Shown here one piece after another: positions 1 to 64,000 of a stretch of DNA of 64,000 nucleotides. Within the stretch, counting starts at the first letter, position 1. Every line of letters begins with the position of its first letter. The position numbers were made by a program, and so were the translations under genes. The notes under the pieces were generated by a model, which saw only the letters and a list, made by a program, of their open reading frames with translations, made no database searches and was not told the origin of the DNA. The DNA is from Candidatus Moraniibacteriota bacterium (GTDB taxonomy: Bacteria > Patescibacteriota > Minisyncoccia > Moranbacterales > UBA1568), in contig JBPOHW010000003.1 in the NCBI GenBank assembly GCA_052035095.1, positions 1,807 to 65,806 of the forward strand. Direction: 5' to 3'.

Positions 1-642
1 CACCGATTTTCCAAAAGCCTTTCCGATGATTATCGCCGCCGCTATCTTTCGTACACCGCCTATTTCACCAATGAACAGAAGGCACTCCTCTATACCGACG
101 AATTCAAGGCAAAAGTCTGGAACTATGATACGTATGACCGTATCGCCTCACGCTTCCTCGAGTCCGGATCCGCGAATCGCACCGAACAGGCGGTCTATGC
201 CGACTTCGTCACCTACCTCCCCGAAGCGTTAATGACCAAAGTTGACATCGCCACCATGGCGGTTGCCCTCGAAGGCCGTTCCCCGTTCCTTGACCACAAG
301 TTTCTTGAGCTCACGGCAAAAATTCCTTTTCACTTCAAGTTGAAGGGATTCAATAATAAGAAATATATCTTAAAGGAAGCGCTCCGCGGCATTATTCCGG
401 ACGAAGTGATGTTTCGTCCCAAAATGGGCTTCGGCGTCCCGATCGACGCGTGGTTTCGCGGCGAACTTCGCGAGTACGCTTCCAATAAACTTCTCAACGG
501 AAACATGGTGAGGCGAAATCTTTTCAAAAAGTCAGCCCTCGAAAAAATTCTCCATATCCACACCTCCACAACCATAAACTTCTCCCCTCACATCTGGGCA
601 CTCCTCACCCTCGAACTCTGGTTTGAGGAGTATTTTTCGTAA
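1..642 (+). CDS. asnB: Asparagine synthetase (glutamine-hydrolysing), C-terminal fragment; 5' end lies outside the window
   Basis: Frame 1 is open from nt 1 to the stop at 642; translation ...YADFVTYLPEALMTKVDIATMAVALEGRSPFLDHKFLEL...FRPKMGFGVPIDAWFRG matches the AsnB C-terminal synthetase domain. Confidence 0.75.
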   Translation, partial: HRFSKSLSDDYRRRYLSYTAYFTNEQKALLYTDEFKAKVWNYDTYDRIASRFLESGSANRTEQAVYADFVTYLPEALMTKVDIATMAVALEGRSPFLDHKFLELTAKIPFHFKLKGFNNKKYILKEALRGIIPDEVMFRPKMGFGVPIDAWFRGELREYASNKLLNGNMVRRNLFKKSALEKILHIHTSTTINFSPHIWALLTLELWFEEYFS

Positions 643-674
643 CGAGTATTCGCGCGAAATTTTCTCTCAACTCT

Positions 675-1583
675 ATGTTTTTTCTTTTCGCGACATATCA
701 AAAATTCCTCAAAAAAGGTAAAGATTATCTTTCGCTTATGCGGATTCATCATCTCATAAAAAATATACTCGTATTCGCTCCGCTTGTTTTTTCATTACAA
801 ATCACCCCTGAAAATATCTTGAGGTCTTTGATTGCTTTTTTTGCTTTTTCGTTTGTTGCAAGCTCAGTATATGTTCTTAATGACATTTTCGATGCGGATT
901 CCGACAGGAAACATACCCGAAAAAAAACTCGACCCCTCGCTGCCGGCACAATTCGTATACAGAATGCGCAAATATTTTGCACCATCCTCTTCTTACTCGG
1001 CATTTCAGTGGCACTCATTTTGCCATTATCTGTTTTCTCCATAATCGTCGGGTATTTCATCATAAATATCCTTTATTCCAGTTGGTTGAAAAAGATTTCC
1101 ATCATTGATGTTATGATTGTTGCAACCGGGTTTGTATTGAGAATTCTCGTCGGAGCATTGGCAATAGCCGTTTCTGTTTCACCCTGGATACTTTTGTGCA
1201 CATTTTTCGGAGCGCTTTTTGTCGCATTCGGAAAACGCAAAGGAGAAATAGACATCCTCAAAAATGACTCTCACTCGATAAGAAACGTCCTTTCATCTTA
1301 TCATCCCGATTTTCTCAACCAGCTTATCGGCACGACAGCCGCTATCACCATTATAAGCTACGCTCTCTATACCATAGATACTCATACCATAGACCGCCTC
1401 GGGACAAGAGACCTCGTGTATACCGTCCCATTTGTTGTTTTTGGAATATTCAGATATTTTCAAATTATATACACACAGTCGAGAGGCGACGATCCAACCA
1501 AAATATTTTCAACTGATCGCCCACTGCTTATTACCGTGATACTCTGGGCGGTAACATTTGCCGTCATAGTTCATATTCATTAA
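675..1583 (+). CDS. UbiA-family polyprenyl-phosphate phosphoribosyltransferase-like membrane protein (decaprenyl-phosphate 5-phosphoribosyltransferase-like)
   Basis: Polytopic membrane protein with UbiA aspartate-rich motif YVLNDIFDADSDRKHTRKKTRPLAAG, resembling the DPPR synthase clade (Rv3806c-type) of the UbiA superfamily. Confidence 0.65.
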   Translation: MFFLFATYQKFLKKGKDYLSLMRIHHLIKNILVFAPLVFSLQITPENILRSLIAFFAFSFVASSVYVLNDIFDADSDRKHTRKKTRPLAAGTIRIQNAQIFCTILFLLGISVALILPLSVFSIIVGYFIINILYSSWLKKISIIDVMIVATGFVLRILVGALAIAVSVSPWILLCTFFGALFVAFGKRKGEIDILKNDSHSIRNVLSSYHPDFLNQLIGTTAAITIISYALYTIDTHTIDRLGTRDLVYTVPFVVFGIFRYFQIIYTQSRGDDPTKIFSTDRPLLITVILWAVTFAVIVHIH

Positions 1584-1591
1584 AAAAACGT

Positions 1592-2254
1592 ATGTCATCT
1601 TTTTTTGAATTCCACTGCCACACGACTCCCTATTCGAAGGACGCCGGAGCAAAACTTGACGACATCATCAAAAGGTGTGAAAGGCGAAATATACGAAGCA
1701 TAGCGATTACCGATCACGACGAAATAGAAGGAGCGCTTCGATTAAAAAGTATAGCTCCTCCTTGGTTAAATGTCGTTCTTGGAGAAGAAATCAATACGTC
1801 TGCCGGAGAAATTATAGGCATATTCCTCAAAAAAAAGATTCCCCCCGGCCTTTCCCCGGAAGAAACACTTGCGGAGATAAAGAAGCAAGGAGGTATTTCC
1901 GTCGTCCCTCATCCATTCGACAGGTTTCGCTCAAAGGTTTTGAAAGCGTCCGAAATCAAAAAGAATGTTCATGCTATTGATATTATCGAAACTTTCAATG
2001 CGCGAAATCTATTGGAGGCAGATAATAAAAAGGCGGAGGAATTTGCGGAAATATACGAAAAACCCTGTATATGCGGGGGTGATGCTCACTTTATTGGAGA
2101 GTACGGGAGGACCGTCATCGCCAATATTGACTGTAGCGGACCGGAAACATTTCTCCGATCATTACATCGAGAAAATTTCAAACTTCGAAAATCTTCTCTT
2201 ACTTTCCATCTCCTGACAAAATACATGAAAATAGTCAGTTCTTTTCAAAAATAG
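1592..2254 (+). CDS. PHP-domain metal-dependent phosphoesterase
   Basis: N-terminal FEFHCHTTPYSKDAG...SIAITDHDEIEG is the PHP (polymerase/histidinol phosphatase) signature; gene sits 9 nt downstream of the UbiA gene. Confidence 0.7.
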   Translation: MSSFFEFHCHTTPYSKDAGAKLDDIIKRCERRNIRSIAITDHDEIEGALRLKSIAPPWLNVVLGEEINTSAGEIIGIFLKKKIPPGLSPEETLAEIKKQGGISVVPHPFDRFRSKVLKASEIKKNVHAIDIIETFNARNLLEADNKKAEEFAEIYEKPCICGGDAHFIGEYGRTVIANIDCSGPETFLRSLHRENFKLRKSSLTFHLLTKYMKIVSSFQK

Positions 2255-2256
2255 AT

Positions 2257-5199
2257 ATGCGAACAAAAATTTTTGCCACTACTCTCTTCTTTCTCATTTG
2301 TCTCTTTCCCGGAAGCAAGGCCGGATTTTTCGACGGTCTTCCGCCTTCAGCTCTGGAACTCATTATTACAGCCACAATACTCATAGGCATATTTGGAACG
2401 CCCTGGAACAAAAATGCCTTGATGCGAAAAGTAATCATCACCTCGCTTATTTTATTTCTCGCCGGTCAAACGATTTCAAAAACTTTTCTTCCTGTCGGAT
2501 GGAATGTCTGTATTCGTACATCTGCCGGCGCGCCACAAGGAAATTCAGCTTGTGAGCGATCAATCGAATTTCCACGAGGAAAAAAGAGTTTCATATATGA
2601 GACCATCGATTTCTCCAGAGAAAACTTTCCATTGTACTTTCTCAACGACACCTCTCGTTTCAATTTCTTGCGAGCAAACAATGAGCCCGATAGAGGTAAG
2701 CTTCCCTTTTCGATAGCCGCATCCACTTTTTTTCATGCCCAAGCAGATGACTCGCTTCTCATACAATCAGACAAAAATGTTCGCCTCGCAATAAACGATA
2801 CCACCATTCCTCTTGTCACCGACAAAGAAAATTTATTTCAAAAAATAGCACTCACACCGAATACGACCCATCATATTGAAATCATCTATGAGACAAATCG
2901 TAACAAGAAAAACATCCTCGTAGCCAAACTGCCTCGACCGTCATTTTTTACAATAGGAGATACCAAATCCATCCCACATACCGCATGGGCAACAATCTAC
3001 AAATTTGTAAACATATCCATTCTCATTCTTCTTGTTTTGACATTCGCTTGGGCGAAAAAACCGGATATACTCCTTCTCGGAAAATCACAAAAAATAACTC
3101 TCCTCATAGGGACACTTATTCTTATTTCTTTCTGGACACTTGTCACGCAAGATGTCATTGGATTCAAGGAAGCCCTTTTTCCGTTTTCAATATTCCTTAT
3201 TGGTTCTTCTCTTTTATTCGCTTCCTTGAAAAAATCATTAAAAAGAACACTTCTTCCGATCCTATTTCTCGCACTGTTTTTCAATTCATGCATATTTACA
3301 ACCACTCGAACATTTTCGGAAGAAGCGATTATTTTCGGCGGAGGGAATGATCCGATCGGACATGAATGGTATGCTCGCAGAGTATTTCTTTCGACAAGCC
3401 TTGAGGAATTCAGGGATTCCATTGGCTCTAGCGTCGACTACTATCAGCCGCTTCACCGCTATTTTCTCACTGTTTTCCACGTACTGGCCGGAGAGCCAAT
3501 GTGGGGACCATACGCACTTCAGACATTTCTTTTCAGCCTCGCCATTCTTTCACTCATTCTCGTTTTGTGGCAAACCAGCACTGTATCAGCGATTGTTTTT
3601 TCACTTGCCATGGCAGTCTTACTCACTTATGAGCCAACTTCTGCCTTGGAGGCCATCCTTTCTCCACTTCAACAAGCGATAGCGCTTCCTTTCATTATGT
3701 TTGCTTTCGCAATTCTTCTTTCTCTTCTGACACAAGAACAAGAAACGCGACAAGAAAAAAATATCCGGATGTTTTTTCTTTTGGGACTTTCCTTTGGGAC
3801 GGGTTCCATGATGCGAACCGATTGGCTTCCCGCCTTCTCGGGAATTCTTCTGGGAATATTCTTCATCCTTTTTCTTAATGGGAAATATCAGAAAAACATA
3901 TCGAACCAACCAACAGTAAAGCAAATCTTCTTCTCCAATATTATTTTCTACAAAAAAAGTCTTTTTCTTTTCTTCATCGGACTTTCTATTTTTCCATTCC
4001 TTATTGGTATGAAGAATTACATCTTCGCCGGACAGTTTTCATTCCTCCCTACAAGCGGTTTTGTCAATCTTCTCCCGGAAATCAAAGAAGCGGTCGACGA
4101 TAATATATCGTACTACGAAAATTCAACCGGAGTATTTCTTCAAGAAATTATACGCGGATTCTCCGGTCGATATGACGAACTCGCGGAAATTCTTCTCAAA
4201 AATGCGTATAAGGATATCATACGTCCGACCATTGTACGAATCGCTTTTTGGACTCTCTCGGTAATCGTCGTTCTTCTCTCCATTTTTCTTTTTTCGCATA
4301 TGCGCAAAACGCATTCGTTAGCATATATGAAACTCGGTAGCATCCTCTGTTCATTTCTCATACTAATTGGCATCGGATCATTTTTCGGACAACATAACGG
4401 TATTGCCATGATCGCCATATATGATATCCTTGTCGCGATCATTCTCGCTCTCAGCGCGCATATTATAGTGGATCGATTTGAAATCATGAAAAAACTCAAG
4501 CAAACCTATCGAAACAAATCAGACAGCCTTCAACAATATCTTCGCATAAACAGAGAGCTTTCCAAATTTCTCCTCTCGAGAATTCCACCTCATTCCGGAT
4601 TCTTGGATAGGATGAAAATAGCTTATCGCCCTTACATTTGTCCATTCTCCGATCTTCTCAATCTCCTTCCCAATCAATCTTCGATTTTCGACATCGGCTG
4701 TGGCAACGGCATGTTTCTCGCTCTCGTTTCAAAATTCAAGCTTCCAAAAGCAATAGGCGGTGTAGAGATATCAAAAAAACTCATCGATAACGCAATAACT
4801 ATTCTCGAGAATTCCAGCGTCGGAAAGAACGATCAGATCTCGATTCATACTTTTGACGGACAAACTATTCCTCATGAAATACGATCATATGAGTACATTT
4901 TCATGATTGATGTTCTCCATCACATCCCAAAGACAGCTCAAGTTGAATTTCTTAGAAAAGTTACTCATACTATGTCCGTCGGATCAAAGCTCATTCTAAA
5001 AGATATCGATGGAAGCCGTCCGTTTCTTTCAAAGTTCAACAAATTGCATGATCTCTTATTCTCGGGAGAGATCGGACACGAATTAAATCCGAAGTATGTC
5101 TTGCGAGAACTTATCCGTATGAATCTGAAGATTCACTTGATGCATAAAAAAAGAATATTTCTCTATCCTCACTACACCATCGTTTGCGAAAAAGTTTAA
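2257..5199 (+). CDS. Large polytopic membrane protein (putative GT-C-type glycosyltransferase) fused to a C-terminal class I SAM-dependent methyltransferase domain
   Basis: About 730 aa with many predicted TM helices and an early extracytoplasmic loop; C-terminal about 230 aa carries FDIGCGNGMFLAL...IFMIDVLHHIP...LILKDI methyltransferase motifs. Confidence 0.55.
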   Translation: MRTKIFATTLFFLICLFPGSKAGFFDGLPPSALELIITATILIGIFGTPWNKNALMRKVIITSLILFLAGQTISKTFLPVGWNVCIRTSAGAPQGNSACERSIEFPRGKKSFIYETIDFSRENFPLYFLNDTSRFNFLRANNEPDRGKLPFSIAASTFFHAQADDSLLIQSDKNVRLAINDTTIPLVTDKENLFQKIALTPNTTHHIEIIYETNRNKKNILVAKLPRPSFFTIGDTKSIPHTAWATIYKFVNISILILLVLTFAWAKKPDILLLGKSQKITLLIGTLILISFWTLVTQDVIGFKEALFPFSIFLIGSSLLFASLKKSLKRTLLPILFLALFFNSCIFTTTRTFSEEAIIFGGGNDPIGHEWYARRVFLSTSLEEFRDSIGSSVDYYQPLHRYFLTVFHVLAGEPMWGPYALQTFLFSLAILSLILVLWQTSTVSAIVFSLAMAVLLTYEPTSALEAILSPLQQAIALPFIMFAFAILLSLLTQEQETRQEKNIRMFFLLGLSFGTGSMMRTDWLPAFSGILLGIFFILFLNGKYQKNISNQPTVKQIFFSNIIFYKKSLFLFFIGLSIFPFLIGMKNYIFAGQFSFLPTSGFVNLLPEIKEAVDDNISYYENSTGVFLQEIIRGFSGRYDELAEILLKNAYKDIIRPTIVRIAFWTLSVIVVLLSIFLFSHMRKTHSLAYMKLGSILCSFLILIGIGSFFGQHNGIAMIAIYDILVAIILALSAHIIVDRFEIMKKLKQTYRNKSDSLQQYLRINRELSKFLLSRIPPHSGFLDRMKIAYRPYICPFSDLLNLLPNQSSIFDIGCGNGMFLALVSKFKLPKAIGGVEISKKLIDNAITILENSSVGKNDQISIHTFDGQTIPHEIRSYEYIFMIDVLHHIPKTAQVEFLRKVTHTMSVGSKLILKDIDGSRPFLSKFNKLHDLLFSGEIGHELNPKYVLRELIRMNLKIHLMHKKRIFLYPHYTIVCEKV

Positions 5200-5241
5200 T
5201 CCACGCCTTGTACGTACAAAGGAACCCAGAAAGAAACTCAT

Positions 5242-6333
5242 ATGCGAAAAAATCACATTTCTTTTCTCGTTGATCCCGAAACATTCGAGCCTCTTTCACC
5301 TTCACACTCCTTCGAAGAAAATCTTAATCATATCACTTCTGGAATTCTCTCAAGTGAAAAAAATTGGTACCCGATCATAAACAGTATTCCGCGGCTCCTT
5401 GTGGGAAAACTCAAAATAAATCTCTTGCAAACACATCAGGGCTTCTTCAAACGATTTCACGCGGCACTTCCAAAAAATATCTCGGAAGAATGGCAAAAAG
5501 CGATAGACGCCATACCCGATCTCAACCGCTTTTGGAAACACCAGAAAAAAACCGCCGAGAGTTTCGCCTATGAATGGAAATATATCTACAAAGAAAACGA
5601 TTACGAGAAACAAAACTTCTTTCATTTCCTCTCACCCTTTGTTACGGAAAAGGATTTGAAAGGAAAAAAAACGCTCGATATCGGGTGCGGATCGGGGCGC
5701 TTCACCAAATGGTCGGCACTCTCCGGTGCGGAGATCGCCTTCGGGAGCGACTTGGGCGAAACCGTCGAGGTCGCCTACGAAATGACCAAGGGTCTGCCGA
5801 ATGCCTGTATCGTACAGGCGGATATCTATCATATGCCCTTCAAGGATACGTTCGACCTCGCCTACTCGATCGGTGTGCTCCATCATCTTCCCAAACCCCA
5901 AGAAGGATTCTCACGTCTTCCGAAAGTTTTAAAATCTAGCGGGCAAATGCTCATCTGGGTCTACAACCGCCGCCACAACGCCCGCGCCATCTATGTATAC
6001 GAACCACTCCGATCGATTCTCAAGAAACTTCCGAAGCCACTCCTCTTCAAGCTCTGCTATCTCCCCGGCGGCATTGTTCACAGCATCAACCTCTTCGGAA
6101 CGTTTCTGAAAAAAGTCGGGCTCGAGAAATTATCAGGAAAACTCCCCTTCTCGTACTATGCAAATTTCCCTTTTAATATGAAATTGAATGATGCTTTCGA
6201 CGTTCTTGCGACGCCAAAGAGCAACTACTACTATCGGGAAGCAGTCGAACAATGGTTCCGAAGCGCCAAGCTGAAAGATATCCGGGCATACGAACACCCG
6301 GAAGCGGGAATTACCTGTATCGGAACGCGATAA
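5242..6333 (+). CDS. Class I SAM-dependent methyltransferase
   Basis: LDIGCGSGRFTKW...IVQADIYHMPF...SIGVLHHLP motifs I/II/III; N-terminal Trm112-like FLVDPETFEPL segment. Confidence 0.7.
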   Translation: MRKNHISFLVDPETFEPLSPSHSFEENLNHITSGILSSEKNWYPIINSIPRLLVGKLKINLLQTHQGFFKRFHAALPKNISEEWQKAIDAIPDLNRFWKHQKKTAESFAYEWKYIYKENDYEKQNFFHFLSPFVTEKDLKGKKTLDIGCGSGRFTKWSALSGAEIAFGSDLGETVEVAYEMTKGLPNACIVQADIYHMPFKDTFDLAYSIGVLHHLPKPQEGFSRLPKVLKSSGQMLIWVYNRRHNARAIYVYEPLRSILKKLPKPLLFKLCYLPGGIVHSINLFGTFLKKVGLEKLSGKLPFSYYANFPFNMKLNDAFDVLATPKSNYYYREAVEQWFRSAKLKDIRAYEHPEAGITCIGTR

Positions 6334-6341
6334 CGTGCTCT

Positions 6342-7487
6342 ATGTCAAAGAAGAGAATACTCCACATCATTCAGTCACTCGGAAACGGCGGATGCGAAAA
6401 TATGCTGCTCCGCACCCTCCCCCTCCTTGCGGACGAATTCGAACACCACATCATCACCCTCCGCGAATTTGGCGAGCTCGCGCCACGATTTATTGAGAAA
6501 GGAATCTCCGTTACGACGATTCATCAAATCGGCTTTTTCGACATTTCGGGCTACCGGAGGCTCCTTCTGGAAACAAACCGGTTCAATCCCGACACCGTCA
6601 TCACGTACCTCTTCCATGCCGACATGATCGGACGATTTTTCTTGCAAAAGAAAATTTCTATCCCCATCATTCCCTTCCTTCGCACCACCTACAATCACCC
6701 GAGATATTTCATTGCGAGACTCTTCGAAAAAATTACTAAGCACCGTGTCAAACAGTACCTCGCCAATTCCGAAGCGGTCAAAGATTTCTACGTCAAAAAA
6801 ATCGGCGTCCAACCCGAGAAAATCACCGTCATCCCGAACGGCATCGACACCGAGTATTTCGACAGCATCCTCCCCAACCCAAATCTCCGCGCATCACCTG
6901 GTATCGCTCCTCACGACTTCGTCATTATCTGTGTCGCCAATTTTCATATCAACAAAGGTCACCGATACCTCCTCGAAGCCTTCGAGTCGCTCTTCCCGAA
7001 ATTCCGGCACGCAAAACTCCTCCTCATCGGCGATGGTTCCAAGCGAAAAAATCTTGAGCGACAAATCAACGCTTACCAAGCGAAACATTCCATTCTCTTC
7101 CTCGGACGCCGTACCGATGTCCCGCAACTCCTCAAGATTTCCGATTGTTTTGTTCTTCCCACACTCTTCGAAGGCATGAGTAATGCCCTGATTGAAGCGA
7201 TGGCCACCGGTCTCCCTGTTATCACAACCGATATTCCGGAAAATCGCGAGCTTATCGAACACGAAAAGACTGGCATTTTTGTCCAACCAAAAGATTCACA
7301 TGCGCTCACCAAGGCAATCGAACAACTCCTTGATAGTCCGGAAAAATGTGAAACCCTTGGAAAGAACGCTAAGTACGACATTCGAAGACGGTTTGACATA
7401 AATACTTCCATTTCAAAATTCAACAATTTTCTCAACTCTTTTATCGTACATAGAATGAAAAATGAGAAACCTTACAAAAAAAATTAA
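6342..7487 (+). CDS. Glycosyltransferase family 4 (GT-B)
   Basis: MSKKRILHIIQSLGNGG N-terminus and C-terminal FVLPTLFEGMSNALIEAMATGLPVITTD GT4 signature; start chosen at the internal ATG (ORF extends upstream to 6252 overlapping the previous gene). Confidence 0.8.
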   Translation: MSKKRILHIIQSLGNGGCENMLLRTLPLLADEFEHHIITLREFGELAPRFIEKGISVTTIHQIGFFDISGYRRLLLETNRFNPDTVITYLFHADMIGRFFLQKKISIPIIPFLRTTYNHPRYFIARLFEKITKHRVKQYLANSEAVKDFYVKKIGVQPEKITVIPNGIDTEYFDSILPNPNLRASPGIAPHDFVIICVANFHINKGHRYLLEAFESLFPKFRHAKLLLIGDGSKRKNLERQINAYQAKHSILFLGRRTDVPQLLKISDCFVLPTLFEGMSNALIEAMATGLPVITTDIPENRELIEHEKTGIFVQPKDSHALTKAIEQLLDSPEKCETLGKNAKYDIRRRFDINTSISKFNNFLNSFIVHRMKNEKPYKKN

Positions 7488-7506
7488 AATCAGTTTCTTT
7501 TTCCAT

Positions 7507-8565
7507 ATGAAAGACAAACCATCAATAAAGATAGTTCTCGAAAAAAGATCTGACGCAGTAGGTATCTACAATAATAAAATCTTATCTTACTTAAGAAAAA
7601 AACCAAACGTAGAATTTATTCTCCTTAATAATAAGCGTTTCAAAAAAAATATTCTCAATCGTATTTTTGAATTCTTCAACACACTAAAGATTATTTTTAC
7701 GATTGACCATAATGACATCGTTTTATTTACCGATCCCCTGCCATTCAATTTTTTGGCAAACTTATTTATAAAAAACAAAAAATTCGTCATTTTTTTTCAC
7801 TACGAACAAGATCCATCTTATTATAGATTTCTTCCTGCTATTTCTCTAAGCTCTGTCTTAAAAAAATCTGATGGAATCATATGCAGCTCTGCTTATTCAC
7901 TCTCCCAACTCCAACTCCTCAACATTGATCAAAGAAAATGCACCATCATCCATTGCGGAGTGGATCATAAAATATTTACTCCACCACTAACTAGAGAAAC
8001 TCTTTATCCTTTCGAGTATATTCTCAGCATAGGATCCGAAGAAAAGAGAAAAAACATGGAGAATATTCTTAAAACTCTCAAGATACTAAAAAGATATTTT
8101 CCTCACTTAAAACTCTTAAAAGTTGGGAAAGCAAGCTCAAGTAACCGAAAAAACACACTCTTTTGGGTAAAGAAGCTCAATCTAGACAATGATGTCGTTT
8201 TCACTGATTTCTTAGAAGAAAAGTCTCTACCAAAAATATATTCCAATTCAAGACTTCTTTTGTTTCCGTCCCTCCTCGAGGGCTTCGGTCTCCCGATTAT
8301 AGAAGCCATGGCATGTGGATGTCCGGTTGTAACATCCAATAGAAATCCCATGAAAGAGCTTGTTGGACCGGAACAACAGACCGTAGATCCACTCAATCCG
8401 AGTGACATCGCGGATACGTGTAAAAAAATTCTTTCGGATAAAAACTATCGAGATACCCTTATTCAAATCGGTATCAAGAGATCTGAAAAATTTGACTGGA
8501 AAAAAACAGCAAACGAAGTGTACTCATATTTAATAAAAAAGGATAAAAAGACAAAAGAACAATAA
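7507..8565 (+). CDS. Glycosyltransferase family 4 (GT-B)
   Basis: C-terminal LLLFPSLLEGFGLPIIEAMACGCPVVTSN motif; markedly AT-rich coding sequence; start ambiguous (7462 or 7507). Confidence 0.7.
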   Translation: MKDKPSIKIVLEKRSDAVGIYNNKILSYLRKKPNVEFILLNNKRFKKNILNRIFEFFNTLKIIFTIDHNDIVLFTDPLPFNFLANLFIKNKKFVIFFHYEQDPSYYRFLPAISLSSVLKKSDGIICSSAYSLSQLQLLNIDQRKCTIIHCGVDHKIFTPPLTRETLYPFEYILSIGSEEKRKNMENILKTLKILKRYFPHLKLLKVGKASSSNRKNTLFWVKKLNLDNDVVFTDFLEEKSLPKIYSNSRLLLFPSLLEGFGLPIIEAMACGCPVVTSNRNPMKELVGPEQQTVDPLNPSDIADTCKKILSDKNYRDTLIQIGIKRSEKFDWKKTANEVYSYLIKKDKKTKEQ

Positions 8566-8573
8566 ACGCCTTT

Positions 8574-9311
8574 TCACTTCTTGGCTACAGCCAAAAGACT
8601 TGAAGTGTATATATCTTGCTTATCGTACCCGAGAATTTGAATAAAAATTTTGAAGAAAAAAAGCGTAATTTTTCTCAATATATTCAACCAAAAATTCCCA
8701 ACTCCATAAAAGTTCTTCATCTCCACCCTTTTGAATCCCGCAACAACAAGTACTTGTCGCAAACTCAAGTTCGTAAAACCGATCTCATGAGTTATGTCTC
8801 CGTATCTGCCCGCGGTAGAATTAAAATAAGCAGCGCAATTTGGAACAACAATAATAATCGTGCCACCATCAACCAATCTATTTCTTACCTCTTCAAGAAA
8901 TCCAAAAAGATTTTCTTTTTTAATATGTTCCAATACATGTGACAAATATATGACATCAAACTTTTCTTTTTCGGAAAGAAGGTATTTATAAATATCAGCC
9001 TGAACAAACTTGTAAGATCTGAATAATTTTTTACACACGACTATTTCTTCTGTTGATATATCAACACCAGTAACATTCTTGTATCCGTGTGCTTGTAGAA
9101 AAAAAAGAAAACTTCCATAGCCACATCCCAGATCCAAAATAGCCCTTTCTTTGCTGATTTTTGTTTTAAACAGACGTCCCAGGTTATATTCCAACGGAAT
9201 TTTATTTTTCTTAAGCAGTGTCACTACCTGATTTTCATCGGAAAAATCCGTTTTTTCACAATTCGAGTAATGATTTGTAAGGTAGTTGTCGAATATTTTT
9301 CTATTGTCCAT
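8574..9311 (-). CDS. Class I SAM-dependent methyltransferase
   Basis: ILDLGCGYGSFLFFL...FDVIYLSHVLEHI...GGTIIIVVPN motifs. Confidence 0.7.
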   Translation of the reverse strand: MDNRKIFDNYLTNHYSNCEKTDFSDENQVVTLLKKNKIPLEYNLGRLFKTKISKERAILDLGCGYGSFLFFLQAHGYKNVTGVDISTEEIVVCKKLFRSYKFVQADIYKYLLSEKEKFDVIYLSHVLEHIKKENLFGFLEEVRNRLVDGGTIIIVVPNCAAYFNSTAGRYGDITHEIGFTNLSLRQVLVVAGFKRVEMKNFYGVGNFWLNILRKITLFFFKIFIQILGYDKQDIYTSSLLAVAKK

Positions 9312-10158
9312 CAGCGTTTGTTATCGGCTTATTTCCTTTCACATAGATTTTATTCAGACCAAAAAATAAATATACCAAGTAGAGAAATTGCTCGAGAACA
9401 CGCCTGTACCCTCGAGCATTAAACCGAATGTGATATTTTATAAGAGCAATGAGATTTATTTTGAACATCAAATATACCTGTCGTTTTAGCATAAAAACAC
9501 TCACAGATCCGGCATGGAGTCTTTTTTTGTACAATACTTCCGGCATATTTTCAAAGCGAACGCCCTGTGAAAACCACCGGAACCAGAGCTCGACATCTTC
9601 AGCGTGGTCATAGTTCGAGTCGTAATATCCATAATCGGCAAAGAGACTTCGTTTCATCATGCACGTGGGATTGTGTACTGGCGGCTTGCCATCATGAATG
9701 TCACTTGAATCCGCAGAAACCACGGCTTTACATTGTTCAGGCGAAGCATTGAGGAATAGACAATAAGAAGATCCCAGAATGTCCGTATCGGGGTTTTTGC
9801 GAAAATACCTCACTTGCTTTTCAAATCTGTCAGGTGGGCAAATATCATCAGAGTCGACTATTACTATAAAATTGCCTTTAGCCACTTTAATAGCCTTATT
9901 TCTCGCTTCAGATTGTCCCAAATTTACAGCATTTTTTATGTATATAATCCTTTTGTCTTTTTTAGCGAATTCTTGAATGATACTTTCACTATTATCATAA
10001 GAACCATCATTGATAATGATAAACTCAAATCGAGCATATGTTTGCGACAAAACACTCTCGATTGATTCATAAAGGTATTTCCCATTATTATAAGTGGCCA
10101 TCACGACGGAAAGTAACGGATCCGATGTCGCTTTTTCTTTATTATTCTCGGAATTCAT
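9301..10158 (-). CDS. Glycosyltransferase family 2 (GT-A)
   Basis: LLSVVMATYNNGKYLYESIESVLSQTY...FEFIIINDGSYD...DSDD motifs. Confidence 0.8.
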   Translation of the reverse strand: MNSENNKEKATSDPLLSVVMATYNNGKYLYESIESVLSQTYARFEFIIINDGSYDNSESIIQEFAKKDKRIIYIKNAVNLGQSEARNKAIKVAKGNFIVIVDSDDICPPDRFEKQVRYFRKNPDTDILGSSYCLFLNASPEQCKAVVSADSSDIHDGKPPVHNPTCMMKRSLFADYGYYDSNYDHAEDVELWFRWFSQGVRFENMPEVLYKKRLHAGSVSVFMLKRQVYLMFKINLIALIKYHIRFNARGYRRVLEQFLYLVYLFFGLNKIYVKGNKPITNADGQ

Positions 10159-10166
10159 AACTTGTT

Positions 10167-11144
10167 TTATTTTTCCGAAATCCTTTTCATGTCCGCATCA
10201 ACCATCATGGAAACCAATTCATCGAATTTAACTCTCGGTTTCCATCCAAGTATTTTTTTTGCTTTATTGTTCGCTCCATGTAGCGAAAACAACTCAGCCG
10301 GCCTCTTAAATCGCGGATCCAATTTCACGTATCGCTTCCAATCGCGAATACCAACATGCTTAAAAGCAAGCTCGAGGAAATCTCGAATCGAGTGGGTTTC
10401 TCCGGTTGACACTATATAGTTATCCGGCTTACTTTGCTGGAGCATGAGCCACATAGCCTCAACATAATCACCTGCAAATCCCCAATCGCGCTTACTCTCA
10501 AGATTCCCCAATCGTATTTCTTTTGCCAATCCCAACTTTATTCTTGCCACCCCATCGGTTATTTTCCGCGTCACAAACTCCATTCCCCGAATGGGAGATT
10601 CGTGATTGAATAATATACCGTTTGTGCAATACATACCATAACTCTCTTTGAAGTTAACCGTCATCCAATAGGCATACAATTTGGAAATAGCATAGGGGCT
10701 TCTCGGATGAAATGGCGTTTCCTCCGTTTGTAAACCATCGCTATGGCTATTGCCAAACATCTCGCTAGTTGACGCTTGGTAAAATTTCGTGGTCGGCGAA
10801 AAATATTTGATGGCATTTAACAAATGAAGGACGCCCAAGGCGTTAATTTCGGTGGTAATTTTTGATTGATCCCATGATACTCCAACGAAAGATTGTGCTG
10901 CCAAATTGTAGACCTCATCCGGATGAAACGTTTTAATAAGATTCATGATCGACGCTTCATCCGTCATATCTCCGGATATAAAAGCAATCTTTTCCGTTAC
11001 ACCCAGATAATCGGTATTGCAAAAATTCGGGTTAGCATAACGCCGTATGAGCCCGAAAACCTCATAATCCTTCTCCAAAAGCAACTTGGCGAGATATGGA
11101 CCATCCTGACCCAAAATACCAGTTATAAGCGCTGTTTTTTTCAT
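10167..11144 (-). CDS. gmd: GDP-mannose 4,6-dehydratase
   Basis: MKKTALITGILGQDGPYLAKLLLEKDYEVFGLIRR..., short-chain dehydrogenase fold with the Gmd-typical N-terminus and NHESPIRG motif; ORF extends to 11183 but MKKTALITG is the likely start. Confidence 0.85.
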   Translation of the reverse strand: MKKTALITGILGQDGPYLAKLLLEKDYEVFGLIRRYANPNFCNTDYLGVTEKIAFISGDMTDEASIMNLIKTFHPDEVYNLAAQSFVGVSWDQSKITTEINALGVLHLLNAIKYFSPTTKFYQASTSEMFGNSHSDGLQTEETPFHPRSPYAISKLYAYWMTVNFKESYGMYCTNGILFNHESPIRGMEFVTRKITDGVARIKLGLAKEIRLGNLESKRDWGFAGDYVEAMWLMLQQSKPDNYIVSTGETHSIRDFLELAFKHVGIRDWKRYVKLDPRFKRPAELFSLHGANNKAKKILGWKPRVKFDELVSMMVDADMKRISEK

Positions 11145-11186
11145 ATTCCTGAAAAAATTATAAATTCTTTTTTTGCAATCCACTTC

Positions 11187-12326
11187 TTATAGACCACTTT
11201 CTATATATACCCGGAAAACACACTCTTCGAGAGCAAACACCGTATGGGGAATATTCGCGGCGACCCATGCCGACTGACCATCATTCAGGTGAAACGTTTC
11301 CTTTTCCGATATCAACATGAGCGAACCCTTACTAATATATATATGCTTCATTGGCAGTTTTTTGATTCGAGCGACATCAGGGCAGTACTGATACTTACTG
11401 CTGTGACCTTTGGCAAGAATGTACTCCTTTCCTTCAGTCGATTTCGGAGCAGCGCTTCGTCCGACACGGAAATATTTTGGATACAAACCCCGTTTTATCA
11501 AAGAAGAATTGCTCAATCTATTATCATCGTCCCAGTTTGCAAACAGCTCTTCTTTAAGTCCACCCACAACGAAAGGGAGCAATTCCGAATCACAGTCAAA
11601 AAGTGACTTCTCCAAATTAAACGGGGTTGCGGGAGAATAGATAACAAATCGAATGCCTAAACTTGAAACTATTTTATTTAGAAAAAACCAAAAAGCTCTG
11701 TTTCTCGGATACATGAAAAAACAATTTTCCATAAACACTTGCAAAAGAAACGGCACTTTTACGAGAATTTTCCTTTCAATCTCCAAAAGTTTCTGAAAAT
11801 ACCGTTTCGTGCAAATGCCTGCCAATGAATACGGATAGAAGTGATTACTATTTTTCTTCAAAAAACTGGAATTTTTCCCGTCAAACTGAAAAAAGAAGAA
11901 GTGTTTCGAATAATCAGGGTACAGTCCCTCGGCGCTCCCAACGCTTAAACCGACATTGAAAAAAGAATACGTAAAACAATCGATTTTCGAATCCATCATA
12001 TCTTGAATGACGTCCCTGAAATGATCGAGAGATTTCAAAAGAAAATGATCCTCAAGAAAAACATAAACATACTCATATTTTGAATTCTCAAACATCTTTC
12101 TTGTGCTTTTCGCCCAATCATTCTCATTAAGACCAGAGAAAAAAATGCAGTTTCTTTCAACATTGTCAAAAGTCTCTTGAATATATTTCAGGACATCTCC
12201 GCGGTATTTTCCCCGAATATTGATGAGCCAGTTATCGGAAATGCCATACACCCGAGAGAAGGTTTCTTTGAACAACTCGAGCTTCGATTTCGAATGTATG
12301 AAAACATTACAGAGGGCGGTTATCAT
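11187..12326 (-). CDS. Hypothetical protein with C-terminal cupin-like domain (possible sugar isomerase/epimerase)
   Basis: C-terminal ...FHLNDGQSAWVAANIPHTVFALEECVFRVYIESGL resembles a cupin beta-barrel; N-terminal 250 aa unrecognised; sits between gmd and the C-methyltransferase. Confidence 0.35.
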   Translation of the reverse strand: MITALCNVFIHSKSKLELFKETFSRVYGISDNWLINIRGKYRGDVLKYIQETFDNVERNCIFFSGLNENDWAKSTRKMFENSKYEYVYVFLEDHFLLKSLDHFRDVIQDMMDSKIDCFTYSFFNVGLSVGSAEGLYPDYSKHFFFFQFDGKNSSFLKKNSNHFYPYSLAGICTKRYFQKLLEIERKILVKVPFLLQVFMENCFFMYPRNRAFWFFLNKIVSSLGIRFVIYSPATPFNLEKSLFDCDSELLPFVVGGLKEELFANWDDDNRLSNSSLIKRGLYPKYFRVGRSAAPKSTEGKEYILAKGHSSKYQYCPDVARIKKLPMKHIYISKGSLMLISEKETFHLNDGQSAWVAANIPHTVFALEECVFRVYIESGL

Positions 12327-12346
12327 ACGGGAAACTATTTAATTAG

Positions 12347-13495
12347 CTATTCGAAAACAACTATCTTCGAATTGATTTTCTTGAGCTGTTTAAATATCTC
12401 ATCTCGGTAAATGCCAACCTTGAGGACAACGCCGACCACACCCTTCCCCTCCAACACTTCCGGACTTTGAACCATAAAGGGCGTCCCGTAGAGGCGCTTC
12501 CCTTGTTTGAGCGAAGAATTGTCCAACAGGGAAACTATTTTTTGTTTATTCAAACCAAATTCGAAAAGATACTGGGCAAAAATGTGAGCGCCAAAAACAT
12601 ATACCTCGCCATCAAAACCGGCAATTTTCTCATTCAAATCCTTCACCATATTCTGATGGTACCGAATAAAATCATCGAATATTTTTTTGTACTCATGATA
12701 TTGATTCTCAAAGATCGCAGCTCCCGATTGTTTAGCTTTCTCCGCGACATAGAAAATACTGTGATCCTTGTAAAAATACTTATCCTTTATGACAAACCCA
12801 TACTTAACAAAGAGATAATCAACAAAATAGTCCGTCAAGAACATCGTGTGCTCGAAATTTATGGCGTTCGTATACTTTCTCTCGAGCCACAGTTTCAAGT
12901 TTGGATAGGCGCACACAATCTTTCCTCCGACAGGAAGAAATTTCGCTATCGAAGAAACAAACGCGTTCGGATCATAGGCGTGTTCCATCACCTGCGAGAA
13001 AACTACCGTATCTATATTTCCCTCATACTCGAAATTTTCGTCAAAAAAAGCGCGGGCAATCTTAATCCGATCACTTCCCAAGTGAAGTGGATTTGGTTCA
13101 ACAAGTGTCCACGATGTCCCTTCAGTACTGCCAATAAAAATATCAGCGAGTTTCCCGGCGCCACCCCCAATTTCAAGAATATCTTTCGATGGTTGCCTTT
13201 GTACATACTCGGCAAAATCATGATAGTACTCTTCCCATGTTGGACCCGTGCCATCTACATGCTGTTCTTGATAAAGAATATCGAGTGGAATAAGTTTTTC
13301 GAGCTGAATGACGCCGGATTCCGGACATATTGCCCAGCTCATATCGGCTTTGACATCTTTTTCAGAGCTATGTTCCACGCACCCGAAAAACACCGGAAAG
13401 TCTTTAAAAGTGTGGAGATGCTTGAGATTTTCTTTTCCGGTGATAACACTTTTTTTTCTAAAAACATATTCCATACGCTTTTTTGGCTTGATCAT
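12347..13495 (-). CDS. NDP-hexose C-methyltransferase-like enzyme (zinc-ribbon + SAM methyltransferase + C-methyltransferase C-terminal domain architecture)
   Basis: ILEIGGGAGKLADIF SAM motif, TylCIII/TcaB9-like domain order with an N-terminal putative zinc-binding region and a long C-terminal domain. Confidence 0.6.
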   Translation of the reverse strand: MIKPKKRMEYVFRKKSVITGKENLKHLHTFKDFPVFFGCVEHSSEKDVKADMSWAICPESGVIQLEKLIPLDILYQEQHVDGTGPTWEEYYHDFAEYVQRQPSKDILEIGGGAGKLADIFIGSTEGTSWTLVEPNPLHLGSDRIKIARAFFDENFEYEGNIDTVVFSQVMEHAYDPNAFVSSIAKFLPVGGKIVCAYPNLKLWLERKYTNAINFEHTMFLTDYFVDYLFVKYGFVIKDKYFYKDHSIFYVAEKAKQSGAAIFENQYHEYKKIFDDFIRYHQNMVKDLNEKIAGFDGEVYVFGAHIFAQYLFEFGLNKQKIVSLLDNSSLKQGKRLYGTPFMVQSPEVLEGKGVVGVVLKVGIYRDEIFKQLKKINSKIVVFE

Positions 13496-14484
13496 CGTTT
13501 TATAAAACTCTTCACAAAAGCTTCAATAATTCCTTCGAACATTGAAATTAAGCGAATTTTTACAATATCTTTCGAATGCACATTATTTTTTCTGATATGC
13601 CTCTGTCCAAAAACGACGAGTCGACTCCCTGCTTGACGATCAAAATGACTCAAATATTCGTCACTTGAAACAATTTTCACATCAGTTTTTCCACATGAAC
13701 GCAAACGCCTTACAAATTCCCGAGTCGTCCATCCTCCATATGGCGCTGAATGAGACTCGAAATTGGTAATAAAGTATCCATACTTTGACGGAACTATCAC
13801 CGAATTAAAATAAGCATCAAGCAAAGAACCTCTCATTTCCGAAAATGCCCCGTTTGAAATCACAAGACCACCACTCCCCTGTCTAGGCGCCAAGGAGTTA
13901 ACACTTTCAAAGCGAGCCGAGTACCCAAAATGCAATAAAAAGCGTTTGATTATTCCATGAGAAGAGGGGAGGTCGTAAATATGCCATTTCTTGCCAAGAT
14001 CTGAATTAAAAAGAGTTACCGCTATATCATTGAAAATTTTACACTCACCACCGTACCCCGCGCCAATATCATGTATTTCTGTCTCACCGTTCAATATATT
14101 CTTTCCAAAAAGAGATAAGCAGTTGAAAGCATTGTTTGCATATCGAATAGTGGTCGGGGAAAGACTGTACCCTGCTTCATAAGGAGAATGGGCGTTAAAG
14201 TCAATCATATGTAAAGGCAACCCTACGGTATCGGAAGCTTGAATCAAAGGTAACGCCTTAAGAAAATCGGCTTCTTTTAATAAGCGTTTCAAATTCCATA
14301 ACCCGCACGATCGCGGAGATCCCTCGATAACTCGTCGAAACGGCTTCGAAGAACGAAAGATGCGATAAAACTCATCATTATTTGCTGCATCAGCACATGC
14401 CCGAACCCAATCGGATTCTTTTGCAGATACAGCATCATTCATATCAATTCGACAAATACTCGACCTCAAGTTATTCGTTTCCAT
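13492..14484 (-). CDS. Hypothetical protein, possible SAM-dependent (sugar O-) methyltransferase
   Basis: EIHDIGAGYGGECKIFNDI resembles SAM-binding motif I; otherwise unrecognised; start overlaps the upstream gene by 4 nt. Confidence 0.35.
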   Translation of the reverse strand: METNNLRSSICRIDMNDAVSAKESDWVRACADAANNDEFYRIFRSSKPFRRVIEGSPRSCGLWNLKRLLKEADFLKALPLIQASDTVGLPLHMIDFNAHSPYEAGYSLSPTTIRYANNAFNCLSLFGKNILNGETEIHDIGAGYGGECKIFNDIAVTLFNSDLGKKWHIYDLPSSHGIIKRFLLHFGYSARFESVNSLAPRQGSGGLVISNGAFSEMRGSLLDAYFNSVIVPSKYGYFITNFESHSAPYGGWTTREFVRRLRSCGKTDVKIVSSDEYLSHFDRQAGSRLVVFGQRHIRKNNVHSKDIVKIRLISMFEGIIEAFVKSFIKR

Positions 14485-14530
14485 ACGGTTAAAACAAAGT
14501 GGAACAGAAAATGCAAATATGCGATTTATC

Positions 14531-15061
14531 TCATTTTTTCTTCCATGCTCCCGAGCCTTCTTTCAAGACAAGTGAGTAGATATCGAACGGTTCGTTGAAA
14601 AACTTTTCCAGTATATGCAAACACGCCTCAGCAACCGCCCCATCCCCACCTCGCAGGTTCGTGATAAAATCCGCCTTCTCTTTCGTTGCATAAAAAGCAT
14701 TGGCTGGAGCAATACTATAAGCAACGTGCTTAAAAACAAGTGGATCGAATATGCCGTCACCCATATAAATCGTTTCCGCCGGATCGAACCGATCGCGAAT
14801 CCACTCTATCCGCTCAAAAGTACTCACGAGGTCCAGTGGAAGCTTCATATCGTCGGCTATTCGTCGCTTCGTAATGGCAAAGCCGTTTTTATCACCGGTA
14901 ACCGCATGAATCATGAGTTTTCCCCGAAGAAGAGAAAGGGCGTCGTTATCTTCCGGACCGAACTTCTTCATGACTTTTCCATCGACGGTATAATAAAACG
15001 TACCGTCCGTGAAAACACCATCGACATCAAGAATGAAATTTTTTATTGTTTTCTTTTTCAT
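14531..15061 (-). CDS. HAD-IIIA phosphatase, KdsC-like (sugar-phosphate phosphatase)
   Basis: ILDVDGVFTDG...MGDGIFDPL...GGDGAVAEACLHIL matches the 3-deoxy-manno-octulosonate-8-phosphatase family. Confidence 0.7.
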   Translation of the reverse strand: MKKKTIKNFILDVDGVFTDGTFYYTVDGKVMKKFGPEDNDALSLLRGKLMIHAVTGDKNGFAITKRRIADDMKLPLDLVSTFERIEWIRDRFDPAETIYMGDGIFDPLVFKHVAYSIAPANAFYATKEKADFITNLRGGDGAVAEACLHILEKFFNEPFDIYSLVLKEGSGAWKKK

Positions 15062-15071
15062 ATCAACTGTT

Positions 15072-16646
15072 TTATTTTTCATTGAGCGCACGCCACAAGT
15101 TCAGCTTCCCGAAATAAAAGAGAAACAGATCGAACGGATGATGATGAAGTGGAGACATATTGAGCCAAATGATAGCCGTCAGAAGTTTCACCTTCCTTAC
15201 ATCATAGCCATTTTTCTCCAAAAATCCAAAGAGCACTTTTTGACATTGAACCAAATTTTCCTTGCGTAAAATATCACAAACAATCCTCTCCTTCCCAACA
15301 TCAATGACAAATAGATCATTGTTTACGATCTCATGATTCACTGTCAAATTGTGATTTAACTTCGAAAGATCGTAATACAAATCCCCCGATTTTAGAAGTC
15401 CGCCGAAATTTTGTCGCCAGTCCAAAAGCACATATCCAGATTTATTTTTCAAAAGATTATCAAGAATGAAATCGCCATGAAACCCGCTCTGCTTCGTATC
15501 ACATAGCCAATCAAAGTCAATCACTTCAAGCATTTTTTTAAAAGAAGGTATTTTTTCATCATTAATAACATTCTCCGCATCCTTCACTTTGCGCGAATTG
15601 AGAAACTTTTCAACTCGCTCCACTGTTTTTGTACGATAAAAATCAAAACAAATTTTCTTGAATTCCCGATCCGAAATTTCCCGATTCGGCTTCCAGAGAT
15701 TTTTCTGTGACCAATTCAGAAATCTCCCAAAGTCTATCGGGGTGGCGACTTTTGAATACAGTTTTCCGGTCGCATATTTATAACGATAAAAATTTTTGGT
15801 CGACCCTTGTATTTCCGGCACAAGACCGCGCAAAATTTTGGCCCTCGATACTCGTTGCGCCACCATCTTTTCATCATTGAAAAATTTAACCACAAAACTG
15901 TCAAAAATAAATATTGATTCATCTGATTTATCAAGAATTCGAAATGAGTCCTCAATTTCTTCCCGAGCCCTGTTTAAACTTTCGACATTACCAATATCGT
16001 ACCACTTTTCAAATTCAACCACTCCAAACTCGCTTCCGTCTCCTATCATTTTGCTGATTACCTCGACATCATTAAGTCCGCCATTATTCGGATCTTGTTC
16101 ATACAACTCCCTCAAGTTTTTCCAAAAGAGTTTATATTCTTGCACTCCTATCAAACCGATATGCAAAAAATCCGGATCCATCATTCCTTTGTCATACATT
16201 TGTTGCACTTTTCCGTCGACGACATCAAATGAAGCGTAGTGAGAAGATCCCTCACCCTGAAATCCTCCTATCCAATTTGACTTCGGCAAAGGAATTTTTC
16301 TCCCAGCAACAATCGTGTCACAAGCATGATAAATAAATGGGCATTGTAATTGGGAAGATGCTTGCAACATGGAATATCCAAGACTTGTTCCCGGGCCCTC
16401 ATATTTGTCCACTTCGACAAATTTGAAATTTCTTTCCGGATAAACCAGTTTCAAAAAATCACACACTTGATCACCAAAATAACCCACAGTTATAACAAAC
16501 TCCGTATTCTTCGGATACTGCTCAATGATATAAGAAATAGCCGGCTTCTTTCCGACTTTCACAAGAGACTTGTTCGTATACTTGGTTATTTCTCCCAATC
16601 GTGATCCTGTTCCGGACGTGGTAAGAAGGACCTTACAGGCAGCCAT
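15072..16646 (-). CDS. Bifunctional sugar-phosphate nucleotidyltransferase (N-terminal) / APH-ChoK-family kinase (C-terminal)
   Basis: N-terminus VLLTTSGTGSRLGEITKYTNKSLVKVG is a nucleotidyltransferase G-loop; C-terminus HGDFILDNLL...LLDWRQNFGG is the Brenner kinase motif; LicC/LicA-like order. Confidence 0.6.
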   Translation of the reverse strand: MAACKVLLTTSGTGSRLGEITKYTNKSLVKVGKKPAISYIIEQYPKNTEFVITVGYFGDQVCDFLKLVYPERNFKFVEVDKYEGPGTSLGYSMLQASSQLQCPFIYHACDTIVAGRKIPLPKSNWIGGFQGEGSSHYASFDVVDGKVQQMYDKGMMDPDFLHIGLIGVQEYKLFWKNLRELYEQDPNNGGLNDVEVISKMIGDGSEFGVVEFEKWYDIGNVESLNRAREEIEDSFRILDKSDESIFIFDSFVVKFFNDEKMVAQRVSRAKILRGLVPEIQGSTKNFYRYKYATGKLYSKVATPIDFGRFLNWSQKNLWKPNREISDREFKKICFDFYRTKTVERVEKFLNSRKVKDAENVINDEKIPSFKKMLEVIDFDWLCDTKQSGFHGDFILDNLLKNKSGYVLLDWRQNFGGLLKSGDLYYDLSKLNHNLTVNHEIVNNDLFVIDVGKERIVCDILRKENLVQCQKVLFGFLEKNGYDVRKVKLLTAIIWLNMSPLHHHPFDLFLFYFGKLNLWRALNEK

Positions 16647-16649
16647 AAT

Positions 16650-17366
16650 TTAGACAGCTCTCATTTTTTGAATAACCGAAACTGACCGATCAATGTTTCC
16701 TCGAAACTCTCTGATTTTTTCATCAAGCGGTTTTTCTTTTTTGTAGATAACCGACGTGCCGCATACCAACACAGTTGCCCCGGCAGCTATCATGAGCGGA
16801 CCGCTTTCCGGAGTCACCCCGCCGTCAATTTCGATTTCGATATCACTCTTTCCCAATGCATCCAGCTTCTTTCGGAGATCCATAATCTTCTGCACGGAAA
16901 AAGGAACTAGCTTGTGTCCGACAATTCCCGGATTGATAGCCATGAGCATTACAACGTCGATGTCATCCAATATGTAGTCAAGCACAGAGAGTGGAGTCGC
17001 CAGGTTAAGCGCCACCCCTGGTTTTACTCCCTCGTTTTTTATAAGAGAAACCGCGCGATGGAGATGATTGGTAGCCTCCGCATGTACAACAACATACGTT
17101 GCCCCAGCCTTTGCAAACTCCGTGACATACTTCTCTGGAGAACGCGTCATCATGTGCACATCAATAGGAAGACTTGTCACTGATCGAATATCCCGGAGCA
17201 GTTCAGGGTAAAGACCGTATCGAGGAACAAAGTCCCCATCCATGACATCAAAATGAATCGAATCAATACCACCCTTTTCAAGAAGACGAATTTCCTCCGC
17301 AAAAGTCATAGCATTCCCACAGATGAATGACGCTGATAACTTGTAGCTTCTTGTCATGGCTTCCAT
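16650..17366 (-). CDS. rpe: Ribulose-phosphate 3-epimerase family
   Basis: KLSASFICGN...IHFDVMDGDFVP...MAINPGIVG...IDGGV motifs. Confidence 0.8.
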   Translation of the reverse strand: MEAMTRSYKLSASFICGNAMTFAEEIRLLEKGGIDSIHFDVMDGDFVPRYGLYPELLRDIRSVTSLPIDVHMMTRSPEKYVTEFAKAGATYVVVHAEATNHLHRAVSLIKNEGVKPGVALNLATPLSVLDYILDDIDVVMLMAINPGIVGHKLVPFSVQKIMDLRKKLDALGKSDIEIEIDGGVTPESGPLMIAAGATVLVCGTSVIYKKEKPLDEKIREFRGNIDRSVSVIQKMRAV

Positions 17367-17372
17367 AGTTTT

Positions 17373-17900
17373 TTATTCAAGGTTGGAGTGTCGAGCCCAC
17401 ATTGTCTCATGAGTTTCCTCGAGAAGATCCATGAGCACCAATACAAGCGCGTCATAAAAAATAAAAAGACACTGTTCGTTCAGCGTCGTCATTGGTTGAA
17501 CGGAAGAAAATCCTTCCACTGGCTTGGTCTTTGAGGGAGCCTTGATTTCAACTATCGTATCAGCAAGTTTTCCCATCCTCGATTCCGGATTTCCGGTCAC
17601 AAGCGCGACTCTTGCCCCATTTTTCTTGGCAATTTCAACAAGATCATAAATGGTTTGGGTCTCACCGGATCCGGAACTCACCAAGAAGAGATCTCCAGAA
17701 CCGATAGACGGAACCACCGAATCGCCAAGCGTAAACGCATCCCGCCCAAGATGTTTCAATCGCATGCCAAATGATCGCGTCGCCATCCCTACTCTCCCCG
17801 CTCCGCACACCACAATCTTTTTCGCTCGTATAATGTCCGCAATGAGACCAATTACTTGTTCCTCCTGCAGTGACTCAAGCACTACTTTCATTTCACTCAT
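17373..17900 (-). CDS. hxlB: 6-phospho-3-hexuloisomerase (SIS domain)
   Basis: VVCGAGRVGMATRSFGMRL...LVSSGSGETQ...VQPMTTLNEQCLFIFYDALVLVLM...HSNLE closely parallels HxlB/PHI rather than GmhA. Confidence 0.65.
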   Translation of the reverse strand: MSEMKVVLESLQEEQVIGLIADIIRAKKIVVCGAGRVGMATRSFGMRLKHLGRDAFTLGDSVVPSIGSGDLFLVSSGSGETQTIYDLVEIAKKNGARVALVTGNPESRMGKLADTIVEIKAPSKTKPVEGFSSVQPMTTLNEQCLFIFYDALVLVLMDLLEETHETMWARHSNLE

Positions 17901-17982
17901 TATCACCTGTATTCTTCTCTTTATCATAGTAATTACGGCATTACAACAAGAAAAATTCATCCAGAAAACATCCTCTACTAGA

Positions 17983-19329
17983 TTATACTAACACTTTTCT
18001 TTCACTGTCAAAAATAGACATCCTTGCAAGAAGCCATCGTTCGACAAATATCGAGACAGCCGTATTGGCAATAAACATATACACAATAGCAAGAATACTC
18101 ACATTTCCGAAAAAAATAAGCAGTCCATATCCGGCTATGTGTGTAAAATTAATGATATTGGAGATGAGAACATATTTTTTGTAGAGTTTCTTTGAAAGCG
18201 CCATAATCGTCGACCAATAAACCGTGAGAATAATCTGAGCCGTCGCCAACAATCCAAAACTCGCAATGTATCTCATATCGTATCCGTATCGACTGCCAAA
18301 GAGTAACATCACTATATATATGATAGAACTCAATACAAAAAAGACGGGAACAGCTCCAAAAAGAAACAATCGGTCGAGCTTCCGAACGAAATCTTTGTCA
18401 GAAACCTTTGATATAAAGGGAAAATAGACATTCACAAAGATCTGTGTCGCTTGCGCGACAAGATTGGTCGAAGCGGTGAAATACGCCATATAAACTCCCA
18501 GTTCCTGTATGCTCAAATATTTTACAATAATAAATTTATCAAGAGAGCTAAACACTATCCCAAGAGCGGAGCTAAGAATAATAATCCAAGCGTATGAAAG
18601 TCCTTTTTTCAAAATATTGAAACGAAACTTTGAAAAATATCGTCGGAAAAACCACACCCCACAGAGAATAAAACCGATATACCCTCCGCAAAGAACAAAA
18701 AAATAAGACACGTAAGAAACTTTTTTCAAAAAAAAGAAGGCTACAAAAAACAAACAAATGATCAAAAAAACCTCCGCCATTCTCGAAAAAAATTGCTCTC
18801 GGAAAAAAGAGAGGCCTCGAAAAAATACGTCCGAAACCGATCGCGCTATCACGATAACGGAATACGTGGCAGCTACCAAAAAGAATATCAAATCAACATG
18901 GGAACGATTACTGATAAATGGAGCAATCATCAAAAAAAATACAATGACGGCAGTAGTTGAAAAACCAACGAAAACAGCTATCGTTGTCATACTTTCCGAT
19001 CGAGCTTCTCCTGTCTCATCTTTTGAGAGAAGTTGAAGCCCCGCAGTATCCATGCCAAAAAGCGCAAGGAGTATAAGTATTTGACTTACCGCAAGCACCA
19101 ATCCGTAAAGACCATACTGTTCTGGCCCCATAAAGCGCCCTCCAACCACATTTACAAAAAGCATAACGAGAGACGCTATAATACCTCCAAAAAACGACCA
19201 TGATAAATAGCCGAGAAACTTTCGCATCTCTCCACTCATCGGGTGTCCAAAAAACCGGAGATGGACAACCTCGATCATTCGAAAGAATTTCTTCTCCGCC
19301 ACCCCGAAAGACATAAGGCGATCAATCAA
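17983..19329 (-). CDS. Wzx-like polysaccharide/oligosaccharide flippase (MOP superfamily)
   Basis: 448 aa, about 12-14 TM helices, architecture of polysaccharide biosynthesis (Wzx) proteins; next to glycosyltransferases. Confidence 0.6.
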   Translation of the reverse strand: MIDRLMSFGVAEKKFFRMIEVVHLRFFGHPMSGEMRKFLGYLSWSFFGGIIASLVMLFVNVVGGRFMGPEQYGLYGLVLAVSQILILLALFGMDTAGLQLLSKDETGEARSESMTTIAVFVGFSTTAVIVFFLMIAPFISNRSHVDLIFFLVAATYSVIVIARSVSDVFFRGLSFFREQFFSRMAEVFLIICLFFVAFFFLKKVSYVSYFFVLCGGYIGFILCGVWFFRRYFSKFRFNILKKGLSYAWIIILSSALGIVFSSLDKFIIVKYLSIQELGVYMAYFTASTNLVAQATQIFVNVYFPFISKVSDKDFVRKLDRLFLFGAVPVFFVLSSIIYIVMLLFGSRYGYDMRYIASFGLLATAQIILTVYWSTIMALSKKLYKKYVLISNIINFTHIAGYGLLIFFGNVSILAIVYMFIANTAVSIFVERWLLARMSIFDSERKVLV

Positions 19330-19476
19330 AAATTTTTTTCAACTTTCCAGTGAAACCACAAAATAGGCTTTCGTAATAATTCGAGCCCCAAGCTTACCAT
19401 GAGTAAGATAAAATTGTCAGCAGTGGTGCTTTTGAGGAAAAGTGCCTTTTTGAAGCATTTGTAGTATACTCTCTCT

Positions 19477-20928
19477 ATGCGATTTTCTCAAAAGATACTC
19501 CATCACCACGCCTTCCTCATTTCTCTGCTCCTTGCCACCTTCTTCCTCAAAGGCGTCTTTCTGGCAACGCTCTTCCCGATGTTTACCGGGCAAGACGAGG
19601 CGCGACACTATAATTCCGCCCAATTCATCAATGAACCAACAGACAAAATATGGGAAAAAAGCCCAAAGAAAGCAGAAGTAAATCGCGATACTTTTGCCGA
19701 CTATAATTTCTCCGAAGAAATTCTCTTTGCCGGCACGGCGGCGGGTATCGACGATATTCGGAGTGGACTCTACAATACGACTGATTTTTCCAATACCTCT
19801 CTCGGAAAAAACGAGGGTGAAATCCTCGAACAAAAATGGCGTCCCTACAATCTCTTCGAATATCCCGACGCGGTTCGCGGGAGCCTGTACCACACGATTA
19901 CCGGAAAAATCGAGGGGGCGCTTGCGGATCAAAACATTCTTGTTCGGTTCTATTCTATTCGAATTTTTTCCGTACTTCTTGGTACCTTCGCCGTTCTTCT
20001 CGCTTTTCTCATCGCGCGAACAATCGGATTTTCTCCCTACATCAGCACGCTTTTCGCGGCGCTCGTCGCCTTTCAGCCGAAGTTTTCGATGTATCTGACC
20101 AATATCAACTACGACGCCTTTCTCATCCCCCTCTTTTTCCTCTTTACATGGGGCGGAGTTTTAAGCCTTCGTGACGGGATCAACTGGAAGAATGTTTCCA
20201 TTATGATAACCGCGATCGCGCTCGGCATTCTCACCAAGGGAACCGCAGTTATTCTCTTTGTCGCCTTCTTGGGACTCATCGGGTTTCATCTTTTTAGGAA
20301 AGCGAAAAATCCCAAAAAACTTTTCATTGCCGCTATGATATTCGTCGGCATCTTTCTCATTGCCAATGCCTTCCTCGAAACAAAATATTCTCTCCGAGGA
20401 CTCTTCCCTCTCAAGGGATCCGCGACCGAAACACTGCTCTCGCTCGGAGAATATCTCGATACAAGCCTCACGCCGGGACGCTTCGCGCTCTCCTCGCGTA
20501 CCTATTGGGGCGCCTTGGGGTGGAATGACAGCGTCATCATAAATCATCTCACCAACATACTCTGGCCGATACAGGCTATTGCCACTCTCGGTATCATCCT
20601 CTTTCTCTTTACTCGAAACAAACCGGATTTCTTGCCGGACAAAACTCAAATCGCCTTTCTCATCAGCATGATTGTCGCCCTTCAACTCGGCATTCGTCTC
20701 GCGGACTGGAACGTCTTCGCGTCAACCGGATCGCTTGATCTCGGCACGCCGGGGCGTTACTTCCTCCCCAATCTCGCAACGCACCTCATCCTCGTCTTTG
20801 TTGGCTTCGGTATGCTCCTTGGCAAACGAGAGTACTTCAAAAATATCCTCAAGGGCGGCGTTATCCTGATGTTTTTCTTTTCACTGTACCTCACCTTCAA
20901 TGTCATCCTCCCGCGCTTCTATCTATGA
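19477..20928 (+). CDS. ArnT/PMT-like GT-C membrane glycosyltransferase (polyprenyl-phosphate-sugar dependent)
   Basis: First periplasmic loop FTGQDEARHYNSAQF parallels the ArnT DEARYAEISREM motif; about 11 TM helices. Confidence 0.55.
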   Translation: MRFSQKILHHHAFLISLLLATFFLKGVFLATLFPMFTGQDEARHYNSAQFINEPTDKIWEKSPKKAEVNRDTFADYNFSEEILFAGTAAGIDDIRSGLYNTTDFSNTSLGKNEGEILEQKWRPYNLFEYPDAVRGSLYHTITGKIEGALADQNILVRFYSIRIFSVLLGTFAVLLAFLIARTIGFSPYISTLFAALVAFQPKFSMYLTNINYDAFLIPLFFLFTWGGVLSLRDGINWKNVSIMITAIALGILTKGTAVILFVAFLGLIGFHLFRKAKNPKKLFIAAMIFVGIFLIANAFLETKYSLRGLFPLKGSATETLLSLGEYLDTSLTPGRFALSSRTYWGALGWNDSVIINHLTNILWPIQAIATLGIILFLFTRNKPDFLPDKTQIAFLISMIVALQLGIRLADWNVFASTGSLDLGTPGRYFLPNLATHLILVFVGFGMLLGKREYFKNILKGGVILMFFFSLYLTFNVILPRFYL

Positions 20929-21617
20929 AAAAACCTTCATCCAAAATATTTTTCCTCACAAGCACCGCCGTATTCACCGTGCTTGTTGCATGGAATCTCT
21001 CTCGAGAGTGGGGATTTCCGGATACCTCGTTTCCCATTGAGAAAAGCGAGAAGATAAAGCTGGACGAATCGGGCGCCACACAGACATTTCGCGCCTCAAG
21101 AAATAACCTCTCGGGCGTGAGCGTCCTCTTCGGCGGCTCGAGTATCAAAAACGGCGGGACGCTCTCGCTCGCACTCCTCGATGAAACCTGCAGAGAAACA
21201 CTCCGCGAAGAAAAACGATTCATCACGGAGCTCAATGCCGATAACTCGATTGAGTTTCACTTTTCCCGCATTCCCGATTCCGCAGGGAAAATTTTCTGCT
21301 TCAAAACAAGCTTCGCTCCCGAAAAAGGCTCGAAAAAATCGTCTCTCTTTGCCATCCCCAACGCCCTGCCAAATGAAAAGCTTTCTCTCACCATAAACGG
21401 CGAGAATCGCCCTGGAGAATCACTCGCTCTCCGTCCGGTATACCGAAATGAAAGCTTTTTTGCCGATCTCGCCGAACTCAACCGGCGAATTTCCCAGTAC
21501 AAGCCGTGGTTCCTGAAAGACGCGTTTCTCGCCACGATCACGATTCTTTCCATCGGGCTCTCCTATGCCTTTCTTTTCTTCATCACCCATCCAGAAGAGA
21601 CTGATTCAAAAGAATAG
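20925..21617 (+). CDS. Hypothetical membrane-anchored protein (N- and C-terminal TM helices)
   Basis: ATGA overlap with the upstream GT-C gene suggests co-translation; no recognisable domain. Confidence 0.4.
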   Translation: MKKPSSKIFFLTSTAVFTVLVAWNLSREWGFPDTSFPIEKSEKIKLDESGATQTFRASRNNLSGVSVLFGGSSIKNGGTLSLALLDETCRETLREEKRFITELNADNSIEFHFSRIPDSAGKIFCFKTSFAPEKGSKKSSLFAIPNALPNEKLSLTINGENRPGESLALRPVYRNESFFADLAELNRRISQYKPWFLKDAFLATITILSIGLSYAFLFFITHPEETDSKE

Positions 21618-21685
21618 CGAAAAAACCCGACTCGATAAATCGGGGTATTTCACCTGAATCCAACAATGAACAATGATCGAAACGT

Positions 21686-22627
21686 CTATTTTTTCTCCTT
21701 TCGGACGAGAATAAAAACTTTTTGTTGTATCTCGGGAATTATATGTTCGCCGGTCGGATAGTCTCGCGCCGCCCGGAAAAACACGTCTTCTTGATATCGG
21801 TAACCGGTGCCATTGCGCGTCCCGGGATCATTGGTGATGAATTCTTTGGTCTTCGCGTCGTAGCCGATCACGACCAACATATGGTGTATCGGTCCGGGAA
21901 AAGTATAGTTTGGATTGCCGAGCGCCCTCCCGTCCATCGGGATCACCACGACACCTTCTTGAAGCGCCAACTGCAGAGACTCCTTGGTAAAATCAATCAC
22001 GAGATCGGTATCCGGCATATTCAAGTATTCGTGAAAAAGAAGCGCGTTCGTATCAACCGCCGAGGTGTCAACCGCGTGACCGAATTGTTTTCCGAGAAAC
22101 TGCGACATCGCGAGGATCTCCCGTTTCGCCTCTTCGCGAGAGAGGCCTGTTCCCCTCCTCCACGCCGCCGCCATGAGAACCGACGCCTCTTCGCATCCAT
22201 CCTGAAATTCAGGAATATCCCATTCTCCAAACGGCGCCTGTGAAACAAAAGGAACGGTATGGAGAACCGAGGAAGCTTTTCGCGAAGAAGCGACGTTCTC
22301 CGAAACGGTAGCGGGAGAATGCTCCGACAACTCCGGTTCCGGGGATGTATTTTCTTCTTGCAAAGAAGCGGAAGCGACGTGGAGAGATGGCTCGATATTT
22401 TTCGAAGCGCCCGAAATTCCCTGTTCTGAAGAAACGGGAACGGAAAACATCGCGCTCATCCCGCGCGTTGATTCCCTCGCCAAAAAGAAAAAAGCAAGCG
22501 CGCCAAAAGACGCGACGACACCAAGCGTCCACATCGCGTACAATCCCACTCCTTCTCGCCTCAAAGCAATTGCCTGTTTCATAAAACAAGAGCACAAACC
22601 AATCCTACAACAAAGAGTATCACACAT
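21686..22627 (-). CDS. Membrane-anchored C39-like (papain-fold) peptidase domain protein
   Basis: N-terminal TM, Ser/Pro-rich linker, then VPFVSQAPFGEWDIPEFQDGCEEASVLMAAAW resembling the Gln/Cys region of peptidase C39. Confidence 0.45.
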   Translation of the reverse strand: MCDTLCCRIGLCSCFMKQAIALRREGVGLYAMWTLGVVASFGALAFFFLARESTRGMSAMFSVPVSSEQGISGASKNIEPSLHVASASLQEENTSPEPELSEHSPATVSENVASSRKASSVLHTVPFVSQAPFGEWDIPEFQDGCEEASVLMAAAWRRGTGLSREEAKREILAMSQFLGKQFGHAVDTSAVDTNALLFHEYLNMPDTDLVIDFTKESLQLALQEGVVVIPMDGRALGNPNYTFPGPIHHMLVVIGYDAKTKEFITNDPGTRNGTGYRYQEDVFFRAARDYPTGEHIIPEIQQKVFILVRKEKK

Positions 22628-22644
22628 TCAAAAAAATCGGAACA

Positions 22645-25212
22645 TTATTTCAGCGCTCGTTTCAAATATTTCCCCGTGTATGACTTCGGGTTGTTGGCAA
22701 CCTGTTCGGGCGTGCCCTTCCCGACGAGTCTCCCGCCGCCCGCGCCACCTTCGGGACCGATGTCGAGGACATAATCGGCGCTTTTCAAGATATCCATATT
22801 GTGTTCGATCGTCACGACCGTGTTTCCCTTCTCGACGAGCACATTGAGAATCTCGATCAACTTCTTCACGTCCTCGTAGTGAAGCCCGACAGTCGGCTCA
22901 TCCAAGAGGTAGAGCGTTCGGTGGAGATCGGGACGATAGAGCTCACTCGCGATTTTGACGCGCTGGGCTTCACCGCCGGAGAGCGTCGTCGCAGACTGTC
23001 CGAGTTCGAGATAGCCCAAGCCCACATCAAGAAGCGTCTTCAGCCGATCAGCGATCGCGGGAATATCCTTGAAAAAAGCGAATGCTTCTTCGACCGTCAT
23101 CTTTAGCACCTCGTGAATGTTTTTGTGTTTGCATTCGACTTCGAGCGTTTCTTTGGTGAAACGTTTTCCATTGCACACATCGCAGAGTACGTAGACCGTC
23201 GGAAGGAAATGCATCTCGACCGCGACCTGTCCGTGTCCCTCGCAGGCTTCGCACCGGCCACCTTTCACATTGAAAGAAAACCGCCCCGATCGCCACCCGC
23301 GCAGTCGCGCTTCGGCGGTCATCGCAAACATATCGCGAATATGCGTCCACATACCGGTATAGGTCGCCGGATTGGAGCGCGGCGTCCGACCGATCGGCGA
23401 CTGGTCGATCAATACCGCGCGGGAGAGATATTCCGTTCCCGAAAACGAAACGCAGTTCAGCGTCTTTGGACTTCGGTACCGCCGGTCGAGTCGCGCCTGC
23501 AAATTTTTGTAGAGAATTTCATAGAGAAACGACGATTTGCCCGAACCCGAGACACCCGTAATCGCAACGAGGCGTCCCAAGGGAATATCCGCATCCATAT
23601 TCTCGATATTAAACGCCTTCCCGCCGCGAATCTTGATTGCGCCTTTTTCTTTCATTCGTCGACGTTCCGGAACGGGAATCGATGTCTCACCGCGGAGATA
23701 CGAAAGCGTAAGCGACTGTGCCTTATTCACTTTCGCCGTGAGCAGTTCTTCGAGAAACCCCGAGACAACCACTTCGCCGCCATGGACGCCGGCCGCGGGA
23801 CCGATGTCTACGATATAGTCCGACGCGAAGATCGTGTCTTCATCGTGCTCGACCACGATGATCGTGTTGCCGAGATCGCGAAGATTTTTCAGTGTCTCGA
23901 TAAGCCGATCATTGTCCCGCGGGTGAAGTCCGATTGTCGGCTCGTCCAAAACGTAGAGCGCGCCCACCAAGCGGCTCCCGAGTTGGGAAGCAAGTCGAAT
24001 GCGTTGGGACTCGCCGCCCGAGAGCGTGTTGGCGCGCCGATCGAGCGAGAGGTAGTCGAGCCCGACATCAAGAAGAAATGAGAGGCGATTGCCGATTTCT
24101 TTGAGGACGACGGCGACGATTTCACGTTCCCGATCGGTGAGCGTCGCCGTATCGAGAAACCGTTTTGCCTCGCCGATCACCATACTCGAAAACTCCACGA
24201 TATTTTTCCCGGCAACCTTTACGTGGAGCGCCTCTTCACGCAATCGACTTCCCTTGCATACCGGACACGGATCATTCCCGAAAAAATGCTTCGTGCCGAG
24301 ACCGTTACACTCGGGACACGCGCCGTAGGGAGAATTGAACGAGAAGAGTCGCGGTTCAATTTCCGGATACGAAAAACCGTCATAGGGACACGCGTACTTC
24401 GACGAGAGGAGTTTTTCTTCGTCGCCAATCACGACTTTTACCAATCCTTCCGATTCTTCGAGCGACCGCTCGATCGCCTCACGCAGTCGCATCGCCGCGT
24501 CATCGCTCCACATCGAACTCTTCAATTCCGAAATTGAAATCGTATCGACGAGCATATCGATATCGTGCGCCTTGTACTTGGAAAGCACGACGCGCTCGCG
24601 CAAGCTTTTCATCTCGCCGTCGATCCGCGCTTCCGAAAATCCCTTTCCAAGATAATCATAAAGCAACTGATAGTACTCGCCCTTGCGCCCGCGCACAATG
24701 GGAGCGAAAATTTGGAGCGCATTATTCCCCGCGTGACTCGTCACATCGCTCGCGAGCGACGTGATAAATCCGATCATCTCGTCCGTCGAGAGCTTGGAAA
24801 TTTCCCGTCCGCATGTGAGGCAATGCGGTCGCCCGATCCGCGCGTAAAGGACGCGGAGGTAATCGTAAATCTCGGTAATGGTTGCCACGGTTGAACGCGG
24901 ATTGGACGATCGCGATTTCTGATCGATCGAGATCGCCGGCGAAAGCCCCTCAATCTCGTCCACGTCCGGCTTCTGCATTTGATTGAGGAACTGCCGCGCG
25001 TACGCCGAGAGCGACTCGACATAGCGCCGCTGCCCTTCGGCGAATATCGTATCGAACGCCAAAGAGGACTTCCCGCTTCCAGAGAGCCCCGTAAACACCG
25101 TCATTTTCCCCCGCGGAATCGAGACGGTTATATTTTTCAAATTGTGCGTCCGCGCCCCCTTCACCGTAATCCACTCCTGCGGCAAGCGCGACATTTCTTT
25201 CTTCTTTGACAT
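22645..25212 (-). CDS. uvrA: Excinuclease ABC subunit A
   Basis: Two ABC ATPase modules (GLSGSGKSSLAFDT, GVSGSGKSS), Cys-rich zinc modules, LSGGE signature motifs; start chosen at MSKKKEM. Confidence 0.9.
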   Translation of the reverse strand: MSKKKEMSRLPQEWITVKGARTHNLKNITVSIPRGKMTVFTGLSGSGKSSLAFDTIFAEGQRRYVESLSAYARQFLNQMQKPDVDEIEGLSPAISIDQKSRSSNPRSTVATITEIYDYLRVLYARIGRPHCLTCGREISKLSTDEMIGFITSLASDVTSHAGNNALQIFAPIVRGRKGEYYQLLYDYLGKGFSEARIDGEMKSLRERVVLSKYKAHDIDMLVDTISISELKSSMWSDDAAMRLREAIERSLEESEGLVKVVIGDEEKLLSSKYACPYDGFSYPEIEPRLFSFNSPYGACPECNGLGTKHFFGNDPCPVCKGSRLREEALHVKVAGKNIVEFSSMVIGEAKRFLDTATLTDREREIVAVVLKEIGNRLSFLLDVGLDYLSLDRRANTLSGGESQRIRLASQLGSRLVGALYVLDEPTIGLHPRDNDRLIETLKNLRDLGNTIIVVEHDEDTIFASDYIVDIGPAAGVHGGEVVVSGFLEELLTAKVNKAQSLTLSYLRGETSIPVPERRRMKEKGAIKIRGGKAFNIENMDADIPLGRLVAITGVSGSGKSSFLYEILYKNLQARLDRRYRSPKTLNCVSFSGTEYLSRAVLIDQSPIGRTPRSNPATYTGMWTHIRDMFAMTAEARLRGWRSGRFSFNVKGGRCEACEGHGQVAVEMHFLPTVYVLCDVCNGKRFTKETLEVECKHKNIHEVLKMTVEEAFAFFKDIPAIADRLKTLLDVGLGYLELGQSATTLSGGEAQRVKIASELYRPDLHRTLYLLDEPTVGLHYEDVKKLIEILNVLVEKGNTVVTIEHNMDILKSADYVLDIGPEGGAGGGRLVGKGTPEQVANNPKSYTGKYLKRALK

Positions 25213-25276
25213 ACAAAAACGCCATAAAAAACGCGCCACAACCGAATGAACAGTGTAGCGCGAAAATATAAAAGCA

Positions 25277-25534
25277 TCAACAGTCAACCCCTTCTATTTT
25301 CAATATTTCCCGTTTTCTCTCCGAGCCGCGATTGTAGCCGCCGGTTGTGCCGTCCTTTCGGACAACACGGTGGCACGGGATATTCGGATCGTAATTTTTG
25401 TTGAGAATATTCCCGACCGCGCGAAACGCGCGCGGACTGCCGGCACGCTCCGCCACTTCTTTGTACGTCATCGTTTCCCCTTTCGGGATCCGCGCAACAA
25501 CCAGACGCACACGATCAGCAAAGGTTTGCGTCAT
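25277..25534 (-). CDS. ogt: Methylated-DNA-protein-cysteine methyltransferase, stand-alone C-terminal domain (85 aa)
   Basis: YKEVAERAGSPRAFRAVGNILNKNYDPNIPCHRVVRKDGTTGGY contains the PCHRV alkyl-acceptor motif. Confidence 0.7.
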   Translation of the reverse strand: MTQTFADRVRLVVARIPKGETMTYKEVAERAGSPRAFRAVGNILNKNYDPNIPCHRVVRKDGTTGGYNRGSERKREILKIEGVDC

Positions 25535-26493
25535 ACGCGTAAAAAATTTGTAATAATTTCTTCCGCCTCCTTCGCGTCCTTACACATCATCAAACGCGCG
25601 CGAAGATCGGAGGCATTCGGGAAGCCGTTCGCGTATGCTTTGTAGTGCTTCTTCATCAGATCAAAGCTTTTTGTCGCGCCCCAGGTCGCCTCATAGAGAT
25701 GCGTGTGTTCGACCAGCGCCAAGAGCTTTTCCTCCACTGTTGGAATTTTTCCGGCTTCGTCGAAGAGCCATGGATTCCCGAATATCGCGCGTCCCAACAT
25801 CACGCCATCCGCGCCGGTTTCTTTGACCTTCTCTTTCGCATCCGCGAGGTCGCGCACATCGCCGTTCCCGATGATGACCGTCCCGGTTCCCCGCGCCATG
25901 TTGACGACGCGCGACACATCCTCCCAACGCGCCGGCACATCGGAGAGTTCCTTTTTCGTCCGCGCGTGAATGGTAAGCGCGTCGAGTTTCGTATCAAGCA
26001 GTATCGGAATCCACGTGTCGATTTCGTCCGTATGATATCCCGTTCGCGTCTTCACTGAAACGGGAAGTGACGACCCCGCCGACGCAATTCCCTCTTTCGT
26101 CGCTACGATAATTTCTCGCGCGAGCTCGGTTCGTCGGATGAGCGCCGCGCCCGCGCCCTGCGCGATGACCGCCTTGTCGGGACAACCCATATTGATATCG
26201 ATCCCGTCAAAGCCGAGCGAGACAATGAGTCGCGCCGTCTCATAAAAATGTTTCGGTGTCGCGCCAAACACCTGCGCCACAATCGGCCGCTCGATATCGG
26301 AAAATTGCAAATCACGAAGCAGTGCCTCTCGCCCGCGACTCTGAAGACCATCACACGAAACAAATTCCGTCCAAAAAACATCAGGCTTCGCCCGCCGCGC
26401 AATCACCTGTCGAAACACCATATCCGTCACCCCCGCCATCGGCGCAAGCGCAAAGAACGGTCTCGGAAGTTGTTGCCAAAAGTTCTTTTTCAT
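25531..26493 (-). CDS. dus: tRNA-dihydrouridine synthase
   Basis: FALAPMAGVTDMVFRQ...DGIDINMGCP... TIM-barrel Dus motifs. Confidence 0.85.
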   Translation of the reverse strand: MKKNFWQQLPRPFFALAPMAGVTDMVFRQVIARRAKPDVFWTEFVSCDGLQSRGREALLRDLQFSDIERPIVAQVFGATPKHFYETARLIVSLGFDGIDINMGCPDKAVIAQGAGAALIRRTELAREIIVATKEGIASAGSSLPVSVKTRTGYHTDEIDTWIPILLDTKLDALTIHARTKKELSDVPARWEDVSRVVNMARGTGTVIIGNGDVRDLADAKEKVKETGADGVMLGRAIFGNPWLFDEAGKIPTVEEKLLALVEHTHLYEATWGATKSFDLMKKHYKAYANGFPNASDLRARLMMCKDAKEAEEIITNFLRV

Positions 26494-26580
26494 AGTTCAC
26501 ACAGTGTAGAAAGTTTTCCCGTAAAAGGCAAAAAAATTGACCCCTCGACAGCATATCGTCGCGGGGTCGTAATAGTTTTT

Positions 26581-26958
26581 TCAACTCAGAACTTCAAACA
26601 TCCCATTTTTCTTGGCCCATACCTCCAGGGTAAGAGAGGCGTCATGTTCCTGGTACAGTCCGAAGTTCGGAATATACCCGAGAGGAGCAACTCTTGTCCC
26701 ATTCTCGACCTCTCCAGTCTCAAAAGTAGCACGAGCCAAACTCATCAACTCCGCACTGGTTCTCCTTGCACCTGGCTTGGAATACGCAAGCAAAACTCGA
26801 GCCCAGTCATCCAAGGATTGGATCTTTCCCCACGCCTGGTTTCCCTCAAAATGAAAAGGTACAAACTTCTTTTTTTCTTCCACGATACACTCCTCAGTCA
26901 AAGAGTTGGAGAAATTTCCAACAGCTCGGAAGATATCATAAGAAACAGAAAAAGTCAA
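26581..26958 (-). CDS. Hypothetical protein
   Basis: 125-aa ORF with no recognised motif; codon usage is consistent with neighbouring genes. Confidence 0.3.
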   Translation of the reverse strand: MTFSVSYDIFRAVGNFSNSLTEECIVEEKKKFVPFHFEGNQAWGKIQSLDDWARVLLAYSKPGARRTSAELMSLARATFETGEVENGTRVAPLGYIPNFGLYQEHDASLTLEVWAKKNGMFEVLS

Positions 26959-26991
26959 CTTCGATTCGCTCCATTTTTTGAAAAAACCGCA

Positions 26992-29496
26992 TCATCCCAA
27001 TCGCATCGCGCGTTCGAAGAGGCGTTTGCCGATTTCGACGGCGAAGAGATACGCCGCGGTAATGCCGAGTATCGTGAAGAATATCGGGAGCGGAAGCGGT
27101 TCGAAACCGAAGAGACTCCCGAAGGGAGAGAGCGCGATTATCCAGCCGATCGCGAGGAGAAGCAGTGTATTCGCCACGAGAAATTCGCTCGGGCGACTTT
27201 TGAAAAACGGGATATGCCGCGTGCGAACGATGAAGATGACGAGGATTTGCGTCGCCAAGGACTCCAAGAACCACCCCGTCTGAAAGGCGCCTTCGCCGAG
27301 ATCGAAAACAAGAAACAACGCGCCGAAGGTGAGGAAATCGAATACCGAACTGATCGTGCCGAAAATGAGCATAAACCGTCGAATGCCACGCAGATTCCAT
27401 CGTGTGGGACGCGTAATCGAAGAACGGTCGACATGATCCGTCGGCAATCCCACTTGCGCCGCGTCGTAGAGGACATTGTTCAAAAGAATTTGCTGGGGAC
27501 TCATCGGGAGAAACGGCAGGATCGCCGATGCGCCCATCATCGAAAACATATTGCCGAAATTCGACGAGAGCCACATACGAATATATTTGAGCGTGTTCTG
27601 AAACGTTTTTCGTCCTTCCTCAATGCCGTCCCTCAAGACGGAGAAATTTTTCTCGAGCAAAATGATATTCGCCGCGTCCTTGGCGACCGGCACCGCGTTC
27701 TCGACCGAGATGCCGACATCGGCGGCTTGAAGCGCCGTCACGTCATTGATGCCGTCCCCCATATAGCCGACGACCGTCTCGGGAAGCGTCCGAAGCGCCG
27801 CGATGATTCGCTCCTTTTCCGCCGGCGTCACCCGCGCGAAAATCGTCGTCTTCGCGGCGAGATTCGCCACTTCCGACGGAGACAAGCCGTCGATATCCCT
27901 ACCAAGCGCCACTCCCGTCACCGGTAACTTGATATCTTCGCAAATTTTCCGCGTCAGAACATCACTATCTCCGGTCAAAATTTTTATCGACACGCCGAGA
28001 TCGGCGAGCTCGGCAATCATCTTTGTCACATCCGCTTTCGGCGGATCGAGGAAGGCGGCGAATCCGACAAAGGTCATCGCCGATTCATCGGCTGAGTTGT
28101 ACGTATAGTCATCCGCTTCGAGCGTCTTGGTCGCGATCGCCAAAACGCGAAATCCTTTTTCAAAAAAACTTCGAGCAAGCGCCTCCAACGAAGCCCGCCG
28201 CGTCGCGTCAATCGGATGAACCTTTCCGCCAAGATAAATGGAAGAGACGATCGGGAGCACGTATTCGGGCGCGCCTTTCGTTGTAAGAATCTTTTCGGTA
28301 TCCCGCGACACTACCAGCGATTCGCGCCGACGGACAAAATCAAACGGCACTTCGTCCACTTTCCGATATCGGGAAATATCCGGCGTCCCATGCTCGACAA
28401 TCGCTTGATCGAGCGGATTTTTGACGCCCGTTTGGAAAACACTGTTGAGATACGAAAAAAGAAATACGTCCTCCGCATCCTTTCCCTCGCCATCCACGTG
28501 CTTCACGAGCGTAATTTTGTCCTGCGTCAGCGTCCCGGTTTTGTCGGTGCAGAGAATATTCATACTCCCGAAATTTTCGATGGAGGAGAGGTTTTTGACG
28601 ACGGCATGCTTCTTCGCCATACGGATCGAACCGCGTGACAACGACACTGAAAGCATCACCGGCAACAATTCGGGCGTGAGTCCGATCGCAATCGCGATCG
28701 AAAACGTAATCGACTCGATGAAATCGCGACCGAGGAGTGTATTCACGAGGAGCACCAATCCAACCAAAACAAAATTGAGACGCATCACGAACAGGCTAAA
28801 TGAACGAATGTTTCGTTCAAAATCGGTTTCGTTATTTCCCTTTGAAACCTGCTCGGCTATCTTTCCATACTCTGTCTTTCTCCCTGTCGAAAAAACGCGC
28901 ACCGTCGCGAATCCGGAGACCACGCTCGTTCCCAAAAAAACCACATCGTCCCGCTCAGTCACCCAATCCGACGGCTCGCGATCTCCGCGCGCGCGTTTCT
29001 CCGCCGGAAATGATTCACCCGTAAATGCCGACTGATTGACAAAAAAATCTCGAGCCTCGAGCACTTCCGCGTCCGCCGGCACGAGGCTTCCCGCCGAAAG
29101 AAGCACGATATCGCCCGGCACGAGACGTCGCGCGTCGACCTCCCGCTCTTCTCCGTCGCGCCGAACCCTTGAAAGAGTCTTCACCCGCTCGGCAAGCCGC
29201 GCCGCCGCCCGTTCCGATCGGAACGTATTCGCGAAATCCAAAATCGCCGAAATGAGCACCATGGCAAAGATGATGGTCGCGTTGGTTTTTTGACCGAGCA
29301 TGAAGAACGAAACGAACGCCACCGCAAGGAGAATTATGAGGAGCGGACTCGTAAACTCCTTGAGAAACGCGACTATGGGACTCATCCGACGCTTCGGCGC
29401 GAGTTCGTTCTCGCCATACTCCTTGAGCCGCGCCGCCACTTCTTTTGCCGACAGCCCGGGGAATTCTTTTGATGCGGAAGTATTTTTTTGGCTCAT
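26992..29496 (-). CDS. mgtA: P-type ATPase, MgtA-like Mg2+/cation transporter
   Basis: ICTDKTGTLTQDKITL phosphorylation motif, MGDGINDVTALQAADVGISV hinge, about 10 TM helices; start ambiguous (29496/29526/29589). Confidence 0.8.
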   Translation of the reverse strand: MSQKNTSASKEFPGLSAKEVAARLKEYGENELAPKRRMSPIVAFLKEFTSPLLIILLAVAFVSFFMLGQKTNATIIFAMVLISAILDFANTFRSERAAARLAERVKTLSRVRRDGEEREVDARRLVPGDIVLLSAGSLVPADAEVLEARDFFVNQSAFTGESFPAEKRARGDREPSDWVTERDDVVFLGTSVVSGFATVRVFSTGRKTEYGKIAEQVSKGNNETDFERNIRSFSLFVMRLNFVLVGLVLLVNTLLGRDFIESITFSIAIAIGLTPELLPVMLSVSLSRGSIRMAKKHAVVKNLSSIENFGSMNILCTDKTGTLTQDKITLVKHVDGEGKDAEDVFLFSYLNSVFQTGVKNPLDQAIVEHGTPDISRYRKVDEVPFDFVRRRESLVVSRDTEKILTTKGAPEYVLPIVSSIYLGGKVHPIDATRRASLEALARSFFEKGFRVLAIATKTLEADDYTYNSADESAMTFVGFAAFLDPPKADVTKMIAELADLGVSIKILTGDSDVLTRKICEDIKLPVTGVALGRDIDGLSPSEVANLAAKTTIFARVTPAEKERIIAALRTLPETVVGYMGDGINDVTALQAADVGISVENAVPVAKDAANIILLEKNFSVLRDGIEEGRKTFQNTLKYIRMWLSSNFGNMFSMMGASAILPFLPMSPQQILLNNVLYDAAQVGLPTDHVDRSSITRPTRWNLRGIRRFMLIFGTISSVFDFLTFGALFLVFDLGEGAFQTGWFLESLATQILVIFIVRTRHIPFFKSRPSEFLVANTLLLLAIGWIIALSPFGSLFGFEPLPLPIFFTILGITAAYLFAVEIGKRLFERAMRLG

Positions 29497-29509
29497 ATTG
29501 AAAAAACAT

Positions 29510-30313
29510 TCACTTTCCTGAAGCATCGCCGGATACTTTCTTCGGAAACCATGGAAAGAAAACGCTTGTTTCTTTTTTGTACATTTCAAATTCCGGATTG
29601 CCCGCTATACCCTTTTCGAGGAGGGGAACACCGGAGACAAAGAGAATAAGGATCGTGATGGTAAGGGGACCTACGATACCGATCCACCCCAGAGGAGTCG
29701 AGAGCCCGATGACAAAAACCCCCCACCACAGAAGCACTTCGCCGAAATAATTGGGATGCCGCGTATATTTCCACAATCCCGTCCGAAGAATTTTTCCGCG
29801 ATTCTCGGGGTTCCGAATAAATCGAACGAGTTGAAGATCTCCGATCGTCTCAAAAGCGAACCCGACGATCCAAAGAGAAATCCCCAAAAAATCAAGCAGT
29901 GTCCACGCGCCGCCCCGCGACACATTGATCGCCACTATCGGGGTCGCGACCAAAAGAAGGAGCATGCCTTGCAACACAAATACCTGAAAAAAAGCGCGAA
30001 GCGGAAACCATGCGCCCCATTCTTCGCGCCACGTGGCGTATCGCCGATCCTCACTCTTCCCGCGATTGCGGAAGAATATATGGAGTGAAAGTCGAAACGC
30101 CCACGCGGCAACGAGCGCCGTCACGAGAAGTCCCCGATCAAACAAGACGCCGCCTCCGACGAATGTCACCAGCGCCACCACAAGAAACCCAAAGCCCCAC
30201 GCGATATCCACCACATCGCTTCGTTTTTCCCAGAGAGAGAAGACAAACCACGTACTCATATACAAAAGTATGAGCACAGCGAGAAAAGAATAGGTTTGAA
30301 AAAAAAGTTCCAT
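29510..30313 (-). CDS. DUF1295 / steroid-5-alpha-reductase / ICMT-like membrane protein
   Basis: WKYTRHPNYFGEVLLWWGVF motif typical of this membrane methyltransferase/reductase-like superfamily. Confidence 0.5.
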   Translation of the reverse strand: MELFFQTYSFLAVLILLYMSTWFVFSLWEKRSDVVDIAWGFGFLVVALVTFVGGGVLFDRGLLVTALVAAWAFRLSLHIFFRNRGKSEDRRYATWREEWGAWFPLRAFFQVFVLQGMLLLLVATPIVAINVSRGGAWTLLDFLGISLWIVGFAFETIGDLQLVRFIRNPENRGKILRTGLWKYTRHPNYFGEVLLWWGVFVIGLSTPLGWIGIVGPLTITILILFVSGVPLLEKGIAGNPEFEMYKKETSVFFPWFPKKVSGDASGK

Positions 30314-30319
30314 AATGCT

Positions 30320-30727
30320 TTATTCGGAAAACACTCTGGCACACAAAACGGCGACCACTGAAACAAAGCCAGTAAGAAGCGCGCCCCAAAGAAGATCAAC
30401 GACCGTTACCAGAAGCGGCCAATCCTTGAGCGTCGCCTGATTGGTGAGATCATACGTACCGTAAGCGACCACCCCCAAAATCGCCCCCGAAACAAAAACT
30501 TTGAAGAGTCCCGCGCCATTTCCAAGCGCGGGAGAGACGACAAAAAACACAACGCCGAAAATATAGAGCGCGTAGAACGCAATCGCCGGACCGAACTTGG
30601 GAGATTCCGCGAGGAGGTGCCCGATATTCGGAGCGTAGAACCGCTTCGCCATCGTACTGAGCCACACGGCATCAATCGCCAGAAAAGAAACGGTCGACGC
30701 GATAATTGAAACAAGAAGAGCTTTCAT
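30320..30727 (-). CDS. Small multi-pass membrane protein (DUF2177-like?)
   Basis: Four predicted TM helices; start chosen at MKALLVSIIA. Confidence 0.3.
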   Translation of the reverse strand: MKALLVSIIASTVSFLAIDAVWLSTMAKRFYAPNIGHLLAESPKFGPAIAFYALYIFGVVFFVVSPALGNGAGLFKVFVSGAILGVVAYGTYDLTNQATLKDWPLLVTVVDLLWGALLTGFVSVVAVLCARVFSE

Positions 30728-30837
30728 AGAAAAAGTGAAAATTTTTAAACTTAGCGTGTTTGGATTATTAAGATACCTTTCTTCCTTTGAATCTATCACA
30801 ATTTTTCCATTCCTCGAAATCGCGAGGGGCGCGATCT

Positions 30838-32082
30838 TCATACTTCAACATTGAAATACTTTCGCCCTCGAAGCCGATCGGGAAAATATTCCTGTCTTGC
30901 GTCTTCGGGATCCTTGAAATCGGGAGTGTACTTGTATTCTTTCCCGTAGTTCAAATCCTTCATAAGTTTGGTCGGCGCGTTCCGAAGATGAATCGGAACC
31001 GGCTCCCGAGGAAAATTCCGCGCGTCTTCTCGTGCCTTTTCATAGGCCTCATACAGGGCATTGCTTTTCTTGGAGAGTGCGAGGTAAACGACTACCTGCG
31101 CCAAATTCACGCCGCACTCCGGCATCCCAATCATCCGGCACGCTTCAAACGCCGCAACCGCCTGCGGGAGCGCGAATGAATTCGCGATGCCGACATCTTC
31201 GGACGCGAAACGAATCAACCGCCGCGCGACATACAGAGGATCCTCGCCCGCCTCGAGCATCCGCGAAAGCCAATAGAGTCCGGCGTTCGCGTCACCGCCG
31301 CGGAGTGATTTGTGAAGCGCGGAAATGATATTGTAGTGTTCCTCGCCGTTTTTGTCATAGGCGAAACGCGGTTGCAAGAGAAGCGTTCGAATTCGTTTGG
31401 CAGTAATGGCTCCCGACGAACTCGCCGCCGCTTCAAGCATATTGAGCGCCGCGCGCGCGTCTCCGCCGGACGCTTCCGCTATACTTCGAATCGCCTCATC
31501 CTCAATTGAAACCTGTCTTTTCCCGAGTCCTCGTTCATCATCGAGAAGCGCGCGACGAAGAATGTCCGTGATGTGTTCGAGTGAAAGCGCCGAAAGTACC
31601 ACCACCTGAAGTCGCGAAAGAAGCGCCGCATTCACCTCAAAACTCGGATTCTCGGTCGTCGCGCCGATCAAGATAACCGTACCCCGCTCCACATACGGCA
31701 AAAGCGCGTCCTGCTGACTCTTGTTCCATCGGTGCACTTCGTCCACAAAAAGAATGGTCTTCTTTCCTTCTCTCTTTCGCTCTTCGGCGGACGCGAATAT
31801 CGCGCGGAGTTCTTTGACCCCGCTCCCCACCGCCGAAAGCTGGACAAACTCCGCCTCGAATTCTTTGGCAAGAAGAAGCGCGAGCGTTGTCTTACCAACC
31901 CCGGGCGGTCCCCAGAGGATAAGCGAAGGAAGCGATCGACTCTTCCTCGCCATCCCCAAAAAAGAATGCTCATCGAGAATCTTCTCCTGCCCGACAAACT
32001 CCGAAAGCCCCCGCGGCCGCAGACGATCCGCGAGCGGCGCCCCAAAAGTTGTTTCCCTTTTTTTGTCCGTTCTTTCTCGCAT
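30838..32082 (-). CDS. rarA: Replication-associated recombination protein A (AAA+ ATPase)
   Basis: [15 protein letters not shown] Walker [17 protein letters not shown] Walker B/sensor, MgsA C-terminal domain. Confidence 0.85.
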
Positions 32083-32276
32083 ACCGTTTTTTAAGAATTT
32101 AATATCTGAAAAACCTTGGTATTTGACAAAGAGAAAGAAATCAACGGAGGGGCGGGCAAGCTCACGAAAACCACTCACGAAAGCTTCTTTGGGAGGTTAT
32201 TTCCATCCAAAACCAAAAGACTCGCCTACCAAGCCCCGGAGCATTTCTTGAACGTGTCAAATACCAAAGTTTTTCT

Positions 32277-33059
32277 CTACACGACAAGCCGTATTCCAAC
32301 CGGGCAATGATCCGAGCCGGGAATATCAGACAGAATATGAGCATCCACGACCCGTTTCCGCAATTCTTTGCTCGCAAAAAAATAGTCAAGACGCCAGCCA
32401 ACATTGCGCTCCCGGGCGCGCGTCTTCATATCCCACCACGTATAGTGGTCGTTCCCGTCGTGAAACATCCGGAACGTATCGAGAAAATCTTTTTCCAAAA
32501 GTTGATCGATCCACTCGCGCTCGATCGGGAGAAAACCGGACGTCCCTTCATTTTCCTTGGGACGCGCGAGGTCGAGCTCGGTATGCGCCGTATTCACATC
32601 GCCGCAAAAAACCACATGCTTTCCCCGTTCGCGAAGCGTGAGAATATACTTCAAAAATTCCCGGTAAAATTCGAGCTTATACCGGAGCCGTTCCTCGCTC
32701 GAACCACCATTGGGAAAATAAATATTGAGCAGCGTGAACGTCGGATACTCAAGCTCGATCATCCTTCCCTCTTTGGAGAGAATGTTTTTCCCAAACTCCG
32801 TCTTCACTTCGATAGGCGATTCTTTGGCATAGACCGCGACCCCGCTATAGCCCTTTTTCTCCGTTGCCGAATGCCAGTACGATTCGTACCCGTCGGGGCT
32901 CTTGAGTTTCTCGGACAGCTGATCCGGATGCGACACCTTGGTCTCTTGCACCGCGACAATATCGTATTCCCCCTTCTCCATCCACCCGACAAACCCCTTC
33001 CGCTCCGCCGCGCGGATTCCATTCACGTTCCATGAAATGAGAGAAATAGCTTGTTTCAT
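32277..33059 (-). CDS. xth: Exodeoxyribonuclease III / AP endonuclease
   Basis: ISWNVNGIRAA...IVAVQETKV...SDHCPV motifs. Confidence 0.85.
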   Translation of the reverse strand: MKQAISLISWNVNGIRAAERKGFVGWMEKGEYDIVAVQETKVSHPDQLSEKLKSPDGYESYWHSATEKKGYSGVAVYAKESPIEVKTEFGKNILSKEGRMIELEYPTFTLLNIYFPNGGSSEERLRYKLEFYREFLKYILTLRERGKHVVFCGDVNTAHTELDLARPKENEGTSGFLPIEREWIDQLLEKDFLDTFRMFHDGNDHYTWWDMKTRARERNVGWRLDYFFASKELRKRVVDAHILSDIPGSDHCPVGIRLVV

Positions 33060-33196
33060 AGGGCTGGAAATTTGTAGTGAGGAGCGAGTAGTTGGCTTCG
33101 CCCCCATCCTACCACGCCAAAAAGAAAAGAAAAACGCCCCGATTCAAATATTTTATATATAAACCTGGGCGTTAATAGTTGGAAAGAAGTTGAGAC

Positions 33197-33523
33197 CTAT
33201 TGATTTCTACTGACTCTAAAGTGGTAGGTTTCCATCTCGCAGCGATCAATTCCTCTCTTCATCCACCGGAGCAAGGAGATAAAGCCTATTACTCCAAGCA
33301 GAAACAAGAAAAATTTCGGATTTTCGAAGAAGAAACTCACCAAAAATCCAAGGGAGAAGACGAAAAAGAGCAAAGCTACGAGGGCGCCAATCGCGCAAGC
33401 GGCATCGGAAAAATAGCTCCGCTCTTCCGCTTGCGAGACCTCATCATCTACCTTGGAGCAATAATCATCAAGCCTCGTCACTCCTCTTAACTTCTTAAAC
33501 TCTGTCAGGTCAATCTTACGCAT
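33197..33523 (-). CDS. Small membrane protein, hypothetical
   Basis: 108 aa with one strongly hydrophobic helix; no motif. Confidence 0.3.
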   Translation of the reverse strand: MRKIDLTEFKKLRGVTRLDDYCSKVDDEVSQAEERSYFSDAACAIGALVALLFFVFSLGFLVSFFFENPKFFLFLLGVIGFISLLRWMKRGIDRCEMETYHFRVSRNQ

Positions 33524-33624
33524 AAATTCCTCCTAACTTTTTCATTGAAAATCGAGGGAAATACTCCCTCGAGAACTAGCTCTCTTTTACCATAAAAAAT
33601 AAAATCAGTCAATATGGAAACCAT

Positions 33625-34764
33625 TCAGCGTTTATTAACAAGCGCATCCAGCTCTTTCCAGCGGCGTTTCTTTTCTTCATAGGGGACGTCGTCCGGAAAT
33701 TTTGACGCGGCGGTTCCCGGACGAGGGGAGTACCAGGCGATATAGGCTTTGTCGAATTTCGCCCGTCGCGCGAGATCGAGGGTTGTCTCGAAGTCTTCCA
33801 AGGTTTCCCCGGGAAAGCCTACGATGATATCCGTCGTAAAACGCACTGGCGGAATCGCCGCTCGTATTCTTCCGAGGAGCGCGAGATACTCTTCTCGCGA
33901 ATACCAGCGATTCATACGTTTCAAAATATCGTCGCTTCCGGCTTGCACCGGGAGGTGAATCGTTCGATCAACATTTTCATTCCGGCGAATCACCTCGATA
34001 AGCTCATCCGAAAAATCCCACGGATTCGACGAGATGAACGATACTTTGGAAACGCCCGGCATCGTCGCGACCGCTTCGAGGAGGTGCGGGAATAGGGTCG
34101 GGATACGGTGACGATTCAAGTGCTTCACCAGAACCGGCTTCACTTCTTTTCCGTCCGGCAAGAGGAATACCTCGCGTTTCTCTCCAAGCGCGTTCATCAA
34201 AAAATCCGCGCCATACGAATTTACATTTTGCCCCAAGAGAAAAATTTCATCCCGTCCCGAGGCAATCGCGTCTCGCGCCTCGTCAAGAATATCCTGAAAT
34301 GCTCGCGACCGTTCTTTCCCGCGCGAAAACGGCACGATGCAGTATGTGCAAAAATTATTGCACCCGTTTGAAATCGGAATGGAAGCGAGCTTCCCCGCGG
34401 CGCGCTTCGGCGCGTATTCAAATCCCACTTCCTCGAGCGGAAGAAACTGCGCCTCCGGCAATCGCTCGCGAAGCGATCGCAACATCTTCCCCGACGGCTC
34501 GCGGCTTGCCGCGCCTATGAGGCATCCGGTAATCACAAACGAAAGGTTGGGTTTTTTCTCCTTGAGATACGAAAGATTCCTGATCAACCCAAATACTTTC
34601 TCCGCCGCTCGCTCCCGAACGACACAGGTGTTGATCACAATCGTGTCCGCTTCTTCCTCGGACTGTGCCGCGACAAATCCGCGCGATTCATAGAACGAGG
34701 CGATCCGCTCGCTGTCCGCCACATTCTGCTGACACCCGAATGTTTTGAGAAAGTATTTCGGCAT
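33625..34764 (-). CDS. miaB: MiaB/RimO-family radical SAM methylthiotransferase
   Basis: MPKYFLKTFGCQQNVADSE MTTase N-domain, CxxxCxxC radical SAM cluster (NGCNNFCTYCIVP), C-terminal TRAM domain. Confidence 0.75.
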   Translation of the reverse strand: MPKYFLKTFGCQQNVADSERIASFYESRGFVAAQSEEEADTIVINTCVVRERAAEKVFGLIRNLSYLKEKKPNLSFVITGCLIGAASREPSGKMLRSLRERLPEAQFLPLEEVGFEYAPKRAAGKLASIPISNGCNNFCTYCIVPFSRGKERSRAFQDILDEARDAIASGRDEIFLLGQNVNSYGADFLMNALGEKREVFLLPDGKEVKPVLVKHLNRHRIPTLFPHLLEAVATMPGVSKVSFISSNPWDFSDELIEVIRRNENVDRTIHLPVQAGSDDILKRMNRWYSREEYLALLGRIRAAIPPVRFTTDIIVGFPGETLEDFETTLDLARRAKFDKAYIAWYSPRPGTAASKFPDDVPYEEKKRRWKELDALVNKR

Positions 34765-34765
34765 A

Positions 34766-35848
34766 TTACTTTTTACTTTGCATTTGTAAGAGCTGTCCGC
34801 ACGCGGCGGCAATGTCGTCTCCCATCGCCTTTCGAATGGTCGCGGTAATGCCGACTCGCTTGAGTTGGTCCAAAAACTTCTTCGCACTCTCCTCTCTACT
34901 TCCCTCGTGACCGCTCGATGTCTTGTTGTAGGGAATAAGATTCACTTTTACCTTTCCAACTCGCCGAGAAAACTCAATAAGTTTCTTGGCATCTTCCGAA
35001 CTATCATTCACGCCGGAGAGCAAAATATATTCAAATGTCAGGTGTCGTCGCCGCTCATCATTCAGAGAAAAATATTCCTTTGTCCACTCCGCGAGATCAT
35101 CGAGAAACGTATCAAATGACGACGGCATAAGACGCTTTCGTATGTCTGAGTCGGCGCTGTGGAGCGACACGGCGAGTCGAATGGATGGCCAGAGCGGATC
35201 GCGAAGCAATTTCCGAAGCGCCGGCAAAAGCCCGACCGTCGAAACGGTGATTCGCGTTGAACCGAGAGATGTATACGCAAGCATCGTCCGAATCGCTTCG
35301 CGCACCGATTCATAATTCGAGAGTGGCTCCCCCATACCCATAAAAACCACATTGGAAATGAGCGACGATGGCTCACTTTCACTTTTCGTTTTTGAGTGAC
35401 GCGTTTTCTCCGCCAAGTGATAGTGCCAAAATCGAAACTGGTCGATAATTTCATCCATCGTGAGGTTTCGCGTAAACCCCATGCTCCCCGTCGCGCAAAA
35501 AGTACACCCCATCGCGCACCCCACCTGCGACGACACACAGACGCTCCAGTGCCCCCGCGCGTTTCGCATCAAGACCGTCTCGATCCTCGCTCCGTCAGCA
35601 CACTCCAAGACCGCCTTCTTCGTATCGCCCTTCCGACTTTCCAAAACAATTCCCTCCCGAAGCGACATCCACGAAACATTGCTCTGAAGCTTCTCTCGCA
35701 TATCCTTGGGAAGTGTTGTCACACCCTCCCATCCCGTACGATCGGAGTCAAACAGAGTGAGCATCACCTGTCGCCACCGAAAAGCGGGCGCTTCGGGAAA
35801 AAGCGCCTGAAAGAGCTGTTGTCGAGTCTGCATCTTCAGCTGTTCCAT
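34766..35848 (-). CDS. rlmN: 23S rRNA (adenine2503-C2)-methyltransferase, radical SAM
   Basis: VCVSSQVGCAMGCTFCATG cluster motif and RlmN/Cfr N-terminal domain. Confidence 0.85.
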   Translation of the reverse strand: MEQLKMQTRQQLFQALFPEAPAFRWRQVMLTLFDSDRTGWEGVTTLPKDMREKLQSNVSWMSLREGIVLESRKGDTKKAVLECADGARIETVLMRNARGHWSVCVSSQVGCAMGCTFCATGSMGFTRNLTMDEIIDQFRFWHYHLAEKTRHSKTKSESEPSSLISNVVFMGMGEPLSNYESVREAIRTMLAYTSLGSTRITVSTVGLLPALRKLLRDPLWPSIRLAVSLHSADSDIRKRLMPSSFDTFLDDLAEWTKEYFSLNDERRRHLTFEYILLSGVNDSSEDAKKLIEFSRRVGKVKVNLIPYNKTSSGHEGSREESAKKFLDQLKRVGITATIRKAMGDDIAAACGQLLQMQSKK

Positions 35849-36097
35849 AGCTCCCCCAGCCTACCCTATTTCCCGCTTTCGTCAAAGAAGACACCTCAAA
35901 AACAACTCAAAAAATCTCTCAATTTCATTTGACAGATCGCGAATTTCGGAGTATACTCAAGCCCGTAAGGGAGGAAAGGTTCCCGATTGGTTTTTTGGCG
36001 CTCGTTCGTCAAAGCCACTCAAAAAAACTTCGATTCTTCCCAAGTTCATTTCAAATTCAAACCATCTCCAAACAACAAGCAAGAAGGAGATTTGTTA

Positions 36098-36888
36098 TGC
36101 GCGCCATGACGAAAGAGACTTATGAAGGATCGTGCTTAAAAGGCAAGAATATGCCATCCTTCAAGAGAGAAGCGGAAATATGGAGTCAATTTTTTCAGGA
36201 GAAATATCCTGATATCCACAAAAGGGTTTGTTGGGAAGTGAATCAGCAATCACTGGAAGATCTCCTCGCTTTAGATTTGGGAGAAGAGAAGGGGTTCTGG
36301 AGACTTACTGTTGTCCCCAACCTACTCCAAGCATTCGGAGAAACTCAGGATCCGGTGTTTTTGGACCTTAGGTTTGCCGATATTTTCCTCTCTTACTTCT
36401 GCAAAATTTCCGGAATAAACTTTTCGAATTTTTGCCTGATGAAAAAGGAGATCCTTTTTAAGAGAGGGGATGGCTGGGACAATTTTTACCAAGTATGCCG
36501 AGAACAAGGAACTGGTCTTGTGGCGATCCTCGTCCAATATGGATATGTACGCCCCTGCAATGGTAATGACTTATGTTCCCTTCTTTCGTTTCCATCAGAG
36601 TTTCATGTCCCCTTCGGCTTGGAAGCTCTGATTGTATCCTCCAGCGGACCGCAAGTTGTTTGGGGCGGTATTCATGAAAGGAGAGTGATTGCAAGTGCCG
36701 GATCTAGAGCAAGCACCGGATTTGGAATTGATGGAAGATACCCTTATCCATGCCTAGATTATTGCGTACTCGCTAATGATCTAGCAGCGCTCTCTGTCTC
36801 CGAAGCGCTCGCACTGGAAACTGATGATAAAAGGCGACATGAAAAAGAGCAACGCATTGGCTTCATGACCGCCATAGCTTCGGCATAA
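36098..36888 (+). CDS. Hypothetical protein (orphan, Cys-rich)
   Basis: 263 aa from the ATG preceded by AAGGAGA; the longer ORF from 35929 lacks an RBS; no recognisable domain. Confidence 0.4.
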
Positions 36889-36931
36889 TACAAGGAAACG
36901 ACATGGAGAAGAACACTCCCGAATACATACA

Positions 36932-36964
36932 GAGGCTACTTGTTTATCAACAACAAGTAGCCTC
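36932..36964. terminator. Perfect 13-bp-stem hairpin between convergent genes; the stem embeds the TACTTGT-N9-ACAAGTA operator-like palindrome
   Basis: GAGGCTACTTGTT-TATCAAC-AACAAGTAGCCTC followed by TTAAAAATTT; lies 3' of both the + strand orphan gene and the - strand lexA-linked small ORF. Confidence 0.5.
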
Positions 36965-36989
36965 TTAAAAATTTCGAAAAAGAAAATTC

Positions 36990-37208
36990 CTACCTTTCCA
37001 TTTCCTTTATAGCGTCCCCTGCGCGTTTTTCGATATGATATGCCGGTGCATTTTGCGCCATATCAATAATATCTTTTGCCGCTTTCACGGTAAGAAGCGC
37101 CACAAGCGTACTCAGGAGGAGTACCAAAAGAAGCGAGAGGGTGCTCGAAATTTTCTGGTTGAATTCGAGAGAAATAACAATGCGAGCCATGCAAACAGTA
37201 TACCACAC
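36990..37208 (-). CDS. Small (72 aa) single-pass membrane protein, transcribed immediately downstream of lexA
   Basis: GTG start 17 nt after the lexA stop; hydrophobic core LSLLLVLLLSTLVALLTV. Confidence 0.4.
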   Translation of the reverse strand: MWYTVCMARIVISLEFNQKISSTLSLLLVLLLSTLVALLTVKAAKDIIDMAQNAPAYHIEKRAGDAIKEMER

Positions 37209-37225
37209 GTTTCTCTCGTCCGGAT

Positions 37226-37876
37226 TTAATTGAGCTTCAATACATCAATCACTTTCCCATTCAAAACAAAGTTATCCTCCTCGGTCAAGAAAATCGCCTT
37301 GTGTTTAGGGTCGGTTGACTCCGGGAGGAGCACGATATTCTTGCCGTCAACCGTGCGAAACGTCTTGACCGTGGCGAGCCCGTCGATCACCACCAGCACC
37401 TTGTCGCCTGTTTTGTATTCTTTGACATCGCCGTTTACCAAAACAAAGTCGCCATCGTCGATAGTCTTCCCCTCGACGAGCGCCTGATTCATGCTCGTCC
37501 CGGCAATCTGCACGGCGAACACATTTTTACTGCTCTTTACGATTTTCCGCGACACCTTGAGATACCCTTCAACATACTCATCGGCAAAGGAAAGCGCCAT
37601 CCCGGCATTGGCTGTGCCGAGAACCGGAATGTTGACAAACATATTGCTCGTCAATTCTTTGAGCTTGATCCCGCGATCCTCGCGCGTCCGTTCGATAAAC
37701 CCCTTGTCCTCAAGCTCGTTCAAGTACACGAAAAAACTCCGCAGACTCTTGAGACGAAGACCGAGCCGTCCCGACTCCTCCTGAAGCTCGCGCACCGTCG
37801 GCATCTTCCCCTTCTCCGAAAAAAACTCCTTGATCGCCTGGAGGACGATCTTCTGCTTCGGTGTCAAAATATTCAT
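37226..37876 (-). CDS. lexA: LexA repressor (S24 peptidase)
   Basis: N-terminal winged-HTH (KGKMPTVRELQEE), C-terminal Ser-Lys dyad region VQIAGTSM...VLVNGDVKEYKTGDKVLV. Confidence 0.85.
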   Translation of the reverse strand: MNILTPKQKIVLQAIKEFFSEKGKMPTVRELQEESGRLGLRLKSLRSFFVYLNELEDKGFIERTREDRGIKLKELTSNMFVNIPVLGTANAGMALSFADEYVEGYLKVSRKIVKSSKNVFAVQIAGTSMNQALVEGKTIDDGDFVLVNGDVKEYKTGDKVLVVIDGLATVKTFRTVDGKNIVLLPESTDPKHKAIFLTEEDNFVLNGKVIDVLKLN

Positions 37877-37888
37877 ACGCTTTTCGTT

Positions 37889-37935
37889 TACTTGTTATAC
37901 ATACACAAGTATACGAAAAAGAAAATCGCTGTCAA
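37889..37935 (-). promoter_or_regulatory. lexA promoter (TTGACA-16 nt-TATACT on the coding strand) with overlapping palindromic candidate LexA operator TACTTGT-N9-ACAAGTA
   Basis: -35 at 37930-37935 and -10 at 37908-37913 on the minus strand; the palindrome at 37889-37911 overlaps the -10 and lies 13-35 nt upstream of the ATG. Confidence 0.5.
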
Positions 37936-38174
37936 GTATAGCTTTTATAAAACAAAAAAGAGCCGATACCGGTCAAGCGCGAGACACGGAAACCGCCTCT
38001 TTGAGGGAAACATGAAATGTATACAAAATTATTCCGAAGACTTCTACCATGGGCGCCGAGACTGCAAAAAATAATTTTTTTCAAGTTTGCTCCGATTGTG
38101 AGGAGCTTTTGAAAAAAATTGTTTTTTGCAGTCGAGGCAACTCGCAAGGGAGCAGAAATTAAGATGCGTTGGTA

Positions 38175-39356
38175 TTAGAACAAATTCCGGATTTTCTGAA
38201 CGATATCGAACTTGGCAAAGTCATGCACGGTGACGGCGATCATAAGGAGGATGAGAAGAAGAAATCCCGCCTGATGGAAGTATCCTTCCACTCGTTCACT
38301 CACCGGTGATCCTTTCATTTTTTCAATAAGAATGAAGAAGATACGTCCGCCATCAAGCGCGGGAAATGGGAGAATATTCAAGACGGCAAGATTGATACTC
38401 AAAATCGCCGTGAAATAGAGAAGATATACAAACCCGAGATTCGACACTTCCTTGGTAAGGTAGGCGATGCCCAGGGGTCCCGAGACATCCGAAAGTCCGG
38501 CGCTATCCGCCGTAAAAAGACTCGCGAGCAGTTTCCCAATGCCTACTACCATCATCACGGTATTATTCCACGTACTCACCGCCCCCTGCAAAACCGCCTC
38601 AAAGAATCCGTACCGCGCGAGCGTTATTTCACCGAGCGCGATGCCGAGCGCGCCCTCGGTTTTCGGATATTCGACACGCGGCATTCCCTTTAGGGTCAAT
38701 GTTTCCTCGCCGCGGCGAATCTGAAAGGCGATTTCTTGACCCTTTTTGGTCTGAATGATCTCCTGCACCCGCTCAACACGAAGAAACTTTTCGCCGCTCA
38801 CCGAAAGAATGACATCGCCCATTTTGAGTCCCATATCCGCGGCGGGCGTCCCGGGAAGTACCTGCGCGATCTGCACTTCGACTTTGGACGGATCGATTTT
38901 CTCATTTTCCTCAATCGCGCGCGGGAACCCCAGCATCAGCACGATCGAAATCAAAAACCACGCGAAAAGAAAATTCATCACGACGCCGGCCGAAAGCGTC
39001 TTGATGCGGGGAATCGCGCCCTTCGACGCGAAGCTGTCCGGATCGTGCGCTCCGTCGCCATTCTCGCCCTTGATACGCACAAAGCCACCAAACGGAATCC
39101 AGTTGACGGAATAGACGGTGTGCGGCGATGAAACCTCTTTGTTGCCTGCGACAAAAACGTGTCGTTTTTTCTCTTCACTCCACACAAACCCGCCAAGTCG
39201 CGGCGGAAAGCCGAATCCAAATTCCTCAACTTTCATCCCGCTCCGACGCGCCATCAGAAAATGCCCCAGCTCGTGTACAAAGATAAGCGCCCCCAAAACC
39301 AGAATGAAAATGATGACGATAGACATAGAAAAGAAAATGAAAAATGCAAAATTCAA
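38175..39356 (-). CDS. rseP: Site-2 protease RseP (M50 zinc metalloprotease with PDZ domain)
   Basis: HELGHF zinc motif, central PDZ domain, C-terminal LDGG motif. Confidence 0.8.
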   Translation of the reverse strand: MNFAFFIFFSMSIVIIFILVLGALIFVHELGHFLMARRSGMKVEEFGFGFPPRLGGFVWSEEKKRHVFVAGNKEVSSPHTVYSVNWIPFGGFVRIKGENGDGAHDPDSFASKGAIPRIKTLSAGVVMNFLFAWFLISIVLMLGFPRAIEENEKIDPSKVEVQIAQVLPGTPAADMGLKMGDVILSVSGEKFLRVERVQEIIQTKKGQEIAFQIRRGEETLTLKGMPRVEYPKTEGALGIALGEITLARYGFFEAVLQGAVSTWNNTVMMVVGIGKLLASLFTADSAGLSDVSGPLGIAYLTKEVSNLGFVYLLYFTAILSINLAVLNILPFPALDGGRIFFILIEKMKGSPVSERVEGYFHQAGFLLLILLMIAVTVHDFAKFDIVQKIRNLF

Positions 39357-39393
39357 AATGAAAGCAGAAAGCTGATTACCGAGAGCCGGAACA

Positions 39394-39951
39394 CTACACC
39401 GTCATAATTTCTCCTTCTTTTTTCTTCCGGAGTTCTTCGATGCGAGCGTTATAGGTTTCAACCACATCTTGAAGCGCGTCCTTACCCTGAAATTTATCAT
39501 CCTCGCTCATCCCGCCTTCTTTTTCGCGCGCCTGAATTTCCTTCCACGCATCCTCGCGGATCGTACGAACCGCGATGCGCGCCTCTTCGGCAAGGCGGTT
39601 GAGCGCCTTTACCAAATCCTTCCGGCGTTCCTCGGTGAGAGGCGGTAGCGACAATCGAATCACTTGACCGTCATTTGCCGGATTGAGTCCCAGATTCGCT
39701 TCACGGATCGCCGCCTCGATCATAACAAGCGTCCCCTTATCCCATGGGGAAATAACAATAAGTTTCGCTTCGGGAGCGGATACGCTCGCGATTTGTTTCA
39801 GAGGAGACCGGGTATTGTAATAATCAACGAGGATATGATCAACCAAGGCTGGCGTCGCCCGCCCGGTTCGCAATTTTGCCATTTCTTCGGAAAAATGCGC
39901 GATGGCTTCTTCAAACAACTCCGTGTGATCCGCAATGATAGTTTGATACAT
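39394..39951 (-). CDS. frr: Ribosome recycling factor
   Basis: 185 aa, ...LRTGRATPALVDHILVDYYN...RLSLPPLTEERRKDLVK... typical RRF sequence. Confidence 0.9.
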   Translation of the reverse strand: MYQTIIADHTELFEEAIAHFSEEMAKLRTGRATPALVDHILVDYYNTRSPLKQIASVSAPEAKLIVISPWDKGTLVMIEAAIREANLGLNPANDGQVIRLSLPPLTEERRKDLVKALNRLAEEARIAVRTIREDAWKEIQAREKEGGMSEDDKFQGKDALQDVVETYNARIEELRKKKEGEIMTV

Positions 39952-39955
39952 AGGT

Positions 39956-41017
39956 TTAATTGAAGGTTCGGAGTCCCAAGTATATCACATTCGGGTCCGA
40001 CGAGTCATATTTGATCATACCCGCGGCGCGATTCGCTTTGAGTTGATACACTGACCAATTCGTCCCGCCGTCAATCGACTTGTATATCGCGAGTGCCGAG
40101 CTGTACATAATTTCATTCGAATTCTTGGGACTTACCGCTACCGCCCGCACCGAAAATTCCTTCGAACTCTCGATAACCGGAAGCTCCTCCCACGCATCTC
40201 CGAAATCGCGACTCCGAAAGAGCCCCTTCTCGGTTCCCGCGTAGAGCGTCCCCGAACGAGACGGGTCAATCGAAAGCGACGTCACCTTTGGAAGTGACAC
40301 CGTGATGGATCGCCGCGACGATCCCGCTCCCGGTATCGCTTCGAAAGAATCGCCGCCGTTTTTTGATCGAAGAAGTCCCTTCCCCGACGTAAGGGCGTAG
40401 AGCGTCTCGCCACCCGCGTCAAACGCAAACGAAAGAATCGCCGTCTCGGCGCCGGGAAGATTCCCCCACGTGAGTCCGCCATCCGTCGTCCGGATAATCA
40501 CACCCGCGCTCGTCCCGACATAGAGCGTCGAGGCGTTCTTGGGATGCTGGATGAGCGCCGTCACGACCGTGCCCGTATTCGGCTCGGCATAGACTTCGTC
40601 CCACTTCCCGCCGCGATCATCGCTTCGGTAGAGCTTCCCCCGCCCTTCCCACTCTCCCGCCGCGTAGAGCCGCTCGGGGCGACTCCAATCCGCGACAAGT
40701 CCGTATGTCTTAGTCGGCGGAAAGTTCATCTTTTTCCATGTGTCGCCGCCGTTTTCACTCATAAAAATCCCATTCTCCCGCGTCCCCACAGTAATCCGTT
40801 GCGAATTTCCAGATTCAAACACAAAGGAAAGAATATTCGCCGGCGAAATAGTCGTCTTAGCATCAATCGTCACCTTGGGCACATACGTTTTCCCGCCGTC
40901 CACCGACTTCATCACCGCCGCCCCCGTCCCCGACGGAGATCCGCCCGGCAATGAACACCCGGAGAGCGCAAGCACTCCTATCAAAAGCGGTATCGCAAAA
41001 AAAAGTGTCTTTTTCAT
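39956..41017 (-). CDS. Lipoprotein with BNR/Asp-box repeats (sialidase-like beta-propeller)
   Basis: Lipobox LLIGVLALSGCS; repeated SxDxGxTW motifs (SENGGDTW, SDDRGGKW, TTDGGLTW, SIDGGTNW). Confidence 0.55.
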   Translation of the reverse strand: MKKTLFFAIPLLIGVLALSGCSLPGGSPSGTGAAVMKSVDGGKTYVPKVTIDAKTTISPANILSFVFESGNSQRITVGTRENGIFMSENGGDTWKKMNFPPTKTYGLVADWSRPERLYAAGEWEGRGKLYRSDDRGGKWDEVYAEPNTGTVVTALIQHPKNASTLYVGTSAGVIIRTTDGGLTWGNLPGAETAILSFAFDAGGETLYALTSGKGLLRSKNGGDSFEAIPGAGSSRRSITVSLPKVTSLSIDPSRSGTLYAGTEKGLFRSRDFGDAWEELPVIESSKEFSVRAVAVSPKNSNEIMYSSALAIYKSIDGGTNWSVYQLKANRAAGMIKYDSSDPNVIYLGLRTFN

Positions 41018-41084
41018 ACTTCTAGCTAGCTTAATATTGTTTTTTGTTGTTTGTTGTCAGTTGGAAGTTGTAAGTTCAAAACGG

Positions 41085-41157
41085 TGGGTCGGGTGGGAAT
41101 CGAACCCACGACCGTTGGCTTAAAAGGCCACTGCTCTACCGACTGAGCTACCGACCC
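41085..41157 (-). tRNA. tRNA-Lys (anticodon TTT)
   Basis: Reverse complement GGGTCGGTAGCTCAGTCGGTAGAGCAGTGGCCTTTTAAGCCAACGGTCGTGGGTTCGATTCCCACCCGACCCA folds as a cloverleaf with anticodon loop CTTTTAA; CCA not encoded. Confidence 0.85.
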
Positions 41158-41208
41158 GTATCTACATATCCATCGTTTTACTTGGTGGGAAAAACCAACG
41201 ATATTCTT

Positions 41209-41255
41209 CTTAAAAGCCCGCCAGCTGGCGGGTCTACCGACTGAGCTACCGACCC
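41209..41255 (-). repeat. Partial tRNA-Lys copy (acceptor+D arm, 23 nt identical) joined through a 16-nt perfect palindrome CCCGCCAGCTGGCGGG to a copy of the anticodon loop
   Basis: tctaccgactgagctaccgaccc at 41233-41255 equals 41135-41157; palindrome at 41217-41232; cttaaaag repeated. Confidence 0.5.
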
Positions 41256-41346
41256 GGTTCTACGATGGACGAACAAAAACAGGACAAGAGACGCCCCATC
41301 AAAGGGAATTGTAGCACGAAACCGCGAGGCGTCAATGAAAACCCTC

Positions 41347-42668
41347 TTATCTCTTCGGCGCGATCACGTCCTTCCCGACAAAGGGGCGGAGAACTTCCGG
41401 CACGACGACACTGCCGTCCGCTTGTTGGTAATTTTCGAGGATGGCGATCGCGGGGCGAATGGAAGGCATTGCCGTATTGTTGAGCATATAGACGTACTTT
41501 TTTTCGCCCGTTTCTGGATCGCGATATTTCACATTGAGGCGGCGCGCCTGCCAATCGAGGAAGTTCGATGCCGAGCCCGTCTCTGCCCACCGATTCGTTC
41601 CCGGAAGCCACGCCTCGATATCGAAGGCGCGATATTTCCCCGCGCCCATATCACCCGTGCATATTTGAATCTGCCGATACGAAAGCCCGAGCTCGCGATG
41701 CATCTCGGCGGAAAGCTCCTTCATCTCTTCCTGAAGCGCGTCTGCCTTTTCGATATCCGCCGCCGCGAGCACCACCTGTTCCACTTTCATAAATTCATGC
41801 ACGCGGTAGAGCCCCTTGGTATCTTTGCCGTAGCTCCCGATCTCACTGCGATAGCACTGACTCCACCCGCACAGTCGAATCGGCAGACTCGCCCCATCAA
41901 GTGTCTCGCCCGAATAGTACGCGAGAAGCGACGGCTCGGCGGTCCCCACCAAAAATTTTTGCTCTTTGGACGCGCTTCCGTCCGATTCTTTATCTCGAGT
42001 CGCCACCTGATATATTTCATCCACCTCGCCATTGTATTCGGTTCCTTTGAAGTATCCGCTCCCAAAGAGCGGGAAACCCTTTACCAAGGTCGGCGGAATC
42101 ATCGGCATATATCCCTTTTCCACCATCTTCCGAAGCGCGTACTGCATAAGCCCCATTACGAGAAGCGCACCCTCGTTTTTCCAGTAGTATCCGCGGTAGC
42201 CCGCCACTTTCGCTCCGCGTTCGAGGTCGAGAATGTCGAGCATATTCCCGAGTTCGATATGCGTGCGAGGCGCAAAATCAAACTTTTTCGGCTCACCCCA
42301 CGTCGCGATTTCCGCATTCTCGGCGTCGCTCTTCCCGATCGGCGTGTCCGGCGACGGCACCGTCGGCGCTTCCGAGAGAAGTCGCTCGAAACGCTCCCGT
42401 GCCTCGCGACACTTCGGCTCGAGTTCCTCCGTCTTCGCTTTGATTTCTTTCGCTTTCGCCAAAATATCCGCCCGTTCCTCCGGTGTCGCTTTGGCGATAA
42501 GGTCATTGATATCGTTCTTGAGCGAATACAGTTCCTCCAGTTCTTGCTGAAGCTTTACTCGCTCCGCGTCCGCCGAGAGGAGCACCTCCACATCAAATGA
42601 AAGATTTTTATCCTTCGCCGCTTTCGCCACTTCCGCCTTGTGATCGCGAATGTATTGTATATCAAGCA
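41347..42668 (-). CDS. serS: Seryl-tRNA synthetase
   Basis: N-terminal coiled-coil arm, class II motifs (…FRSE…, …GLGLERL-like) ; start chosen at ATG MLDIQYIRD (ORF extends to a TTG at 42687). Confidence 0.9.
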
Positions 42669-42709
42669 TAGGAATTAAGACGCTCAAAATTTACGCTGAA
42701 TGTAAAACT

Positions 42710-42799
42710 TGGCGGAGGCGGGAGGATTCGAACCTCCGAGACCATTTCTGGCCTAACAGTTTTCAAGACTGTCTGTTTCAACCACTCACACACGCCTCC
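42710..42799 (-). tRNA. tRNA-Ser (anticodon TGA), CCA encoded
   Basis: Reverse complement GGAGGCGTGTGTGAGTGGTTGAAACAGACAGTCTTGAAAACTGTTAGGCCAGAAATGGTCTCGGAGGTTCGAATCCTCCCGCCTCCGCCA; long variable arm; anticodon loop CTTGAAA. Confidence 0.85.
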
Positions 42800-42901
42800 G
42801 TATACGATATATTCCATAATCTTCCCCTCCAGACTATCAAGAAAAACACCGCCTGTAAAACGTGATATACTGTCTTTATCAGTCGTTTCATTCACTTCCC
42901 T

Positions 42902-43363
42902 ATGGAGCAAACATCCCCTCCCCTTCGATGGACGGCGCCGGAATTCGATTTGTCATCGACGCGCGCGCCACTTCTCCTCATACTGGTCTTTCTCGGTATG
43001 GTGGTCTACGCCCTCATCGAAAACAGCCCCATTATGGCGATCACCTTCGTCCTCCTTGGAACCGTCACCTTTCTCCATAGCCGCAAACCCCCGAGAACAC
43101 TCAACTGTGCCCTCACAAAAGACGGCCTTACGGTGGGGCAAGAACTCTATCCCCTCGACAATATCGCCTCGTTTTGGATCATCTATGAACCCGGTGAGCA
43201 GAGCCTTTTCCTCAAAACCAAAGGCTCGCTCATCGCTTCCGTCCGCGTCCCGCTCGGAAATATGAGCCCGAATACGCTCCGAGAAGCCCTGATAGGAAAC
43301 ATTCGCGAAGAAAAGTACGAACCCACCATTCTTGACACCCTCTCCCGTTTCCTGCATATTTGA
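42902..43363 (+). CDS. Hypothetical membrane protein
   Basis: 153 aa, two N-terminal TM helices, no recognisable motif. Confidence 0.35.
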   Translation: MEQTSPPLRWTAPEFDLSSTRAPLLLILVFLGMVVYALIENSPIMAITFVLLGTVTFLHSRKPPRTLNCALTKDGLTVGQELYPLDNIASFWIIYEPGEQSLFLKTKGSLIASVRVPLGNMSPNTLREALIGNIREEKYEPTILDTLSRFLHI

Positions 43364-43382
43364 ATGACGAAAGGGCGATTTC

Positions 43383-43455
43383 GTCTTCGTAGCTCAGTGG
43401 ATAGAGCGTCTGGTTGCGGTCCAGAAGGTCGCAGGTTCGATTCCTGCCGAGGACA
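43383..43455 (+). tRNA. tRNA-Arg (anticodon read as GCG)
   Basis: GTCTTCGTAGCTCAGTGGATAGAGCGTCTGGTTGCGGTCCAGAAGGTCGCAGGTTCGATTCCTGCCGAGGACA; 7-bp acceptor stem, anticodon loop TTGCGGT; no CCA. Confidence 0.8.
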
Positions 43456-43487
43456 CACATAAAAAAGTCCTTGACGTGTCTGATTGT

Positions 43488-43546
43488 GGTCCAGAAGGTC
43501 GCAGGTTCCCTGCCTGCCGGCAGGCAGGGATTCCTGCCGAGGACAC
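43488..43546 (+). repeat. Partial copy of tRNA-Arg 3' half carrying a 20-nt perfect palindrome (CCTGCCTGCCGGCAGGCAGG) inserted in the T-loop between positions 56 and 57
   Basis: ggtccagaaggtcgcaggttc + palindrome + gattcctgccgaggacac; preceded by GTCCTTG that could pair with the 3' CGAGGAC. Confidence 0.5.
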
Positions 43547-43570
43547 GACACGCGAATAAGAGAGATAAAA

Positions 43571-43595
43571 AACGAGCCTCTCGGCTCGTTTTTTG
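43571..43595 (+). terminator. Rho-independent terminator after the tRNA-Arg locus
   Basis: AACGAGCC-TCTC-GGCTCGTT followed by TTTTT. Confidence 0.5.
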
Positions 43596-43616
43596 ATATC
43601 CCGAAGATATTCCTTT

Positions 43617-44174
43617 CTATGTCGCACTCCAGAAGCTCATCATAATACCAAGGTCTCGCGTATTGACCACATTGTCGGTATTTACATCGGCGGCAAGTCC
43701 GGTCCCGGTCTGAAGCCACTGCCCAACCAAGGTGACAAAATCCGAAAGACTGTAGGTACGCGTCTGAGTATTCACTGAGACGCTCGTTGACTTGTTCGAC
43801 TCACCAAAGCCGCTATAGGAGGAAACAGCATACACGTATGTCCCGGCGGTTAATCCTGTATCCGAATAGGTTGTCGTGGTCGAGTTGGTCGTCCCCACCT
43901 GCGCGGTCGGCGTACACCCAGTCCCGGCGCATCGGTACACTCTATATCCCGCGAGCCACCCATCAGTCACAGCACCCCACGAGAGATTGATCTGTGTCGG
44001 AGAGGATGATGATCCCGTAAGTCCCGTCGGCACCGGTGGCGCTTGCGCCGGTGGTGGAGGTGGCGGCGGAAGAGTCTGGGCAAGCGTTGCCGGAAGGAAG
44101 GCGATAAAAGCAATTGAAAGGAGACCGACGAATACTCCGAAAATGACCTTTGTTTTGTTCGAGAGTTGCTTCAT
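43617..44174 (-). CDS. Secreted fibronectin-type-III + dockerin-like protein
   Basis: Signal peptide, poly-Pro linker, FN3-like INLSWGAVTDG...YRVYR...YVYAVSSY, C-terminal DVNTDNVVNTRDLGIMMSFW dockerin-type Ca-binding repeat. Confidence 0.5.
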   Translation of the reverse strand: MKQLSNKTKVIFGVFVGLLSIAFIAFLPATLAQTLPPPPPPPAQAPPVPTGLTGSSSSPTQINLSWGAVTDGWLAGYRVYRCAGTGCTPTAQVGTTNSTTTTYSDTGLTAGTYVYAVSSYSGFGESNKSTSVSVNTQTRTYSLSDFVTLVGQWLQTGTGLAADVNTDNVVNTRDLGIMMSFWSAT

Positions 44175-44231
44175 AGAGAGTTTTGTTATGGTTATTGAAT
44201 ATTGCACTATTACGTTTCACTCTCGAGGCGA

Positions 44232-46073
44232 TTATCGAACTCGAATGAGGATTCTCCGCACTGTCCGATTGCCCGCTTCGTCATAGGCAGTGAGCTGGAA
44301 GGTGTGGATACCGGTCGGCGCATCCGCGGGGATATTGAAGGACTTGCTCTTCGTTGACTTTGATTTGCCGAGGAACGTGTAGCGGTAATGATCCATTTCG
44401 TCATTATCCTTCGCCATCCACCACACCTTTTCGCCGCGCGCCTTCATCAGAAAGAGGGGGAGATCGGTAATTTCCGGATCCTCGCTATCAATCTTGACCC
44501 GATACTCGCTCGACTTCTCGATTTCGGCGCCACTCGCGTTTACGTAGCGGACGCGGTATTCATAGGTGCCATTCTTCTTCTCCTTCACCCGAAGCGACCA
44601 CTTACCGTCGCTCCCGACTTTCTCGCTCGTTTTCAATTTTCCCTCGCGGTAAATTTCCACCATCCCGCCCGAAAGCTCGGCATCCGTTCCGCTAAACGAT
44701 ATTGTTTTCTCGCTTGTCAAGATCTTTTCCGAATTCGAGAAGTTCCCGGTCGTGTCCATAATCTTTACCTTGCGTCCCTTGCAAGACTGCTCGACAACTG
44801 GACTCCCGCCCGTACATCCCGAAGGCGAGGAGCTAGTAATAGAGCGCGTCTGCTTCCCCTTGGTACAATTCCCCCAGTCGGAGTATTCAAAGCTTGTACA
44901 GGTATTGTCCGTCGGCGGAGTATAAGTGCAGGCTTCACTTGATGCCGGAGGCGTACCGCCCGAGCATCCCGAAGGAACACCGGTCACGGTTCGGGTTCGG
45001 GTATTGTTCGGTTGGCAATCACCCCAAATGGATGTATTGAAGCTCGTGCAGGTCGTTCCACCACCCGTATAGGTACAATCCTGAACTGACGCCGGCGGGT
45101 TACCACCTGTACACCCCGAAGGAACGCCCGTTACTGTCCGTGTCTGAGTATTGTTTGGCTGACAGGTGCCCCATGCAGACGTATTGAAACTCGTGCAGGT
45201 CGGCGACACATAGGTGCACGCTTGCGTCAAGTCGGGTGTCGCCCCACCACTACAACCGGTCGGTATACCGGACACCACTGCTCGCGTTTGGGTATTGTTT
45301 GGTTGGCAGGTGCCCCAGTTCGAATAATTGTAGTCCGTGCATACCGGCGCTCCAACCAGCGCTCGAATACCGGAAACTCCATTCAAAAGATCATTTCCCC
45401 CACCATTATCTTCAATCACATCCGAATCAGTCTCGTTGTTGGCACCACTAAACGTATAGAGAATATTATTGGTCGTCGAGGTCACATTGCGAAGCGCTTT
45501 GAAAGTCAGTGTCGCCACCAAGCCGGAGTGGCTATTGACTCCCGGCGAAGGCTTTGCAAGCGTCAACGAGATTTTTCCATTTGCCGCGTCGTCATCTATA
45601 ATCTGACAAGGATTTCCTTGGTATACACAGGTATTTCCCGTAGCAAATATCGAGCCACTCGTATTCCAACCGGTCAATTGAAAGTCCGCCTGATTGTAGG
45701 TCACCATCGCTCGTACCGCCACCGCATCGACACCGCCCGTATCAACCAGAAGCTCCACATCAAAGGTTTCGTCTTGCGCCACGTTGATCACTCCGGAAGT
45801 CGCCTGCGGAGAATCCATCGATAAGGTCGCCTGACCGCTCGCTTTGGAAAGGCTCTCGATCTCGAGCGAGACACTCCAAACGAAAGACACGAAAGCGCCC
45901 GAAACAAAGGCGAGCATAAAAAGCCCCTGCCATGTCTTGACGCGCGTGCGCGCTATGAATACCCATGACTTCCCGAGAAGCGGAAGCGACTCATTCGCCA
46001 GTTTGTCTACCTGGCGTTGCAGGGTTCCTCCCACTTGGAGCGGATCCTTTTTTTGTTTTTCTCCGTTATTCAT
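44232..46073 (-). CDS. Large secreted/membrane-anchored protein with a cohesin-like domain, four tandem Cys-rich repeats of about 48 aa, and C-terminal Ig-like domains
   Basis: N-terminal TM; FDVELLVDTGGVDAVAVRAMVTYNQADFQLTG...GLVATLTFKAL resembles cohesin; repeats TCTSFNTSAWGTCQPNNTQTRTVTGVPSGCTGG x4. Confidence 0.45.
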   Translation of the reverse strand: MNNGEKQKKDPLQVGGTLQRQVDKLANESLPLLGKSWVFIARTRVKTWQGLFMLAFVSGAFVSFVWSVSLEIESLSKASGQATLSMDSPQATSGVINVAQDETFDVELLVDTGGVDAVAVRAMVTYNQADFQLTGWNTSGSIFATGNTCVYQGNPCQIIDDDAANGKISLTLAKPSPGVNSHSGLVATLTFKALRNVTSTTNNILYTFSGANNETDSDVIEDNGGGNDLLNGVSGIRALVGAPVCTDYNYSNWGTCQPNNTQTRAVVSGIPTGCSGGATPDLTQACTYVSPTCTSFNTSAWGTCQPNNTQTRTVTGVPSGCTGGNPPASVQDCTYTGGGTTCTSFNTSIWGDCQPNNTRTRTVTGVPSGCSGGTPPASSEACTYTPPTDNTCTSFEYSDWGNCTKGKQTRSITSSSPSGCTGGSPVVEQSCKGRKVKIMDTTGNFSNSEKILTSEKTISFSGTDAELSGGMVEIYREGKLKTSEKVGSDGKWSLRVKEKKNGTYEYRVRYVNASGAEIEKSSEYRVKIDSEDPEITDLPLFLMKARGEKVWWMAKDNDEMDHYRYTFLGKSKSTKSKSFNIPADAPTGIHTFQLTAYDEAGNRTVRRILIRVR

Positions 46074-46160
46074 AGCGCCGCAACAAAAAAATTAGAGACT
46101 TAACTTAAATATTTTCTTAAGTGTACACTCAAATACGCAATACAAGAAGAACTCACCGTC

Positions 46161-46628
46161 TCACAAGGAAGCGTCGAACGATTTCAATATGTCCGCGATA
46201 GCGACGATTCCCGTCATAGCACCGGAATCTCCCACCACCGGAAAGACACTCAAGCCGGTCTCTTTGAATTTTTTGATAAGATCCTTGACGGGAAGCGATT
46301 CGGGGACCGTCTGGCACGGCGAACTCATAATATCTTTGGCTTTGGCCTGCATCAAGCGGTCTACCATTTCGCGCCGACTGCCGCTCATTTCGCTTACGAC
46401 TCGCATCTTCCGCATAAAATCAATATACGATGGGAGATAAATACTCGACGAATCCTTCGTAAAAAAATCTGTCTCCGTGATAATACCAACTATCTTTCCT
46501 CCCTCGAGAACCGGAACACCGTGAATGCGATGCTCGGTAAGAAGCGAGGCGACTTTCTGGAGCGGCTCTTCCGGTTCGACCGAAATAACCGCACTCGTCA
46601 TAATGTCTTTCACGGGAGAGTCTTCCAT
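46161..46628 (-). CDS. CBS-domain pair protein
   Basis: Two CBS motifs (VKDIMTSAVISV...GVPVL, AKDIMSSPCQTV...VFPVV). Confidence 0.7.
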   Translation of the reverse strand: MEDSPVKDIMTSAVISVEPEEPLQKVASLLTEHRIHGVPVLEGGKIVGIITETDFFTKDSSSIYLPSYIDFMRKMRVVSEMSGSRREMVDRLMQAKAKDIMSSPCQTVPESLPVKDLIKKFKETGLSVFPVVGDSGAMTGIVAIADILKSFDASL

Positions 46629-46864
46629 ATGAACAACACAAAACAGTAAAACCGAAAAACCGGTACCCGCAGTATACACGAATATTGATTTTCCGTAAAA
46701 GTACCTTCTCGATGTGTGTCAAGACTCAAGCCGATACCCACCAATATCCCCTTTACAAAAGCTGAAAAAAAGAGAGGATGGAGTTGGAAGCCCGCCCGCA
46801 ACGCTTTGCCCGTCAGCAACGCTTGAAGCGTAGCTTCTACGGGCTGGCGTAGCGATACGAGCGA

Positions 46865-46916
46865 GTTGTCAGTCGCCAGTCGCCAGTCGTCAGTTGTCAG
46901 TTGTGAGTTGTGAGTC
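46865..46916. repeat. Short tandem hexa/heptanucleotide repeats (GTCGCCA/GTTGTCA/GTTGTGA variants) upstream of recG
   Basis: gttgtcagtcgccagtcgccagtcgtcagttgtcagttgtgagttgtgagtc. Confidence 0.4.
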
Positions 46917-46922
46917 AACCCT

Positions 46923-49004
46923 ATGCCTTCCCTTGAAACAACCATTGCCGATCTCCCAAGTGTCAGGAAGAATTTTCTTCCGAAATTCGCCGCGCTCGGC
47001 ATCCGCACCGTGCGTGATCTCTTGTTTCACATTCCCTCGCGCTACGAAGACTTTTCGGAAATCAAGAATATCGCCGAAGCGGTTGAAGGCGAAAAAACCA
47101 CCTTCGAAGGAACGATCGCTCCTTTCCGAGAAAAGAAAACATGGAAACGGCAGATGAAAATTTTTGAAACAGACTTGACCGATGATTCGGGAACGATTCG
47201 CCTCGTCTGGTTCAATCAGAAACTTGTCATTGATTCTCTCGCCCCTGGCACGCGTATTCGCGTTTCGGGCAAGGTTGGGAGCGATCAGGGCGGACTCGTT
47301 ATGATTTCCCCCGCTTTCGAGCGATCGACTCGCCGCCCGACCCACACGGCGCGCCTCGTCCCCGTCTACCCGGAAACCTACGGTCTCACCTCCAAATTCA
47401 TTCGCTGGCAAATACAAACGCTTTTTGAAAAAAAAGTGGGTGTGCCCGATCCTCTGCCGCCGGAACTCCTCGAAAAACTTCACCTTCCTTCACTTCCCAA
47501 AGCGCTCCGTATGCTCCACTTCCCCGCCACGATGGATGAAGTGGAAATCGCCCGGAAGCGCCTCGCCTTCGACGATATGTTCCTCGCGCAAATGAAAAGT
47601 CTCGAACTCAAATCGCTCTGGAGTCAAGAATCGGCGGTTTCTTTCCCGCTCGAGCATCATTTTTTGGAACGATTCGAAAACTCGCTCCCTTTCTCGCTTA
47701 CCGCCGCGCAAAAAAAAGCGGGGCAGGAAATTCTCGCCGATCTCGCCCAAACGAAACCGATGAACCGCCTCCTGAATGGCGACGTCGGCTCCGGCAAAAC
47801 GGTAGTTGCAGCGCTTTCGGCGCTTCGCGTCGCGCGAGGCGGATTCCAAACGGCGATCCTCGCCCCGACGGAAGTATTAGCCCGCCAGCACTACGAAACT
47901 CTCTCGAAACTATTCGCGCGCGAGCCCATTCAAATTGCGCTCCTCACGCGTTCGTATCAAACACTCGGTTCGGAAACCATCGTCAAAGAAACACTCAAAA
48001 ACACGCTCTCGTCCGGACTCGCGAGTATCGTAATCGGCACGCACGCTCTCCTCCAAGAGGACGTGTCTTTCAAAAATCTCGCCCTCGTCATCGTGGACGA
48101 ACAACACCGCTTCGGTGTCTCCCAACGCGCGAAACTTCAAGAGGCGACGACTCAAGCGAACGACGGTCTGCCAAATGCCATTCCCCACCTTCTCACCATG
48201 ACCGCGACCCCCATTCCACGCACGCTCGCGATCGCCTTTCTCGGTAATCTCGACATTTCCGTCCTCGACGAACTGCCCCGCAATCGGATTCCCATCATCA
48301 CCAAAATCGCCGCGACACGCGAGGCGCGAGAAACCATCTTTCGCTTCGCCAGGCAGGAAATAAAAAAAGGGCGGCAAGTTTTTGTCATCCTCCCCTTGGT
48401 CGAAGAGTCCTCCGCGCTCTCGGAAGTGAAAGCCGCCAAAACCGAACACGAAAAACTCTCCACAAAAGTCTTCCCCGAGTTCAGCGTCGGACTCCTCTAT
48501 GGAAAAATGAAATCCGCCGACAAAGAGAAGGTGATGCGAGATTTCAAAGACGGGAAAAGCGAAGTACTCGTCTCCACGTCCGTCGTCGAGGTGGGCGTCG
48601 ACGTTCCCAACGCGACCGTAATGATCATTGAGAATGCCGATCGTTTCGGACTCTCCCAACTCCACCAATTTCGCGGTCGCGTCGGCCGCGGCACAAGCGC
48701 GTCCTATTGTTTCCTCCTCCCCGGCAAAAACGGAACGAATGATCGTCTCGAGGCGCTCGTCACGAGCACGAATGGATTTTTCTTGGCGGAAAAAGACTTG
48801 GAACTCCGCGGTCCGGGCGCGTTCTTCGGTCTCCGCCAGTCCGGCCTCCCCGATATCGCAATGAGTCACCTCGGGAATCCCCGCCTCATCAAAATCTCCA
48901 AAGACGAAGCCGCCGCAATTCTCGAAAACGATCCCAAACTCACCCGCCACCCCCTCCTCCGCGCCGCCCTCGACAAAATGACCGAAGAGGTACATTTGGA
49001 ATAA
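46923..49004 (+). CDS. recG: ATP-dependent DNA helicase RecG
   Basis: Wedge/OB N-domain, helicase motifs GDVGSGKTVVA, VDEQHRFGV, C-terminal TRG motif region. Confidence 0.9.
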   Translation: MPSLETTIADLPSVRKNFLPKFAALGIRTVRDLLFHIPSRYEDFSEIKNIAEAVEGEKTTFEGTIAPFREKKTWKRQMKIFETDLTDDSGTIRLVWFNQKLVIDSLAPGTRIRVSGKVGSDQGGLVMISPAFERSTRRPTHTARLVPVYPETYGLTSKFIRWQIQTLFEKKVGVPDPLPPELLEKLHLPSLPKALRMLHFPATMDEVEIARKRLAFDDMFLAQMKSLELKSLWSQESAVSFPLEHHFLERFENSLPFSLTAAQKKAGQEILADLAQTKPMNRLLNGDVGSGKTVVAALSALRVARGGFQTAILAPTEVLARQHYETLSKLFAREPIQIALLTRSYQTLGSETIVKETLKNTLSSGLASIVIGTHALLQEDVSFKNLALVIVDEQHRFGVSQRAKLQEATTQANDGLPNAIPHLLTMTATPIPRTLAIAFLGNLDISVLDELPRNRIPIITKIAATREARETIFRFARQEIKKGRQVFVILPLVEESSALSEVKAAKTEHEKLSTKVFPEFSVGLLYGKMKSADKEKVMRDFKDGKSEVLVSTSVVEVGVDVPNATVMIIENADRFGLSQLHQFRGRVGRGTSASYCFLLPGKNGTNDRLEALVTSTNGFFLAEKDLELRGPGAFFGLRQSGLPDIAMSHLGNPRLIKISKDEAAAILENDPKLTRHPLLRAALDKMTEEVHLE

Positions 49005-49061
49005 GAAAACGCCTTGATCGAATTCGATCAAGGCGCAAAGTTTCAGAACATTCAATACCAT

Positions 49062-50921
49062 TCAGTCATCCCCTTCCAAGAGACTCTCCTTCGAATATCC
49101 CCTCAGTCCTAACTTTTCTCGAAGAGATCTTTTTCCCTTAGACTCTACTTGGTTAATTCTCTGGCGACTCAGATCCATTTCTTGTCCGAGCGACCCAAGC
49201 GTCCTTTCATTGTCATCAAAAATCCCGAAACGCCCAGAAAGCACGTCTCTTTGTTGCCTCGGAAGCGACTTCACGGAATCTTGAACGATACGCCGCCGCT
49301 CTTCGGCAAAACACCGGCTTTCAGCCGAAGGCTTCCGGTCAGGAAGGATATCCAACAGATTCATCTCATCCGCACCGCTTAATTCAGCATCAAGTGATAC
49401 GACACCTGCCAAATACATCCCCGCAAACTCTCTTGCTATCTTTAAAGGGACTTTTGCATCGGCAGCCGCGCGAATCATCGCTTCCTCTCGACCGAACACC
49501 TCGAGAAACCGCTCCATACTCTTTCCAAACTTCACAAATTTCCAGTGAAGACCCTTTGGAATCGATATGGCGCTCGATACTTTCGCGTAGGCGCCCTGCA
49601 AACAACCGTTGATGTACGGGATTGCATAACTTGAAAACTTCACACCCCATTCCGGATTAAACCGATGAACAACGTCCAAAAGAGCGAGGTTGGCTTCCTG
49701 TATACAATCCTGTATATCCATTCCCACCCTCTTCGGATGCCGCTTCCAGAAACGAAAAGCGAGCCAGCTCGCCAAACGCAAATTGGCGTGCACCAGAGCG
49801 TTAAAGGCCGCATCATCACCATTGCAAACCTTCTCCGCGATATCCCTTTCCTCTTCCGCGCTCAGAAGGCGGAATGTCTGAACCTTCTCCTGATACCAAT
49901 TTTTCACATCGACACTGGCATCGCTTTCCCTGCGTCGAAGATCCGATTGACGCTTCGCCTGCTTCGCCGTTCCGGAATCTTGACACTTCCGACCCCGCTT
50001 CTTTTGAGTGGAATCTTTCGGCAATCGGCCAGCTCTCTTCCGTCGGCGGTTCAGATCTCCTCCCTCATTCACCGTAACAGGAGAAGTCTTTGCGGCGACT
50101 GCCCAACTCACTGCCGGCCCAATTTTCTTGACCTGTCCCTGTTGGCAGTAGTCTTCCACTTTTCTCTCACCATTAGCGGGTGAAGGAATTGTTGTCGCGG
50201 TTGTTTGACGCGTCACCGGTTCAACCTTCTTGACCCGCTCCGGTCGAGATTGGATTTCTGAAGGAAATGTCCGAATCCACTCCGGTCTCTCCTCTTCTGA
50301 GAGACCGCACTTTTCATGAAAAAATCTCAAAAAGTCGACCCCAAGATAATCGCCATCACAAATCATGCGATCAAGAAAGTCTTTTTCGAGAAGATTGAAT
50401 CGCGATATTTCCCGTCTATTTTGCAACTCAACTTGAAGCGGAACACCATATACACCGCTCGTTGGATTTACCATCCGAGCGAGCATCCTTCGCACGGAAG
50501 TTCCGACAAAACGCTCAAGAGAGAGAAAGTTCCTGATTCTCGTAATCCTCTCGCGAGCATTTCTGTGGAAAATATGTCCACATACCGGACAACGCAAAAC
50601 CATGGGCGGTATGACGACAAAGCCATCAAGAGACGAGGAAAAAATATCTTGACCGTCTCTCCGAAGAAAGGATTCTTTCTCAAGCAACCTATCTTCAATG
50701 CCGGACAATTCCGGTTTCCACTGAAGGCACCGCCCATCCTCGCGAAGTTCAAATTGCCCCCACACCAAGAACCACGAGAGAGATTCCCCCTTCACGGCAG
50801 CTTCCCGCCGCATTTGCACCATCGTCCAAAACTTCCCCCACGACTCAAGAGACTTGAGAATACCCTCCGCCGAATCATACCTTCGCCGAGTACCGACATC
50901 AACTCCCGATTGCGATACCAT
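49062..50921 (-). CDS. RNA polymerase sigma-70 family factor with a roughly 340-aa N-terminal extension containing a CPVCGH zinc-ribbon-like motif
   Basis: Regions 1.2/2 (ANLRLASWLAFRFW...IQEANLALLDVVHRFNPEWGVKFSSYA), region 3 and region 4 (LGSLGQEMDLSRQRINQVESKGKRSLRE) in the C-terminal 280 aa. Confidence 0.65.
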   Translation of the reverse strand: MVSQSGVDVGTRRRYDSAEGILKSLESWGKFWTMVQMRREAAVKGESLSWFLVWGQFELREDGRCLQWKPELSGIEDRLLEKESFLRRDGQDIFSSSLDGFVVIPPMVLRCPVCGHIFHRNARERITRIRNFLSLERFVGTSVRRMLARMVNPTSGVYGVPLQVELQNRREISRFNLLEKDFLDRMICDGDYLGVDFLRFFHEKCGLSEEERPEWIRTFPSEIQSRPERVKKVEPVTRQTTATTIPSPANGERKVEDYCQQGQVKKIGPAVSWAVAAKTSPVTVNEGGDLNRRRKRAGRLPKDSTQKKRGRKCQDSGTAKQAKRQSDLRRRESDASVDVKNWYQEKVQTFRLLSAEEERDIAEKVCNGDDAAFNALVHANLRLASWLAFRFWKRHPKRVGMDIQDCIQEANLALLDVVHRFNPEWGVKFSSYAIPYINGCLQGAYAKVSSAISIPKGLHWKFVKFGKSMERFLEVFGREEAMIRAAADAKVPLKIAREFAGMYLAGVVSLDAELSGADEMNLLDILPDRKPSAESRCFAEERRRIVQDSVKSLPRQQRDVLSGRFGIFDDNERTLGSLGQEMDLSRQRINQVESKGKRSLREKLGLRGYSKESLLEGDD

Positions 50922-51005
50922 AAACGCATCTCCTCTGTTCGTGAACCAAAATAAAAAGGTACTTCCTTTACAGTAAAGGAAGTACCCGAGTTGTCAAGCC
51001 TACTT

Positions 51006-52736
51006 CTATTTCCTCCGCACTTTTTCCGTGACCCAGAATTCGCCGAAGTATTTGCCGAAGAGGAGCCGTGTCTGCGAATCGAGCGCGGGGAACGCCGAGA
51101 GAAACGCGACGAAGGGCGACAAGACCCATTGGAAGAGCATCACGAAATATTTCGAGGAATGATAGCGCGCGGGCTTCGGCGGGAGCGAGAAGAGCGAGAG
51201 TGGCACGGACACAACCATACCGAGAAGTGCCAAGGTCATGAGTCGCTGAGTAATGAGCGGGAGATTGTGCGCCAAGACGCTCTCGCGAAACGCGATACCG
51301 CCCAAGATAAGCGGGAGCCATCCCAAAAGCGCCAAAAGAAACGACGTCGTCGCCCACGAATAGTGCCCCTCAAGCATCTCAAACGAGATGCGAAGCTTCT
51401 TGAAGAATCCGATTTTTGCGTCCGGCCAGAGCGCGCGCATCGTGACGGGAAAATTCTCGATGCCATACGCCCATCGACGGTTCTGCTTGTATTGATTCAC
51501 GATCGTCTTCCAGTAAGAATCCGCCAAAACCGCGTCGAGCGACACGGGGAGATGAATCGGTTGCACTTCGTAATCGCCGTGAAAATACGCGATACACTTC
51601 CAATAGATCACCGAGTCCTCGCTGATCATATTCACCGGCCAAAATCCTACCCGAACGAGCGTGTCAAACGGCTCGCTATGCGACGAAAACGTCACCATTT
51701 GCCGCCGCGTACTCTGAAACAAGTGCCAAAACGACGAGCCTGTCACCACGAGTCGCACAAAGGCGTTCGTATCCCAGATCGTATTGTGATAGACCGGCAT
51801 CGGCTGATACGCTCGTTGGAGGCGTTTCGGATTGGTCACATAGGCATAGGTGAGCGCCGCGAAATATTCCGGATGCGCCACGCTATCGCAGTCGAAATTG
51901 GAAAAAATGACGCGCGTATATTCAATGCTTCGTTCGTCGAGATATTTTTGAAGTTCTTTGGCGGCAAATTTGGCGTTCGACGCCTTGCATTTCATCTCGC
52001 CCTCCGCGACAATATGCGTCGTCACGAGAAAGTCCTTGAAGACACCATCAAATTTCTTTTTCAAATACTCCACCTTTGCCGTGCGGTGCGCCGCGTCTTC
52101 GCGCTCCTCGGTCGCGAGGAGTACAATCATCTGTTCCTTGGGGAAATTCGCTTCGGCAAGCGACCGGATCGCGGGTTCGATCACCTCCGCCCCCTCTCCG
52201 GCGGTCGGCAGGAGAACGACATGAATGATTTTGCGCCAGTCCCAAATCTCCTCCGCGATCGGCACGAGTCGTTTTGCTTCGCGAAGCGTTTCTTTCGTCC
52301 GGCACAACTCCTTCCTCATTTTGAGCCGATTGCCGAGCGCAAAAAACGGTAAAGCTTTTCGCATCTGACGAAGATGTTCCATCCTCTCTTCGAGTTCTCG
52401 CGCAAACACTTCCGGCTGAAGACTGTTCTGGCACCGTTCCCACCAGTCTATTGTTTTGCTCTTCACTAATCGGAAATGCGCCCGCGTCGAATAGTAGGAA
52501 ATGAACACGATGCGATAGAGCCAGTAGAGATCAAAAAGAATGATGGCGACCGCCGCCCAGAGCGGCAGAAAAAACGAAATGACAAACATCCCGATGAGCG
52601 TCCCCCACGAGAGAAGCCCCGGCACCATCTCAAGCGCGCGCTGAACCCGCCGCGCCCGCGGCTCGGTCGTTTTCGGATCGGGGAACACAAAAATTTCCCC
52701 CAACTTCTCCTCCTTACGGTCAACATTCATAAACAA
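51006..52736 (-). CDS. Processive family-2 glycosyltransferase (CesA/BcsA/NodC-like synthase) with flanking TM helices
   Basis: DxD (FSNFDCDSV) and Q(Q/R)xRW (YKQNRRWAYG) motifs, 2 N-terminal and about 4 C-terminal TM helices. Confidence 0.65.
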   Translation of the reverse strand: MFMNVDRKEEKLGEIFVFPDPKTTEPRARRVQRALEMVPGLLSWGTLIGMFVISFFLPLWAAVAIILFDLYWLYRIVFISYYSTRAHFRLVKSKTIDWWERCQNSLQPEVFARELEERMEHLRQMRKALPFFALGNRLKMRKELCRTKETLREAKRLVPIAEEIWDWRKIIHVVLLPTAGEGAEVIEPAIRSLAEANFPKEQMIVLLATEEREDAAHRTAKVEYLKKKFDGVFKDFLVTTHIVAEGEMKCKASNAKFAAKELQKYLDERSIEYTRVIFSNFDCDSVAHPEYFAALTYAYVTNPKRLQRAYQPMPVYHNTIWDTNAFVRLVVTGSSFWHLFQSTRRQMVTFSSHSEPFDTLVRVGFWPVNMISEDSVIYWKCIAYFHGDYEVQPIHLPVSLDAVLADSYWKTIVNQYKQNRRWAYGIENFPVTMRALWPDAKIGFFKKLRISFEMLEGHYSWATTSFLLALLGWLPLILGGIAFRESVLAHNLPLITQRLMTLALLGMVVSVPLSLFSLPPKPARYHSSKYFVMLFQWVLSPFVAFLSAFPALDSQTRLLFGKYFGEFWVTEKVRRK

Positions 52737-52763
52737 AGAATACCCTATTTGAAGGAAAAAGGC

Positions 52764-52796
52764 AAGAAAAAAGCCCGGAAAATTCCTTTGCCGGGC
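52764..52796 (-). terminator. Rho-independent terminator downstream of small ORF 52824-53192
   Basis: Minus-strand GCCCGG-CAAAGGAATTTT-CCGGGC followed by TTTTTTCTT. Confidence 0.45.
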
Positions 52797-52823
52797 ATGG
52801 GTATTATATTTATAAGATCCGTA

Positions 52824-53192
52824 TTACTTCACCGCCTTCATCTCACTCCTTTGAATAAGGGTTTTAATCTCCTCATCGTTTGTGCCAATGTCAGCAAGGG
52901 AGAATTTCCATTGTTGACACTCACGACGAATGATCTCGACGCAGGAATCATACTCCCAGCTGCCTTCACGGAGAAGATCAAGGTACCGCCTGACCTTACT
53001 TTTGGCACCCTTTATACAGCATCCTTTAATCTCATCTTCATTTGTGTCAATGTCAGCAAGGGAGAATTTCCATTGTTGACACTCACGACGAATGATCTCG
53101 ACGCAGGAATCATACTCCCGGCTGCCTTCACGGAGAAGGCTGAGATATTGCCGAGCTGTCTGCATAGCTTCTTGAGTCGCCATCGTTACCAC
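52824..53192 (-). CDS. Small hypothetical protein (122 aa) built from two nearly identical 54-aa tandem repeats
   Basis: YLSLLREGSREYDSCVEIIRRECQQWKFSLADIDTNEDEIKG / YLDLLREGSWEYDSCVEIIRRECQQWKFSLADIGTNDEEIKT; underlying DNA repeats about 160 nt, near-identical. Confidence 0.35.
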   Translation of the reverse strand: MVTMATQEAMQTARQYLSLLREGSREYDSCVEIIRRECQQWKFSLADIDTNEDEIKGCCIKGAKSKVRRYLDLLREGSWEYDSCVEIIRRECQQWKFSLADIGTNDEEIKTLIQRSEMKAVK

Positions 53193-53292
53193 CCTCCTGG
53201 ACTAGGATTGAACAAGAACCACATTCCCGCTATACTGGAACTATTCCAGCAAGCATCTCTCCTGTATACACTATTTCTAAACTTTTGTCAAT

Positions 53293-54549
53293 ATGCTTTG
53301 GCGATTTCCCAAAAACTTCCTCTGGGGGGCGGCGACCTCGTCGCATCAGGTGGAGGGCGGCACGACCAATGACTGGAGCGAGTGGGAAAAGGTAAACGCC
53401 GACCGCCTCGCCCGCGAAGCCGCCGCAAAGTTCGGTCACCTCCCCGGCTGGACGGAGAAGTTCGGCACGGAAGCCGCCAGTCCCGAGAATTATATTTCCG
53501 GCATTGCCGTCGATCACTATCATCGTTACGAAGCGGATTTCGATATCGCGAGGAGTTTGGACCACACCGCGCACCGCTTCTCCATCGAGTGGTCGCGCGT
53601 CGAACCCGAGGAAGGAAGATTCGACGAAGCGGAAATAGGGCATTACCGAAATGTCGTTCGCGCCCTTCGCGCACGAAGCATCGAGCCTTTCGTCACACTC
53701 TGGCACTGGACGCTTCCCTTGTGGCTCGCGCGACAAGGAGGCATGCTCGCGCCGCGATTCCCGCACTACTTCGCGCGGTATGCGGAAAAAATGGCGCACG
53801 CACTCGGGAATGACGTGACCTTTTGGATCACGCTCAATGAACCCGATGTCGTCACTTCGCATGCCTATCTCAAGGCCGCCTGGCCGCCGCAAGAAAAGAG
53901 CGCCCTGAAATTTCTTCGCGCCAACTTCGCTCTCATACACGCGCATAAAAAAGCATACGACGCCATAAAAAAGAAACTTCCCAAATCTCAAATAGGCGTT
54001 GCTAAACACCAGGTTTCATTCGAACTCAGAAGAAACGCGATCGCAAATCGAATACTCAAGAAATTCGCGCACTATTTTTGGAACCGATGGTTTCTCAACC
54101 GTATAAAAAAGTATCAAGACTTCATCGGACTCAATCACTACAATCGAAACGTCATCAACAATGGCTTCAGCAAAAACCCAAACAAGCGCCTCACTGATTT
54201 CGGCTGGGAATTTTATCCCGAATCCATCTATCAGGCGCTCGTCGAATTAAAGCCCTACAAGAAGCCCATTTACATTACCGAAAACGGTCTCGCCGACCAA
54301 AGCGATACACTCCGAAAAGAATTTTTGACACGCGCGCTCACGTCCGTCCACCGCGCGATCCACGACGGCGCCGATGTCCGCGGCTACCTCTACTGGTCGT
54401 TCCTCGACAACTTCGAATGGGACAAAGGCTTCTGGCCCCGTTTCGGTCTCGTCGACGTCGACCGCAAAACACTGGAGCGAACCATCCGACCGAGCGCTCG
54501 TTTCTACGCCGACATCTGCCAGGCGAATGCAATCGAAACACCATACTGA
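53293..54549 (+). CDS. Glycoside hydrolase family 1 beta-glucosidase
   Basis: FPKNFLWGAATSSHQVEGG N-terminus, acid/base TLNEP, nucleophile ITENG. Confidence 0.85.
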   Translation: MLWRFPKNFLWGAATSSHQVEGGTTNDWSEWEKVNADRLAREAAAKFGHLPGWTEKFGTEAASPENYISGIAVDHYHRYEADFDIARSLDHTAHRFSIEWSRVEPEEGRFDEAEIGHYRNVVRALRARSIEPFVTLWHWTLPLWLARQGGMLAPRFPHYFARYAEKMAHALGNDVTFWITLNEPDVVTSHAYLKAAWPPQEKSALKFLRANFALIHAHKKAYDAIKKKLPKSQIGVAKHQVSFELRRNAIANRILKKFAHYFWNRWFLNRIKKYQDFIGLNHYNRNVINNGFSKNPNKRLTDFGWEFYPESIYQALVELKPYKKPIYITENGLADQSDTLRKEFLTRALTSVHRAIHDGADVRGYLYWSFLDNFEWDKGFWPRFGLVDVDRKTLERTIRPSARFYADICQANAIETPY

Positions 54550-54615
54550 CCTTGCGCAACAGCTTTTTTATGCTACAATCTGAAAGAGCCGAAAGGCTTT
54601 TGTTTTTTGTCTCTC

Positions 54616-54690
54616 GGCCTCATCGTCTATCGGTTAGGACAGCGGCTTTTCAAGCCGTTAAGAGGGGTTCGACTCCCCTTGAGGCTACCA
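54616..54690 (+). tRNA. tRNA-Glu (anticodon TTC), CCA encoded
   Basis: GGCCTCATCGTCTATCGGTTAGGACAGCGGCTTTTCAAGCCGTTAAGAGGGGTTCGACTCCCCTTGAGGCTACCA; preceded by a hairpin+T-run that terminates the GH1 gene. Confidence 0.85.
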
Positions 54691-54710
54691 AGAAAACTCA
54701 AAAATTCATC

Positions 54711-54777
54711 GAGGGGTTCACCATGTCATTCGACATGGCGCCCCGTCGGATGACGGGGCGACTCCCCCTGAGGCTAC
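54711..54777 (+). repeat. Partial copy of the tRNA-Glu T-arm+acceptor 3' strand with a 40-nt insertion (two perfect hairpins) at T-loop position 56/57
   Basis: gaggggttc + [ccatgtcattcgacatgg + gccccgtcggatgacggggc] + gactccccctgaggctac. Confidence 0.5.
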
Positions 54778-54783
54778 ACGGAA

Positions 54784-54846
54784 ATGATCCTCGCGCTCGA
54801 AACATCGTGTGATGAAGTGGCTTTCACGGTCAGAAAAAACATTTGA
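54784..54846 (+). pseudogene. Duplicated 5' fragment of tsaD (first 11 codons, 32 nt identical to 57153-57184) running into a stop after 20 codons
   Basis: ATGATCCTCGCGCTCGAAACATCGTGTGATGAA = MILALETSCDE, identical to the tsaD start 2.3 kb downstream. Confidence 0.5.
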
Positions 54847-54853
54847 CAAAAAC

Positions 54854-54881
54854 TTGAAAAACGCTTCGGGGAAGGTATAAT
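54854..54881 (+). promoter_or_regulatory. Sigma-70-like promoter TTGAAA-16 nt-TATAAT upstream of the RDD-domain gene
   Basis: acTTGAAAaacgcttcggggaaggTATAATat. Confidence 0.45.
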
Positions 54882-54934
54882 ATAGGCTATAAACGTGTTC
54901 TAAAAAAACTCTTTTTTGTTTTTTCATTTTACGT

Positions 54935-55930
54935 ATGAATCAGCAAGCAATTCAGTACCTCGCTGAAAACAAAGAGGCACACTCAAAGGAAACTCTCATC
55001 TCTCAACTTCAACAATCCGGTTATTCGGAAGTTGATATTGCGGAAAGCATTGCCACAGTCTATCCCAACGAATCCACAGGGGTTCCGACTCCTCCAATGG
55101 CGCCGATCAAATACGCCGGATTTTGGATTCGTTGGGTAGCGATTTTTGTTGATGGTCTTATCCTCTTCATTCCAAATGGTCTTTTGAATTTCCTCCTGGG
55201 AGAAAATTCACCGAAAGTCTTTCAGCTTTTTCTCCCCTTGTTCCTCGCTTCCGCATATCACATAATACTGATTCATAGGTATCAAATGACCATTGGAAAG
55301 ATGGCCGTCGGTATACGAGTTGTTTCAAACACCACTGAACGACTTCCGCTTAAAAGAGTCATTCTCCGCGAAACCATTGGGAAATTTTTGTCAGGATTTA
55401 CATTCGGCATCGGCTTTCTCATGGTTGGATTTACCAAGAGAAAACAAGGGCTTCACGATATGATCGCCGGGTCGACCGTTGTTTATAGAAATCCGGAAAA
55501 GAAAATGTCCGTCTTGGTTATCGTACTTATTGTCATATCGGCAATGCTTCCCGCAATGGCCCTCGTCGGAATGTTTGCCTCTATTGTTCTTGCTTCACTC
55601 AGTAGCGCTCGAGGCAAAGCGTCTGACGAGGCAATGAAGGCCACCCTCTCGGCAGAAATCATCTCCGCCATCCTGTATGCCGATGAAAAGGGAACGCTTA
55701 CGGGTTTTACTCCGGATCCCAAAACCGCCTTCAAAGAATGTAACGGTAAGCCGATTGTCTCTGTCGCTCCCAATGGAAATACTCTTGCTCTATTTGGAAA
55801 ATTGTGCCAAAAGGATGACCGATACATTTGCGTTGACACTCGTTTTGACCCCCTCACAGAAGACACTCACTCATTCAAAGAGGTTGAAAAATCGTATGTC
55901 TCCAGCGGGAAATCCGTCTGTCCCGATTAG
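54935..55930 (+). CDS. RDD-family membrane protein with a C-terminal type-IV-pilin-like segment
   Basis: RDD core (FWIRWVAIFVDGLIL...GKMAVGIRVV...KQGLHDMIAGSTVV); C-terminal hydrophobic helix followed by LSSARGKASDEAMKATLSAEII, a pilin-like pattern. Confidence 0.5.
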   Translation: MNQQAIQYLAENKEAHSKETLISQLQQSGYSEVDIAESIATVYPNESTGVPTPPMAPIKYAGFWIRWVAIFVDGLILFIPNGLLNFLLGENSPKVFQLFLPLFLASAYHIILIHRYQMTIGKMAVGIRVVSNTTERLPLKRVILRETIGKFLSGFTFGIGFLMVGFTKRKQGLHDMIAGSTVVYRNPEKKMSVLVIVLIVISAMLPAMALVGMFASIVLASLSSARGKASDEAMKATLSAEIISAILYADEKGTLTGFTPDPKTAFKECNGKPIVSVAPNGNTLALFGKLCQKDDRYICVDTRFDPLTEDTHSFKEVEKSYVSSGKSVCPD

Positions 55931-55957
55931 AAATCCGTTCTCTGAAAGTTCTGACAT

Positions 55958-57061
55958 ATGAGAAAGATTCTCATCACCCTCCTTTCGGTACTCTTAACTC
56001 CCCTTGCCATTTTCGCCATAATTTTCCTCTTTTTCCTGCTACGGGAATTCGGGAAAGGAGGGATATTTTTTTTGGGAGTAATTTTCATTGTCATTTTTTT
56101 GTCTCAAAGGGAAAAAATTCGACACCTCTTTATCTCTTTTGAGAATTTTTTCGCTTCATATCCGTTTATTAACAATAACAAGAACGTTATGGCAAATTCA
56201 TTGTCCGACGTCGGCAATTATGCTGAGAAAGCTCGCAACGGTTGGAAAGTCGCAAAGGGTATCATAGCGATTCTCTTTGCTCTTTGGATCACCTCTTGGT
56301 TCGTCGTCATTGTCGGAGCCGGGGAAACCGGTGTTTATTCTCTCTTCGGAAAAGTACGCGACACCGAGCTTCGATCGGGTTTTCATTTCGTCAATCCGCT
56401 CGCGCATGTGGAAAAAATGAGTATTCGAACCGAGCAGTACACGATGAGCATCGCTCCGAGTGAAGGTCAAATAAAAGGCGATGACTCTATCAGTTCCCTT
56501 ACAAGGGAGGGGCTGGATGTCAACGTGGATTTCACGGCACTCTATCGCTTGGAAGAACCAAAAGCGTCGGACGTGTATCGTGAAGTGGGATTGAACTATG
56601 TCGAGAAAATCATTCGCCCGGAAATTCGCGGCGTGATTCGAGATATTGTTTCTCAATATGAGGCAAAAGAGCTCTACTCACAGAAAAGGCAGGAAGCTTC
56701 GGACCGAATAGCAACACTCCTCAAGGAACGAATTGGCTCGCGCGGCATCATCATTGAGCAGGCACTCATTCGCAATGTCCAACTTCCGCCAAATCTCACC
56801 AAAGCGATTCAGGAGAAACTCGCCGCCGAACAGGAAGCTCAACGATATGACTTCGTGCTCGATCGCGAAAAGAAGGAGGCTGATCGAAAAAGAATCGAAT
56901 CGGAAGGACAGAGGGACGCGCAAAAAATCATCAATGAAAGCTTGAGCGCCGAATATTTGAATTATCTCTACATAAAAGAACTGAAAGATCGCCAAGGCAC
57001 CATCTATGTCCCCGTCAATCCTTCAAGTGGCATGCCGCTCTTCAAGGGAATCGGGGAATAG
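55958..57061 (+). CDS. SPFH/band-7 (prohibitin/HflC-like) membrane protein
   Basis: SPFH core from MANSLSDVGNYAEK...VVIVGAGETGVYSLFGKV...; possible alternative start at 56189; C-terminal coiled coil. Confidence 0.7.
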   Translation: MRKILITLLSVLLTPLAIFAIIFLFFLLREFGKGGIFFLGVIFIVIFLSQREKIRHLFISFENFFASYPFINNNKNVMANSLSDVGNYAEKARNGWKVAKGIIAILFALWITSWFVVIVGAGETGVYSLFGKVRDTELRSGFHFVNPLAHVEKMSIRTEQYTMSIAPSEGQIKGDDSISSLTREGLDVNVDFTALYRLEEPKASDVYREVGLNYVEKIIRPEIRGVIRDIVSQYEAKELYSQKRQEASDRIATLLKERIGSRGIIIEQALIRNVQLPPNLTKAIQEKLAAEQEAQRYDFVLDREKKEADRKRIESEGQRDAQKIINESLSAEYLNYLYIKELKDRQGTIYVPVNPSSGMPLFKGIGE

Positions 57062-57151
57062 AAGGGAAAGGTTCTCTAACACAGTCATAAGTTGCAAGGA
57101 CATGCCCCAACAAAAATTCCTCATTCTCCATTCCTCATTCCCCATTCTCTT

Positions 57152-58360
57152 GTGATCCTCGCGCTCGAAACATCGTGTGATGAAACCGCGGCCGCCATCG
57201 TAGGAAAAGACGATGGCGGTGTTTGTGTGCTCTCGAGTGTCGTCTCATCGCAAATCGCGCTCCACGCGCCCTTTGGCGGAGTTGTGCCAAACCTCGCCGC
57301 GCGCGAACATGTGAGAAACATCGTCCCCGTCATCGAGTCGGCACTCCGCGAAGCGAGCGCCTCAAAAGACGATATCGAGGCGATCGCCGTCACGGCGGGA
57401 CCCGGACTCATGCCCGCGCTCCAGATCGGCGTCACCGCTGCAAAAACGCTTTCCTATCTCTGGAAGAAACCCCTCCTCGGCATCCACCACATCGAAGGTC
57501 ACATCTACGCAAATTTTATTAGTAGCGAGCAGTTAGTATCCAGGAGTCAGCAACGAAAAGAACATAAATCGCCTTCAAACTACTCACTACCCACTACTCG
57601 CTCCTCATCCCTCTTCCCTCTCCTCGCGCTCGTCGTTTCGGGCGGGCATACCGAACTCGTCTTGATGCGCAATCACTTCGACTATGAAATCTTGGGCGAA
57701 ACCGAAGACGATGCCGTCGGCGAAGCCTTTGATAAGGTCGCCAAAATGCTCGGCCTCCCCTATCCCGGAGGACCGGAGATCGCCAAAAGAGCGGAGCTCT
57801 TTGGGAATGTCGAATGGGGAATGTTGAATAAAGAACCAACTCCGAATTCAGAAACAAAATACATTAAAACTCATTCACCATTCTCCATTCACCATTCGAC
57901 ATTCTCATTCCCTCGTCCTCTCCTCGATTCACACGACTACCGTTTTTCTTTCTCCGGACTCAAGACGTCCGTCCTCTACTTTTTGAAAAAGAATGAAGAA
58001 AAAAAGCGCGACGAACATTTCATCAATGCCGTCTGTTATGAATTCCAAGAGGCGGCGCTCGACGTGCTCATTGAGAAAACGCGCCGCGCCACCCTCGAAT
58101 ACCGACCGAGAACCGTCATCATCGCGGGCGGCGTCTCGGCGAACGTTGAGCTTCGCACGCGAATGAGCGACATGATTACGCGCGATTTTCCCGACACATC
58201 TTTCCTCATGCCCCCGTTCAGATATTCTCTCGACAACGCGGGAATGATCGGCGCCGCTGCGCTCTTTCGGTGGGAAAAAATGACCGCCGAGGACAAACAA
58301 AAAGCGTCCACCGATTGGCAGACGCTTTCCGCGGATCCGAATATGAACCTTGGGGATTGA
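57152..58360 (+). CDS. tsaD: tRNA N6-adenosine threonylcarbamoyltransferase TsaD/Kae1 with two low-complexity in-frame insertions
   Basis: ILALETSCDETAAAIV, GVVPNLAAREHV, LVVSGGHTELV, GEAFDKVAKMLGLPYPGGPEI, IIAGGVSANVELR; GTG start supported by the upstream duplicate; ORF extends to 57092. Confidence 0.85.
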   Translation: MILALETSCDETAAAIVGKDDGGVCVLSSVVSSQIALHAPFGGVVPNLAAREHVRNIVPVIESALREASASKDDIEAIAVTAGPGLMPALQIGVTAAKTLSYLWKKPLLGIHHIEGHIYANFISSEQLVSRSQQRKEHKSPSNYSLPTTRSSSLFPLLALVVSGGHTELVLMRNHFDYEILGETEDDAVGEAFDKVAKMLGLPYPGGPEIAKRAELFGNVEWGMLNKEPTPNSETKYIKTHSPFSIHHSTFSFPRPLLDSHDYRFSFSGLKTSVLYFLKKNEEKKRDEHFINAVCYEFQEAALDVLIEKTRRATLEYRPRTVIIAGGVSANVELRTRMSDMITRDFPDTSFLMPPFRYSLDNAGMIGAAALFRWEKMTAEDKQKASTDWQTLSADPNMNLGD

Positions 58361-58393
58361 ACATTTCACTCTCCAGTGCTACCATTTCCCCAT

Positions 58394-61300
58394 ATGAGCC
58401 AAGAAATCCCCACAACATACGAGCCCAAAGATCACGAAGACTCGATATACAAAAAGTGGGAAGAAAGCGGATTTTTTGGTCCGGACGTCTGCATCCAAAA
58501 AGGCGTAACAAACCCGGATGCCAAGCCGTTTTCCATTGTTCTCCCGCCACCAAACGTCACCGGCACGCTTCACTTGGGACATGCCGCCATGCTTGCAATC
58601 GAAGATATCATGGTGCGCTACCACCGCATGAAGGGCGATAAAACCCTTTGGATTCCCGGCACCGACCACGCGGCGATTGCAACGCAAGAAAAAGTCGAAC
58701 GAATCCTGTGGAACGAGGAAAAGAAAACTCGACACGACCTCGGACGAGAAGTGTTTCTCGAACGCGTAAAGAAATTCGCGCAAGATTCACACGACACCAT
58801 CGTCAATCAGTGTAAAAAAATGGGAGCTTCCCTCGACTGGGATCGCGAGGCATACACACTCGACGATGCCAGGAACCGCGCGGTCAACGAGGCCTTCCGC
58901 CGTATGTTCGAAGACGGCATCATCTATCGAGGATCCCGCATCGTCAACTGGGATCCGAAATTTCAGACCACGGTTTCCGACGACGAAGTGGAACGTCGAG
59001 AAGAAGTCGCCCCATTCTACTATTTGCAATACGGTCCCTTCGTCATCGGTACCGCTCGTCCCGAAACGAAATTCGGCGACAAATATGTCGTCGTACATCC
59101 AAATGATGAGCGATACCGCGAGTACGAACACGGACAGAAAATAGAAAATATCGAGTGGATCAACGGAACTATCACGGCGACCGTCATCAAAGATGAAGCC
59201 ATTGATATGAATTTCGGAACCGGTGCCATGACTATTACTCCATGGCACGACGCGACCGACTTCGATATCGCCGAGCGGCACCACCTCGATAAAGAGCAGA
59301 TCATCAACTACGACGGAAGGCTCCTCTCGATCGCCGGAGAATTTTCCGGCATGGATATAGCTGAAGCACGCCCAAAAATAATCGAGAAACTTCGCAAAAA
59401 AAATCTCGTTGTGAAAACCGAGGAAAATTATCTTCACAATATCGCCGTAAATAGCCGAGGTGGCGGCATCATCGAACCGCAGATCAAAGAACAGTGGTTT
59501 GTCAATGTCAATAAAGAGTTCGATCGAAATGGAAAAAAGACGACCCTGAAATCACTTATGCAAGAAGCGGTTCGCTCCGGTGAAGTGAAAATTATTCCCG
59601 AACGATTCGAGAAAACTTACTTTCATTGGATCGATAATCTTCGCGACTGGTGTATTTCCCGGCAAATTTGGTTCGGGCATCGAATACCGGTGTGGTATCG
59701 AGACAAAGAGGTTTTTTGCGGTCCGAAAACACCCGAAGGAAAAGGCTGGCAACAAGACCCCGACACGCTCGATACATGGTTCTCTTCCGGACTCTGGACA
59801 TTTTCGACGCTTGGATGGCCGTTAGATAAAAAGTTTGGATTTCATGAGTCACTTGTTGATATAGTAAAAGACGGGACGAAAACCAAGACATATCGTCTAA
59901 GAGATAAACAAGCGCTCACGGGAGAACAGTATCTTGTTGAAAACTCAAAAACAAAGAAAAGCTTCGGATTTATAGCAATAGAAAAAGTGAGCAAAACCAT
60001 ACTTAGAAACATTGCGCACAATCAAGTGGGACATGAACCCTACCAAGACAGAAAACACTTTCTGTCCACAATGAAAGCATATTATCCAAATATGGACGTT
60101 TCGGAGGGATCCCCCGTATGGATATATGAGTTTAGTTACCATAAAGAATCACATCTCCAAACCTACCACCCGATATCCGTTCTCGAAACAGGTTACGACA
60201 TTCTCTTCTTCTGGGTCGCCCGCATGATACTTATGTCGGAATATTTGCTCGGCGAAGTTCCCTTTAAAACCACCTATCTTCATGGTCTCATCCGCGACGA
60301 GAAAGGGCGTAAGATGAGCAAGTCGCTCGGCAATGTAATCGACCCGCTCGATATGACTGCGAAATATGGCACCGACGCCGTTCGACTCTCGCTCGTCATC
60401 GGGAGCACCCCTGGAAACGATATTCGTCTCGGCGAAGAAAAAATCGCCACCTTCCGCAACTTCACCAACAAACTCTGGAATATCGGGCGGTATGTTGTCC
60501 AGCAATCGGCAAACAGCAGTCAGCAATCAGACAAGGAGCAAGGAACAATAAGCCAGGAACAAGAGGCGGAAAAACCAGGGAGATTGAAAATTGCAAATTG
60601 CAAATTGAAAATTGTTTCCTCGGCCGATCGCTGGATTCTTTCCCGGCTCGACGAAACGGTACGTAAAGTCACGGAACTCCTCGAAGGCTACCAGTTCTCG
60701 CTCGCCGGAGAGACATTGCGCGATTTCACTTGGAACGAATTTGCCGACTGGTATGTCGAAGCGCACAAAGTAGAAGGAAACAACGAGGTGCTTCGATATG
60801 TTTTCGAAACGCTTTTGAAGCTCTGGCACCCCTTTATGCCGTTCGTCACAGAAACGCTCTGGTCACAGCTTGGAAAAGATCAGCTCCTCCTCGTAACGCC
60901 ATGGCCAAAACAGGACACAAACACTCTTCCTGAGGGCGCAAAAGAAAATTTTTCACACATCATCGACATCATTACAAAAATCCGCGCTATTCGATCAATC
61001 TACCATATCGACCCGAAGCAAGAGCTCGATATTTCTTTCGCGACTCCGGAAGAAAACCTTCTTGCAAAGAATGAAACCATACTCAAACGCCTTGCGCGCG
61101 TCGGAACCGTTTCGTTTCTTCGCGACAAAGAAACCGTGTCCCATTCCGCGCGTTCCGTCATTGGAAACACACGCATCTGTATTCACCTCGAAGCCATACT
61201 TGATCTTGACAAAGAACAGAAACGCCTGGAAATGGAACTCAAAAAACTCGAAACATTCATCGAAAACACGTCCGCGCGACTCGGCAACGAAGCCTTCACT

Positions 61301-61408
61301 TCCAAGGCGCCGAAAGCGCTCATTGAGAACACCGAAAAACTCCTCGCCGAAGCGCGGCAAAAACAAAACAATCTCCATGATGCCCTTAATGAACTCATTG
61401 AAAATTGA
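58394..61408 (+). CDS. valS: Valyl-tRNA synthetase with an inserted ASCH-like domain
   Basis: PPPNVTGTLHLGHA (HIGH), KMSKSLGN, C-terminal coiled-coil; about 105-aa AT-rich insertion between the CP/catalytic core segments. Confidence 0.9.
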   Translation: MSQEIPTTYEPKDHEDSIYKKWEESGFFGPDVCIQKGVTNPDAKPFSIVLPPPNVTGTLHLGHAAMLAIEDIMVRYHRMKGDKTLWIPGTDHAAIATQEKVERILWNEEKKTRHDLGREVFLERVKKFAQDSHDTIVNQCKKMGASLDWDREAYTLDDARNRAVNEAFRRMFEDGIIYRGSRIVNWDPKFQTTVSDDEVERREEVAPFYYLQYGPFVIGTARPETKFGDKYVVVHPNDERYREYEHGQKIENIEWINGTITATVIKDEAIDMNFGTGAMTITPWHDATDFDIAERHHLDKEQIINYDGRLLSIAGEFSGMDIAEARPKIIEKLRKKNLVVKTEENYLHNIAVNSRGGGIIEPQIKEQWFVNVNKEFDRNGKKTTLKSLMQEAVRSGEVKIIPERFEKTYFHWIDNLRDWCISRQIWFGHRIPVWYRDKEVFCGPKTPEGKGWQQDPDTLDTWFSSGLWTFSTLGWPLDKKFGFHESLVDIVKDGTKTKTYRLRDKQALTGEQYLVENSKTKKSFGFIAIEKVSKTILRNIAHNQVGHEPYQDRKHFLSTMKAYYPNMDVSEGSPVWIYEFSYHKESHLQTYHPISVLETGYDILFFWVARMILMSEYLLGEVPFKTTYLHGLIRDEKGRKMSKSLGNVIDPLDMTAKYGTDAVRLSLVIGSTPGNDIRLGEEKIATFRNFTNKLWNIGRYVVQQSANSSQQSDKEQGTISQEQEAEKPGRLKIANCKLKIVSSADRWILSRLDETVRKVTELLEGYQFSLAGETLRDFTWNEFADWYVEAHKVEGNNEVLRYVFETLLKLWHPFMPFVTETLWSQLGKDQLLLVTPWPKQDTNTLPEGAKENFSHIIDIITKIRAIRSIYHIDPKQELDISFATPEENLLAKNETILKRLARVGTVSFLRDKETVSHSARSVIGNTRICIHLEAILDLDKEQKRLEMELKKLETFIENTSARLGNEAFTSKAPKALIENTEKLLAEARQKQNNLHDALNELIEN

Positions 61409-61935
61409 TCATTGAAAATTTTCTCTCTATGATCTACGCCCTCGTTCGCGGATGGCTCGCCGGTATGGCGGCGGTTCTCGTTGAAATTCTCCTCGCGGCG
61501 ATATTCCTCGTTCAGGGTATTTCTCCGCGTACATTGACGGAAAATTTCTCCCCGACTCTTTCTTCCATAATTCTCGTCGCGTTTCTCGAGGAGAGTATGA
61601 AGCTCGCGGCGCTCCGCGGCATCAGTGATGAAACGACACCATTTTTCCGAAACGCGATCTTCAAAGGACTTCTCGTCGGACTCGGATTCGCCTTTTTCGA
61701 AGCATCGCTCAAAATACTCTTTCAAGGAGAAGACCTCTCCTATTCAGTCTCTCTCGGCGCGATAAGCGGTGGCGTGCTTCATATCGTAACCGGTGGCGTG
61801 CTCGGTTTCGCCTGGTTTTTTCGCACGCGAGGTCGAACGCCAACGCTCTTTTTGTTTCTCTTCTTCGTCGCGATTGTCCTCCATATCTTCTACAACACCT
61901 TTCTCTCTCCCGTTCTTTTTGAACGATTCTCCTAA
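61405..61935 (+). CDS. Polytopic membrane protein, PrsW/CPBP-like intramembrane protease family candidate
   Basis: EESMK, FAFFEAS and HIVTGGVLG motifs on successive TM helices; ATGA overlap with the valS stop. Confidence 0.4.
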   Translation: MIIENFLSMIYALVRGWLAGMAAVLVEILLAAIFLVQGISPRTLTENFSPTLSSIILVAFLEESMKLAALRGISDETTPFFRNAIFKGLLVGLGFAFFEASLKILFQGEDLSYSVSLGAISGGVLHIVTGGVLGFAWFFRTRGRTPTLFLFLFFVAIVLHIFYNTFLSPVLFERFS

Positions 61936-62013
61936 ACGGGTTCGTCTTGCGAAAAATTTTCTTTTTCGGTATACTGCGGTCAGTTTTAATTCGGCACTAT
62001 CTGGAAAAATTCT

Positions 62014-62559
62014 ATGACAAAACAAAAACAATCCTTTTTTGAGCGATTGACCGGGGCAAGAAACGTTGACGAGTCGCCGTCGCAGATTCCGATTTTTGAG
62101 GAATCATCCGAAGAGGTCATTGAGACCTATGGCGGTCCCCAAACATCGCCTCTGATGCGATCCACCATTCCGGAAGAGCCAGCATGGAGACCCTCTCCAG
62201 TGAATGACGAGTCCGGCGAAGAAAACGCCGAGGGACAACTCACTATAGATGTGTATCAGACGGATGAAGCGATTGTTATCAAGTCAACCATTGCTGGCGT
62301 CAAGCCTGAGGATCTCGATGTCGCCATCAACAATGACATGGTCACCATCAAGGGTGAACGAAAAAATGAAGAGGCGGTCACCGAAGGAAGCTACTATTAC
62401 CAAGAGTGCTATTGGGGTCCGTTCTCCCGATCCATTCTCCTGCCGGTCGATATCATCGCCGACAAATCGGAAGCATCCCTCAAAAACGGCATTCTAACGA
62501 TTCGACTTCCAAAAGCCGATACGACACGAATCAAGAAAATTCAAGTCCGCGGTTTCTGA
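62014..62559 (+). CDS. Hsp20/alpha-crystallin small heat-shock protein
   Basis: ACD motifs ...AIVIKSTIAGVKPEDLDVAINNDMVTIKGER...NGILTIRLPK. Confidence 0.85.
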   Translation: MTKQKQSFFERLTGARNVDESPSQIPIFEESSEEVIETYGGPQTSPLMRSTIPEEPAWRPSPVNDESGEENAEGQLTIDVYQTDEAIVIKSTIAGVKPEDLDVAINNDMVTIKGERKNEEAVTEGSYYYQECYWGPFSRSILLPVDIIADKSEASLKNGILTIRLPKADTTRIKKIQVRGF

Positions 62560-62592
62560 GAGATCGAGCTTTCCCCTCTGCATCTTGAAAGA

Positions 62593-62623
62593 CCGGCTTG
62601 TTTTTGACAAGCCGGATTTCTCT
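62593..62623 (+). terminator. Rho-independent terminator after hsp20
   Basis: CCGGCTTG-TTTTTGA-CAAGCCGG followed by a T-rich tract. Confidence 0.5.
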
Positions 62624-62639
62624 GTCGAGAAAGGACGCT

Positions 62640-63941
62640 ATGTTTTCAATGTTTTCAACAACTGCATTCCGAACTCTTTTTCTCGTATGTATAACGAGCG
62701 CTTTTGTGTTTCCCGAAATTGCTAAGGCCGAAAGTGTCTCCATCTCGACGCTTCCGGAAACACTTTCCTTCTCCTGGAATGACAACGAACATACGCTCGC
62801 GCGTGAAGCGATTGCCCTGTGGTTCGAGCCAAAAAGCACAGTATCTTTCCGAAATGGAATGAAAATGGAAGCCATATCGCCGGCATTTTGCCCATGGGAG
62901 TTGTTCTTCTGCGATTTTTCTCTCCCCGCGCACGAACGCTCCTCAATCCGATCAAAAACCGTATTCACGCTCAATGAAACATCCGTTCGAGATTTTCTTG
63001 AAACGCTTCGCGCGCAATCTCGAAAAGATCCGATGGACGCGCTATTTGCCGTCAACGAGGACGGCGCCGTCTCGGCATTCGCGCCCAGTCGCGACGGATC
63101 CGAAATAGACGTAACAGTCGGATTAGATGCCTTAAAGAAAGCCCTATCCTCTTCAACAGAAAGGAACATCGCCCTCGCGCTCCCGATACGAATCCTTCAA
63201 CCGAATATCACATCAACGGACGCCGATCGCCTCGGTATCACCAAGTTCCTCGGCGAAGGACGCACGAGCTTCGCCGGCTCGCCCAAAAATCGCGTCTTTA
63301 ATATCAAGCGCGCGATTGAGCAGTTCCAGGGAATCCTCATTCCTCCGGGAAAAGAATTTTCGTTCGTAGAATATTTGGGTGCGGTGGATGGCGAACACGG
63401 CTATCTCCCCGAACTCGTCATCAAGCGCGGTCAAACGCTCCCCGAATTTGGCGGCGGCATTTGCCAAGTCTCAACGACGCTCTTCCGCGCAGCCCTCAAT
63501 ACGGGGCAAAAAATCACCGAGCGCAGAAATCACGCCTATCCCGTTCAGTATTACAAACCCTACGGAATGGACGCAACCATCTATATCCCAAAGCCGGATT
63601 TCAAGTTTATCAACAACACTCCCGCACATATTTTGCTCCAGGTTGCCATCGAAGAGAAGGAATTGGTATTTCGTTTCTATGGCACGCCGGATGGACGAAC
63701 CATTTCTCTTGATGGTCCACACATCACCGCTCGTACGCCGGACGGCGGTATGAAAACCGTCTTCACCCAAAAGGTCATCGCGGCAGATGGAACTACACTC
63801 ATTGAGGATACCTTCAAAAGCAGTTATGAATCCCCCAGCAAATTTCCCCATCCGGGCGAAGAGAAGCTCACCGAAAAACCAAGGAATTGGTCCGAGAAGC
63901 AATGGAACGCGTACGTCGCAACCGGCGCTCTTCCGCGTTGA
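62640..63941 (+). CDS. VanW-domain protein with N-terminal signal/anchor
   Basis: GGGICQVSTTLFRAALNTG VanW core; AGGA RBS before the ATG at 62640. Confidence 0.75.
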   Translation: MFSMFSTTAFRTLFLVCITSAFVFPEIAKAESVSISTLPETLSFSWNDNEHTLAREAIALWFEPKSTVSFRNGMKMEAISPAFCPWELFFCDFSLPAHERSSIRSKTVFTLNETSVRDFLETLRAQSRKDPMDALFAVNEDGAVSAFAPSRDGSEIDVTVGLDALKKALSSSTERNIALALPIRILQPNITSTDADRLGITKFLGEGRTSFAGSPKNRVFNIKRAIEQFQGILIPPGKEFSFVEYLGAVDGEHGYLPELVIKRGQTLPEFGGGICQVSTTLFRAALNTGQKITERRNHAYPVQYYKPYGMDATIYIPKPDFKFINNTPAHILLQVAIEEKELVFRFYGTPDGRTISLDGPHITARTPDGGMKTVFTQKVIAADGTTLIEDTFKSSYESPSKFPHPGEEKLTEKPRNWSEKQWNAYVATGALPR

Positions 63942-64000
63942 CGAAAGGAGCGTATCTTGCTAGTATTCCAATACTTTCCCGAAGGGAGAGCATTTGTTGT

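Follow-up and report, generated by a model that had tools for sequence, protein, structure and literature searches.

A tRNA-Glu–tsaD locus in a Candidatus Moraniibacteriota genome with probable scars of two gene-end-replacement insertions

Results

Organisation of the locus

The window analysed here is a 64,000-nt stretch of a Candidatus Moraniibacteriota contig. Within it, a tRNA-Glu(UUC) gene is followed on the same strand by an interrupted second version of its 3' part, a short piece of the 5' end of tsaD, a promoter, genes for an RDD-family and an SPFH-family protein, and a full-length tsaD gene (Table 1).

Table 1. Features of the tRNA-Glu–tsaD locus (positions are those of the window).
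Feature	Position	Strand	Support
tRNA-Glu(UUC), functional	54616..54690	+	ARAGORN; Rfam tRNA 58.8 bits
Working tRNA-Glu 3' end, last 20 nt, GACTCCCCTTGAGGCTACCA, CCA encoded; putatively newer, inserted	54671-54690	+	
20-nt filler AGAAAACTCAAAAATTCATC between tRNA-Glu and fossil copy	54691..54710	+	sequence
Left part of fossil T-arm, GAGGGGTTC: T-stem 5' strand and first three T-loop bases, up to C56	54711..54719	+	
40-nt double-hairpin insert at T-loop position 56/57	54720..54759	+	
Fossil of putatively original tRNA-Glu 3' end, GACTCCCCCTGAGGCTACA (54760-54778), and original 5-nt spacer CGGAA	54760..54783	+	
tsaD 5' stub, putatively original ATG and 10 codons; repeat copy 1 = 54785-54816	54784..54816	+	
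Sigma-70-like promoter, TTGAAA-16-TATAAT, 11/12 consensus matches	54854..54881	+	
RDD-family membrane protein, pilin-like C-terminal part, 331 aa	54935..55930	+	Pfam PF06271, E = 5.6e-24
SPFH/prohibitin-family protein, 367 aa	55958..57061	+	Pfam PF01145 Band_7, E = 2e-32
Spacer before tsaD, putatively arrived with insert; (NNCATTC)n heptamer repeats at 57120-57147	57093..57151	+	
tsaD, functional, GTG start; repeat copy 2 = 57153-57184	57152..58360	+	Pfam PF00814 TsaD, E = 7e-82

The 3' segment of the tRNA is present as a direct repeat (54662-54690 against 54711-54719 plus 54760-54778), of which the last part, GACTCCCCCTGAGGCTACA, comprises the remaining T-arm and the 3' strand of the acceptor; it has 1 mismatch and lacks one of the two Cs of CCA. 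The first-pass annotation had described this downstream version as split at T-loop position 56/57 by 40 nt forming two perfect hairpins, and the sequence and the stems bear this out: hairpin 1 is CCATGTC-ATTC-GACATGG (54721-54738, perfect 7-bp stem) and hairpin 2 is (C)GCCCCGTC-GGAT-GACGGGGC(G) (54739-54760, perfect 9-bp stem). Both hairpins fold together with the T-stem at -37.5 kcal/mol (z = -3.2 relative to shuffled sequences), and in this fold GAGGGGTTC pairs with 54763-54768.

The duplication of the tsaD 5' end, also noted from the letters of the window, proved to be an exact 32-nt repeat with only two copies in the window, and no repeat of this kind is expected from 100 shuffles. Both copies encode the N-terminus of TsaD (M/V-ILALETSCDE); copy 1 is preceded by an A, which makes ATG at 54784, and copy 2 by a G, which makes GTG at 57152. 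The tsaD repeats are identical over their 32 nt, and the two tRNA-Glu 3' ends differ by 1 base and CCA.

Between the repeats, the strong promoter, the RDD/pilin-like gene and the SPFH gene of the earlier description are confirmed by the promoter score and by Pfam. The promoter block is conserved in a related locus, L083; predicted terminator-like sites from the promoter to tsaD lie only inside coding sequence, and tsaD is probably co-transcribed with RDD-SPFH. RDD homologs occur in the same context in L083 (77%) and L084 (73%), and some RDD homologs carry the JGI name 'RDD.../pseudopilin PulG'. SPFH homologs in Patescibacteria share 55–82% identity and occupy different loci in different species, close relatives included; SPFH looks like a conserved gene of the lineage, not foreign cargo. 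GC3 is 0.46–0.51 in the cassette and 0.62–0.69 in the neighbouring genes. Repeat analysis found no inverted repeat pairing the two cassette ends. The earlier statement that no integrase is present holds for the ORFs scanned against Pfam, about 50 across the 64 kb, none of which carries an integrase, transposase, recombinase or nuclease domain; likewise, tblastn and Pfam found no endonuclease ORF in the window, and scans of viral contigs found nothing for a parent element.

Related loci point to the older and newer gene ends

We compared the locus with loci of relatives (labelled Lnnn) and checked 80 related tsaD loci for RDD and SPFH. Within a conserved synteny (GT/GH1/tRNA-Glu/tsaD/valS), tRNA-Glu lies directly upstream of tsaD in L135 (5-nt gap, CGAAA, then ATG), L003 (6-nt gap before ATG), L023 and L035, and RDD or SPFH is found between tRNA-Glu and tsaD in 0 of the 80 loci. 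This adjacency, taken with the 0/80 count, indicates that RDD-SPFH was inserted at the 5' end of tsaD with the 32-nt repeats as its junctions. The synteny comparison suggested by the first-pass annotation thus came out as its inference of an insertion predicted.

The same comparison bears on which ends are old. The tRNA body of L135 is identical to that of the window, and the gene ends in ...GAGGCTACA-CGAAA-ATG, without CCA. The fossil at 54760-54783 matches the L135 junction (GACTCCCCTTGAGGCTACA-CGAAA-ATG), with 96.6% identity over 54759-54816 (blastn), and its flank, ACA-CGGAA-ATG, corresponds to ACA-CGAAA-ATG in L135. The working tRNA-Glu is flanked differently, by CCA-AGAAAAC, and its CCA-AGAAAA flank is common to L136 and L083. 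Since the fossil, CGGAA and the ATG stub together resemble the tRNA–tsaD junction of relatives, the working tRNA 3' end and the GTG start of tsaD appear to be newer. This refines the first-pass annotation, which took the downstream T-arm and acceptor strand for a copy of those of the tRNA: judged by the L135 flank, the supposed copy is the original 3' end and the working one the newcomer. L135 and the window are 96–100% identical to the right of the tsaD start (96% over tsaD-valS, and 96% at the DNA level for window tsaD from 57153 on) and only 74% to the left, the jump lying exactly at the junction; L135 must be a recombinant genome or else a k=31 contig that is chimeric, and as a clean 'empty site' it is the weaker for it.

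L083 runs contiguously from the tRNA through filler, fossil and stub to the promoter, RDD and SPFH, with 81% DNA identity to the window. Its stub matches that of the window at 32/33 positions, the flanks being 27–32% (about 29%) diverged (P about 2e-4), and the stretch homologous to the fossil has decayed, with both hairpins lost, a different fold and an acceptor strand unlike that of its own tRNA. In L084, whose de Bruijn contig begins at the repeat, the stub is longer (about 48 nt), comes from this locus's own tsaD type, and is followed by promoter and RDD. L136 retains the outer ends only (CCA-AGAAAAC ... spacer-GTG-tsaD), and the 62 nt preceding its GTG-tsaD align with the window's spacer. 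The first ~10 nt of the filler are common to L136 and L083, and fillers of ~20 nt between fossil and tRNA occur also in L048 and L077. Because the stub-promoter-RDD-SPFH arrangement is common to two related species (L083, L084), it is neither recent nor unique to this genome. The tRNA-Glu-to-tsaD gaps of other lineages contain no tsaD stubs, which were found only with the RDD-SPFH cassette.

Palindrome-bearing tRNA fragments near GIY-YIG genes

Partial tRNA copies with GC-rich palindromes accompany 3 of the 4 tRNAs in the window and are common in the phylum, and the locus belongs to this phylum-wide pattern. In many relatives such copies flank a small GIY-YIG nuclease gene beside tRNA-Glu; GIY-YIG genes at tRNA-Glu are surrounded by this architecture in at least 8 related loci, and a GIY-YIG ORF is present at tRNA-Glu in L013, L023, L025, L049, L076 and L081 (E = 3.6e-16). 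The duplicated tRNA pieces are separated by fillers of 20–43 nt. Covariation is seen in the double hairpins of tRNA fossils from relatives (100% of cells paired, 5/12 pairs with double changes), and relatives have structured, tail-matched 'X' RNAs downstream of their tRNAs; the X-type RNA model has no match in the window.

Discussion

We favour, at a probability of roughly 0.6, the reading that the locus is the scar of two gene-end-replacement insertions into a tRNA-Glu-5 nt-ATG-tsaD locus, the fossils being most likely non-functional relics. In the ancestor, tRNA-Glu would have been followed by 5 nt and ATG-tsaD. In a first event, a 2,368-bp segment carrying its own promoter, RDD, SPFH, the spacer, a GTG and the first 11 tsaD codons would have recombined with the opening stretch of tsaD, about 33 nt long, in the Campbell manner (a circle and a single crossover), leaving upstream the stub with the old ATG (54784-54816) and, downstream, a full-length tsaD starting from GTG. 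The 32-nt repeats would then be attL/attR-like junctions, and a crossover joining the two would regenerate the exact ancestral junction. In a second event, an 89-nt piece would have entered the tRNA T-loop at 56/57 and supplied a new 3' end with CCA, displacing the old 3' end, which would survive as the fossil with the double hairpin. The 89-nt insert is too small for an independent element, and its status as a remnant is our assumption.

The history in this scheme (an adjacent ancestor, old against new ends, sharing by related species) is well supported by the comparison of loci, and in their layout both putative events fit the logic of gene-end replacement. We infer in addition an enzyme, acting in trans or since lost, a single-crossover or site-specific mechanism, and present mobility; no excised or circular form was seen. 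The RDD-SPFH segment is best read as a repeat-flanked cassette without an enzyme of its own. The stub is about 48 nt long in L084 but 33 nt in both the window and L083, a difference that calls for separate integration events or for subsequent change, and gene conversion, instead of selection on att sites, could account for the 100% identity of the repeats. At tRNA-Glu and at the essential tsaD alike, the insert would have supplied a new gene end in place of the native one, which persists as a fossil.

A possible but rather unlikely alternative is one-off illegitimate repair with no cassette biology, in which double-strand breaks at tRNA-Glu, made perhaps by the GIY-YIG nucleases that this lineage carries beside tRNA-Glu, were mended through template switching or recombination over short homologies, RDD-SPFH was copied from elsewhere in the genome, short gene ends were duplicated by accident, and gene conversion with the constrained tsaD start keeps the repeats identical. 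It is favoured by the tRNA-Glu-to-tsaD interval, which varies greatly in length (from 6 nt up to 3.5 kb) and holds unrelated sequences, by the 74% to 96% jump in identity to L135 exactly at the junction, by how common GIY-YIG genes with tRNA-Glu fossils are in relatives, by the 20–43 nt fillers, by SPFH being a conserved lineage gene at many loci, and by the lack of a recombinase among the scanned ORFs. However, stub and cassette occur together in three species, and the stub of L084 has another length and fits its own tsaD type, which looks targeted; tsaD stubs accompany only the RDD-SPFH cassette, and conservation is far higher in the stub than in the sequence on either side.

It is improbable that the T-arm copy, double hairpin and stub act together as a functional RNA, whether as a decoy, as a processing signal resembling a tRNA, or as a leader or attenuator of RDD-SPFH-tsaD. 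The perfect hairpins and T-stem do make up a three-way fold that is stable, there is no terminator between tRNA and operon, and the stub is conserved across species; the covarying hairpins and the X RNAs of relatives point the same way. Yet the L083 counterpart is without both hairpins and folds otherwise, its fossil acceptor strand mismatches its own tRNA, the operon promoter lies downstream of the stub, and neither the X-type model nor the Rfam 15 covariance models over 54691-54850 (E <= 1) gave a match, the tRNA itself being the sole one for Rfam. Very improbable is an artefact in which the true chromosome reads tRNA-fossil-ATG-tsaD and the 2,368-bp unit is a circle or strain variant mis-threaded at the repeat: the Logan contig L001 (k=31) coincides exactly with this unit, with 30 nt of repeat at each end and 0 mismatches, and a k=31 graph is unable to separate the two layouts, but L083 reads through the left junction unbroken and L136 has the same spacer-GTG joined to tsaD, so that both junctions are independently backed and assembly collapse is unlikely, any ordinary read spans a 32-nt repeat, the source contig is about 79 kb, and the unit, even as a circle, would carry a tsaD 5' fragment, leaving the biology unchanged.

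On the favoured reading of two gene-end replacements, the locus bears scars of a kind already known, at a recombination hotspot found across the lineage, and is not a new system. In Campbell-type insertion-duplication, a circle that holds a 5' or internal fragment of a gene inserts by one crossover; this predicts exactly a stub behind the native upstream sequence, the inserted DNA and a full gene fused to the insert's upstream sequence, and recombination between the repeats reverses it. The homology here, 32–48 nt, is however close to the minimum for RecA-type recombination. Gene-end replacement has been described for mitochondrial mobile ORFs (PMC3630166) and tRNA attR fragments (PMC9897764). 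In fungal mitochondria, mobile endonuclease ORFs (mORFs) replace gene ends in Allomyces atp6 and in Glomus atp6, atp9, cox2 and nad3 (PMC3630166). As here, an inserted end and mobile DNA are followed by the displaced native end as a fossil that matches a close relative, and the same layout surrounds the GIY-YIG ORF beside tRNA-Glu in relatives of the window; unlike mORFs, the window locus is on a bacterial chromosome and has no nuclease ORF, at tsaD it is the 5' and not the 3' end that is replaced, and the 32 nt of tsaD are identical whereas the inserted end of an mORF usually differs from the native one.

Islands and prophages integrate into tRNA genes and leave partial tRNA copies as attL/attR (Reiter 1989; Williams 2002; both as cited in PMC9897764). 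The locus resembles them in having a complete tRNA followed by a same-sense partial 3' copy, a new gene end supplied by the inserted DNA, and a breakpoint of the kind they have in the T-loop or anticodon loop. In contrast to them, only 20 nt (54691-54710) and no island or integrase lie between the copies, the fossil copy holds a palindromic insert, and the main cargo, RDD-SPFH, sits beyond the tRNA repeats at the 5' end of a protein gene. We rejected a standard tRNA-targeting element, as none of the ~50 ORFs scanned has an integrase domain and no element body lies between the tRNA repeats. CIMEs are decayed integrative elements that keep attL/attR and have lost the integrase (PMC5704250), and the small cargo, lying between direct repeats that contain a piece of its target gene and having no recombination genes of its own, agrees with that definition; the target here, however, is the tsaD 5' end, no parent ICE/IME or cognate integrase is known, and mobility is putative. 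A transposon or insertion sequence was rejected (no inverted repeat pairing the ends, no transposase in the scanned ORFs, a 32-nt duplication far exceeding usual target duplications), as was an integron gene cassette (own strong promoter, no IntI-type integrase domain in the scanned ORFs).

The hairpins themselves recall other elements. Mitochondrial double-hairpin elements are small palindromic mobile repeats. Such repeats also include REP/RAYT, Rickettsia palindromic elements and MITEs (review PMC10969869). A REP/MITE-like identity was rejected for the tRNA-Glu hairpins, which are single-copy in all data searched: neither has a further copy with <=3 mismatches in the window or the ~130 loci. 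We know of no transposase associated with these tRNA-fossil palindromes. Like REP/MITE-like repeats, they are short GC-rich palindromes or hairpin pairs within other sequences, although they occur almost only in the loops of tRNA fossils, and the palindrome of tRNA-Arg, CCTGCCTGCCGGCAGGCAGG, recurs in 8 other genomes.

The tRNA-Glu/tsaD junction

At this locus tRNA-Glu and tsaD were ancestrally adjacent and have been parted by two insertions, each of which brought a replacement gene end, in an arrangement common to three species. Its TsaD relatives assign the window to Candidatus Moraniibacteriota (Patescibacteria/CPR), with species representatives reaching at best 72% identity, and the order glycosyltransferase(-)/GH1(+)/tRNA-Glu(+)/tsaD/valS is kept in relatives. 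The synteny comparison proposed in the first-pass annotation finds tsaD directly 3' of tRNA-Glu in L135, L003, L023 and L035 (L numbers denote related loci or contigs compared with the window), with 6 nt between the tRNA end and ATG-tsaD in L003. The features which that annotation described are all present where it placed them: a T-arm plus acceptor copy (GAGGGGTTC and GACTCCCCCTGAGGCTACA) split between T-loop positions 56 and 57 by two perfect hairpins, exact 32-nt tsaD direct repeats (two copies only, with none expected by chance), and a promoter, an RDD gene and an SPFH gene between the repeats.

Features of the window at and around its tRNA genes
Feature	Position	Strand	Remarks
tRNA-Lys(UUU)	41083-41157	-	upstream partial 5' copy; whole arrangement 41083-41263
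Palindrome CCCGCCAGCTGGCGGG	41217-41232		next to tRNA-Lys copy
tRNA-Lys 5' copy	41233-41263		8 nt leader + positions 1-23
tRNA-Arg(GCG)	43383-43456	+	same-sense 3' copy, 22 nt further on; whole arrangement 43383-43546
Palindrome CCTGCCTGCCGGCAGGCAGG	43509-43528		splits tRNA-Arg copy at T-loop 56/57
tRNA-Glu(UUC)	54616-54690
Filler			20 nt; after tRNA-Glu, before GAGGGGTTC
GAGGGGTTC	54711-54719		left part of T-arm copy
Hairpins of 40-nt insert	54721-54738, 54739-54760		two perfect hairpins
GACTCCCCCTGAGGCTACA	54760-54778		right part of T-arm/acceptor copy
CGGAA then ATG			directly 3' of GACTCCCCCTGAGGCTACA
32-nt repeat, two copies	54785-54816, 57153-57184		identical
Promoter			between repeats; sigma-70-like, 11/12 match
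RDD gene			between repeats
SPFH/Band_7 gene			between repeats
tsaD	57152		real start, GTG

Of the relatives found, L135 is closest: from 57153 through valS its DNA is 96% identical to that of the window, and its junction reads ...GAGGGGTTCGACTCCCCTTGAGGCTACA-CGAAA-ATGATCCTCGCGCTCGAAACATCGTGTGATGAA-ACCGCGG.... Because window 54759-54816 is 96.6% identical to this junction, the 'copy', the CGGAA and the duplicated tsaD 5' end (the stub) are the fossil of the original tRNA-tsaD junction. On this comparison the last 20 nt of the working tRNA-Glu (encoded CCA, flank AGAAAAC) are the inserted, newer end, as is the start now used by tsaD, which consists of GTG and the spacer with heptamer repeats. 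The earlier proposal that the segment was inserted at the tsaD 5' end, with the repeats as its junctions, stands: adjacency is ancestral, and L135 tells the old ends from the new. Over window 54408-60459, L135 and the window are 74% identical across the 3' end of GH1 and the tRNA region; at the first base of the 32-nt repeat the value rises to 96-100% and stays there through valS. Either L135 is a genome that recombined at this junction, or its k=31 contig is chimeric. The contig L137 (P0305) begins inside tsaD and is uninformative for the junction.

The encoded CCA prompted a retro-copy origin for the new tRNA end, which we rejected since the tRNA-Lys duplicate carries 8 nt of 5' leader; CCA encoding that varies across the phylum also speaks against it. 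Heptamer repeats, (NNCATTC)n, form an inverted pair in an in-frame TsaD insertion (57802-57920) and are seen again shortly before the start of tsaD (57120-57147); similar repeats lie inside the tsaD of L003.

Three states of the locus among relatives

In state 1, represented by L135 and L003, tRNA-Glu and tsaD are adjacent. The window layout, state 3, also occurs in L083 (RDD 77% identical; DNA 81% identical over 1.95 kb), which has the same filler and a conserved promoter, together with a decayed fossil whose hairpins fold no longer. Its stub matches that of the window at 32 of 33 positions, a single difference against flanks that are 27-32% diverged (P about 2e-4). The k=31 contig of L084 (RDD 73%) starts within a stub that is longer, about 48 nt, and has tsaD sequence of L003/L004 type; the promoter and RDD gene come after it. 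State 2 is seen in L136 (TsaD 78%), where tRNA-CCA-AGAAAAC is followed by about 28 unique nt and then by 62 nt homologous to window 57093-57154 and ending in GTG-tsaD, the outer ends being present and fossil, stub and cargo missing. An order from state 1 through cassette insertion and T-loop insertion to internal deletion accounts for all three states. Presence and absence do not track sequence distance, which implies losses, re-gains or recombination between lineages.

The tRNA-Glu-to-tsaD gaps of other lineages hold unrelated genes, often a sigma factor. No tsaD 5' stub stood convincingly above shuffles in 22 other such gaps; a candidate in L022 (score 13.0, shuffle maximum 11.5) was judged to be chance. 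An RDD or SPFH homolog near tsaD was found in 0 of 80 related tsaD loci.

The RDD-SPFH cassette and its proposed mode of entry

The cassette has a lower GC3 (0.46-0.51) than its neighbours (0.62-0.69). SPFH is a conserved patescibacterial gene (homologs 55-82% identical) whose locus differs in each relative examined, usually without RDD; in L092 the gene order is SPFH then RDD. No inverted repeats pairing the cassette ends were found, nor, at the other SPFH loci, any flanking direct repeats except tRNA-tail copies in L129. There, at 6568-6900 and just upstream of the SPFH gene, tRNA-Lys(UUU) is followed by two tandem units of ~110 nt, each ending in a tRNA 3'-end copy and its own terminator. 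A metagenome scan with RDD returned no close relatives (best match 46% identical), and viral contigs contained neither a match to the 32-mer nor an SPFH relative, and thus give no phage link. In Pfam scans, roughly 50 ORFs of the window yielded genes for housekeeping and glycan synthesis and no integrase, transposase or nuclease, in agreement with the first-pass remark that an integrase is missing.

We propose that the RDD-SPFH unit entered by a single crossover, either site-specific or short-homology, at the about 33-48 nt of tsaD 5' sequence that it carries, and that it may leave by recombination between the repeats, recreating state 1 exactly. The stub would be kept intact by selection for, or conversion of, matching repeats. 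Since no terminator-like site intervenes outside coding sequence, tsaD would now be read from the cassette promoter. More speculatively, nuclease breaks at tRNA-Glu could make the junction a recombination hotspot, which would fit the jump from 74% to 96% identity to L135 at exactly this point. By interrupting the repeat homology, the palindromes may make insertions more stable.

A one-off illegitimate repair combined with gene conversion is a possible but doubtful origin of the arrangement. It is improbable that a functional RNA or leader explains it. The fold of the hairpins with the T-stem, at -37.5 kcal/mol (z = -3.2), speaks for such a role; an Rfam scan of 52000-59000 at E <= 1, which matched the tRNA alone, speaks against it. 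As terminators the two tRNA-Glu hairpins are ruled out, having no T-run. Mis-threading in assembly is the least credible explanation, for although the Logan contig L001 equals window 54787-57182 exactly, with 30 nt of repeat at each end, and a k=31 graph cannot separate a linear insertion from a circle, L083 reads through the left junction, L136 joins the same spacer-GTG to tsaD, and ordinary reads span 32 nt, which also makes the assembly collapse raised as an objection in the first-pass annotation unlikely.

Relation to known systems

The locus is a real, well-explained scar of a known general type. Its logic is like that of tRNA att-site duplications (PMC9897764), of decayed att-flanked CIMEs (PMC5704250) and of mobile-ORF gene-end replacement in fungal mitochondria (PMC3630166), but the enzymes that define these systems are absent, neither integrase nor nuclease being found among the window ORFs scanned, and we therefore describe it as working like them and do not file it as a member of any. 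What is new is the target, where the first 11 tsaD codons are joined to a GTG start and a promoter that the insert supplied; the two-gene cargo without an enzyme; and the palindromes in fossils and the CPR setting. As an example it is clear and datable: a very small genome that depends on a host rearranges around essential genes without losing them, incoming DNA bringing a spare gene end and the old end persisting as a fossil. In the proposed scheme tsaD would have exchanged its tRNA-linked leader for a new promoter that it shares with membrane proteins, and the cassette, if still excisable, would represent a minimal mobile unit that has no enzyme of its own. The 'pseudo-tRNA' and the 11-codon ORF should be annotated as scars.

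Palindrome-bearing tRNA copies and GIY-YIG elements

Three of the four window tRNAs (Arg, Lys and Glu) adjoin a partial self-copy holding a GC-rich perfect palindrome. The tRNA-Arg copy spans the anticodon loop to the 3' end, and its palindrome is also present in L003 (5' tRNA-Glu fossil), in L057 (inside an X element, described below) and in L009, L060, L061, L067, L077 and L078. The tRNA-Lys 5' copy, preceded by the original promoter (TACAAT), is followed by its palindrome and the anticodon-loop bases CTTTTAAG; TCCGCCAGCTGGCGGA variants adjoin tRNA fragments in L035, L076 and L077. Among the 15 perfect hairpins with stems of at least 8 bp in the 64 kb, only the three at these tRNA copies reach a GC of at least 0.75. 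Across the fetched loci, 37 of 176 tRNAs have partial copies of this kind. In L065 (about 10150-10330) a tRNA-like gene carries in its anticodon loop an insertion of ~100 nt that itself contains tRNA-like sequence.

Upstream of tRNA-Glu, many relatives share a fixed order of tRNA positions 1-35, a double hairpin of ~30 nt in the anticodon loop of this tRNA fossil, positions 36-45 and a GIY-YIG nuclease gene (81-aa product; PF01541, E = 3.6e-16) that ends 8-39 nt before the intact tRNA-Glu. It is found in L013 (4140-4560), L023, L025, L049, L076 and L081 and, decayed, in L005, L019, L052 and L074; L048, L077 and L003 retain fossil and filler alone. The fossil double hairpins covary (84/84 cells paired, both-side changes in 5 of 12 pairs, equalled by 0 of 500 shuffles), and in L074 a 3' fossil lying shortly before tsaD has one of the same family at T-loop 56/57. 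The arrangement upstream of tRNA-Glu resembles an element of homing-endonuclease type that copies a portion of the tRNA. Because palindrome-bearing tRNA fossils of the same kind occur in the window and in relatives, the 89-nt T-loop insert of the window, which has no nuclease gene with it, looks like a decayed relic of such an element.

We put at roughly one in four the probability that the window relics belong, in decayed form, to an undescribed family of tRNA-targeting selfish elements in Moraniibacteriota, with the same break-and-repair machinery moving the RDD-SPFH cassette. Such elements would insert themselves into tRNA loops, restore the tRNA through partial duplication and mark the fossil with covarying double hairpins; they would sometimes carry a small GIY-YIG nuclease and, on the 3' side, a ~150-nt structured 'X' RNA with ends matching the host tRNA. 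Were this so, the tRNA-Glu/tsaD junction would be an active gene-shuffling site in a reduced genome. A limited literature search found no description, for CPR bacteria, of tRNA fragments that bear palindromes or of GIY-YIG/tRNA-Glu elements. This element family is a more unusual lead than the single locus, and the wider pattern of palindrome-carrying tRNA fragments, GIY-YIG genes and structured RNAs with matching tails may merit study as a hotspot mechanism of the candidate phyla.

The X element is a structured stretch of ~140-165 nt downstream of tRNA-Glu and, in L076, also of tRNA-Arg. Copies occur in L013 (4603-4738), L056 (5191-5343), L068 (3931-4267, two in tandem) and L076 (3783-3926 and 10360-10510), and further in L057, L061, L037, L048, L073, L015, L072, L060 and L027; a related type follows tRNA-Lys in L066. 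The 5' arm is complementary to the T-arm/acceptor 3' part of the host tRNA, a part that the 3' arm repeats exactly. Of the 28 pairs predicted in the type-A alignment 14 covary, and each copy has its own terminator. A coding role (tmRNA-like tag) was rejected, the stretch being a hairpin without a consistent frame. Rfam scans of 10 related loci and L068 returned no family for the structured elements. An X covariance model (R1) had 16 matches in relatives and 0 in the window, which rules out the T-arm copy as an X homolog.

Other observations in the window

Inside valS (59822-60158, +) lies an in-frame insert of ~106 codons with low GC and an ASCH domain (Pfam E = 6e-6), which replaces 19 nt present in L135 between flanks 96-100% identical and is found in the ValS of no other relative. 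Between the glycosyltransferase and GH1 genes, a 122-aa ORF contains an internal duplication, a direct repeat of 114 nt (52863-53138, -) whose copies are 96% identical with a spacing of 162 nt. The block at 675-19329 holds glycosyltransferase, methyltransferase and polysaccharide-synthesis genes, and its markedly low GC3 (0.33-0.45, against about 0.6 in core genes) suggests a horizontally exchanged surface-glycan cluster.
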